From assembly GCA_023150835.1 (NCBI GenBank), contig JAKLKB010000040.1:1-45792 (forward strand): a stretch of 45,792 nt of DNA, in the 5' to 3' direction. The stretch is from Myxococcota bacterium (GTDB lineage Bacteria; Myxococcota_C; UBA6777). A program made the position numbers and the translations under genes. Numbering within the stretch: position 1 is the first letter of the stretch; every line of letters begins with the position of its first letter. This document shows, one piece after another, positions 1 through 45,792 of the stretch. A model generated the notes under the pieces. It was not told where the DNA came from. It saw only the letters and a program-made list of their open reading frames with translations, and made no database searches.

Positions 1-136
1 CTCCCCCGTGAACAGGGGAGGGAGCGAAAGTCGGAAGCATCGGGGATTTTGTTTTTTCATGACGCACGCTGTATGCACGAAATGCAGACGCTGCCCGTTC
101 CAACTTCCCCCCGTTCACGGGGGGATTGAGGGGGGG
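1..136. repeat. Inverted pair of G/C-rich REP-like hairpins
   Basis: CTCCCCCGTGAACAGGGGAG (1-20) is a near reverse complement of TTCCCCCCGTTCACGGGGG (~104-123); each can also fold on itself. Confidence 0.5.
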
Positions 137-314
137 AGAAAAAAAAAGGCGATCAAGACCGACTCTACGAGGTTTCCACCTTAACAAGGCGCGTATGGGG
201 CAAAGCCCCACAAAACCTAACGCACAAGCCCGCCTATCGCTCCAAAACAAGCCGCAGTGGCATCTTTTCGTCTTGTGAACGCTTGCGCCGAGGTGCAATG
301 GAGCGTTATCGCGC

Positions 315-343
315 TTGACTTTTCACGATGATCGCGTTAGCCT
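315..343 (+). promoter_or_regulatory. Putative sigma70 promoter of the nqr operon
   Basis: TTGACT-17 nt-TAGCCT, ~130 nt upstream of nqrA start. Confidence 0.4.
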
Positions 344-470
344 CCCCATTGCCTTTGAGGCCGAGAAAATACTTACACTCGAATACATTTTTTCTTACCC
401 ATTGGTCTAGACAAAGACCGACAAAGAGACCTTGCTCCAGAAGACACCCCCAACCTCCAGTGAGGGAGAG

Positions 471-1859
471 ATGGCACACCACCAGATCACAAAAGGATTG
501 GATCTACCGATCAAAGGGCGGCCCAAGCAAGAGATCGGCGCGGGCGGTACTGTCGAACACGTCGCGATCGTTGGCCATGACTACCCATTCATGAAGCCAC
601 GAATGTATGTGAACGAAGGAGATACCGTCGAGCGCGGACAATTGTTGTTTGAGGATCGCAAAGGAAAAGGGATCCGTTTTACAGCCCCCGCCGCAGGGAC
701 CGTAAAGAGCATCCATCGCGGCGAGAAACGCGCCTTTTTGTCGATCGTGATCGCGCTTGGCGAGAGCGAAAAAGACAAGAAAAAAGAAGCCAAACAAGTG
801 ACGTTTGCAGCGTACAAAAAGCAAAAAGTCGAAGCGTACGATGCGGAACAGGTGCGAGCTTTGTTGTCCGAATCGGGCCTATGGACGGCCTTGCGCGCAC
901 GTCCATTTGATCGCGTCCCCTCGATCGACGAGCATTGCGGGGCGATCTTTGTGACGGCCATCGACACCAACCCCCTTGCGCCCGCTGTGGACGTTGTACT
1001 CAAGGGCAAAGAAGAAGACTTCCAAGCCGGGTTAAAAACAGTAGCCAAACTGACCGAAGGGACGGCATTTTTGTGCGCTGGCGCGGGATGGAAGCTTGAG
1101 GTCAAAGATATCAAAAACCTCAAGACAGAGATATTTGAAGGCCCCCACCCTGCGGGCCTTGTGGGGACGCACATCCACACGCTGTATCCCGTCAGCCGCA
1201 AAAAGATCGCTTGGCATCTCGGTTATCAGGATGTGATCGCGATCGGTCAATTGTTCCGAACAGGTAAACTCAACGTCGATCGCGTGATCTCGATCGCAGG
1301 GCCGGGCGCAAAAGCCCCAAGCCTCGTCAAGACCCGACTTGGTGCTTCTGTGGCAGAGCTGACCAAAGGCGCGCTGATCGAAGGCAAAGAGATCCGCACG
1401 ATCTCGGGTACCGTGTTGTACGGCCAAAAAGCCAACGATGCGATCACAGGCTATCTGGGGCGCTATCACCGACAGATCTCCTGTTTGCCCGAAGACCGCG
1501 AGCGTGTGTTGCTTGGTTGGCTGCGCCCCGGAGGAGACAAGTTCTCGACCGTTCGGGCTTATTTGGCCAAATGGATTCCTGCTCTTGAACCCAAAGAGTA
1601 CGACTTTACAACCACAACCAACGGCTCGCATCGTGCGATGGTTCCGATCGGGATGTACGAGCGCGTGATGCCGCTCGATATCTTGCCCACCTTTTTGCTG
1701 CGCTCGTTGGTGATGAATGACGTCGAACGCGCCGAGCAATTGGGGTGTCTTGAGTTAAGCGAAGAAGATCTCGCGCTTTGTTCTTTCGTTAGCCCCGGGA
1801 AAGAAGAGTATGGCAAAGCCCTACGAAAAGTTCTTACTGAGATTTGGCAGGAAGGCTGA
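471..1859 (+). CDS. nqrA: Na+-translocating NADH:quinone reductase subunit A
   Basis: N-term ITKGLDLPIKGRP, GPHPAGLVGTHIH, C-term LGCLELSEEDLALCSFVSPGKEEYG; ATG 471 preceded by GAGGGAG. Confidence 0.97.
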   Translation: MAHHQITKGLDLPIKGRPKQEIGAGGTVEHVAIVGHDYPFMKPRMYVNEGDTVERGQLLFEDRKGKGIRFTAPAAGTVKSIHRGEKRAFLSIVIALGESEKDKKKEAKQVTFAAYKKQKVEAYDAEQVRALLSESGLWTALRARPFDRVPSIDEHCGAIFVTAIDTNPLAPAVDVVLKGKEEDFQAGLKTVAKLTEGTAFLCAGAGWKLEVKDIKNLKTEIFEGPHPAGLVGTHIHTLYPVSRKKIAWHLGYQDVIAIGQLFRTGKLNVDRVISIAGPGAKAPSLVKTRLGASVAELTKGALIEGKEIRTISGTVLYGQKANDAITGYLGRYHRQISCLPEDRERVLLGWLRPGGDKFSTVRAYLAKWIPALEPKEYDFTTTTNGSHRAMVPIGMYERVMPLDILPTFLLRSLVMNDVERAEQLGCLELSEEDLALCSFVSPGKEEYGKALRKVLTEIWQEG

Positions 1860-1861
1860 AC

Positions 1862-3121
1862 ATGAAATTTCTACGAAACCTGCTTGATAAACTCGAAAAG
1901 CCCTTTCAAAAAGGGCAACCGCTTGAGAAGCTTTATCCTGTGTACGAGATGCACGACACGATCCTGTACACCCCGGGCCAAGTGACGGAGGGAAGCACCC
2001 ACGTCCGCGATGCGCTCGATCTCAAGCGGATGATGATCACTGTGGTGATCGCCTTGATCCCGTGTATCTGCATGGCCTTTTACAACACAGGCTACCAAGC
2101 GAACCTTGCGATCGCCAGTTATGGAGCCAAGCCGCTCGCGATCTGGCAAACCCAAGTGTATCAACTCCTTGGATTCAAGCCCGGGATGATGAGCTTTTGG
2201 GCGCACGTGGTGTACGGCGGTCTGTTCTTTCTTCCTGTGTTGATCACGACTTTTGCGGTGGGCGGGATCATCGAAGTCAGCAACGCGATCATCCGCAAGC
2301 ATGAAGTCAACGAAGGCTTCCTTGTGACGGGCTTTTTGCTTCCGTTGACGTTGCCTCCCACGATCCCACTCTGGCAAGTTGCCCTTGGGACGGCGTTTGG
2401 TGTATTGATCGGCAAAGAGATCTTCGGTGGTACAGGGAAAAACATCCTCAACCCTGCGTTGACAGGTCGGGCATTTTTGTTTTTTGCGTATCCAGCGCAG
2501 ATATCGGGCGATAAACCTTGGATCGCGGCAGACTTTGTGGCATCCAAGTTTACGTCCACGTTGCCCGATGCGGTGAGTGGGGCGACATGGCTAGGGAAAG
2601 CAGCGACCAACAAGGCCGCGCTTGCGAGTCACGGCTTCGGAAGCCCCGCGTGGTGGGATGCCTTTTTGGGCTTTGTTCCGGGGTCGATGGGCGAAACCTC
2701 GGTGCTTGCGTGCTTGATCGGTGCTTTTATTTTGATCTATATGCAGATCGGCTCGTGGCGCACGATGGCGGGCGTTGTGCTCGGAACCTTCACGATGACC
2801 GCGTTGTTGAGCGGTGGCTCGTCGGACACCAACCCGATGTTTGCGGTTCCCTTCTACTGGCACGTCGTGCTGGGCGGTTGGGCATTTGGTACAGTCTTTA
2901 TGGCAACAGATCCCGTATCTTCGGCCTTTACAGACATGGGGCGGTGGGTATACGGCTTTCTGATCGGGGTGATGGTGATCCTTGTGCGCGTCGTCAACCC
3001 CGCTTATCCCGAGGGGATGATGCTGGCGATCCTGTTTATGAATATGTTTGCTCCCTTTATTGACCACTTTGTGGTGCAAGCCAATATCAAACGGAGGTTG
3101 GAGCGCAATGCAGCCGTCTAA
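1862..3121 (+). CDS. nqrB: Na+-NQR subunit B
   Basis: HVRDALDLKRMM, KEIFGGTGKN, FMN-attachment motif SGAT, FMATDPVS, YPEGMMLAILFMN. Confidence 0.97.
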   Translation: MKFLRNLLDKLEKPFQKGQPLEKLYPVYEMHDTILYTPGQVTEGSTHVRDALDLKRMMITVVIALIPCICMAFYNTGYQANLAIASYGAKPLAIWQTQVYQLLGFKPGMMSFWAHVVYGGLFFLPVLITTFAVGGIIEVSNAIIRKHEVNEGFLVTGFLLPLTLPPTIPLWQVALGTAFGVLIGKEIFGGTGKNILNPALTGRAFLFFAYPAQISGDKPWIAADFVASKFTSTLPDAVSGATWLGKAATNKAALASHGFGSPAWWDAFLGFVPGSMGETSVLACLIGAFILIYMQIGSWRTMAGVVLGTFTMTALLSGGSSDTNPMFAVPFYWHVVLGGWAFGTVFMATDPVSSAFTDMGRWVYGFLIGVMVILVRVVNPAYPEGMMLAILFMNMFAPFIDHFVVQANIKRRLERNAAV

Positions 3122-4253
3122 CAGCGTTAGTTACATCCTCGGCTTTTGTGCAGCGGTCTGCTTGGCCTGTTCTGTTGTTGTGGCAACGTCAGCAGTAGGG
3201 TTGAAAGCGCGCCAAGAAGCCAACAAAGAGCTTGACCGTCAGAAAAAAGTGCTTGCAGTGGCAGGTTTGATCAAAGAAGGACAAGCATTGCGTCCCGAAC
3301 AAGTGCGCGAGCTATTCCAAAAGCGCATCAAGTCTGTGATCGTCAGCCTTCAAAGCGGCAAGATCGACGAAGCAGCCACCAAAGAAGCCGCAAAGTTCGA
3401 TCAACAAAAAGCCAAGGCCGAACCCAAGACCAGCCGCAAATCGCCGAAAAATATGGCGGGCGTGGATCGCCTTCCACTCCAAGGCTTGGTCTTCCTCGTC
3501 TCCAAAACAGACATGGACGCCAAAGGCAACGGCTTTTCACTCAACCAATACATTTTTCCGATCGAAGGCAAAGGTCTTTGGTCCACGCTGTTTGGATTTA
3601 TCGCCCTTGCATCAGACTTTAACGAGATCACGGGACTCACCTTTTACCAACACGGCGAAACACCCGGACTTGGCGGCGAAGTCGACAACTCGGGATGGAA
3701 GGCAAAATGGCAAGGTCGCCTCGCCTTCGGTCAAAAAGGCAGCAGCCCCTCGACTTGGAAAGCCCCCAAGATCGAAGTAATCAAGGGCCTCGCAGGCAAC
3801 GCCAAAGAAGATCCTTACCGTGTCGACGGCCTTTCTGGCGCAACCATCACCAGCAAGGGCGTTTCCAACCTCGTGCGCTTCTGGCTCGGTGAACATGGTT
3901 TTGGAAAGTTCATCCAAAACAACCTCACCCAATCCCCTGTCCACCCCGCGCCGATTCGCCCGATGCCTGCGCCGATCCGTCCGATGCCTGCGCCGATCCG
4001 TCCGATGCCTGCGCCGATCCGTCCGATGCCTGCGCCGATCCGTCCGATGCCTGCGCCCATTCAGCCTGCGCCGATCCGTCCGACGCCTGCGCCGATTCGT
4101 CCGACGCCTGCGCCGATTCGCCCGATGCCGCTCCGTCCGACGCCTGCGCCTGCATCACGACCTGTTGCGGCTCCCAAACCTCGTGCCGCAACGTCCCTTC
4201 CTGCGGCGACTTCGCGACCTGTTCCCTCCACCCAACCGAGAGGAGTTCGCTGA
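3108..4253 (+). CDS. nqrC: Na+-NQR subunit C with Pro-rich C-terminal extension
   Basis: [31 protein letters not shown] (FMN-Thr), [12 protein letters not shown], then ~105-aa repeat tail. Confidence 0.96.
3945..4150 (+). repeat. 21-bp tandem repeat encoding (PAPIRPM/T)n in nqrC
   Basis: Unit CCTGCGCCGATCCGTCCGATG, 8 full heptads plus partial units. Confidence 0.95.
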
Positions 4254-4873
4254 TGAGTAAAGACAGCAAAGTTTTGCTCGATCCTCTTTTTGACAACAAC
4301 CCGATCGCCATCCAAGTCCTTGGGATCTGCTCGGCTTTGGCGGTGACGACAAAACTCGAAACAGCGGTCGTCATGGCGATCGCCGTGACGTTGGTGACAG
4401 CGTTCTCCAACCTCGCGATCAGCGTTTTACGCAACTATATCCCCCCGAGTATCCGCATCATCGTGCAGTTGACGGTGATCGCGTCCTTGGTGATCGTGAC
4501 AGACCAGATCCTCAAAGCCTTTGTGTTTGAGATCAGCAAACAACTCTCGGTCTTTGTCGGCTTGATCATCACCAACTGCATCGTGATGGGCCGCGCCGAA
4601 GCCTTTGCGATGCAAAACGGTCCACGCGCTTCTTTTATTGACGGCATTGGAAACGGCCTTGGCTACGGCATCGTGTTGTTGGTGGTGGGCTTTTTTCGCG
4701 AATTGTTCGGAACAGGGAAGCTGTTTGGGATGGTGGTGTTTCCACTCGCAAGCGAAGGCGGTTGGTACGTTCCGAATGGATTGATGGTACTTTCGCCCGC
4801 AGCCTTTTTCTTGATCGGTGGATTTATTTGGCTGCTGCGCACATGGAAACCCGAACTGGCTGAGAAGGAATGA
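4253..4873 (+). CDS. nqrD: Na+-NQR subunit D
   Basis: [42 protein letters not shown] overlap with nqrC. Confidence 0.97.
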
Positions 4874-4877
4874 ACCG

Positions 4878-5492
4878 ATGGAAGCTTATTTGAGCCTTGC
4901 GGTCAAATCGATCTTTATCGAAAATATGGCGCTTGCCTTCTTTTTGGGGATGTGTTCGTTCCTTGCGGTGTCCAAAAAAGTCGAAACCTCGATCGGTTTG
5001 GGCGCTGCGGTGATCTTTGTGCTGGCGATCTGCACCCCATTGACCAACCTTGTGTACGTGTACCTGCTGAAAGAAGGGGCCTTGGCGTGGCTTTCCCCGG
5101 GGTTGGCGAAAACAGACCTTTCGTTTTTGGCATTTCTGACCTTCATCGGGATCATCGCAGCCGCTGTTCAAGTCGTCGAGATGGCGATCGAAAAGTACGC
5201 TCCCTCGTTGTATTCGGCGTTGGGCGTGTTTTTGCCCTTGATCGCAGTGAACTGCGCCATCTTGGGTGCAGCACTGTTTATGGTGGAGCGCGATTACAAC
5301 TTTGCCGAAAGCACGATCTACGGGATCGGTTCGGGGATCGGTTGGGCGTTGGCGATCGTGGCGCTTGCGGCGATCCGCGAAAAGATGCGCTACAGCGACG
5401 TTCCACGCGGTCTGCGGGGCCTTGGGATCACCTTTATGATCACAGGGTTGATGGCGATCGGCTTTATGGCTTTCGCTGGTATCCAGCTCTAA
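4878..5492 (+). CDS. nqrE: Na+-NQR subunit E
   Basis: [48 protein letters not shown]. Confidence 0.97.
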
Positions 5493-5657
5493 GAGGAGAG
5501 CGCGGTTGACAAAAAAACCCCGTGTTCGCGCTGTTTCAAGCGGCAGAGTGATTGGTTTGATTGAGATAAAGTTTCGATCATCCGCTCGCAGCGTCCGCCA
5601 CCTTGAACGGGTGGGCGTTGCAAGAAGTACAGAAAAAACGAAGGGAGTGTTCTAGCC

Positions 5658-6941
5658 ATGCAAACGGCTCTCCTTGGCGTGGCGGCCTTTTTGATTGTGA
5701 TCTTTGCGCTCGTTGCGATCCTCTTGATCGCACGATCCAAGCTCGTGAATTCCGCCGACGTCAAAATCATCGTCAACGACGATGAGAAAAATCCGCTCGT
5801 TGTTCCCGCAGGTTCAACGTTGTTGAACACACTCGCGACCCAAAAGATTTTTATCCCCTCGGCTTGTGGGGGGGGTGGAACTTGTGGAGTCTGCAAAGTC
5901 CATGTCCACGATGGGGGCGGGGCGATGCTGCCCACCGAGCGTCCCCACATCTCACGCGGCGAAGAACGCGAAGGTTGCCGCCTTTCTTGTCAGGTCAAAG
6001 TCAAAAACGATATGCGGATCGAAGTCGAACCTGAGATCTTTAGCGTTCGCAAGTGGGTCTGCAAAGTCCGCTCAAACAACAACGTCGCGACCTTTATCAA
6101 AGAGCTTGTGCTTGAGCTTCCCGAGGGCGAGACGGTTCCGTTTCGTGCAGGTGGTTATATCCAGATCGAATGTCCTCCCCACGTCGCCAAATACAAAGAT
6201 TATGTGATCGAAGAAAAATATCGCGGAGACTGGGATAAGTTCAATATGTGGGGCTTGGTCTCCGACGTCAAAGAACCCGTCACACGGGCTTATTCGATGG
6301 CAAACTATCCCGAAGAAAAAGGGATCGTGATGCTCAACGTGCGCATCGCAAGCCCCCCATGGGATCGCAATGCCAACGGTTGGATGAAGGTTCCCCCCGG
6401 GATCATGTCTTCTTACATCTTCGGCCTCAAACCCGGTGATCCCGTCACCATATCGGGTCCCTTTGGTGAATTCTTTGCCAAAGAAACAGACCACGAGATG
6501 GTGTTTATTGGGGGTGGTGCGGGGATGGCTCCGATGCGCTCGCACATCTTCGATCAATTCAAGCGGATCAAAACCAAGCGCAAAGTGACCTTTTGGTATG
6601 GGGCGCGCAGTTTCCGTGAAGCCTTCTACATCAAGGACTTTGAAGAGATCCAAAGAAACAATCCCAACTTTGAGTGGCACCTTGCGCTCTCCGAACCCTT
6701 GCCCGAAGACAAGTGGGATGATCCAACGTCGCCCAACCGTCAGTACCTCGGTGCAAAACACGGATACAAAGGCTTTATCCATCAAGTCTTGTTGGATAAC
6801 TACCTCAAAAAACATGGCTCTCCCGAAGACTGCGAGTACTACCTCTGTGGGCCGCCTGTGATGAACCAATCCGTAATCAAGATGCTCAGCGATCTTGGCG
6901 TTGAGGACGAAAACATCGCACTCGACGACTTTGGTGGATGA
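5658..6941 (+). CDS. nqrF: Na+-NQR subunit F
   Basis: 2Fe-2S motif [12 protein letters not shown]...[27 protein letters not shown]-term LDDFGG. Confidence 0.97.
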
Positions 6942-6942
6942 G

Positions 6943-8043
6943 ATGTCTGCTGTTCCCCCCTCCCAATCGACCCTTTCCGACCCCCACTCTCCCGGCCTTC
7001 GGCGTTTGATCGTCCCCTCCGTCTTTGTGTTGTTGTGCTTTGGGCTGCTGTTTTACCGCCGCCCAAGCCCCGCTCCCCAACACGTCTATTGGGATCTCAA
7101 AGGCGCGATCTTTGGGACGACTTACCTTGTGAAGTTGCGAGCGCCCGCCAAAGGCCCCTCACAACAAGCCTTACACCAACGGCTGCACAAGGCGCTTGAG
7201 GCGGTAGATTGGGCCATGTCCACCTACAAAAAACAATCCGAACTAAGCCGCTTCAATGCGTCCACGTCGACCGATGCGATCAAGGTTTCCGAAGCGCTGT
7301 TTAAGGTTGTGGCTGCGGCCCAAAAGGTGTCGCGTCTCTCCCAAGGAGCCTTCGATATCACGGTGGGTCCTGTAGTGAACATCTGGGGCTTTGGCCCGCA
7401 CAAAACGATCAAGCCACCCGAAGCTGCGGTCATCTCGGCAGCGCGGGCGCGTGTCGGTTATCAAAAGCTAGTGATCGATGCCAAAGCACGCACATTGCGC
7501 AAGTCGATCCCTTCGTTGTATCTGGATCTTTCAGCGATCGCCAAAGGCTACGCAGTCGATGTCCTTGCGGAAAACCTCGAAAGCATCGGCATCTTGGATT
7601 ACATGGCAGAGATCGGCGGAGAAGTTCGCACACGCGGCATCAACGCCCAAGGAAAAGTGTGGCGTATCGGTGTAGAACGCCCGACGGACGGCATGGATCA
7701 ACAAGTCCAATCGGTGGTTCCCTTGCGTGACGCAGCGATGGCGACCTCAGGCAATTACCGCAACTACATCATGGTCGATGGGCGGCGGGTATCGCATCTG
7801 ATCGATGCGCGTACAGCATCCCCTGTCAGCCACAACCTTGCTTCGGTTTCGGTGATCTACGCCGACTGCATGATGGCGGACGCTCTTGCGACCGCACTTT
7901 ATGTCTTGGGTCCCGAAGAAGGACTCAAGCTCGCAAAAGCCCATCAATGGGCTGTCTTGTATCTCGTCCCCAAAGGCAAAGGCTTTGCGCGTCTGGCGTC
8001 TCCTGCGTTTGAAACGTTGCTACAACAAACGCAACAACCCTAG
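6943..8043 (+). CDS. apbE: FAD:protein FMN transferase
   Basis: FDITVGP, LDLSAIAKGYAVD, EIGGE, ATSGNYRNY, ADALATA; canonical position after nqrF. Confidence 0.95.
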   Translation: MSAVPPSQSTLSDPHSPGLRRLIVPSVFVLLCFGLLFYRRPSPAPQHVYWDLKGAIFGTTYLVKLRAPAKGPSQQALHQRLHKALEAVDWAMSTYKKQSELSRFNASTSTDAIKVSEALFKVVAAAQKVSRLSQGAFDITVGPVVNIWGFGPHKTIKPPEAAVISAARARVGYQKLVIDAKARTLRKSIPSLYLDLSAIAKGYAVDVLAENLESIGILDYMAEIGGEVRTRGINAQGKVWRIGVERPTDGMDQQVQSVVPLRDAAMATSGNYRNYIMVDGRRVSHLIDARTASPVSHNLASVSVIYADCMMADALATALYVLGPEEGLKLAKAHQWAVLYLVPKGKGFARLASPAFETLLQQTQQP

Positions 8044-8100
8044 CCTTGGCCTTTTCAACGCATACGGCGCGTCAAACGCACCGTCAAAGGAGTGTTGAAT

Positions 8101-8271
8101 ATGCAAACATTTCTCCTGACCTTCGGCTTTTTGATGTCGATCATGGCGATTATGGCCGTAGGCGTGATCTTTTCCAACAAGCCGCTCAAAGGCTCTTGCG
8201 GCGGCACCGGCAAATGCGCATGCGAACTCGCCGGAAAACCCAAAGCCTGCGAAAACCAACCCCCCTCCTGA
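8101..8271 (+). CDS. nqrM: Na+-NQR maturation factor NqrM (DUF539), 56 aa
   Basis: Translated by hand: MQTFLLTFGFLMSIMAIMAVGVIFSNKPLKGSCGGTGKCACELAGKPKACENQPPS; TM helix + LKGSCGG + 3 further Cys; AAGGAG RBS; follows apbE. Confidence 0.9.
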   Translation: MQTFLLTFGFLMSIMAIMAVGVIFSNKPLKGSCGGTGKCACELAGKPKACENQPPS

Positions 8272-8379
8272 TGCGATCTCCGAAAAATCTTACCTCAAAT
8301 GAGCGGGAAGGCTCCCACCACAGCCTTTGAAACGTTGCGCAAGCTTCGTCTCTTGGCTTGGTGGAGGGAAGATGTCAAC

Positions 8380-9363
8380 TCAAGAGGCCGATGCTTCGTC
8401 TTCTTCGATGTTTGGCAAAAACACAGCGGTAGTGGTTTTTCCTTCGGCTTGTTGGCGAAATCTTCGGCGGTAGCCCGCAGGAGAGGCGCCCAACATCCGC
8501 TTGAATGCCTTGCTAAAAGCGCCTTCGGATTCATAACCGACACGCAGCGCGATATCGCCGATAGATTCGCCTCTTTCTTTCAAAAGTAGCGTAGCGATGT
8601 GCATCCGCCACTGCGTCAAGTACTGAAACGGAGGCTCGCCGACGCTCTCCGCAAAACGCAAGCAAAAGGCTGAACGCGACATCCCCGCGAGTTGCGCAAG
8701 ACTCTGAAGATTCCAACGCTCCTGCGGCAAGCGATGGATACAGCCCAAAACACGGGCGATCTGCGGATCGCGCAATCCTCCCAACCATCCGCCTTTTCCT
8801 GCCTCCAACGCCCCGACATAAGCCCGCAAGATATCCACCCACAAGATCTCTACCAAACGCCGCAACAACCACTCTCCCCCCACACGCGCCAAAGTAAGCT
8901 CCTCCACCACACGCCCCAACAACACGTGGTGCGCCTCCATCGCCGGATCAGAGGAACTCCGCAACAGCGTCGGAAGTACCGACAACAACGGATGCGCCTC
9001 GCTTCGTGCAAAGACCACTTGACCACACACAAACCGCGTTGTGGCCGTCCCTTTGCAGCGGATCACACCCCACCCTCGGTCGGTTTGTGATTGCACCACA
9101 TCTTCCATCGGCTTTGCCGGTGTATCGGGATGATCGCTAAGGGTGTGCGCATGGCCATGCGGCAGAAAGACCGCATCTCCCGTTTTCAACGCGCAAGGCG
9201 CTTCTCCTTTGATCTGCAACCATGCACTCCCCTCCAAGATCAGGTAAAAAACCCCCTCAGGACGTGGGCGCGCATACACCGACCACGCCCCTTCCACTTC
9301 CGCAACACAAGAGATCGACGTCGCCGCACGCGCCGACTCCAAAACGTCTGTTAAGGCGTCCAT
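8380..9363 (-). CDS. AraC-family transcriptional regulator with cupin N-domain
   Basis: MDALTDVL start, GDAVFLPHG cupin, LAGMSRSAF and VGYESEGAFSKAFKR HTH motifs; GAGGAGG RBS. Confidence 0.93.
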   Translation of the reverse strand: MDALTDVLESARAATSISCVAEVEGAWSVYARPRPEGVFYLILEGSAWLQIKGEAPCALKTGDAVFLPHGHAHTLSDHPDTPAKPMEDVVQSQTDRGWGVIRCKGTATTRFVCGQVVFARSEAHPLLSVLPTLLRSSSDPAMEAHHVLLGRVVEELTLARVGGEWLLRRLVEILWVDILRAYVGALEAGKGGWLGGLRDPQIARVLGCIHRLPQERWNLQSLAQLAGMSRSAFCLRFAESVGEPPFQYLTQWRMHIATLLLKERGESIGDIALRVGYESEGAFSKAFKRMLGASPAGYRRRFRQQAEGKTTTAVFLPNIEEDEASAS

Positions 9364-9591
9364 CAACCCTCCTCATCGAACGCTCGCCTCTGTGCAAAAC
9401 CAACCCCACGTTCTCGACGTGCGCTGTGTTGATCTTCCGTTCCATACGTGGAACACAAAGCCCCTCAGCTTCTCTTTCATCATGTCCCCCCATCATAACC
9501 ATCCGCCGCCTACGCTCAAGAACTTTTCTTGCTCGTCCCCTCATCTATCGACTTCCACAGACGTTTTGCCCACGCACGTTGCTGCTCTCCC

Positions 9592-12500
9592 TCACCGCAG
9601 TTCCGCCAACACCTTCGGCAAGATCGACGGCCCCATCTGCCCCAATGTCTTCGCAGCCTCCGAAAAAGCCGACGAACCCAAGCTGCTTTGTTGCTCAAAC
9701 GCCAACGCCCACACATACGCAGCCGACCAAACCCCCTTCTCTCCCATCGCCCCCAAAAGCCGCACCGTCGGGTAAAGATACAATCGCGTCCGCCCCATCG
9801 TCGCGACCCGAGGCTCCAAGATATCCCGAAATACCGAAGCGCGCTCGCCCCACGCCATCAACGCATACAAAACACCCATCACCATCGTCGCGTCTTTCTC
9901 GTCCGTCAAAATCGCCCGAACATCCGACCCCAACGCTGCGCTCTCATGTTTCAACGCACCCAACAACGGCACCACCTCCCGCCGTTCCATCAACGTCCCC
10001 GAAGACAAGATCTCTCGCAGCACCGAGAGCGCCGCAGCATCGCCCATCCACGCCACCCAACGCCCCGCCATCCAACGCAAAGCCCGATCTTTGTCTCGCA
10101 AAAAGCCCTTTACCACAGGCAACAGCGCAGGCACCCGCTGCTTGTGCGACCACAGCACCCCCAACCATGCTTGGCGCGCCTCCTTCGTTGCTGTACGCAA
10201 ACCTTCCACCAACGCGCCTTCCCACACATCCCACGTCCCTGCCCGTCGCTGTAGCACTTCCAACGCCACCTTACGCACTTCCATGCTTCTATCCAGCAAG
10301 GCCCAACGCAGCGTCGGCGTCATCACTTCTTGGTCAAACCACACCAGATGCCCGATCAGATATCTTCGCGCATTTGCATCGGACGTGGCCGCCGCTCGAA
10401 ACAAGCCCCGCATCAAGGGATAACGCTTTGGATCTTCTTTGATCCACCCCAACCATCCGCGAAAATGCGCACTCTCACCCAACAACCGCACGGCATGCGA
10501 TCGCCGCTTCGGGTTGGGATTCACCAACTCCGCAAACAGCACAGGCGCAAATTGCGCCGTTGAAACATTTACCCCTTGCAGTTTAACCAAAAACAACGCC
10601 GCCATCTCCCGATCGTTCGGCTCTTCCGCATCCATCAAAGAAAAAACATCCTGCAACGCCGAAGGCTGATACACGATCACAGGACTGTGAAAAGCCCACC
10701 ACCCCCACGTCCGTTCCTGCACAGACAACCGCCCCACCCTCGCCAAGATCGGCCTCGGATCTGTGCGAAAACGATGCGACAACAATGACCTCGCAGAGCC
10801 AGAAAACGGGTCACTCGTCTGCTTCGTCAGCCGCCAAAGCAACGGAAAGGCCAAACGCATACATGACGATTGTTCCGCCAAGATCTCCAAGATCAACGAG
10901 TTCAGCGACGGTGCCTTGCCAAACAACTCCAACATCTCTTGCGCCACCCCACAGCCCGACTCTTTTCGACCCCGCAAGGCCGACAAGATCCAATACTGCT
11001 CCGACATCTGGGCCTTCCACAGCCGCCTCAACAAACGGTCCCGAACCTTCGGGTCTTTTCGACCGACCTTCCCCAACGCCAAGATCCACGCGCCTTGGAT
11101 CTGAGGATCTTGCGCCTTCGCGGTCTCTAAACCACGCCTCAAAAAGGCCCGTAACGCCTTGTCTTCGCTCTTGCTTGAAGCCACGACCTGCAAGGCTTCT
11201 CGTCGCACCGGCATCGCTTCATCGCGCAGCCCCAACCACACCAGCCGCAGATCCACCAACCGCTGTCCCACCCGCCCCAGATGATAGGCATTCATCACAC
11301 GCTGACGCTCCATCGCGTCCGCAGCCAAACCGAAGAAAGCCACCCACAAGCCCACAGATGCGTTGCTTTCTTCGCGCAAAAAAGCAGCGTGTGTCAAAAA
11401 TGACCATCGCTGCTGCTTGAACGAACGGACCAGCGCCGACCAATCCTGCACCGTCGCGATCTCCCAAGGCTTTTTCACCCATTGCAGCCCTAAAAAACAC
11501 CGCTGCGCGATAGCATAGGACGGCTCACGCGGATGACGCCGCAGATGGGCCTCTTCGACCTCTCTCCAATGCACCGCACACACCGACAACGCCGCCTTTG
11601 AAGAGATCCCGATCGACGACAACGCCCACATCGCTTGCTTTGCGATACGCCTTTGCCCCAACGATAGCCCTGTTTGTCCATGCTTCTCTGCCCACCGCAT
11701 CACCGCTGGAAACGCCATCGCTGCATCTGGTCCCAGCACACTGAGTCCTCGCATCGCCCACAACGCCATCTCTTGATCGGCACTTGACAATGCCTCCAAC
11801 ATCTCCCCCACCGATAAGCCCGTTGCCATCGGATTCGACGCAAGCAAACGAAAAGCCAATCGGCGTTCGGACCCTCGGCCTTTTGTGTATCGCTCATGCA
11901 GCCACGCTGCACGCAACCTGCTCCACCGAGTCAAGTGATAAAACAGCATACTTTGAAGATTCGGCGCAAAACGCGCATACCCTTGAAAAGCAGCCTCCCA
12001 AAAATCAAACACTTTCAAGGGTTGGCATCCAGCCAGCCGGTCAGCTAGATCCAAGCCATAACTCACTAGGTTGGCGTTGATCGTCCCGCTCGCCGCCGTG
12101 TCCCCAAACAAAGCTTCGCGCCCATGCCCTTCATCGATGGCCTCACGAAGCCTCGCCATCACCGCCTTCACATCCTCCCAAGACCACTTCGCAAACTTGC
12201 CCCCCTCCAACAACGTCACCGCCTTCGCATCCTCCCAAGACCACACGATCTTGCTCCCCTTGGACCGTCTCTTGGTTCGACACCCTGTTGTGGTTGGCCG
12301 AAGCGAGACCGCTTCATTGCGCACACGCTGCAACACAGATCCAATGGATTGACGCCACAATACCCGATTCTCCGAGATGATATGCTCCTTTGCTTCCAAA
12401 AGCAGCCGAAGATAAATCATCCAATCTTTCGCGGCGTGCGAACGCAAGACCTCCAAGGCCGCCCCCTGCAATGCCAGATCCTCGATCAGTGCGGTCTTCC

Positions 12501-13131
12501 ACTGCGCCCGACAAACAGGCGACAACCTCACCATCGTGAGCAAGATCCGCTGCTGCGCTTTGGTGATCTCCATCCCGCCCCTTGGTGGAGACCGTCTCCA
12601 TTGTTGCCAAGCCTCCCCCAACGCTTCGCATCCCAGATCCCCGCCGACTTGCAAGATCCCCAAAACCGCCCAATACACACTATTATCGGGCAAAAACAAC
12701 AAACGCATCAGATCGGGCAACAACGGCCTGATATCCTTGCCCAACAAACGCATCTGCGTAAGCGCTTCTCGCAGGTAATACGAATGCGCGGCCTCCCCCT
12801 GCCGCCACGCCAAGACACGACGCCATAACGGCGCTCCCTCCGACCCAAACGACACCAACGCGTGTTGCGCAGTCAAACGCATATCCTGCATCTCGCTGAA
12901 GATCGAGCGCTCGATCCGCCCCAACGCTTCGGCATCTTGCGCCGCCGTAAAGCGATGCGCTTTGCGCATCTGCGCCAATATCTGCAACGCTTTTTTGATC
13001 CGCACACTCTCCTTGCTATACGCCCCGTGATAGCGCGTATTCTGGCGTCCCCGTGGACACCCCCATCCTCCCACGCTCATCCACAACACCCACAGCAACC
13101 ACCAACAGCCCCATCGCCTCGACGTCATCAT
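9592..13131 (-). CDS. Large HEAT/PBS-lyase-repeat protein, probable lipoprotein
   Basis: ~1180-aa ORF; hydrophobic N-terminus ending in GGWGC; many HEAT-like units (LRDEAMPVRREAL, LLDRSMEVRKVALEVL, LRDKDRALRWMA); start uncertain (13128-13164). Confidence 0.7.
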   Translation of the reverse strand: MMTSRRWGCWWLLWVLWMSVGGWGCPRGRQNTRYHGAYSKESVRIKKALQILAQMRKAHRFTAAQDAEALGRIERSIFSEMQDMRLTAQHALVSFGSEGAPLWRRVLAWRQGEAAHSYYLREALTQMRLLGKDIRPLLPDLMRLLFLPDNSVYWAVLGILQVGGDLGCEALGEAWQQWRRSPPRGGMEITKAQQRILLTMVRLSPVCRAQWKTALIEDLALQGAALEVLRSHAAKDWMIYLRLLLEAKEHIISENRVLWRQSIGSVLQRVRNEAVSLRPTTTGCRTKRRSKGSKIVWSWEDAKAVTLLEGGKFAKWSWEDVKAVMARLREAIDEGHGREALFGDTAASGTINANLVSYGLDLADRLAGCQPLKVFDFWEAAFQGYARFAPNLQSMLFYHLTRWSRLRAAWLHERYTKGRGSERRLAFRLLASNPMATGLSVGEMLEALSSADQEMALWAMRGLSVLGPDAAMAFPAVMRWAEKHGQTGLSLGQRRIAKQAMWALSSIGISSKAALSVCAVHWREVEEAHLRRHPREPSYAIAQRCFLGLQWVKKPWEIATVQDWSALVRSFKQQRWSFLTHAAFLREESNASVGLWVAFFGLAADAMERQRVMNAYHLGRVGQRLVDLRLVWLGLRDEAMPVRREALQVVASSKSEDKALRAFLRRGLETAKAQDPQIQGAWILALGKVGRKDPKVRDRLLRRLWKAQMSEQYWILSALRGRKESGCGVAQEMLELFGKAPSLNSLILEILAEQSSCMRLAFPLLWRLTKQTSDPFSGSARSLLSHRFRTDPRPILARVGRLSVQERTWGWWAFHSPVIVYQPSALQDVFSLMDAEEPNDREMAALFLVKLQGVNVSTAQFAPVLFAELVNPNPKRRSHAVRLLGESAHFRGWLGWIKEDPKRYPLMRGLFRAAATSDANARRYLIGHLVWFDQEVMTPTLRWALLDRSMEVRKVALEVLQRRAGTWDVWEGALVEGLRTATKEARQAWLGVLWSHKQRVPALLPVVKGFLRDKDRALRWMAGRWVAWMGDAAALSVLREILSSGTLMERREVVPLLGALKHESAALGSDVRAILTDEKDATMVMGVLYALMAWGERASVFRDILEPRVATMGRTRLYLYPTVRLLGAMGEKGVWSAAYVWALAFEQQSSLGSSAFSEAAKTLGQMGPSILPKVLAELR

Positions 13132-13286
13132 CCACCTCGCCACAACACCCACCGCATCAAGCAATAGGCCCTCTCCATCAACAACACCACCTTAACATAA
13201 AGCAACGGCGTTTCTTCTTTGCCCACCCCAAACGCACCAATACACGCCCCCTTACACATCGGCTTGACGCTGTTGAAATTGAACAG

Positions 13287-13416
13287 GTGGGATTTCACCC
13301 CACACCCCACAAGGGAACCCCATCCCCTTGACCCCGTATAGGCGGAGCGATCAGACGTTTTTCACACCAGCAGCGATTCCGCTTGAGATGGTGCAAACAT
13401 ACGGAGTTTCTGCGAC
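13287..13416 (+). repeat. ~130-bp dispersed structured element, copy A
   Basis: GTGGGATTTCACCCCACACCCCACAAGGG..CCCTTGACCCCGTA..; aligns with copies at 15044 and 22382(-). Confidence 0.85.
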
Positions 13417-13535
13417 ATTCGCCCCTGTGGGCGTTCCGTTGACAGAAAAATGGCGATGTGTTTTTGTATGGCGGCTTGGCACCGCCAAGCAAGACGAAAG
13501 AACAAAGCCAGTCTACAAACACGAAAGGCTGCCTT

Positions 13536-13739
13536 ATGCGCATGGATAGAACACAGGTCACGATCCGTCGGATCGACGAACACCACAACGACGATTTTGT
13601 ACCGGGCGATCCAACAACACGCCTCCAACTGGTTTGGCCGCTCACCCAAGAAATCGCTTCACTATGTTTGGATCGAAAGTACGATGTTGAACGAAGATTA
13701 CAAAGACATATTACGCGCGTTGTACGACGAGAACGTTAG
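13536..13739 (+). CDS. Small partner protein (67 aa) of downstream nucleotidyltransferase
   Basis: MRMDRTQVTIRR...RLQLVWPLT...YDVERRLQRHITRVVRRER; overlaps start of NTase gene; GAAAGG RBS. Confidence 0.65.
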   Translation: MRMDRTQVTIRRIDEHHNDDFVPGDPTTRLQLVWPLTQEIASLCLDRKYDVERRLQRHITRVVRRER

Positions 13740-14154
13740 TTTTCTCTTGGTGGGAGCCTACGCGATGGCTGCTCACGGCTATCCACGCGCTACGATGGAT
13801 ATCGATATATGGGTGATGCCCTCTCCCCAAAATGCGGAGGCTGTGCTGTGCGCGTTGAGACGCTTTGGAGCGCCACTCCACGATCTCACGAAAGAAGACC
13901 TCCAAAAAGAAGGTACGATCTTTCAGATCGGTGTTGCCCCTCGACGCATCGATATCATCACAGCAGCCTCAGGTTTGCGTTTTGAAGCCGCCCACAAACG
14001 CGCTTTGTCGGTAGAGATCGAAGGAATCAAGGTCTACATTCCGTCTATCGACGATCTCATCACCAACAAAAAAGCCTCTGGCAGAACAAAAGATCTTGCA
14101 GACGTTGAAGCGCTTGAGTCGTTGAAATCAACGAGTACCGATAAAAAGACATAA
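13684..14154 (+). CDS. Nucleotidyltransferase (DUF6036-like, pol-beta fold)
   Basis: LVGAYAMAAHGYPRATMDIDIW and LITNKKASGRTKDLADVEAL motifs; 156 aa from ATG 13684. Confidence 0.85.
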   Translation: MLNEDYKDILRALYDENVSFLLVGAYAMAAHGYPRATMDIDIWVMPSPQNAEAVLCALRRFGAPLHDLTKEDLQKEGTIFQIGVAPRRIDIITAASGLRFEAAHKRALSVEIEGIKVYIPSIDDLITNKKASGRTKDLADVEALESLKSTSTDKKT

Positions 14155-14169
14155 ATCGATGGCGATCGC

Positions 14170-14988
14170 TCATCGCGGGAGTTGGCGTTCGCGTAGCATC
14201 CGCGCCAAACGGCCCCAGACAAAGCGCATCAAAAAGCGCGGTGTCATCGACGAAAAGAACATCATCATGGACATCATCCATCCCGTCACGATCAGCGGCT
14301 TACCACGCACAAAGCCACGCAACGATTCACGCGCACACTGCTCCGCAGAGATCTCAAGCCACTTCGGAACAGACATCCCCGTCGGATTGCCCGACACCGA
14401 CTCAAACTCCGTAGCGACCGGACCCGGACAGACCTGCGTCACCACAACGCCCAAATGCTGGACTTCGCAACGCAAGGACTCTGTAAAGCTCGTGACATAA
14501 TGCTTGGTCCCCACATACGAAGCTGCCCCCGCCATAAACGTCAGCCCCGCCGACGAACTGATGTTCAAGATCCCACCTTTCTTGCGTGCGATCATCTTGC
14601 CGATCAGTCGGTGGGTAAGGTACGTCAGCGACGTCACATTGAGCTGGATCATCCGTTGCAGTTTGTCCCATCCCGCAAACTCCAAAAGCGAGATATCACC
14701 AAAGCCTGCATTGTTTACCAAGATCCCGATCTCTTCGCCTTCACGCTCCAAACCATCCACCAACGCTTTGACCGCCTCCAGATCCACCAGATCACAAGCC
14801 CGCACCACCACACGCAAGCCTTTGTACTGGGCTTCTAGCTGCTTTTTCAAATCCAACAATCGGTCTTCCCGGCGCGCCACCAAGATCAACACCCCCACCT
14901 CACCCGCCATTTGTTGCGCCAACGCCATCCCAATCCCCGCCGACGCACCCGTCAAAAGCACCGTCTCTCCCTTGATCGACAATCGCAT
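14170..14988 (-). CDS. Short-chain dehydrogenase/reductase
   Basis: TGASAGIG, LVNNAGFG, catalytic YVGTK. Confidence 0.93.
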   Translation of the reverse strand: MRLSIKGETVLLTGASAGIGMALAQQMAGEVGVLILVARREDRLLDLKKQLEAQYKGLRVVVRACDLVDLEAVKALVDGLEREGEEIGILVNNAGFGDISLLEFAGWDKLQRMIQLNVTSLTYLTHRLIGKMIARKKGGILNISSSAGLTFMAGAASYVGTKHYVTSFTESLRCEVQHLGVVVTQVCPGPVATEFESVSGNPTGMSVPKWLEISAEQCARESLRGFVRGKPLIVTGWMMSMMMFFSSMTPRFLMRFVWGRLARMLRERQLPR

Positions 14989-15043
14989 CGCTCACACTCC
15001 TTTTTCTTTGCTCGTAATAGAACTGACTTGTTCGATGGTTTTT

Positions 15044-15173
15044 GTGGGGTTTCACCCCACACCCCACAAGGGGTCATAACCCCCTTGACCCCGTATCGGC
15101 GAAGAGATCACAGGCTTTTCAACACAACGGCTGTGTCGCTTGGTGTGGCGCGAACACAGGTTTTTTTGGCCAC
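15044..15173 (+). repeat. ~130-bp dispersed structured element, copy B
   Basis: GTGGGGTTTCACCCCACACCCCACAAGGGG..CCCCTTGACCCCGTATCGGCG..TCGCTTGGTGTGGCGCGAACACAGG..GCCAC. Confidence 0.85.
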
Positions 15174-15319
15174 AAGTCACTCCTTATTTGTTCTTTGCGC
15201 CGTGTGTAGCCTGCCATCTTGCCGCTTATGTACAAGCGCCCCCCTTGCAAAGACCGTCGCCTTCGGGCGATCCTCTACGGCACGCTGCTCTCCACCTTAC
15301 ACAACACAGGGAGATATCG

Positions 15320-16984
15320 ATGGAACCCTCCGATGAATCGATCACGGACGCTGCGCGACGACGCGCCCAACTCGAACCACCCGAACAAGCCGATGTGATC
15401 CTTGTGGGGGCGGGGATGGCCGGCCTTGTCGCAGGAGCTTACCTCGCCCAAAGCGGCCTACGCATCGCCTGTTTTGACAGCCATTACACCGCAGGCGGAT
15501 GCTCGACGCAATTCGCTCGCGGCGCTCGCCAAGCGCGATTTTACTTTGACGTGGGCATCCATTACCTCGGAGACTGTGGACCCAACGGGCGTATCCCTCG
15601 GATCTTGCGAGGCGCAGGCATCCAACAAGAATTTGTCCCGATGGACCCTGACGGATTCGATATCTTCCATTTTCCCGACCTCACCTTTCGAATGCCTGTC
15701 GGCCACGACCGTTTCCGCGAACGCCTCGTTGAACACTTCCCTCACGAGAGCAAAGGCATCGACCGCTACCTCCGCTTTTTGCGAGAAGTCGACCTTGCTA
15801 CCCACGAGATGGCCGCATCACACGGCAAGATCAACTTGCGCGTCTTTTGGAGCCTCCTGCGCAACACTCGCATCCTCCCCTTCCATCAAAACAGCACCAT
15901 GCGCGAGCTACTTGACTCTTGCACACGCGATCCCAAACTTCGCGCCGTCTTGCTCGGACAACACGGCGATTACGCACTCCCCCCCAGCGAAGTCAGCGCT
16001 CTCCTACACGCGGGGCTTTGCAATCATTACCTTCACGGGGCCTATTATCCCAAAGGCGGCGGGCAGATCATCGCAGACAAACTCGCCCACACCATCGAAG
16101 AAAAAGGCGGATCGATCCACCTTCGACGCGGGATCGCCAAGATCCTGATCCAAGAAGGCCGTGCCATCGGCGTCCAAACCGAAGCCCGCAAAGGTGAAAC
16201 AAGGATCATCCGCGCCCCCATCGTGATATCCGCAGCAGACTACAAACAAACCATGCTTTCTCTTGTCGGCCCCGAACATCTCCCCAACGGCTGGACGCAA
16301 CGCATCCAACAAGCCCCCATGGCCGACGCTTTGTTTTGCACCTTCCTCGGTATCCAAGGCGATCTGCGCTCGTTTGGCCTGACCAACGCCAACCATTGGC
16401 TCTTTGAAACCTACGACTTCGACGAAGCCTACCGCACCTTACGCAAAAGCCCGACACCTCGCGCACTTGGCGCATACATCACCAGCGCATCCCTCAAAGA
16501 CCCCGAAACCACACACCATGCCCCCCCCGAGCACCAAGCCCTCGAAGTCATGACGATCACTTCGGGATTACCGTCCTTTTGGGGCGTCAAGCCAAACGAT
16601 ATCACCGCTTGGGATTATCGCCACGATCCAGCCTACCAAGCCAACAAACAACAGATGGAAGAGGCCCTGATCCAACGCCTCGAACAAGCCTTCCCGGGCA
16701 CCCAAGCCGCCATCGTCTACCGCGAGTCCTCCACCCCTGTGACGCACACACGCTTTACCCGCGCAAGTGACGGAACAAGCTACGGCCTCGCCGCGACACC
16801 CGCTCAATTCATGAACAACCGCCCGGGTTTTCGCACCCCGCTCCAAGGGCTTTATCTTTGCGGTGTATCGACCCGTTCGGGACATGGTATCTTAGGCGCG
16901 ATGGAATCGGGCCTTGCAGTAGCCCGTTGTGTGACGAAAGATCACAAACGCCCGCTGTTCGAGGCAAATACAAACGCCGCTTGA
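15320..16984 (+). CDS. Phytoene desaturase / retinol saturase-family FAD oxidoreductase
   Basis: VGAGMAGL Rossmann motif, FDVGIHYLG, YYPKGGGQ, STPVTHTRF, TPLQGLYLCG. Confidence 0.88.
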   Translation: MEPSDESITDAARRRAQLEPPEQADVILVGAGMAGLVAGAYLAQSGLRIACFDSHYTAGGCSTQFARGARQARFYFDVGIHYLGDCGPNGRIPRILRGAGIQQEFVPMDPDGFDIFHFPDLTFRMPVGHDRFRERLVEHFPHESKGIDRYLRFLREVDLATHEMAASHGKINLRVFWSLLRNTRILPFHQNSTMRELLDSCTRDPKLRAVLLGQHGDYALPPSEVSALLHAGLCNHYLHGAYYPKGGGQIIADKLAHTIEEKGGSIHLRRGIAKILIQEGRAIGVQTEARKGETRIIRAPIVISAADYKQTMLSLVGPEHLPNGWTQRIQQAPMADALFCTFLGIQGDLRSFGLTNANHWLFETYDFDEAYRTLRKSPTPRALGAYITSASLKDPETTHHAPPEHQALEVMTITSGLPSFWGVKPNDITAWDYRHDPAYQANKQQMEEALIQRLEQAFPGTQAAIVYRESSTPVTHTRFTRASDGTSYGLAATPAQFMNNRPGFRTPLQGLYLCGVSTRSGHGILGAMESGLAVARCVTKDHKRPLFEANTNAA

Positions 16985-17222
16985 CATCACCACGAACCGA
17001 GATCAATACAAACGCCGATTGGCCTCACCGCAGATCGAGGCGGATACGAGCGCCGCTTGGTCTCATACGATATCCGTGTGAAGTGTTCCCGTAGGATAGT
17101 GCGTAGACACCCGATCGTTGGGCAGCCACACCTGTCTGCCCCTACGCTTTGCGATCACACGCCCTGCGGATCTCGTATCACCACGAATCGAGATCGATAC
17201 AAACACCGCTTGCCCTCGCCAC
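16961..17222. repeat. Degenerate 38-bp tandem repeat (3 adjacent copies + 1 displaced)
   Basis: Units start 16961, 16999, 17037 and 17190; consensus GAGrycrATACAAACGCCGCTTG..CTCACC. Confidence 0.7.
17120..17160 (-). repeat. GTAG-type REP hairpin
   Basis: GGGCAGCCACACCTGTCTGCCCCTAC followed by GCTTTGCGATCACAC; similar units at 20344 and 41710. Confidence 0.7.
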
Positions 17223-17251
17223 TGCTTCACTAAAACGGATGATTTGACATC

Positions 17252-18139
17252 ATGCCAACCACTTCCACACGTTCGTTCGCCCTTCGAATTGGGGCGCTGC
17301 TTGCCATACTTGGCGGAGCTTACGGGCTTTGGCTCACCACCTCCTCCGTCCACTCACCCAAGACTTTGCTTGTGTATGTGGGCGCGGCATCCAAACCACC
17401 GACAGAAGAGGTGATCCGCCTCTACGAAAAAAAGACGGGCGTCAAAGTGGAAGCGATCTTTGGCGGTTCGGGCTACATCCTATCACAGATGAAACTGGCG
17501 AAACGCGGTGACGTCTATTTCCCCGGATCATCGGACTACATGGAAAAAGCCAAACGCGAAGGAGATATCGTTCCTGAAACGGAGCGGATCGTGGTGTACC
17601 TTGTTCCCGCAATCAACGTCCGAAAAGGCAACCCCAAGCGCATCCGCAACCTGCGCGACCTAACACGAGAAGATCTCAAGGTCGCGATCGCCAACCCAGA
17701 AGGCGTCTGCGTAGGGGCCTATGCTGTCGAGATGATCGAGCGCCGCTTCACGCCAGACCAAAGAGCGAAGTTCCAAAAAAACGTGATCAACTACACCGAG
17801 TCTTGCGAAAAAACCGCCACCGCGATCTCGCTCAAGATGGCCGATGCGGTGATCGGATGGCGAGTGTTTGAACATTGGGATCCTGCGCGGATCGAGACGA
17901 TCCCGCTTTCCAAAGAAGATATCCCGCGCATCGGATACATCCCTGTCGCGATCGCAAAGTATACCCAAGACCGCACAGCCGCCCAAGCCTTTGTGTCTTT
18001 TTTGGTCGGTCCCGAAGGAAGGGCGATCTACGCGAAGTACCGCTACTTTGCGACCGCCGAAGCAGCGGCTGCGTGGATCGGAGAAAAAAAGCCCGTGGGT
18101 GGCGAATACTCCGTCCCCGCGCATTGGTTAAAAAGGTAA
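17252..18139 (+). CDS. modA: Molybdate/tungstate ABC transporter substrate-binding protein
   Basis: N-terminal signal/anchor, VGAAS, FGGSG, VAIANPE, AIYAKYRYF; first gene of ABC triad. Confidence 0.85.
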   Translation: MPTTSTRSFALRIGALLAILGGAYGLWLTTSSVHSPKTLLVYVGAASKPPTEEVIRLYEKKTGVKVEAIFGGSGYILSQMKLAKRGDVYFPGSSDYMEKAKREGDIVPETERIVVYLVPAINVRKGNPKRIRNLRDLTREDLKVAIANPEGVCVGAYAVEMIERRFTPDQRAKFQKNVINYTESCEKTATAISLKMADAVIGWRVFEHWDPARIETIPLSKEDIPRIGYIPVAIAKYTQDRTAAQAFVSFLVGPEGRAIYAKYRYFATAEAAAAWIGEKKPVGGEYSVPAHWLKR

Positions 18140-18145
18140 TCTGCG

Positions 18146-18940
18146 TTGCGATCTACATTGCGTCGAACCACCCTCACGGCGGCATTTGCCGTGTTGCTCT
18201 TGTATGGTGGGTTGATCCTTTCGCTTGGCTGGTTTTTGGAAGGGGCGGTGTTACGGGGGATGTTGTTCTCGGAGCGCAGTCTTTTTGCGATACGACTTTC
18301 GCTGATCACGGCGACGATATCTTCGTGTATGGCGTTGATCATCGCGATCCCTGCGGCCTATGCGCTGTCTCGCTATCGTTTTTGGGGGTGCGAAGCGATC
18401 AACACACTTCTGGAATTTCCGATCATCGTCTCGCCAGCGGCCTTGGGAGCGATCTTGTTGATGTTCTTCAGCAGTCCGTTGGGTGAATGGCTCCAAGCCC
18501 ACACAGTGCGCTTTGTGTTTGGTTTTGCGGGGATCTTGCTTGCGCAGTTTGTCACGGTGTTGGGCGTGGCGGTGCGACTGCTCAAAGCATCGTTTGATGA
18601 AGTCCCCGTCGAGATGGAGGTGATCGCACGAACCTTGGGCGCAACCCCTCGATACGCCTTTTTTACGGTGGTGCTTCCGTTGGCGCGGCGGGGGATCTTG
18701 GCGGCTTTCGTGCTGTCATGGGCCAAGGCGCTTGGAGAGTTCGGTGCGACGGTGACGCTCGCTGGAACGATGGCGATGCGCACAGAAACGCTGCCTGTGG
18801 CGATCTATCTGCGCCTTGCTTCCGCCGATATCGAAGGCACCGCTGCGCTGATCTTGATCATGGTTGGGATCGGCCTGTGTTCGCTGTATCTTGCGCGTCG
18901 ACTGTTGCAGCGGTCGGTCGATGCAAACAGGATGGGATAA
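18146..18940 (+). CDS. modB: Molybdate/tungstate ABC transporter permease
   Basis: Multiple TM helices, EAA-like loop ARTLGA, KALGEFGAT, TETLPVAIY; start uncertain. Confidence 0.85.
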   Translation: MRSTLRRTTLTAAFAVLLLYGGLILSLGWFLEGAVLRGMLFSERSLFAIRLSLITATISSCMALIIAIPAAYALSRYRFWGCEAINTLLEFPIIVSPAALGAILLMFFSSPLGEWLQAHTVRFVFGFAGILLAQFVTVLGVAVRLLKASFDEVPVEMEVIARTLGATPRYAFFTVVLPLARRGILAAFVLSWAKALGEFGATVTLAGTMAMRTETLPVAIYLRLASADIEGTAALILIMVGIGLCSLYLARRLLQRSVDANRMG

Positions 18941-20080
18941 ATGTTTTCGGTCGAATCGCTGCGTGTTTGTGTCGGTTCATTTGCTCTCGAAGCGTTGGAT
19001 TTAGCGGTTTCAAAGGGGGAGTGTCATGTGTTGCTTGGGCCGTCAGGATCGGGGAAAACGACCTTGTTACGGAGCTTTCTGGGGCTGATCCCTGTTCAGA
19101 GCGGAAAGATCCGCCTGATGGGGCGTGATATCACGACATTGCCGATCGAGTCGCGGGGCTTTGGTTATGTTCCGCAACATCTCGGACTGTTTCCGCATCT
19201 TTGCGTTCGGGACAACATCGCGTACAGCGCCAAAGCACGCAACATTCCGATCGATTCGTTCCAACCTGTGGTCGATGGGCTGGTTGAGGCCACCGATATC
19301 CGAGACTTGTTGGAGCGGATGCCGCACACCTTGTCGGGTGGAGAGCGGCAGCGTGTCGGTTTGGTGCGTGCATTGGCGAGCCAGCCGCATGTGTTGCTGT
19401 TGGATGAACCCTTTACAGCGCTGCATGAAAGCCTACGCCAAGAGCTTTGGGCGCTAATGCGTAGGTTGCAGCGCAAGCATCAGTTGACGCTGTTGTTGAT
19501 TACGCACGATCTACGGGAGGCTTACGCTTTGGCGGACAGCATCACCGTGTTGCTTGGTGGGCGCGTGGTGCAACAAGGCTCGAAAGAAGAAGTGTTTTCT
19601 CGCCCCAAAACACCCGAAGTCGCTCGATTTCTCGGCATAGAAAATATATTACAAGGGCGCATCCTCAAACAAGACGGCCTTGTGTGGCTTGTCGATATCG
19701 CAGGAGTCGAGATCCCGATCACGGCGTATCCTCCGCCATCCAACGCTGCGCTTGAACAGGACGAAGTCTGGGTGACGATCCGCAGCGAAGATATCCTCTT
19801 GTCTGCGGCACAAACGCCCTACCCAAGCGAGACTCCGTTGCGTGGAACGATCCGCTCGATTCATCCGAGCTATCCGTTATGGAAGATCGAGATCGATGTG
19901 GGATTTCAGATGATCGCCTCTGTCACCCGCCATCAAGCCGAAGAGATGGGGCTAAACGTAGGCTCGAACGTGCAGATCGGATGGAAGCCACAAACACTCG
20001 GACACATCGTCTGTAAAGCCCATCCAGCCGGGGGTATCAGGCATGGGCAGATGTCGTCTCAGCCCACGGGCATCGGGTGA
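18941..20080 (+). CDS. modC: ABC transporter ATP-binding subunit with TOBE domain
   Basis: GPSGSGKT, LSGGERQR, LLLDEPF, ITHD; TOBE-like ASVTRHQAEEMGLNVG; last ~29 aa probably derived from an inserted element. Confidence 0.88.
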   Translation: MFSVESLRVCVGSFALEALDLAVSKGECHVLLGPSGSGKTTLLRSFLGLIPVQSGKIRLMGRDITTLPIESRGFGYVPQHLGLFPHLCVRDNIAYSAKARNIPIDSFQPVVDGLVEATDIRDLLERMPHTLSGGERQRVGLVRALASQPHVLLLDEPFTALHESLRQELWALMRRLQRKHQLTLLLITHDLREAYALADSITVLLGGRVVQQGSKEEVFSRPKTPEVARFLGIENILQGRILKQDGLVWLVDIAGVEIPITAYPPPSNAALEQDEVWVTIRSEDILLSAAQTPYPSETPLRGTIRSIHPSYPLWKIEIDVGFQMIASVTRHQAEEMGLNVGSNVQIGWKPQTLGHIVCKAHPAGGIRHGQMSSQPTGIG

Positions 20081-20318
20081 AGAAAAGAGACTGAACTGTC
20101 ATACCGATACGAAAAAGGCCGATGTTCTGGCGCGGGCGGTTCGCGAACCGCCCGTGTATCGGGACATCGAGCAGCGGACGGACACGCTCACACAACAACA
20201 GATGTTTGCGTAGGGGCAGTAGTTCGAGCAAGGAACATCCGCTTTTTTGCCTTTTGTTTGACTTTTTACGTACAAACGTGTTGTCTTTCCGACAGCACAG
20301 ACGAAGTGTCCGAGTGTT
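19993..20318. mobile_element. 326-bp segment bounded by 22-bp inverted repeats (MITE-like)
   Basis: AACACTCGGACACATCGTCTGT (19993-20014) vs ACAGACGAAGTGTCCGAGTGTT (20297-20318): 21/22 inverted match; no clear target-site duplication; no transposase. Confidence 0.5.
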
Positions 20319-20380
20319 AGCCCTCTGTGGCTGCCCAAGAATCGGGCGGTTCGCGAACCGCCCCTGCGTCGTGCGATCAC
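20134..20380. repeat. Cluster of REP-type palindromes
   Basis: Perfect palindrome GGGCGGTTCGCGAACCGCCC at 20134-20153 and 20344-20363; split REP GTAGGGGCAG (20210) / CCCTCTGTGGCTGCCC (20321). Confidence 0.75.
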
Positions 20381-20465
20381 ACACCTCGCGGATTTCGTAT
20401 AAGGCCCCCTCCTCCCGAACGCTTCAAGGTTGTTTGCTATGTTCAGAAAACAAAGAAAAGCAACA

Positions 20466-22082
20466 TCACCGAGCCGTCCTCACCACCCTCATCCCAAAAC
20501 TACCGTAGCGGTCAGTAGGCGGGCTATAGGTGCGATATGCAGCCCGCATGGCAAACGCAGCACCTCCATACGCACCGCTCCTGATCACACGAAGACTGCC
20601 CACTTCAGCGCCGATCGGGTTGGTAACGCTTGGTACTGGATAAGAAGCAGAATACCAGTCGTAACACCACTCGTGCATATTTCCCGTCATGTCACGCAGC
20701 CCCCACGCATTTGCATCTTTCCCTCCCACTGGCTTTGTCGAGTTTCCACTATTGCACCTGTACCAAGCGATCTCGTCCGCTTTGGGGTCGGAAGGAAGGC
20801 AGTCTTCGTTTGTTCGTGTATAATCTCCGTTGTAGAAAGCAGTTGTCGTTCCGGCGCGATAGGCATACTCCCATTCGGATTCTGTAGGAAGACGATAACC
20901 AAGGCAAGCGTAGTAACCGACGCCAACATAAGCAGGTTTCACAACACAAGTCACAGTAGCCTGCGAACCCGTGCAATCGTAGCATCCCGATAATCCTGCT
21001 GCCTGCGAAACTGCGTTGGCATAAGCCGCAGCTTCATGCCAACTGACGCTGTCGACGGGGCAAGTATCTACGCAACTTTTGTTGTTGGACAGGTTATAGC
21101 CCATAAACGCTAGGAATTGTTTTTGTGTGACTTCGGTCTCTTGCATCCAAAACGCCCTTGTCAGAGTCACCTCGTGTTGCGTTTCGTGCGCTTCTCTTCT
21201 TGGCTCCGTCGCAGGGCTACCCATCGTAAATGTCCCCGCAGGGATATAACGCAGAGAAAATTGAATACCTTTCAAAGGAATGATTTGTTCGGCTCCGGCC
21301 TTCAGCAGGCACTTTCCTTCCACGCAAGCTTCTTTCTGTTGGCACGGTTGACCACAACTTCCGCAATGCTTGTCGTCTTTTTTGAGATCCACACACGCCC
21401 CACTGCAATCCGTGTTGGGGGGGGGGCAATTCGGCGTTGTTTTTTTACATTCTCCTTCTTGGCAAGTTTCATCGCTCGCGCAACTTGTGCTATCGAATCC
21501 CGATCCATCGGCCTTGCAGACCAGAGCTTTGTTGCTTTCGCATTTCTTCTCTCCCGCTTTGCAAACAGGCTCTACTTTTTTCTTACATTCTCCATTTTCG
21601 CAAGTCTCGTCGCTCGCGCAATTGGTGCTATCAAACCCTGAGCCATCGGCCTTGCAGACCAGAGCCTTGTTGCTTTCGCATTTTTTCTCCCCTGCTTTGC
21701 AAACAGGCTCTACTTTTTTCTTACATTCTCCACTTTCGCAAGTCTGATCACTTGCGCAATTGATGCTATCAAACCCCGAGCCATCGGCCTTGCAGACCAG
21801 AGCTTTGTTGCTTTCGCATTTTTTCTCCCCTGCTTTGCAAGCAGGCTCAGCTTTTTTCTTACATTCTCCACTTTCGCAAGTCTGATCACTCGCACAATTG
21901 GTGCTATCGAACCCCGATCCATCGGCTTTGCAGACCAAAGCTTTGCTGCCATCGCATTTCTTTGAATTGGGGGTGCATACACTTTCGCCGCCCGCTTTGC
22001 ATCCCGTATTGGGCAAAAAACTGAAACAAACGAGGAAAAGAAAACACGCGACAAGAAATAACTTTGCCTTTTTGATCGACAT
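20466..22082 (-). CDS. Lipoprotein with Cys-rich repeats and C-terminal FGE-sulfatase (SUMF1/C-type-lectin-fold) domain
   Basis: Signal peptide ending LPNTGC; 4x46-aa six-Cys repeat; CVDLKKDDKHCGSCG motif; FTMGSP, YRLPTESEWEYAYRAG, NAWGLRDMTGNMHEWCYD, GMRVVR. Confidence 0.88.
   Translation of the reverse strand: MSIKKAKLFLVACFLFLVCFSFLPNTGCKAGGESVCTPNSKKCDGSKALVCKADGSGFDSTNCASDQTCESGECKKKAEPACKAGEKKCESNKALVCKADGSGFDSINCASDQTCESGECKKKVEPVCKAGEKKCESNKALVCKADGSGFDSTNCASDETCENGECKKKVEPVCKAGEKKCESNKALVCKADGSGFDSTSCASDETCQEGECKKTTPNCPPPNTDCSGACVDLKKDDKHCGSCGQPCQQKEACVEGKCLLKAGAEQIIPLKGIQFSLRYIPAGTFTMGSPATEPRREAHETQHEVTLTRAFWMQETEVTQKQFLAFMGYNLSNNKSCVDTCPVDSVSWHEAAAYANAVSQAAGLSGCYDCTGSQATVTCVVKPAYVGVGYYACLGYRLPTESEWEYAYRAGTTTAFYNGDYTRTNEDCLPSDPKADEIAWYRCNSGNSTKPVGGKDANAWGLRDMTGNMHEWCYDWYSASYPVPSVTNPIGAEVGSLRVIRSGAYGGAAFAMRAAYRTYSPPTDRYGSFGMRVVRTAR
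21437..21980 (-). repeat. Four 138-bp tandem repeats (46-aa Cys-rich unit)
   Basis: CCATCGGC..TGCAGACCA recurs at 21505, 21643, 21781, 21919 (period 138). Confidence 0.95.
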
Positions 22083-22252
22083 CCTTGTGGCCTCCTTGTA
22101 CACGATATCGCTTCGGGGAGCGCCCCCAAAAGCCTCAGTTGTACGTACTCTGTTGTTTGGGGCGTGGACTCTTTTGCAACACGCCTGTCAGAGAGTGGGC
22201 AAGGCAATATTCGATGGGTGAATTTTTTTTGAAAAAGTATCGGGATGGCGCG

Positions 22253-22382
22253 GTGGCTAAAAAACTCCGTGTTCGCAGCACATCAAGCGAGACGGCTGTT
22301 GGTTTGAAAAAGGCTGCTCGCTCCGCCAAACACGGGTTCAAGGGAGCCGCGCTCCCTTGTGGGGTGTGGGGTCAAACCCAAA
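22253..22382 (-). repeat. ~130-bp dispersed structured element, copy C
   Basis: Reverse complement GGGTTTGACCCCACACCCCACAAGGGAGC..GCTCCCTTGAACCCGTG..GGCGGAGCGA..TCGCTTGATGTG..GCGAACACGGAGTTTT..GCCAC matches copies A and B. Confidence 0.85.
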
Positions 22383-22408
22383 GCCATCGTTCTGCGTTGT
22401 TGTGCGGA

Positions 22409-25400
22409 TCAGTCGTCGCTGGCGAGAAGCTGAGAGGCCGAAAGAGAGAGGGGTGGGGATTGTGCGGAACCTTCGAGAAGAAGGGAGGGAAGGTCTTTAT
22501 CGGCTTCGAGGATCAGGTGTGCCTTGAGGGGTGGAGCGTCAGGTTGGGACATGGCTTGAAGCAGCATACGGCTCAAAGGACGGGCAACATAGCGTTCGAT
22601 GGCGCGCAAGAGCGGTCGCGCCCCAAGCGAAGGGTCGAGGCTTTTTTTGACGAGAGCGGCCAAAGCATCGTCGTCTCCGCGTAGATGGACATCTTGTGCA
22701 GCGGCACGTTCGGCCAATTCATCGAAGTGCATGCGTGCGATCTTGAGTAGGTCTTCTTCGACGAGGGGTTGGAAGAGGATGGTTTCGTCGACGCGGTTAA
22801 GGAATTCGGGTCGGAAAAAGCGCCGTAGTTCGGAATCGATCTCTTCTTTGGGGACGGCATCTTCTTCGGAGACTTGGAAGCCGACGGCTTTGCGTTGTCG
22901 TTGGAAACGTTCGGCGAGCAAGTTGGAGGTCATGATAAAGACAGCGTGTCGACCATCTACGGTGCGGCCCAAAGAGTCGGTCAATCGGCCTTCTTCAAAC
23001 AATTGCAAGAAGAGATCGAGGACTTCGGGATGGGCTTTTTCGATCTCGTCCATCAACACGACGCTATAGGGGCGATGGTGAAGTTGTGCGAGGATCTGGC
23101 GCTCTTCGCCGTACCCGACATAACCGGGGGGAGCGCCGATCAGTCGAGAAGTGCTGTGCTTTTCGGCATACTCGGACATATCGAGGCGGATTAAGGCGGA
23201 TTCTTGGCCGAAGAGTTCTCGGGCCAAACAACGGCAAAGCTCGGTTTTGCCGACCCCACTCGGTCCCAAGAACAACATCACAGCGGTGGGTCGGCTGGCG
23301 CGTTTGAGGCCAGCGCGTCCCATCTGTATGGCTTGGGAAACCGCCTTGACAGCGGGTTCTTGGCCGAGGACACGTTGGGCGAGACGTTCTTGGAGTTTGA
23401 GCAAGCGGATGCTTTCTTCGAGGGAGATCTCGCCCACAGGGATGCCAGTCCAATCAGCGAGGACTTTGAAGACGGGAGCTTCGGTGACAAGGGGCCGCTG
23501 TTCGGGAGAGCGCAGTTTGCCTTCGGAAGTCAAGAGCGACGCAGCATATCCACGTAAAGTGACCAAAGCACAGGCTTCATCGATCAAATCGAGCGCCTTG
23601 TCAGGAAGGCGTCGGTCGGGCAAGTAGCGCACGGCAAGTTCGACGGCAGATCGCATGACTTCATCGGAGATCTCGACTTTGTGGTGTTCTTCGTAGCCGT
23701 GACGTGCGCCAAAAAGGATATCCATCGTTTCTTCCATCGACGGTTCTTCGAGGAATAGCGGGTGGAATCGACGTTCAAGGGCGGCGTCTTTTTCGATGTG
23801 TTTGCGGTATTCAACAGGAGTCGTGGCTCCGATGCAACGCAACTCTCCACGCGCAAGGGCGGGTTTTAGGATATTGGCGGCATCAAGTGTGCCTTGGTGT
23901 GTTTCGCCTGCGCCCACAACGGTATGGAATTCATCGAGAAAGAGGATGACTTCGGGATGTTCGCGTGCTTCGCGGATCACCATCGTCAAGCGCTCTTCAA
24001 AGTCACCGCGATAACGGGTTCCTGCGACGAGGCTGGAGAGGGAAAGCTCGACAAGACGGCGTCCACGCAGATCTTCGGGGACAGCGTGGGCGACAATACG
24101 CTGTGCCAGACCTTCGACAAGGGCGGTTTTTCCGACCCCTGCTTCTCCGATGATCAGGGGGTTGTTTTTGAAACGGCGCAAGAGGATCTGTGCCAAGCGC
24201 ATCAGTTCTTCGGAACGCCCCGTCAGCGGGGGCAATGCGCCTTGTTCCGCAAGCAGCGTCAGGTCTCGACCGTAGCGATCGATGGTGGGCGTTTCACCGC
24301 CCGGACGCACGCGGGCTTGGGGGATCTCTCCGCGCAAGAGTTTTTCGTAGAGCTTTTGCGGATCAGCGCCCATCTTTTTGAGGACTTCAAAGGCCAAGCC
24401 TTCGCCGCTTTGCAAGATGGAGGCAAGCAAGTGTTTTTCGCGGACAAGGTGATCGTTGTCTTTGCGCGCTACACTTTCTGCGGCTTTGAGCGCACGAGCG
24501 CAGCGTTGCGTGGGGAGGATCTTGGCGTCGAGCGTGGCATGACCAAAGCCCAAAGCGTAGCGGATGGTATCGCGGACTTTTTTGGGATCGAAGCCCGAGG
24601 TTTCGAGCAAAGCACGCGTCACACCACCGGGACACTTGGTGAGGCCGATAAACAAGTGCGGTGTTCCGATAAAATCTTGGCGAAGGTTCTTGGCTTCCAT
24701 CAGGGCGATGCCGATGGCTTGTTCGAGATCGAAGTCGTATTCGAGCGTTCCGCCTTCCATCGAAAGGGAAGCATCGGCGGGGTTGGCCGCAGGTCCATTT
24801 ACGATGGAGGGGTCGGAACCACCGGAGTTTGCACTTACAGAAGAAGCTCCCGCAGAGGCACTTGCGGGTTCAAGAGAACGCAGCGGAACGGCTGTTTTGT
24901 TGCGAGCATCGGGTTGTTGCAACAGCAAGACGCCGGGATCGCCAAAAAAGACGAAGCTGGACCACGAAGCGTCTTGAGGATTGCGTTGGAGGAAGCGGCG
25001 ACGCGCTTTCATCAAGGCTTCTGCGGGGGGAGTTCGCTCAAACAAAAAGCGGTAGTAGTCGCTGATCATCTGGCGACCACCGCTTGTAAAGTTCGGTCGC
25101 AGCGCGATCACAACACCTTGGACGCCTTCGTCGAGCAGAGAGGAAGCAAAGGAAACGACCGTTGCGGGGGCGTTTGGCGGATGGGCATCGTCTGGGTGGA
25201 AATGAAAGAAAGCCCACAGCGGCCCCGAAAAGACGGTGCGAAGGCTTTTTGGGGTGAGTGGTTCGTTGCGGAGGGGGATCTGGGGTCCGCCGATGGGTTC
25301 AAACGAAGCGCGTGCAGCGACATGCAAGAGCGTGGGTTGAGAGGGTTTGTGGTGGGCTTTGAGGGCTTCTTGAAGGAGAATCCGATCGGTGGCTTCGGAA

Positions 25401-25936
25401 CCAACGAGGCTACGGCTTTGACGGAGCGGCAACTGGTCGGATATCACGTCGATCTCACGGTGTGCTTCTTCGAAGTCGCCGAGCAGGTCGCTCAACATCA
25501 CCACATGAAGATCATCGGGTGCGATGCCTTTGACCACTTCGGTGACCATGCTTGTCGACTCAAACCAGCTCGGCAAGCGGCCCATCGGAGCGCGCAGACC
25601 AAAGTATTCTTCGCCGTCGTGCAAGATCTCCCACGGAAACAGGGGATCTCCGCCACAGATCGCGATAGGCTGTTGATTTTGTTTAAGGATGGTGCGGAAT
25701 TCTTCGGGGATCAACAAGCGGTACAGCGTTTTGCCGATCTCCAAAAGCGTCGGTTGATCAACGCCTTTTTTCCCGGCAGCTGCGTCGTGTGCAAATGCCA
25801 TCATCTTCTGTAGTTCGGTGTCCCCTCGCTCGCCAAGATCTCGCCGAAACTCCATCGGGCCTTGGCGTGGACCCGCAAACCAACGAAATCGAAGAAGAGA
25901 ACCCTTTTTGGTGAGGTGCAGCTTGGGTGTATGCAT
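22409..25936 (-). CDS. CHAT-like domain fused to Clp-N and ClpA/ClpC-type double AAA+ ATPase
   Basis: N-term FPWEILHDG...[10 protein letters not shown] (CHAT hallmarks); Clp-[22 protein letters not shown]1 [24 protein letters not shown]2 [24 protein letters not shown] loop. Confidence 0.88.
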
Positions 25937-26131
25937 CGTAACCGTCGTTTCAATGGGCGCACCGAATCCGCTCGGGCGCGATGGAGGCTACCTCGCGGGG
26001 AGACAAGGCGTCCTTGCCTGTCTCTAGGCCGATCTTGTGTATGATAGTCCACACGCCCACCCCTGTAAAGAGCAACCACCGATCCTTTCCCTCAACAAAC
26101 TTCGCGCCCACCCACCCAAAAACCAGCGTAA

Positions 26132-26871
26132 TCATGCCGATCTCCACAACAATCCTTGCCCCCACAAAGCTCCCAGCGTATCGCCTTCCGTCAAAAGGCT
26201 TCGGACTTGTGCGTTATCCTTGATGCGGAACACCTTTGTGAATCCCTCTTTTTTCTCAAACCCAAACACTTCTTCCACCTTCGCAGCATCCAACAATTTA
26301 GGGGAATGTGTGCTGATCATCACTTGCCCACCCCGCCTCGCATAATCACGAAACTCCTCTGCAAGTTCTCGCATAAGCATCGGATACAACTGGTTTTCTG
26401 GTTCTTCCACACAAAGCAGTGGATGCGGTGATGGATCATGCAAAAGAACCAGATAAGCGAACATCTTGATCGTGCCATCGGAGACATGACTCGGACGAGC
26501 TGCATGGATACGAAAATCGGAAAGGTGCCAACGCTCGATCAATCGGCGAAATGCACTCACGACCTTAAATCGTTCAAACTGACCAAGTCCTTTGATAGCG
26601 GGGATATCTGGGGAGTCTTCACGGAATTAGATCTCCCAAAAGATATCCCCGCCGTCTTGTTCGCGGCTGCGCAGTTCCTTCATCCCACCGCGCCGAGAAA
26701 CCGCCACAGAAGCATTGTGTTGCAGAACATCACGCAAAAATCCGAACACATCAAAAAACGTCGACTTTCCGCCCCCATTTGCTCCCACAAAAAACGCAAG
26801 GGGGGAATACGTTCGATCGTCACATCACGAAAAACCCGAAAATTTTTGATCGTCATCCGTTCGATACGCAT
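26132..26871 (-). pseudogene. Decayed ABC-type (AAA_21/AAA_15-like) ATPase
   Basis: MRIERMTIKNFR, frameshift at C6 run, then FVGANGGGKST (Walker A) in another frame; later SDGTIK, LLCVEEPENQLYP, STHSP; much shorter than full family members, implying internal deletions. Confidence 0.8.
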
Positions 26872-26967
26872 ACAGAACTATCCTTTCGACACGGCAGAAA
26901 ACAAAGCTGAGCGAAAATACGATCCTGCTCTTCGCAGGATCGCCAAATGTCCGAAATGACGCATCGG

Positions 26968-27921
26968 CTAGGAGAGATGGCTTCTCTCGTCACGGGCATA
27001 CAGCCACAAAGGCTCCGCAGCCCGCCGAAATGTCAGTCGCTGACCAAAAGAAACTTGGTGACGTACCCAAGGCCCATCCAAAAACAACGTGGATTTGCGG
27101 GTGCGCGAGGTCATCCCCAACGTCTGCTCTGCGGTGACGAATCCGTGTATCAGTTCGGGCGGAGGCTCCCAAGGCAGCGGATAGATCTCGCGCACGCGAT
27201 ATTGCAACCGCGTGTCCGACAACGGCATCCGCTCTCCACCCGCCGACAGCATCGCAGCCGTAGAACCCGTTGCTGTCGCGATCCACACTCCACTCGAACG
27301 CTGCACTTCGCATCGCTCTCCCATCACCATCTCATAACGACTCGTCGCCGCAGGGATCGGATGGGCGAACAAGATATCGTTGAGTGCCAAAGGCCGCAGC
27401 GGTTCACCATCCACAAGCACCTCGATCCGCGTGAGTCCCAACAACGCAAGCGCTCCTGACTGGACGCGATCCAAAGCCTGTTCAAATCCCGATGCGTCCG
27501 TCGCCATCAGATGCCCGACCGAAGAAGAAGGAGACGAATTCACCCCAAGCAGCGGCACACTTCCGTACATCTTACGCGCTGCCTCTAACAAAGTACCGTC
27601 CCCTCCGATCGCAACCACCAGATCAAAATCATCCACCGTTTGCGGATTTGCGCGATAGACCCAACGTGATCGGATGTCTCGTTCTTTCAAGACAGCGCGG
27701 ACTTGTTCAAACGCAGCCTCGTTCTCTTGGTGGCTGCGCAGCATCTTCAACGCTGCGGGATCCTGTTGTTCCAAAAGGGCCGAGATATGGGGATCTCCAT
27801 GCTCTTTTACATAGATCTGGAAGTCGCTTTTTTTGTAGATCACCAGTACGTTTTGGATCGTTCGTTTCACGCCAAACCCTCTCCGTCTGTTCTTTTGTTT
27901 GGATGCGTCGACATCACTCAC
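26968..27921 (-). CDS. nadK: NAD(+)/NADH kinase
   Basis: GGDGTLL, LGVN, ALND, ATATGSTAAMLSAGG; start may be GTG ~27870. Confidence 0.88.
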   Translation of the reverse strand: MSDVDASKQKNRRRGFGVKRTIQNVLVIYKKSDFQIYVKEHGDPHISALLEQQDPAALKMLRSHQENEAAFEQVRAVLKERDIRSRWVYRANPQTVDDFDLVVAIGGDGTLLEAARKMYGSVPLLGVNSSPSSSVGHLMATDASGFEQALDRVQSGALALLGLTRIEVLVDGEPLRPLALNDILFAHPIPAATSRYEMVMGERCEVQRSSGVWIATATGSTAAMLSAGGERMPLSDTRLQYRVREIYPLPWEPPPELIHGFVTAEQTLGMTSRTRKSTLFLDGPWVRHQVSFGQRLTFRRAAEPLWLYARDERSHLS

Positions 27922-28205
27922 CCACGCGCTCCAACACCTCGCACTTATGCACTTTCAACATCACACATCGATACTGACACGCCTCAAGATACGCCACCAT
28001 ACCGACTCGAAGAAACAAGAGCCATCCATCCTATCCACAAACACCGAAAAATATGCCACATCTGAAAGAAGCACTCGCAAAGAAAGCGATGGCTTTTTTG
28101 TTTTGTTGCGTATGAAGTGGATCATCCACACCTTGCTGCGTCGTCTCAAAAGCGCAAAAGCATCCCCAAGACGCGTAAGCCCATAACCCCCGAAAGGAGC
28201 GAGAG

Positions 28206-31200
28206 ATGTCGTGGATTTATCCCGAACGTTGGTCTGGTTGGTCGGAACACGCCCGCGTAGGAGGCGGATTATTCGACGATCCCCATCGTTTCGCACGGAT
28301 GGTGCAGGCTTGTTGGGAGCAATACAGCCAACAAAACGACCTCGCACGTCGCACACCGCTCACTCCGCTCCCTCAACTGCGCCTCGTCTTCTCCCAAGAT
28401 GCCCTCGCCCAAGAACAATGGGCCCCTTGCTTCCAATCCCTCGAACTCTGGTTCAATCCCACCCTCAACGGCTTGGCCCTGCCTTTTGCGCTGCATCCGC
28501 CGACACACGACGAAGCCGCTCTACTACGCGAACCACGCCATTTTTTCTTTCACCTCGAAAGCCCCCGACGCCAAGCCCTGCGCTGTTTGTTTTTGCTTGG
28601 TGAGCAGATCATCGGCGCGATCCCGCTCGGTGAAGTCCAACTCAACGGAGATACACGCACTTTTACGGTCACTCGCCGCTTTGGTATCACAACAAAAAGC
28701 TCGGATCTGTCGCGCTGTATCGACGCCAATCCGATCGCCAACGACCTTCCCTCCGCGATGCGCGATGACTTGCGCTATCTTGGATGGCGACTGGTCTTTC
28801 GGATGTGGGGCGGCGAAGAAGAGATCCAGATCGAAGATGTCGCCGCAACAGGCCGACTCAACGGCGGGATCTTTCAATTACACGACGGCTTGCGCTGCCC
28901 TCTCGGGCAGGCCCTGACCCTCTACGAAGGCCACGAAGACGGCACCCCGCGACCGGCCCTCCGCCTTCGGATGTTGCTCGTCCCCAACGATATCCAGCCC
29001 GCCCCACCCCAGATCGTTCACCTCCAAGCCTTCGCCCACACCAGCGAAGGCCACCCCCCACAGATCGAGTTCCAAGCGTGGCTACGAAACGGCCCTCTCG
29101 ACGATCAGCTCTTGACCTTGGCTCTCCTTGAACAAGGCGCGCAGTTCCAACTCCAAGAAGACGGAACCACCGAAGATGGCGCACTTCACCGCTACCGTTT
29201 GTTAACCGCCCTTCCACCACGATTGCACGCAGGCGATCCCCTCACCTATCGGCTGCTCGGGCAAAATCGCTATGGCTTATCCTTTTCGACCCGCCCCCAA
29301 GAACTCACCCTCCAACAAACCACCCGCGTCCAATTCCAAGGGCCTCGCGTCGTACAACGACGACAACTCGAACAAGATTGGGAGGTGCGTTTTCGCCTCG
29401 AAACCCCCGTCCCTGTCGGATCGATCGATCTTGCTTCGCTGACGTTGTGGTTGCGTGCCGACGAAGCACCTGCGATCTCTATCCCCTTGGCTCATGTCCA
29501 AAAAGAGAGCTTGGTCTTTCGGTTTTTGCCACGTGTGATCCAGATGCAGATGCCCCTTGAGCGCATCCTCCAAGCGCGACAACTCCATCTCTGGCTCGAA
29601 CAACATCCCGACGAAGAATCCTCCGAAACCTTCCCTTCGTGGCGACTTTGTCTCGCAGGCAACCAAGCCCAACAACCGCGTGTCTCGTTGCGCATCGTCC
29701 GCTTTGATGCTTCCGATCACCTGATCGCAAGCGGCACAGAAACGCTCTTGCCCTTGCATGGCGAACTACAGATCGAAGGGTTTCGCCTTCAAATCCTCCC
29801 AAGTCTCTACGATACCCGTCAGTCCGCCACCAGCGAACGCGAGATCTGGGATCTGGTCTTGTGTGAAGACGAAGACGGACCACGCCGCGTCCGCCTCACC
29901 CACCAAGGGGCGGGATGGATGCGTGTTCAACGCCTCACAAAAAACACTCCACCTCCCGCCCACCCCGTTCGCGCCTTTTGGCTCAGTTGCAGCCCCGAAG
30001 ACCAGATCATCCCCCACCCCAACGAGCGCAACCCCGAAGGTGGCCCCTGCTTCGCTTTTGGCCTTGGATGGGGACAAACCCAAGAGATGGCACAGATCCG
30101 CCCCACCCAAGAAGGCTTTCGCCTTGCTCGCCATCGAACCCATCTCGTCGTTCGCACCGATCAAACCGAACTGATCGTCAGCCCTTATACCCATCCCGAA
30201 GGCATCCTGCTCAACCAAGATCCCCAACAAGGTTGGCTACTTGTCGATCAAGTCCTCCTGCACTATCGCTGTTTTCAAGAGGACACTTGGCTTCACGCCG
30301 ATATCACTTTGCTTGGCTACCTCTGCAAGCGCCAACCCTCCGCTGCCCTTTTGCAATTTTCGCTCGGCGAAACCACAAATCTCCCTGCGATCTTGCCCCA
30401 CCTCCCGCACATTCGACTCGCCAGCCAAGGCCCCGCAGGACGTCTCACCTTCCAGCTTCCCGCACCCATGACACGCCGCGATCCCGATCGTTATCTTCTC
30501 CAAGAACACTCCACCCCCACCCTCCCGCAGCCCCTACAGTGGGGACAACGCTATCAACGCGGTCGCTTCGCCTTTTCCTGTTGGCGACTCACACCCACCC
30601 CCTCCGCATCCCCACAAGGCGGAACACTTCAACACGATATCCTCCTCGATATCCGCCAACAAACAGGCCGCAAGCACTTTGCGCTGGCCGTTGTCACTGG
30701 GCGCCTTGGCTATTGGAGCGAAGGGTCGGCCTTTTTGCAACAAACGGGCGTAGCAGCCCCCTTGTTTGCGCCCGATCACCCGCGCAAACTTCCCGACGGC
30801 CTAGAAGCGCCCGCTGGTGAGCTGATCGTCGGAACCGATCCGCGCTTCGCCGACCTCGTGATTCCTACGTTCTATCCAACCGATGCAACCGTCCTCTTCA
30901 GCATCGCGTATCGCGATGCGCAATGGTGGGTCCGTCCTTTTCAAGCCCCTTGTCTCGGCCAATCCCTGCAATTTCTCCATGATGGCGGCCTCACCCGCAG
31001 CGAGACGCTTTGGACAACGCCTTCTCCCTTGACCCCCGAAGAAGAACCTTGGAAGTGGTGGCGCTGCGGCTCCGCTCTATTCGAACTCAGCGTGGCCACC
31101 CATGACCGCGAAGAATACCCCAACACCGACGCGATGCTTTCGCTGCGGGGCCTGTTTTGCGCCGCCACAGATCGCTTGATGATCGGCGGTCCTCCCCGTC

Positions 31201-33839
31201 TATCCGCACTTCCCTTGCTCGGAAGCGGTTTCCCTGACGAACAAAAGCGCCCTCTGTTCTCCCTCGAAGCCTCTGGCTTGCAAGTGCGCTTTGATGGAGA
31301 CGCCATGCTTGGGATGCGCCATCACGAGGCAGGGACCGACCTTTTCAGCAGATTCCAACAGACCCTCGCCCAAACCCCCCTCTCTCCCGCATCAGCCCAC
31401 CACTTACCTTGGCGGCTACTTCAACCCTCCGCCGAGATCGCCCTTCCGCTACTCCCACCCAACCTACACCTCCAAATGCCCACACATCCGTACGCTTTGC
31501 GCAACCACGATCAACTTCGACTTGGTCAACTCAACTTTTGCTATCGCCGACGAGACGAAAGCGACGGTTATCCCGCTCCTTCCGTGATCCCCGCTGCCCT
31601 TGATCTCCAACCTGCGGATCACTTCTCGATCCACTTCTCGGCGACTTCTCATGGATTCCTCCATCCTTCGGGTGATCCCGTGGATCACTTGATCATTGGC
31701 CGCTTGGATCCTCACCAAGATCGCGGCCCACACCTGCCTTCCGCTCTTGGCGAGATCTGGCTCGGCACTCCCTTTCTTGAAGAAGATCATACCTGTATGC
31801 GCCTCTGCCTCAGCGGCTACAGCCCACGACACGCTCTGCTGATCTCCCGAAAAAACGGACAGATCACCCTCCACATCCCTGCCCCCAAAGCCCCCGGTGC
31901 TTATCACGTCGTACTCAACGATACCCCCCAACGCTCCGCCAAAGAGATCCCTCTCCAAACCCCAACACATCTCCACATCAATCATCTGTTCCGCTTGCGC
32001 CTTCAGCCCCTTCCAAACGCCCTTTCCGTTCTCTTTGATGGCTACCTGCTCGCTCATCCCGACGCCCCACACCTCCCCGTCCGCTTCTCTTCCGAAAATC
32101 GACGTGGTGTCATCCACTTGCGCACCGTGCATCCTCCCGATCTCCAACTCCAACCGGACTCCCTTCCTCCGTCATTTCGCGCTGTCGTGTGGCCCACCCC
32201 ACCCGATCACTCTCGCGCATCTCTTCACCCCACAAACCCGGTCCATCCGCCGTCTCCTCGATCACCCCTCCAACCCCACTCCTCGACACTTCCTCCCTCT
32301 TCGACGCAACAAGCCACCACACCCGAGATCGCTGCGATCCAGCGATTCGCCCCCATCAACGGGCCACTTCGACTCCCCGATGGCGAGGAGATCATGCTCG
32401 TCGATCTTTCCACATGGACGCACGACCTCGCCGAGATCGCTCGCCCACCACAAACCGATCGACTGCTTTGGTTCGACGCACACACACCCCACACCGAACT
32501 GCTCTTCCCCCCACAACACACCTCTCCGCTCGCTGCCTCTGCCCTCGACGAAGGCAGCCAATTTGCCTTCGGTACAGAATCCTCCCAAACGACTGACGAT
32601 CTCACGCCTCCCCCATCGCCCGTCTCCTCCGCTCAAGAAGATGACGGCAGCAGCTTCGCTTTCCTTCCCCTGCCGCAACACACCCAACACGCCCCCTCCT
32701 CACAGCCCATCCATCTCGGACCACCTTCGCATCCGTCACATACCGCCGACTTTACCGCTACTTTGCACACTGCCGACGTTACGACATCCTCACACACATC
32801 CCATACCGCCGATCTCGCGGTCCCTTCGTCCCCTTCGCACACCGCCGATTTTACCGCTACTTCCTCTCCTTCACATACCGCTGACTTTACCACCCCTTCA
32901 CAAACTGCCGATATTGCGGTCCCTTCCTCTCCTTCACATACCGCTGACTTTACCGTTCCCTCGCACCCTTCGCAAACTGCCGACTTCGCGGCTCCTTCAC
33001 ATCCTGCACAAACTGCGGGTATTGCGGCTCCTTCACACCCTTCGCACACCGCCGATTTGACCGCCCCCTTAAGCCTTTCGCACGCTGCTGATGTTTCAAT
33101 CCCACCGACAAACGCCCATTCCTCCGAGGCTTCGCCTGCAAACCACACCGAAGCGTCTCGTGCGGTCCCATTGGCTTCGCCCGTTCCTCAAGAAGTCCAA
33201 GCGCGCATCGGGTTTTTTGAAAAGACATCCTACGCCGAGACGTGTTTTGGTTACGCGAGTACACAAGACGGGTGGCAGATCGGGATCTTTGCACGCCAAG
33301 ATCGGATCTTGGCTCAACTTCTCCAAGCTCCTCTGGATGCGGAGGGATGGATGGCGGGGGGATTGGCTGCGATCTGGCGAAATGGAGACATCTTGCCCCT
33401 ACAGCTTCCGCAGTTTTTGGAAGTCGGCGATCTGATCTTGTGCGGTCCTGCGGCTTTTCTTTGCGAAGAAGCTCCGCACCAAGGGCAGATGCGCTTGCGG
33501 CGTCGTTGGCTTTGGCTTCCGCAAGACATACGTTGGACACTCCAAAGCGCATCGTTGCCCGATATCCCGCAGGATGCGTTCGCACTAAGCCACCACACCA
33601 CCGCGTGGTCTCTGCGCATCGAACCCGCGCAGGCTGGACATTTGTTGATCGCGCCCCAAGCAGCGCCCGCACTGCACTGGACCCAAGAGCCGCTCGCTGT
33701 TTCACACGCCCTCGAAGGGATCGAGAGCGCACAACAAGCTCTCCCCCCCCCCTCGACAACTCTTCCCGCTCACCTTTCACCCGCAGCAACGCCGTTTACC
33801 CTCTGCGTGGGTGACTCCAGCCAAGGCAACGCATCATGA
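28206..33839 (+). CDS. 1877-aa cytoplasmic protein with FN3/Ig-like and several degenerate FHA-like segments plus Thr-repeat array
   Basis: Long ORF with AAGGAG RBS; FHA-like pieces LIVGTDPRFADLVIP, LRNHDQLRLGQLNF, LIIGR..SPRHALL..VVLND, LEVGDLILCG; domain calls tentative. Confidence 0.7.
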   Translation: MSWIYPERWSGWSEHARVGGGLFDDPHRFARMVQACWEQYSQQNDLARRTPLTPLPQLRLVFSQDALAQEQWAPCFQSLELWFNPTLNGLALPFALHPPTHDEAALLREPRHFFFHLESPRRQALRCLFLLGEQIIGAIPLGEVQLNGDTRTFTVTRRFGITTKSSDLSRCIDANPIANDLPSAMRDDLRYLGWRLVFRMWGGEEEIQIEDVAATGRLNGGIFQLHDGLRCPLGQALTLYEGHEDGTPRPALRLRMLLVPNDIQPAPPQIVHLQAFAHTSEGHPPQIEFQAWLRNGPLDDQLLTLALLEQGAQFQLQEDGTTEDGALHRYRLLTALPPRLHAGDPLTYRLLGQNRYGLSFSTRPQELTLQQTTRVQFQGPRVVQRRQLEQDWEVRFRLETPVPVGSIDLASLTLWLRADEAPAISIPLAHVQKESLVFRFLPRVIQMQMPLERILQARQLHLWLEQHPDEESSETFPSWRLCLAGNQAQQPRVSLRIVRFDASDHLIASGTETLLPLHGELQIEGFRLQILPSLYDTRQSATSEREIWDLVLCEDEDGPRRVRLTHQGAGWMRVQRLTKNTPPPAHPVRAFWLSCSPEDQIIPHPNERNPEGGPCFAFGLGWGQTQEMAQIRPTQEGFRLARHRTHLVVRTDQTELIVSPYTHPEGILLNQDPQQGWLLVDQVLLHYRCFQEDTWLHADITLLGYLCKRQPSAALLQFSLGETTNLPAILPHLPHIRLASQGPAGRLTFQLPAPMTRRDPDRYLLQEHSTPTLPQPLQWGQRYQRGRFAFSCWRLTPTPSASPQGGTLQHDILLDIRQQTGRKHFALAVVTGRLGYWSEGSAFLQQTGVAAPLFAPDHPRKLPDGLEAPAGELIVGTDPRFADLVIPTFYPTDATVLFSIAYRDAQWWVRPFQAPCLGQSLQFLHDGGLTRSETLWTTPSPLTPEEEPWKWWRCGSALFELSVATHDREEYPNTDAMLSLRGLFCAATDRLMIGGPPRLSALPLLGSGFPDEQKRPLFSLEASGLQVRFDGDAMLGMRHHEAGTDLFSRFQQTLAQTPLSPASAHHLPWRLLQPSAEIALPLLPPNLHLQMPTHPYALRNHDQLRLGQLNFCYRRRDESDGYPAPSVIPAALDLQPADHFSIHFSATSHGFLHPSGDPVDHLIIGRLDPHQDRGPHLPSALGEIWLGTPFLEEDHTCMRLCLSGYSPRHALLISRKNGQITLHIPAPKAPGAYHVVLNDTPQRSAKEIPLQTPTHLHINHLFRLRLQPLPNALSVLFDGYLLAHPDAPHLPVRFSSENRRGVIHLRTVHPPDLQLQPDSLPPSFRAVVWPTPPDHSRASLHPTNPVHPPSPRSPLQPHSSTLPPSSTQQATTPEIAAIQRFAPINGPLRLPDGEEIMLVDLSTWTHDLAEIARPPQTDRLLWFDAHTPHTELLFPPQHTSPLAASALDEGSQFAFGTESSQTTDDLTPPPSPVSSAQEDDGSSFAFLPLPQHTQHAPSSQPIHLGPPSHPSHTADFTATLHTADVTTSSHTSHTADLAVPSSPSHTADFTATSSPSHTADFTTPSQTADIAVPSSPSHTADFTVPSHPSQTADFAAPSHPAQTAGIAAPSHPSHTADLTAPLSLSHAADVSIPPTNAHSSEASPANHTEASRAVPLASPVPQEVQARIGFFEKTSYAETCFGYASTQDGWQIGIFARQDRILAQLLQAPLDAEGWMAGGLAAIWRNGDILPLQLPQFLEVGDLILCGPAAFLCEEAPHQGQMRLRRRWLWLPQDIRWTLQSASLPDIPQDAFALSHHTTAWSLRIEPAQAGHLLIAPQAAPALHWTQEPLAVSHALEGIESAQQALPPPSTTLPAHLSPAATPFTLCVGDSSQGNAS
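32724..33092 (+). repeat. ~11 imperfect repeats of S-H/Q-T-A-D-F/L/I/V
   Basis: Repeated TC.CA.AC.GC.GA. units spaced 27-36 bp. Confidence 0.85.
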
Positions 33840-36800
33840 ACCCACCTTCTTTTTCCATCCACCACGTTGAACTACACATCGACGCGCTTTGTGCATGGCG
33901 CGATCGCTACCGCGAAGTCTACAGCAGCGGCACACAACGCCCACAACTGGGCACGGAGATCTGGTGGGCCGAAGATCACACCGGCCAAGAACGCTGCCTC
34001 AAAGAGTTCATGGCTGCTGATCTCGAAGACTTTGGACGCAAGATCCCCGATCCTGCGTGGGGATTGGGGGGCAAACCTCGCGGCTCACAACGCGGCCTTG
34101 CGCCTCGACGAGCCGCCATCTACGACCAGATCCATCACGGCTCACTCAAACAAGAGATCGCACGCTTCGGACCCAACGCAAACCCCGAGTTTCGCAGCCT
34201 CTTTTGCGTCTCTGCTTTTGAACTCGAATCCTTAATCACCCAATTTGCCCGCTATTATGGATGCACCCAACTCGTCCAAGCCGATCACTGGGGACCGATC
34301 CGCTTAGAAAGCCGCAAAAAAGCTTTTCCTCTGATCGAGATGGAACGCCTTTCTCCGCTTACATTGCCCCACCCGCACGATGCCCTGAGCATCCTCGATC
34401 GCGTGCTGGCGATGATGTCTGCGGTCGTTCAGCTTCACAGTATGCAGATCCCCTTGCGCTGCTATCCTCCTGAACTGGTTCCTGATCTCGATCTTCCCGC
34501 CTCTTGGAACTTTGCGCGTCCCTTTCATTACGATCTCTCCCCCGACCAATTCTTGCTGCGTGCAGGAAACGCCCAAACCACCGACCAAGTCGTCTTGATC
34601 GACTTTGGGGCAGCTCGTATCGATCAAACCGATTTTTCCGAGTTTGCGTGGCGCAGCATCCCGGGAAAAGACTACTATCAGCCCCCCGAACGGCGCGCTC
34701 ATCCTCTTGGGCAGACGCTCGCGTTATCGTATCGCTCCCACCCCGCTTATGATCTGTACGCGCTGCTTGTGATCGCCCTTTTCCTTTTTGCTCGCCAAGA
34801 TCCACACCAAGAAAAGATCCAACAAATCGATTCATGGAACGATACCACCGGCTTTTACGCTTTCTTGTTCCAAGATGACCTCGCCTCCGCACTCCAAGCC
34901 TTCTTTCCCTCTCGCAAGTACATCGATCCGACCCCCTTGATGGCCTTGATGCGTGCTGTCTTTCAAAAAAAGCCCGAACAACGCACCGAATCGCTTCTCG
35001 CTTTACCAGACCTCCGCTGGCCCCACGAACAAGACTGGATGTTGCTCCCCCGTGCAATGGATCTCCTCGCCAAACAATCTATGGGACGCCGTTTTCAGAT
35101 CCAATGGAAACAAAATCCGATCTCCCTCCCACAACACCACGCACCTTTTCCGCTCCACGCCCACCTCGATCCACAACAAACCCGATGGACCCCCGGAAAA
35201 TGGGAAAACGGACGCATCAACCACCCGCTCTATTCACTCGATCAGATCTTCTTCTTCCAAGACGGCGCACTCGGACCCGTCCTTTTTAACGGACACATCC
35301 ACCCTCAAACACCCGGCAAACACACGATCTACGCTTCCTTTGGCGGATGCGTCGACTTCCTCAATCCCCTGATCGTCGAGATCCAGCCCACACCACAACC
35401 ACCCGCACAACAGCCGCAGCTTTCCCCACAACCACCCGCACAACAGCCGCAGCTTTCCCCACAACCACCCGCACAACAGCCGCAGCTTTCCCCACAACCA
35501 CCCGCACAACCCGCACCACAACCCTATCTCTCCCATCATCCCGCCACTTCCGCTACCTCCGCAGCTTCCGCCACTTCCGCTACCATCCCAAGCCCACATG
35601 ATACAATTCTTGATGATCCAGCCGTCTTGCAAGCCGTCTGGGAAGATATCACACGCAGCAAAAGTCTATCGCCTCAAGCAACCCATCCTCTCGAACAAAC
35701 CGACCCCTACGCGGCCTCCGCACAAACGGCTCCGCACTACACTTCTGCGCCTTCGATGCCATCGAGCTTTCACACAACACAACCTCCCTACACAAGATAC
35801 TCGACCTCCAGCCAAGCCGAGCCTTCCGACATCTTTTCTGCCCCCAAAGATCTATCAGGCTCCGCGATCTTTCCTGCCTCCAAAGACCTCGATGATTCGG
35901 GCATCTTTGAATCACCCTATCCCAGAAACGCGCCTGCTTCCGTACCTTACAACACACCTGCTTCAACACCATACAACACACCTGCTTCTGCGCCTTATCA
36001 CCCGCAATCTCCCGCAGGAACACGCATCCATCACCGCGAAGCAGCACAATCCGCCCCGCCTCCATCAGCGCCTGTTGGACGGCCCCACCCCAACGACGCA
36101 GCACAAATCCCTCACAAGGCCCAAAACGACGGAACGGGATTTTATGATCGTGAAGCGGCCCTTGCTTCCCAAGGCTCTTCTCCGCACGCCCTCGCTTCGC
36201 CACCGCCTTCTTCAGCGCATTCGGCACGTCCCGCGTTTGCGGCTTCTCCTCTTCCGACCCCGCGTGCTTGGCAAGCCCCCTCAAGCGTCTCCCCTGAGAT
36301 GCTTTCCGATCCGCCGTGGGTCGCCGATCTAAAGGCTCCCGCCGCAAAGCTCCGTCCACCCGACGCCAACGCGCCTGTTTACCCGCCCTCAGCCCACACA
36401 GACTTCGGCTCGGATCGTTATGTTCGTGCGGATGCCGCCATCGACCAATTGGCCGAACACTCCGCCTCTTCTCGTCCGGATATCTCCGATCCGACCGCCT
36501 CATGGCTCCAAGAGATCCAACGCTGCGATGATCCCGCAAAGCTACTGCGCGATGAAGAAAATGCCCAACGGATGGCCAACGAAGAACTCACGACGCTACT
36601 GTTGATCAATATCCTCTCGCGTCATTGTCAGCTTCTGTGTGATCGCCATCAACTGCGAGCGCGCAGCCAAGAACTCCACCGCCTCGCTCTATTGCGTGAG
36701 CGCACCATGCCCACCCCACACATCGAAGGTCTCTGGCTCAACAACCTTGCGATGCTTTGTTGCCGCCTCGCTCTCTATGAGCGGATCTGGCCGCTGTGGG

Positions 36801-36970
36801 ATGGCCTGCTCGGTATCGATCCGATCAAAGCCCTCGCTGCATGGCTCAAACAACACCAAAACACCACCCCTCCCGAAGCAAGCCCCCGCTTTTGGGAGAT
36901 CCGCGATTGTGTGCGCGATACCCTCGAAACGGGCCTACGCATCCGCCAATCTTTGCGCAAACGCACTTAA
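33836..36970 (+). CDS. Atypical Ser/Thr protein kinase with Ig-like domain, Pro-rich linker and helical C-terminus
   Basis: CLKEF, IEMERL, HYDLSPDQFLL, LIDFGAAR, PGKDYYQPPE, YDLYAL; ATGA overlap with upstream gene. Confidence 0.8.
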   Translation: MNPPSFSIHHVELHIDALCAWRDRYREVYSSGTQRPQLGTEIWWAEDHTGQERCLKEFMAADLEDFGRKIPDPAWGLGGKPRGSQRGLAPRRAAIYDQIHHGSLKQEIARFGPNANPEFRSLFCVSAFELESLITQFARYYGCTQLVQADHWGPIRLESRKKAFPLIEMERLSPLTLPHPHDALSILDRVLAMMSAVVQLHSMQIPLRCYPPELVPDLDLPASWNFARPFHYDLSPDQFLLRAGNAQTTDQVVLIDFGAARIDQTDFSEFAWRSIPGKDYYQPPERRAHPLGQTLALSYRSHPAYDLYALLVIALFLFARQDPHQEKIQQIDSWNDTTGFYAFLFQDDLASALQAFFPSRKYIDPTPLMALMRAVFQKKPEQRTESLLALPDLRWPHEQDWMLLPRAMDLLAKQSMGRRFQIQWKQNPISLPQHHAPFPLHAHLDPQQTRWTPGKWENGRINHPLYSLDQIFFFQDGALGPVLFNGHIHPQTPGKHTIYASFGGCVDFLNPLIVEIQPTPQPPAQQPQLSPQPPAQQPQLSPQPPAQQPQLSPQPPAQPAPQPYLSHHPATSATSAASATSATIPSPHDTILDDPAVLQAVWEDITRSKSLSPQATHPLEQTDPYAASAQTAPHYTSAPSMPSSFHTTQPPYTRYSTSSQAEPSDIFSAPKDLSGSAIFPASKDLDDSGIFESPYPRNAPASVPYNTPASTPYNTPASAPYHPQSPAGTRIHHREAAQSAPPPSAPVGRPHPNDAAQIPHKAQNDGTGFYDREAALASQGSSPHALASPPPSSAHSARPAFAASPLPTPRAWQAPSSVSPEMLSDPPWVADLKAPAAKLRPPDANAPVYPPSAHTDFGSDRYVRADAAIDQLAEHSASSRPDISDPTASWLQEIQRCDDPAKLLRDEENAQRMANEELTTLLLINILSRHCQLLCDRHQLRARSQELHRLALLRERTMPTPHIEGLWLNNLAMLCCRLALYERIWPLWDGLLGIDPIKALAAWLKQHQNTTPPEASPRFWEIRDCVRDTLETGLRIRQSLRKRT
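35393..35510 (+). repeat. 33-bp perfect tandem repeat (PQPPAQQPQLS) x3.5
   Basis: CCACAACCACCCGCACAACAGCCGCAGCTTTCC at 35393, 35426, 35459, partial 35492. Confidence 0.95.
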
Positions 36971-37004
36971 CCACCGACGCAGAGAGCATCCTTGACGCCG
37001 TTCT

Positions 37005-37124
37005 TTCAAGCATATCAACAACGCCGAGACAAAGACGACTATATCGAAGGTTGTCGAAGCATTTGGATACGTTTGTCCAGTATTGTGTTCACCAGAAGAA
37101 CTTGGGGGTTCAGATGAGGAATGA
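37005..37124 (+). pseudogene. C-terminal remnant of a PIN-domain (VapC-like) toxin
   Basis: Hand translation FKHINNAETKTTISKVVEAFGYVCPVLCSPEELGGSDEE* matches the typical PIN tail WNxKHIxNA...GYxxPxICTPEEL; no start or N-terminal part. Confidence 0.7.
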
Positions 37125-37314
37125 TCCGATCGTAGAAGAAGTCCGCAAGTATCGACAAGAGCATGCCGCATCGTTCGGCTATGACCTTGCCAAAATCTGC
37201 CTTGCGTTGCAAGAACAAGAGAGAACATCCAGTCGCCCTGTCGTCAATCGCTCTCCTCGTTTGCTGCCAAAGAAAAACGCCACCGAATCTTTTGTTGCAA
37301 ACCAGCAGTCCTAA
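37114..37314 (+). CDS. Small (66 aa) antitoxin-like partner of PIN toxin
   Basis: MRNDPIVEEVRKYRQEHAASFGYDLAKI..., family usually overlapping the 3' end of such PIN genes. Confidence 0.7.
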   Translation: MRNDPIVEEVRKYRQEHAASFGYDLAKICLALQEQERTSSRPVVNRSPRLLPKKNATESFVANQQS

Positions 37315-37632
37315 CGTCAACGACCGATCGTCACCCTCTCTGCTGGTGCTGGAATTTGCCAGCGGATTATCACCGAGTCCTCTAGAGAAAGTGCTTGCTG
37401 ACGCTGACGCCGTCGTGCTCGCAAAAATCGTCGAAAACAAAGTGACTGGTGTTCAAACCAAACCAAAAAAAGAAACCGACGCGATCGCCTCCAAAGCCTC
37501 GCAAAGCCCCGTTGACAGGGAAGCCAAATATGGCGAAAGATGCTTGGTTCTTGCCCCTCTGCGTTGCATTGCATCCAAGCGCACACTATCCACCACGCAC
37601 ACGAACCAACGCTCACCGAGAGGAGTCTTGCG

Positions 37633-40530
37633 ATGTCCTTACGAATCTTGCTGACAGGCCGCAGTGATCGCCATACTCGCCCCTCAAATCAAGATCGCCT
37701 CTACCCTTCGGAGGACAAACTACCCGCGAGCCTCGATCTGCCTCAATGCCTTGCAGTGGCCGATGGGATGGGTGGCACAGACAACGGAGAATTTGCGGCA
37801 CAGATCGCCGTTCAAGACCTACCGCACTTGATGCACCCGTCGCGTTGGTCGGTACTTCACGCAGGACCGAAACATCCGCCACCCCAAGAAAACAATCTCT
37901 CGCCCGAACAATCCATTGAGGCGTATTTTCGCTACATCAACCAGCGCATTATTCAAAGTGCCGGTGGTTCGGGTCAATCCGGGACGACGTTGTCATTGAT
38001 CTATCTTGACAACGAGCATTTTTGGCTGGGCCATATCGGGGACAGTCGTGTGTATCTGTATCGCCAAAACACACTTACGCGGCTGACGCGAGACGATCAT
38101 GCGCTGGACTACTTCAAAGAAAAAGGCGCGATCACGCTCAACCCTGCGGATCTTGACCTAAACGAAGCCGATCGCCGCTATCTTGAAGAACAAAAACTGC
38201 ACCATCACACACTGCTGTTTTTACCCGATGCTCCGCCCTCACAGCCGTTGGACAACACCGCCATCCTCTCGTTGCTGCGTGATCAAGTCAAACACCTGCA
38301 CCAGATCGGAAAACTCAGCCCGATCGAAGAACTCCAAGATCGCCTGATGCGCGCCCTTGGCTCCGACAAAGCCTTTCAAGAACGCCCGATCCTGCAACCC
38401 GCTATCGAGCAGATCCAAGCCCTGCCTCGCCCAAGCGATCTGTTTTTGCTTTGCACAGACGGTCTTTGGAATCACCTCACCGATCAAGCGATCGCCGAGC
38501 GTTTCCGACAGCTTTTGCGCCGCAGCAAAACCGCCCACCTCGATCCCGCCCTATTGACGTGGTGTTGCGATCAATTAATCGAAGACGCCATCCAAGCAGG
38601 TTCCGACGACAACATCACCGTTTTGCTTGGGCAGATCCTGCCTTCTCGCACCGCTCCGCACACCCTTTCGAGCGAAAATTACCCCAAAGACCTCAAAAAG
38701 ATCCTCGCCTCCGCTCATCTTGCAGACCAAGAACCCGAGGATCTTTTTCAACAACCCACCCGACTCGATCCGCTCCTTCTCGAAGAAGCTCCCGACGATC
38801 TGTTTGCACAATCCACCTCTTTCCAAACCAAACCCGCACAGATCGGCGACTTTACCGCACCTCCCACAATCACCGCTGCGCCCTATTCTGCCCCGCCTCC
38901 AACAACCACGCCCCTCCCAACCGATGCACCCAAACCAACACCTTCTCGCCTCTCTCCCATCCCCTCCACAAGCCCGACAGGTTCTTCGGCCCAAATCACC
39001 GAACCCTTCCGCGCAACCTCTTCACAACCCACACCTTCAAAAAACACACAACCCAAAACCCCCATCGTCCACACCATCGACGATATCGAAGCCCTCCCAA
39101 GCCAACCCACCAAACTTCCCCCCCCTCAAAACGCCTTGCGCGCCTCTTTTTCCCTTCCCTCCGAAACCAAGCCCCCCCAACCCTCCGAAACCTCGTTCAG
39201 GCCCAAAACGCCCCAACCCTCGGCCTCTCCGAACGAAACCAAAACGCCCCAACCCTCGGCCTCTCCGAACGAAACCAAAACGCCCCAACCCTCGGCCTCT
39301 CCGAACGAAACCAAAACGCCCCAACCCTCGGCCTCTCCTGCTCCCCACAAAGCATCCACCCCAACCACGAACCAAACGGCCCCACAAGACCCATTCCACG
39401 ACTCTTTCGCCAAAACCGTCCAAGATCAGCCTGTGGCTCCCCTCGATCCCTCGGTACTTTTGGCGGCTTCACCTGCGCCCGCTCACGCCCCCACAGGAAC
39501 CCGCTTTTCTGCCCCCATCCCTTCTGCCCCAGAACGCCACACGCCCACAAAGCCCCATCCGATCACACAACAAGAACGCTTCCTCTGGATCGGCATCTCC
39601 AGCACGCTGTTTTTGCTTTGTTTGTTTGCATGGCTCGGCTCTCCTCCATCTCCCGCCGTCCCCACCCACCCGCGCACCAACGCCACCCCACGACGCCCCA
39701 TGCCTTCGCCCCTTCCTTCCGCTGCGATCGCCCCCACACCACCGCCCACACCACCCGCGCCATCACCTTCGACCACCACGCCCACACCTCCGCACGCACC
39801 CGCCAACACTCCCAAGCCGCCCTCACCACCGCCCGCACCGACAGGCCCGTGGCTTTGGCTCCCAAGCCAACTCCCCAAACCTCTCGATTCTTCCTTCCTT
39901 CAAACGCGCCTGCGCATCCTCCAACAGATCCACCTCCTCCACCAAGATCTCGCTCTGCAATGGGGGCTTCCTCCTGAAACACTTCGCCGCCTACGCCGAA
40001 CCCTCCATCAACAAGCCCTCAGCACCCAAGTCATCCATCAATACAGCCTCCAACCGATCACATCCACCCAAAAACAAGCCGTCGATCTCGCCCTACAGAC
40101 CGCATTAATCGCCACCCTTGAAGCACTCGCTCCCACCTACACCCAAAAGCTCGACATGATGCGCTCTCCCCCCGAACTCCCCCAAGGCGCTCCGTTATTA
40201 CCCTTCCCTTCGGCCAAACGAAAAAGCGCCCGCCAAGACTTGATCCAGCGTTGGCTGCAACGCGCCCAACAGATCGGCTGGAACCTGTGGCAACTCGAAC
40301 TACTCGCCGAACAGATCCTCGATTTTCCCTATCCATCCAACGCCACTCTGCGCAAAGGGCCGTGGATCCCATCCGATCTCGACGCCATCCGACGCACCAG
40401 CACCCGACTCCAACGCGCCATCCAACTCATCCAAAAAGAAGACCCCAAACACGCCTTGCTACCCGATCTCCAAAACCGCCTCCAGATCCAACAAGCGTGG
40501 CTCAACGAAACCATCAAAGAAAAACCTTAA
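37633..40530 (+). CDS. PP2C/PPM Ser/Thr phosphatase with Pro-rich linker, one TM helix and extracytoplasmic C-domain
   Basis: RPSNQD, AVADGMGG, GTTL, HIGDSRVY, LLCTDGL, GSDDNIT; TM FLWIGISSTLFLLCLFAWL; GAGAGGAG RBS. Confidence 0.9.
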   Translation: MSLRILLTGRSDRHTRPSNQDRLYPSEDKLPASLDLPQCLAVADGMGGTDNGEFAAQIAVQDLPHLMHPSRWSVLHAGPKHPPPQENNLSPEQSIEAYFRYINQRIIQSAGGSGQSGTTLSLIYLDNEHFWLGHIGDSRVYLYRQNTLTRLTRDDHALDYFKEKGAITLNPADLDLNEADRRYLEEQKLHHHTLLFLPDAPPSQPLDNTAILSLLRDQVKHLHQIGKLSPIEELQDRLMRALGSDKAFQERPILQPAIEQIQALPRPSDLFLLCTDGLWNHLTDQAIAERFRQLLRRSKTAHLDPALLTWCCDQLIEDAIQAGSDDNITVLLGQILPSRTAPHTLSSENYPKDLKKILASAHLADQEPEDLFQQPTRLDPLLLEEAPDDLFAQSTSFQTKPAQIGDFTAPPTITAAPYSAPPPTTTPLPTDAPKPTPSRLSPIPSTSPTGSSAQITEPFRATSSQPTPSKNTQPKTPIVHTIDDIEALPSQPTKLPPPQNALRASFSLPSETKPPQPSETSFRPKTPQPSASPNETKTPQPSASPNETKTPQPSASPNETKTPQPSASPAPHKASTPTTNQTAPQDPFHDSFAKTVQDQPVAPLDPSVLLAASPAPAHAPTGTRFSAPIPSAPERHTPTKPHPITQQERFLWIGISSTLFLLCLFAWLGSPPSPAVPTHPRTNATPRRPMPSPLPSAAIAPTPPPTPPAPSPSTTTPTPPHAPANTPKPPSPPPAPTGPWLWLPSQLPKPLDSSFLQTRLRILQQIHLLHQDLALQWGLPPETLRRLRRTLHQQALSTQVIHQYSLQPITSTQKQAVDLALQTALIATLEALAPTYTQKLDMMRSPPELPQGAPLLPFPSAKRKSARQDLIQRWLQRAQQIGWNLWQLELLAEQILDFPYPSNATLRKGPWIPSDLDAIRRTSTRLQRAIQLIQKEDPKHALLPDLQNRLQIQQAWLNETIKEKP
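39203..39338 (+). repeat. 36-bp perfect tandem repeat (KTPQPSASPNET) x3.8
   Basis: CCAAAACGCCCCAACCCTCGGCCTCTCCGAACGAAA at 39203, 39239, 39275, partial 39311. Confidence 0.95.
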
Positions 40531-40532
40531 CC

Positions 40533-41513
40533 ATGCCCACACACACCACCCTTCGGCCCTGTTTTGGCCGCTGCACCTTGTCTGTGTTGTTTGTGTTCCT
40601 TGCTGTTTTTTCGACGACACTTTCGGCCCACCCACCGAACGATCCAACGCTCCAACTACGACTCCAAAAAGAGAAGCACTTGTTGCAACGCTGCGGCAAA
40701 CTTTGCAAAGGCCGCCTTGATCGCCTCCCCAAGCAACAACTTGATGCGCTCTTGCGCTGGAGCCAAACACACCTCGACTTCCACCAACGCCTCCGCCTCT
40801 TGAGCAAAAGCCTGCTCGGCGCTCCTTATCGCTACGGCCCCCTCGGTGAAGGCCCCACAGGCCGTTATGATCGCGATCCGATCTATCGCCGCGATCGCTT
40901 TGATTGCGTGACCTACCTCGAAACCGTCATGGCCTACGCGATGGCGCACAACGAAGCCCAATCCATCCCGATCCTTCAACAGATCCGCTACAAAAACGGC
41001 ACGATCGACTTCGCCCACCGCAACCACTTTACTTTCCCGCAATGGCTCGTCGAAAACCACAAACGCGGTCTGATCTTTCCTGCCACCGATCCCCTCGGCC
41101 ACCCGTACCTTCAAAGCTACCACCAAGCCATCCCCCCTTCGCTCTGGGAGGGCACCCGCTGGAAACAGCGCATCCCCTTCTCCATGCTCCCCAAAAGCTA
41201 CACCGTCCGATACGTTCCACTCGAAGATATCCCCAAGATCGCCCATAAACTCCCTTGGTTCGGCTGGATGGGCGAAGTCTTTGATCTTCCCCATCACGCC
41301 TCGACCATCGCTCACGTCGGTTTCTTTGTCCGCGAATCCCCAAACCATCTGTATTTCCGACACGCCAACGCTGGACCTCGTGGTGTCCGCCAAGATCTCT
41401 TGCTCCCCTACGCCAAAGCACGCTTGCGCAACCGCCCCAAACATCCACATCCCAAGCGCATCCTCGGCTTTATCTTCGCCACCTTCCCACAACATCCACC
41501 CTCCCTTCGCTGA
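40533..41513 (+). CDS. Secreted DUF1460/AmiA-like NlpC/P60-fold N-acetylmuramoyl-L-alanine amidase
   Basis: Signal peptide; LLGAPY..GPLGEG, FDCVTYLETVMA (catalytic Cys), IRYKNG, RNHF, HVGF, RHA. Confidence 0.85.
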   Translation: MPTHTTLRPCFGRCTLSVLFVFLAVFSTTLSAHPPNDPTLQLRLQKEKHLLQRCGKLCKGRLDRLPKQQLDALLRWSQTHLDFHQRLRLLSKSLLGAPYRYGPLGEGPTGRYDRDPIYRRDRFDCVTYLETVMAYAMAHNEAQSIPILQQIRYKNGTIDFAHRNHFTFPQWLVENHKRGLIFPATDPLGHPYLQSYHQAIPPSLWEGTRWKQRIPFSMLPKSYTVRYVPLEDIPKIAHKLPWFGWMGEVFDLPHHASTIAHVGFFVRESPNHLYFRHANAGPRGVRQDLLLPYAKARLRNRPKHPHPKRILGFIFATFPQHPPSLR

Positions 41514-41709
41514 AAACACCGCGTTTTTCGTCCACTTCTTCACTCCCCTGTACTTGACCGAATCTTTTCGCTACGTTGAAACGTCTCTGCAACCGAAGTC
41601 GGGATCGCTCGGTTTTCCAAAACCAAAGCATGGACCGCTCTCTTTATACGGTATCCGAGAAATGTGTAATCGAAACGTCGAGACGAGTTGCGATGCCAGC
41701 CCTGTTCTT

Positions 41710-41751
41710 GGGCTGCCACAAGGAGCTGCCCCTACGCCTTTACGATCACAC
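41710..41751 (-). repeat. GTAG-type REP hairpin
   Basis: GGGCTGCCACAAGGAGCTGCCCCTAC + GCCTTTACGATCACAC, same layout as 17120. Confidence 0.65.
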
Positions 41752-41792
41752 AGTGAGCGGATATCGCATGAATTGCTTAAAGGAACGCGCCC

Positions 41793-44309
41793 TTGAATCA
41801 GGACAGATACCATCACCCTCTTGATACGCACTTGCTCCTGCTGCGCTTTCCCGATGAAGCCCGCCAAGAACTCGCAGCACTCGAATCCCCTCCACCCAAA
41901 CGCACCGCCCGATGGCCCCGTCGCCTCGCTGTCTTGAGCGTCACCGCTTTCCTGCTGGCCCTCATTCTCGTCCTTGAGATCGACACCGCCCAACAACGCT
42001 GGTCTCACCAAGCCCTCCAATCCGGCCTCCATACCATCGCTCTTTGGAAAGAACGCATCCGCTCTCTCCCTCCCCCACAAACACGGCCCCAATACAGCCT
42101 CGAACAAAATCTGCTTGGCCTTCAACAACTCAACTCCCTTCACCTCCAACTTTGCGCCCCCACCCCCACAGCCTCCCTACCATCCGCCCCCCACAGCGCT
42201 CCCACAACTTCACTCCCTACACGAAATCCTTCCTCCCCATCTCTTTCCGACACCCACACCCAGCGCCCCCACATCCTCAGCGGCCAAGGGCTTCCCGCAT
42301 GGCTCCAACAACGCCTTCCTACTCGTCTGATCGCCCCGATCGCCGCCACACCACGCTACCTCCCCTCCCTCCTCAAGCACTCATGGCGACACTGGCGACT
42401 CTCCGCACCTCCCCCAACCCTAACCCGCCTCCAATGGTGCCAACAAGAATTCCCCGCCCAACAAAAACAACTCGAACAACACATCTCCCTCGCCCAACAA
42501 ACCCTCCTTCAAAAAGCCAAACACGCCCTCCAAGACTACGCATGGTGTCAACAGATCTGGGCGCGAACTTATTACACACGCCCCCACCGCGCAGCCCTCG
42601 ATCAACTCCATCGTTCGGACTGTCTCGAACGATGCCAAGATCCACAAGATGACCTCTGCACCACCTGCCTTCGCAGCCTCTCCATCCCCTCCCCTTCGCC
42701 CTCTTCAACCACGCCACAGCCTCCAACCACGCCACAGCCTCCAACCTCACCAGCCTCCCCTTCACCCGAAACTCCAACCTCCCCTTCGCCCGAAACTCCG
42801 ACCTCCCCTTCGCCCGCATCCTCGATCCACCAGCCCCCCACATGGCCCCGTTACCTCCGCCTTCTCCAAAAAGCCCAAAAACACCAGTGCATCCAAGCCA
42901 ACGGAAAAAGCGCACAAGACGGCGTCTTCCATCTCGGTTGGTATTATCTCCACATCAAACAAGTCCTCGATGCGATCGACAAAATGGAACGATGGGGGCG
43001 CTGTGATCCGCACTGCCAAACCACCCGCACCCAATGGGGATTCCGACTCCAACTGACCACATCTCCCCGCCCCGCCCAAGTCTATCTCCAACTTTGGCCG
43101 CAACGCACCACCGCACCACCTCCCCTTCAAACCCTGCTCGATCAACCACAAGCCACCACCAACACCGTCCCTCTCTGGCTCCCCGCCATCCGCTTTGATC
43201 TGCTTGGCCCCCAAAAACCCGATGCCTTCTACTTTATGCGCCTCTTTGATCCACAAACCACCCAACAATCCGCCCTTCTTGTGGCTCCCACACCCAACAC
43301 CCTCGTCCAACACACCCTCCCCCTTCTCCCCCTTCAACTCCACAACGATGGCCGCCAGATCGTCCGCTTCCCCTCGATCTCTCCCGACGGACACTTCCTC
43401 TCCTTCGCCACCTTCCGCCAACTCCCGGGCGAACCCGCGATCCTCTTTCCTTCACCGCTTTGCCCGCAACGCGCTCCCTCCAAACAAACCACCCCTTGGC
43501 ATAGCGTCCTCAGTCTCTACCGACTCTCCAAACAAGGCGTCCCCACCGATCAGGCCCAACACAAGGCCACCATCGGCCATATTCATCATCTCCAAATCAC
43601 CCAAAGCGAACGGCATTACGCCCTCCGACTCACCACACACGGCAATCTCGGCAAAGAACCCAACCCCATCGATCCACAACGGCCTTATGCCCTCTGGGAG
43701 ATCCCTCTTGAGATCGAACAATCTCAGCCTTTCGGCGCACCCACCCGCGCCACCGCTGGACAACCCCACCCCTTCTTTTCTCTGACCAACGAAGGCGATG
43801 CTCTGCTCGCCCTCCGTCTTGGCTGCACCACTCCCCCCCAACAGATCCAACTCGAACAACAACCCCGCCCCCGATGGAGCGGCCCACAGCCACTCCCCGA
43901 AAACAAACTCCTCCTTCACGGCGCTTGGTACAAACCCCAACGCCTCGCTCTCCTCCTCCAAGATCAACAAGCCCCGCACGCCACTTCCCTTTGGCTCCCC
44001 CTCCTTCAAGGCGACGGAACCACCGACACTCCACCCTCCATCACTCTCCCACACGCCTTTACCCAAATCACTGCCGCTCCACATGGACTCTTCCTTTCGG
44101 GTGGACCTTGGGGAACGCCCCTCCAACAGATCCATTGGACACAACAGCAAACCACCACTCTTCTCCCTTCCCATCCCAACGCCCGCTACCTCGACCCGAT
44201 CCTCCACCCCCAAAGCCAACGCCTCTTTGTGATCCAACAATGGAAACTCCCCCTACCCCAACGCTTTGCCTACCTCTTCTTCTCTCTCCCCCTCCAAAAA
44301 ACACCATGA
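41793..44309 (+). CDS. Membrane-anchored hypothetical protein, possible C-terminal TolB-like beta-propeller
   Basis: TM LAVLSVTAFLLALILVL; Pro/Ser/Thr linkers; PD40-like FPSISPDGHFLSF; TTG start uncertain. Confidence 0.6.
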   Translation: MNQDRYHHPLDTHLLLLRFPDEARQELAALESPPPKRTARWPRRLAVLSVTAFLLALILVLEIDTAQQRWSHQALQSGLHTIALWKERIRSLPPPQTRPQYSLEQNLLGLQQLNSLHLQLCAPTPTASLPSAPHSAPTTSLPTRNPSSPSLSDTHTQRPHILSGQGLPAWLQQRLPTRLIAPIAATPRYLPSLLKHSWRHWRLSAPPPTLTRLQWCQQEFPAQQKQLEQHISLAQQTLLQKAKHALQDYAWCQQIWARTYYTRPHRAALDQLHRSDCLERCQDPQDDLCTTCLRSLSIPSPSPSSTTPQPPTTPQPPTSPASPSPETPTSPSPETPTSPSPASSIHQPPTWPRYLRLLQKAQKHQCIQANGKSAQDGVFHLGWYYLHIKQVLDAIDKMERWGRCDPHCQTTRTQWGFRLQLTTSPRPAQVYLQLWPQRTTAPPPLQTLLDQPQATTNTVPLWLPAIRFDLLGPQKPDAFYFMRLFDPQTTQQSALLVAPTPNTLVQHTLPLLPLQLHNDGRQIVRFPSISPDGHFLSFATFRQLPGEPAILFPSPLCPQRAPSKQTTPWHSVLSLYRLSKQGVPTDQAQHKATIGHIHHLQITQSERHYALRLTTHGNLGKEPNPIDPQRPYALWEIPLEIEQSQPFGAPTRATAGQPHPFFSLTNEGDALLALRLGCTTPPQQIQLEQQPRPRWSGPQPLPENKLLLHGAWYKPQRLALLLQDQQAPHATSLWLPLLQGDGTTDTPPSITLPHAFTQITAAPHGLFLSGGPWGTPLQQIHWTQQQTTTLLPSHPNARYLDPILHPQSQRLFVIQQWKLPLPQRFAYLFFSLPLQKTP

Positions 44310-44764
44310 CACACGCTTTCTTCCTCCTCTCAACCGCGTTTCTTGCTCTCCGTCTCTTCGGTTGCACGCCCTCCCCGATCACCGAAAGCAACCCCCACAA
44401 CGAAAACGACGCCCACAACGACGCTTCTTCCAACACAGAAACACCCTCCTCCGATCTCCCCGATCGCAACCCCCTCCCCGATCGCAAATCCCCCAAAGTC
44501 GGCACATTCTGTCAATCAAACGCCGACTGCTTCTCCGGCTTCTCTTGCGAAACCCAAGTCCCCAACGGCTACTGCACCAAGTTTTGCAACCACACCCGCG
44601 AATGCCCCCTTGATAGTGCGTGCGCACGCATCACCTTTGAGGGTGGATTTCAACTTCAACGCTGCATCAGCACATGCCGCGACGAACGCGACTGCCGACA
44701 AGGCTTCCTTTGTTATCTTCCCCCTTCGTCTTGGGATCAGATCTGTATACCTCCAACACCCTAG
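44306..44764 (+). CDS. Cys-rich lipoprotein
   Basis: MTHAFFLLSTAFLALRLFGC lipobox; CQSNADC, PNGYCTKFC, CRDERDCRQGFLC; ATGA overlap. Confidence 0.8.
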   Translation: MTHAFFLLSTAFLALRLFGCTPSPITESNPHNENDAHNDASSNTETPSSDLPDRNPLPDRKSPKVGTFCQSNADCFSGFSCETQVPNGYCTKFCNHTRECPLDSACARITFEGGFQLQRCISTCRDERDCRQGFLCYLPPSSWDQICIPPTP

Positions 44765-44839
44765 AACAGCCGAAGAATTGGCTGTGAAAAAAAGAAAAAA
44801 GTTTCTTCTTCTCGACAAATGCGCTACTTTGCCCACACG

Positions 44840-44868
44840 TTGACAGCGCGAGGAAAGTACGCTATCAC
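44840..44868 (+). promoter_or_regulatory. Putative sigma70 promoter of the Pkn kinase gene
   Basis: TTGACA-17 nt-TATCAC, 38 nt upstream of ATG. Confidence 0.5.
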
Positions 44869-44906
44869 ATGGACGCAGTGATCACTAACGTCAGCGAGAA
44901 AACAGA

Positions 44907-45792
44907 ATGGCTGAGCAAGTTGGCAAATACTTACTCCTGAAAAAGCTCGCAACCGGCGGGATGGCCGAAATCCATCTCGCCGAGCAAAGCGGCCCCGGCG
45001 GCTTCAAAAAGCAGCTTGTTATCAAGCGGATCCTCCCGCACCTCCTCGGTGACGAGAAGTTCCTCCAAATGTTCCAAGACGAAGCGCGTGTCGCTGCCGT
45101 CATGAACCATCCCAACATCGTTCAAATCTTTGAGCTTGGACAACACGACGACAACTACTTCATCGCCATGGAGTACGTCAACGGCTTCAACCTCCGCTCT
45201 GTGATCCAGACCTGTAGCGAAAACGGCCTCTGGCTCGCCCCCGAATACATCGCCAAGATCGCTTCACAGATCTGCGAAGGTCTCGAATATGCCCACAGCT
45301 TCTGCGATTCCGACGGCCATCACCTCAACTTGATCCACCGCGATGTCTCCCCCCAAAACATCATCCTCTCCTTCCAAGGCATCATCAAGATCGTCGACTT
45401 CGGGATCGCCAAAGCCCAATCCACCCAAGAAACCCAAGCAGGCACCATCAAAGGCAAGCTCGCCTACATGTCTCCCGAACAAGTCAAGGGCCTCGTCCTC
45501 GACCGACGCAGCGATATCTTTTCCCTTGGCATCGTCATGTACGAACTCGCCACCTACAACCGACCCTTCCACGGAAAATCCGATATCGATATGCTCCGTG
45601 CGATCCTCAACGCCGGACCCGTCCCCATCCAACAATACCGACCTGACTTCCCCGAAGAGTTCTCCGCCATCGTCAACCGCGCTCTCGCCAAAAACCGCGA
45701 TGAACGCTATCAATCCGCCCGCGAACTCCAATGGGATATCGAACGCTTTATCCAAAATTGGCGCAAACCCATCGGCCCTTTCCAACTCCAAG
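44907..45792 (+). CDS. Myxobacterial-type (Pkn) Ser/Thr protein kinase, 3' end outside window
   Basis: Hand translation MAEQVGKYLLLKKLATGGMAEI..VIKRILP..IHRDVSPQN..DFGIAK..KGKLAYMSPEQ..DIFSLG; absent from ORF track as no stop in window. Confidence 0.95.
   Translation, partial: MAEQVGKYLLLKKLATGGMAEIHLAEQSGPGGFKKQLVIKRILPHLLGDEKFLQMFQDEARVAAVMNHPNIVQIFELGQHDDNYFIAMEYVNGFNLRSVIQTCSENGLWLAPEYIAKIASQICEGLEYAHSFCDSDGHHLNLIHRDVSPQNIILSFQGIIKIVDFGIAKAQSTQETQAGTIKGKLAYMSPEQVKGLVLDRRSDIFSLGIVMYELATYNRPFHGKSDIDMLRAILNAGPVPIQQYRPDFPEEFSAIVNRALAKNRDERYQSARELQWDIERFIQNWRKPIGPFQLQ

Follow-up and report, generated by a model that had tools for sequence, protein, structure and literature searches.

A gene on the minus strand of the window (the whole stretch of 45,792 nucleotides analysed here) encodes a caspase-like CHAT domain that has lost its catalytic His-Cys dyad, fused ahead of a ClpC-like AAA+ unfoldase, and its product is one branch of a wider, unstudied family of CHAT-Clp proteins, whose dyad-intact relatives in Anaerolineae are likewise unstudied. 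The fusion is real and not an artefact: it is found in five of the six genomes of the lineage (Myxococcota in NCBI, but a small separate phylum of 6 genomes in GTDB), three other studies yielded contigs that run across it without a gap, one of them a 3479-nt contig from an RNA library that shows no difference. The initial annotation did not recognise this architecture as characterised, and a full-text search of a library with few subscription journals found neither a paper on a fusion of CHAT with Clp or AAA+ nor one describing a link between CHAT proteases and the Clp system.

Layout of the fusion protein

The open reading frame starts with ATG and encodes 1175 aa plus a stop codon (Table 1). 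All motifs quoted in the initial annotation are present in the translation, which carries FPWEILHDG (aa 100-108), EIDVI (aa 161-165), ALMKARR (aa 307-313) and a further ten-residue motif (aa 325-334), as well as LLHVAARA (aa 203-210) and AFFHFHP (aa 242-248) at the dyad sites; the proposed succession of a Ser/Ala linker and Clp-N repeats was also recovered.

Table 1. Features of the CHAT-Clp fusion gene (window coordinates; aa, residues of the product)
Feature	Position	Strand	Basis
CHAT-Clp fusion gene, whole	22409-25936	-	ORF list and translation; relatives; gap-free contigs
N-terminal extension, aa 1-55	25772-25936	-	AlphaFold2: three short beta strands and a helix ahead of the CHAT core
CHAT (caspase-fold) domain, aa 56-340, predicted catalytically dead	24917-25771	-	Pfam PF12770, own CHAT profile, Foldseek, dN/dS
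Arg209 codon, catalytic His column	25310-25312	-	reference CHAT profile
His247 codon, catalytic Cys column	25196-25198	-	reference CHAT profile
His245 codon, two residues before His247	25202-25204	-	clade alignment
Ser/Ala/Pro-rich linker, aa 341-395	24752-24916	-	sequence; pLDDT <50 from aa 346
Clp_N domain, two repeats, aa 396-548	24293-24751	-	Pfam Clp_N in 2 stretches; ClpC N domain alignment
AAA+ module D1 with lid, aa 549-800	23537-24292	-	Pfam AAA, AAA_lid_9; motifs
D1 pore loop YRG, aa 642-644	24005-24013	-	motif
Short D1-D2 connector, aa 801-835, at the place of the ClpC/ClpB M domain	23432-23536	-	alignment, segment lengths
AAA+ module D2 with small domain, aa 836-1135	22532-23431	-	Pfam AAA_2 (E 8.4e-56), ClpB_D2-small
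D2 pore loop GYVG, aa 938-941	23114-23125	-	motif
VGF tripeptide at the ClpP-docking loop position, aa 1018-1020	22877-22885	-	B. subtilis ClpC alignment
Variable C-terminal tail, aa 1136-1175, and stop codon	22409-22531	-	clade identity 0.31

Pfam searches gave CHAT, Clp_N and AAA matches on the protein, those outside the CHAT part being Clp_N, AAA, AAA_lid_9, AAA_2 and ClpB_D2-small. The PF12770 (CHAT) match covers aa 66-333 and profile positions 2-289 of 289 (E 6.5e-13; 49.2 bits, for a curated cut-off of 24), and with our own CHAT profile aa 54-347 reach 170.7 bits. Compared by sequence with the PDB, the full-length protein matched Clp/Hsp100 chains only, and no CHAT chain, so that the CHAT part called for a fold search: with an AlphaFold2 model of aa 1-355 (pLDDT 74.7, pTM 0.62), Foldseek returned 64 PDB matches with E <= 0.001, headed by TPR-CHAT/Csx29 of Craspase (7y85_D, E 3.3e-9, TMq 0.48) and continuing with DdvA, SAVED-CHAT, MALT1, separase and caspases. 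The N-terminal region is thus predicted to adopt a caspase/CHAT fold, and the extension that precedes it is kept in relatives starting at the same Met, including the distant P0013 and P0014. The fold and sequence family are those of the type III-E CRISPR TPR-CHAT/Csx29 (Craspase), DdvA, SAVED-CHAT and separase; unlike Craspase, however, the window protein lacks TPR repeats, stands in neither a CRISPR nor a CBASS context and is fused to an unfoldase, and it differs from Craspase and other CHAT proteases in that both dyad residues are replaced. PADLOC gave no defence-family match for the CHAT region.

Downstream of the linker, Clp_N is followed by two AAA+ modules that are intact, as first described, each with its Walker A and Walker B motifs and aromatic pore loop (GVGKT, LFLDE and YRG in D1; GVGKT, VLMDE and GYVG in D2), a combination that points to a cytoplasmic class-I Clp/Hsp100 unfoldase, ClpC-like and devoid of an M domain. 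The initial annotation had noted that the ClpB coiled-coil M domain is absent, and this absence is seen in the DKALD-to-GIPV segment, which measures 56 aa where ClpC relatives have about 100 and ClpB relatives about 163, as well as in ClpC residues 411-464, which have no counterpart in the alignment. On a surface loop of D2, the hydrophobic-Gly-Phe/Leu tripeptide of the ClpP-coupled ATPases (ClpA, ClpC, ClpE, ClpX) is present as VGF and, in agreement with the docking position first assigned to it, aligns on 'kyVGFnvqde' of B. subtilis ClpC; all 21 CHAT-Clp fusions aligned carry x-G-F/L at this place (18 with a hydrophobic residue, 3 with Ser). The genome carries two ClpP genes, both on contigs other than that of the window and one of them (contig C70) together with three other Clp paralogues, and ClpP is the putative partner of the window protein.

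The best solved-structure match is B. subtilis ClpC/mycobacterial ClpC1 (3j3s, 648.8 bits), which has Clp_N, two AAA+ rings, pore loops and VGF in common with the window protein, whereas the half M domain of ClpC (a UVR-like coiled coil) is missing and 395 extra aa (CHAT plus linker) stand ahead of Clp_N. E. coli ClpA, which is likewise without an M domain and with a ClpP loop, aligns in a single stretch (TIGR02639, aa 403-1126), but the score of 648 bits is below the equivalog cut-off of 993.15 and the window protein groups with M-less ClpC-like proteins on the tree, the two ClpA-like paralogues of the same genome (IGFG loops) forming a separate clade. ClpB/Hsp104 (TIGR03346) is matched in two stretches with 752.7 bits, again below the cut-off (1232.1), and the short connecting segment and the VGF loop set the window protein apart from it. 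A motor of remodelling or extraction independent of ClpP, like ClpV or ClpB, in which the pseudo-CHAT domain would target a complex for disassembly rather than degradation, would fit a protein below every NCBIfam equivalog cut-off, without an adjacent ClpP gene, and with three family members having Ser instead of a hydrophobic residue before Gly-Phe. This is nevertheless distinctly unlikely, given that the window VGF falls exactly on that of ClpC, that the loop kept throughout the aligned fusions is missing from the 4 ClpB-type rows, and that the closest solved relatives are the ClpP-coupled ClpC and ClpC1.

Loss of the dyad and origin of the family

The dyad columns were taken from a profile of CHAT domains of non-Clp proteins, 112 in all, of which 107 have both His and Cys (107/112 with His and 110/112 with Cys when each column is counted alone). 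For dyad calls, this profile superseded a query-anchored phmmer alignment with a poor Cys column (Cys in 63/116), in which relatives such as P0041 were mis-scored. In the window protein, the column of the catalytic His is occupied by Arg209 and that of the catalytic Cys by His247. The alignment posterior reaches its maximum over the His motif, whereas over the Cys motif it is moderate, falling from 9 to 4. By its fold the domain thus belongs to the CHAT family, but it is not one of the active CHAT enzymes, and these replacements predict that it cannot work as a Cys protease, which upholds the inactive state initially proposed. C94, the sole Cys in aa 1-345, is not conserved, and no Cys is conserved across the domain. 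In the dyad of DdvA (PMC11506125), the His ends a beta turn and the Cys is in a following loop, and these are the two places compared in the window domain.

Within the clade of 12 to which the protein belongs, column 209 is Arg in 11 members and Asn in one, column 247 is variable (H, Y, A, T, Q, G, E), and His245 is invariant (12/12) where other CHAT domains mostly have Asn; at the former active site, Arg209 and His245 are thus conserved in a manner particular to this clade. Could the domain still act as a hydrolase through other residues, for example His205, His245 or His247 together with a different nucleophile? Both His245 and His205, the latter invariant in 14/14 aligned fusion proteins, are in or beside the former active-site strands. 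Such an activity is however most improbable: His205 is also His in 120/124 ordinary CHAT domains and is therefore a structural residue of the family, position 247 varies freely, a conserved Cys is lacking, and the replacements in a second dyad-less fusion clade, which are different ones (Pro and His/Tyr), look like relaxed catalysis and not like a new mechanism.

The dyad state was compared in 28 fusions: nine have His and Cys, one has Cys only and 18 have neither. As 9/28 keep both residues, the pseudo-protease probably goes back to a fusion of an unfoldase with a protease that was active. The dyad is intact in all four Anaerolineae genome loci (L031, L035, L036, L037), and dyad-intact proteins, including P0019, P0029, P0048 and P0154, resemble the window protein in domain order, Clp clade, absence of the M domain and x-G-F/L, whereas their CHAT Pfam scores reach 77-126 bits compared with 49. 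In a tree of the Clp parts alone, a single clade (SH-aLRT 99) unites 21 CHAT-Clp proteins, with short ClpC-like proteins without an M domain as sister group. A tree of the CHAT domains (FastTree, 134 rows, 6 near-duplicate clade members left out) did not recover the fusions as one group: they cluster (5 changes, compared with a shuffled mean of 20.7, at least 2 of them forced by well-supported branches), no split of fewer than 100 rows takes in all 22 fusions, and long branches come together. This tree is compatible with one origin of the CHAT part as well as with several, and with one loss of the dyad as well as with two. The same CHAT subfamily also occurs in proteins without the ATPase, where it is joined to Clp_N in 11/11 tested.

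The genomic context was also considered. A search for conserved partners around the window gene found recurring neighbours that suggest no function: an NAD-kinase-like gene is the only one retained in the vicinity in three genera, in one case on the opposite strand, and in G003-G005 only (three genomes, two genera) the fusion is accompanied by DAG-kinase-like, weak Alginate_exp-like and Ig-like genes. Anaerolineae fusions adjoin a sigma-70-region-2 protein, a 300-aa protein and a TPR-containing Ser/Thr kinase, and the window gene has no counterpart of these three nearby. The suggestion that active caspases or their products might be the targets gained no support, since none of the 11 Peptidase_C14 matches in the genome adjoins the gene and no second CHAT domain was found. 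Scans for promoters (1 promoter-like site, for 1.1 expected) and terminators (6 terminator-like sites, for 5.5 expected) were at chance level.

Possible roles of the dead domain

Compared with the sister genome, the CHAT domain shows 56 synonymous and 7 non-synonymous differences (dN/dS 0.033) and, being under purifying selection, the dead domain does something. It is also the fastest-evolving folded part in the clade of 12, with a mean pairwise identity of 0.54 (N-terminal extension, 0.50; linker, 0.31; Clp_N, 0.86; Clp_N and D1, 0.86-0.88; C-terminal tail, 0.31), and CHAT-part identity to full-length relatives ranges from 93 to 41%.

Substrate choice by Clp unfoldases normally depends on the N domain and on separate adaptor proteins, and it is plausible that the dead CHAT domain serves as an adaptor. 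The course of events that we favour, to which we give about an even chance, would start from an active CHAT protease fused to an unfoldase, a form that may survive in Anaerolineae. In the window lineage, the CHAT domain would have become a pseudo-protease, kept as a non-catalytic binding module. Carried by a flexible linker of about 55 aa ahead of Clp_N, it would be positioned above the D1 pore entry, where it could hold a specific protein, most simply of the kind cleaved by the ancestral protease, and present it to the pore; this protein would then be unfolded and handed to ClpP via the VGF loops. The inferred steps are the placement of the domain over the pore, its binding of a protein and the transfer of this protein to ClpP. 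Some observations weigh against this explanation: the neighbouring genes point to no substrate or partner, ClpP docking amounts to the alignment of a tripeptide that reads Ser-Gly-Phe in three family members, the fast evolution of the CHAT domain (0.54) also fits a looser structural role, and the posterior at the Cys column is moderate, with a CHAT tree that does not bring the fusions together.

Alternatively, the dead domain may be a regulatory or assembly module, docking on its own Clp_N or on a neighbouring subunit to gate the pore or hexamer formation, and standing in for the M domain and adaptors by which ClpC is controlled. The missing M domain, the unusual conservation of Clp_N (0.86) beside a variable linker (0.31), and the CHAT/Clp_N pairing in the ATPase-less proteins, which looks like a unit, are consistent with this role. 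A complex prediction between CHAT (aa 1-345) and Clp_N (aa 396-548) also points weakly in this direction, with a median score of 0.40, while the highest-scoring of 3 controls had 0.00. The three runs share no less than 61% of contacts, and partner pLDDT is 81 or higher. The mark applied was reached by 58/80 solved complexes and 2/110 mismatched pairs, but at 0.60 or below by 7/80 solved complexes and both passing mismatches, so that a pass in this range is more often false than true, save for a pairing that was already likely, these benchmark counts being approximate here because our own alignments were used. This weak prediction gave no interface, non-fused sister ClpC-like proteins manage without M domain or CHAT, and dyad-intact relatives share the layout, which argues that the original job was to act on substrates and not to regulate the motor; a regulatory module is therefore, in our view, somewhat unlikely.

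Returning to the adaptor, Lon and FtsH also combine an unfoldase and a protease-fold domain in one polypeptide, with the protease placed after the motor, where it receives the translocated chain. In the window protein, by contrast, the protease-fold domain precedes the motor, on its entry side, and is dead, and degradation would need ClpP in trans. A more speculative possibility, which we consider unlikely, is that of a two-step machine, in which an active CHAT domain clips a folded target and the unfoldase pulls the free end into ClpP, the dead CHAT domain being a substrate trap. Clipping would have been lost in the window lineage and, independently or earlier, in Ktedonobacteria, and the dead domain would be a pseudo-protease receptor committing one specific regulator to degradation by ClpP; the genes beside the Anaerolineae fusions give a hint that such a regulator could be part of a sigma/anti-sigma or kinase pathway.

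A protease-fold domain built in ahead of the N domain would represent a different way of choosing targets. Dyad-intact and dyad-dead members on one chassis constitute a natural experiment, and their comparison could show how an enzyme changes into a receptor, as well as whether an endoprotease is able to prime substrates for an AAA+ motor. More broadly, this CHAT subfamily recurs in combination with Clp_N, both in proteins that have the motor and in proteins that lack it, and this ties bacterial caspase-like proteases to the Clp system.

The CHAT-Clp gene in the window and in its relatives

The gene is a single open reading frame with an ATG start, encoding 1175 amino acids (ORF list and translation), and every motif named in the initial annotation was found in its place in the translated protein. 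The CHAT, Clp_N and AAA domains announced there were each matched by Pfam, CHAT over its entire profile (aa 66-333; E 6.5e-13, 49.2 bits vs a cut-off of 24), the remaining matches being two Clp_N repeats, AAA, AAA_lid_9, AAA_2 and ClpB_D2-small. An AlphaFold2 model of aa 1-355, built from 15 aligned sequences (pLDDT 74.7, pTM 0.62), had Craspase TPR-CHAT as its top PDB match (7y85_D, E 3.3e-9, TMq 0.48), followed by DdvA (a CHAT-bearing anti-sigma factor), SAVED-CHAT, MALT1, separase and caspases.

The fusion itself is borne out both by relatives and by independent sequencing. The gene occurs in five of the six genomes of this small GTDB phylum, its own counted, the sixth genome being 64% complete, and a word-indexed search with aa 1-400 retrieved 14 proteins, and 13 of these have the full-length CHAT+Clp layout. 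The junction stretch was seen in sequencing runs from 9 studies, and gap-free DNA contigs from two other studies differ from the window by 10 and 47 substitutions. A 3479-nt contig from an RNA library shows zero differences; transcription is likely, not proven, because this contig may come from contaminating DNA.

Coordinates of the CHAT-Clp gene, supporting contigs and neighbouring features
Feature	Location	Coordinates	Strand
CHAT-Clp gene	window	22409-25936	minus
RNA-library contig	window	22532-26010	
Gap-free DNA contigs, two other studies	window	22405/22408-26200	
Hairpin element	window	22338-22379	
Point where strain contigs part	window	22405-22408	
Remnant of candidate defence pair	window	25950-26871	minus
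Row of very large ORFs	window	28206-44309	plus
Intact defence pair	sister genome, locus L014	8247-9422 and 9389-9790	
Three long Clp-like paralogues (L011-L013)	window's genome (G000), contig C70	~105.9-117.2 kb	
Second ClpP gene	G000, contig C70	81827-82333	
Four clustered Peptidase_C14 matches	G000, contig C203	~23-34 kb	

A CHAT domain without its catalytic dyad

As the Cys column of a first, query-anchored alignment was unreliable, it was replaced by a profile of 112 CHAT domains from proteins without a Clp part, 107 of which have both His and Cys. LLHVAARA of the window protein falls under the consensus IIHYAGHA with maximal posterior probability, placing Arg209 at the catalytic His, and AFFHFH falls under VFLNAC at a moderate posterior that drops from 9 to 4, placing His247 at the catalytic Cys, so that the proposed absence of both catalytic residues stands. 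His205 corresponds to a structural His, present also in 120/124 ordinary CHAT domains, and C94, the sole Cys within aa 1-345, is not conserved. In the DdvA structure (PMC11506125) the dyad His stands where a beta turn ends and the Cys in a loop that follows, and these are the two places compared here. Residual catalysis by the CHAT domain is highly improbable.

The dead domain is under constraint. Between the window and the sister genome, the CHAT domain shows 56 synonymous and 7 non-synonymous differences (dN/dS 0.033), and the Clp part, over aa 401-862 (the limit of the sister contig), 65 and 2 (dN/dS 0.009). Mean pairwise identity over 12 members of the window's clade is 0.54 for CHAT, 0.31 for the linker, 0.86 for Clp_N, and 0.88 and 0.72 for the AAA+ modules D1 and D2. 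The former active site carries conserved clade-specific residues (Arg209 in 11/12, His245 in 12/12), and position 247 is drifting.

The reading placed first, on which our judgement is evenly balanced, is that of a receptor: the pseudo-protease, tethered over the pore, would bind one specific protein and pass it to the motor, and onward to ClpP. Its main rival, a regulatory CHAT domain docking on Clp_N, appears rather unlikely; a predicted CHAT/Clp_N complex lends it weak support, with a score of 0.40 (best of 3 controls 0.00), at least 61% of contacts agreeing between runs and a partner pLDDT of at least 81. The mark applied is reached by 58/80 solved complexes and 2/110 mismatches, and passes at or below 0.60 comprise only 7 of the 80 solved complexes and both passing mismatches.

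The unfoldase part and the origin of the family

The best solved relative of the window protein is B. subtilis ClpC (3j3s, 648.8 bits), whose match is split in two and leaves out its residues 411-464 (the M domain); the alignment with E. coli ClpA is a single stretch. The protein stays below every NCBIfam equivalog cut-off (ClpA 648 vs 993, ClpB 753 vs 1232). Both rings have intact Walker A, Walker B and pore loops, and VGF 1018-1020 is aligned on the VGF of ClpC, a tripeptide known as the ClpP-docking element. Remodelling independent of ClpP is improbable and, like residual catalysis, less likely than the receptor and regulatory readings.

Searching exhaustively with phmmer, aa 1-355 as query, gave 647 relatives at E <= 0.001, the best 150 of which include more CHAT-Clp_N-AAA-AAA proteins, and extra fusions were also recovered with the Clp part as query. 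Among 28 fusions compared, nine keep His and Cys, one (a partial protein) keeps Cys only, and 18 keep neither, these last making up the window's clade (15) and a second dead clade (3). In species genomes dyad status tracks taxonomy: the dyad is present at four Anaerolineae loci, and the second dead clade includes two loci from Ktedonobacteraceae.

In a tree of the Clp part (46 rows, IQ-TREE quick, LG+G4), all 21 fusions included fall in one clade (SH-aLRT 99) with an unresolved base, whose sister consists of short ClpC-like proteins without M domain; in each of the 21, the ClpP-loop position reads x-G-F/L and the D1-D2 segment is short (41-62 aa). A single origin of the fusion is thus supported by the motor; it is not confirmed by the CHAT domain, because the CHAT-part tree has poor resolution and fails to unite the fusions in one group. 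The dyad was lost either once or twice; the basal members P0198 and P0199 have Pro at the His column, in common with the second dead clade.

The same CHAT subfamily was found on Clp_N without ATPase in 11/11 candidates tested by Pfam (P0030, P0032, P0040, P0050, P0078, P0088, P0099, P0103, P0124, P0138 and P0159; 635-948 aa), which are closely related to the window's CHAT domain. In Anaerolineae (loci L035, L036, L037, and partly L031), active-dyad CHAT-Clp genes stand in a conserved same-strand row, in the order sigma-70 region 2 protein, ~300-aa protein (no match in Pfam or PADLOC), CHAT-Clp, Ser/Thr kinase with TPR repeats and large TPR protein, which hints at regulated proteolysis within a signalling pathway.

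Genomic surroundings and significance

Comparison of the neighbourhoods of relatives revealed no conserved partner gene adjoining the window gene. The window's genome has a single CHAT domain, that of the window protein, together with 11 Peptidase_C14 (caspase/orthocaspase) matches and two ClpP genes. It also has eight two-ring Clp paralogues, and a ClpC-type half M domain is missing from all eight. Four of the Peptidase_C14 matches are clustered on C203 and the rest lie on other contigs, none near the CHAT-Clp gene. Three long Clp-like paralogues, whose open frames run to 1433, 1269 and 1019 aa, are clustered 23 kb from the second ClpP gene; they have LGF or VGF loops, a D1 Walker B without Asp-Glu, and no pore-loop motif in D1 or D2.

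Between an NAD-kinase-like gene and the CHAT-Clp start lies the broken remnant of a two-gene candidate defence pair, intact in the sister genome as a 391-aa AAA_21/AAA_15 ATPase (PADLOC HEC-01B, 601 bits) and a 133-aa partner (HEC-01A, 117 bits); the window retains only frameshifted or deleted pieces, in a spacer ~820 nt shorter. A short hairpin element, GC-rich and with a GGGAGCGCGGCTCCC core, lies about 30 nt past the end of the CHAT-Clp gene. Many separate short contigs cover it, at 10-40 times the gene's depth in all four sequencing runs compared, and it probably belongs to the dispersed intergenic repeats of this genome; strain contigs part ways exactly at the gene's end. The large ORFs further along encode 1877, 1044, 996 and 838 aa, in a region of strongly negative GC skew; the 1877-aa ORF, without Pfam match, has 88% identity in the sister genome and does not adjoin the CHAT-Clp gene in other genera.

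CHAT and Clp domains are each already well known. The fusion bears automatic database names only (e.g., "ClpA/CHAT domain-containing protein"), and full-text literature searches found no paper on it. Its interest is that nature offers both active and dead CHAT forms on one chassis.
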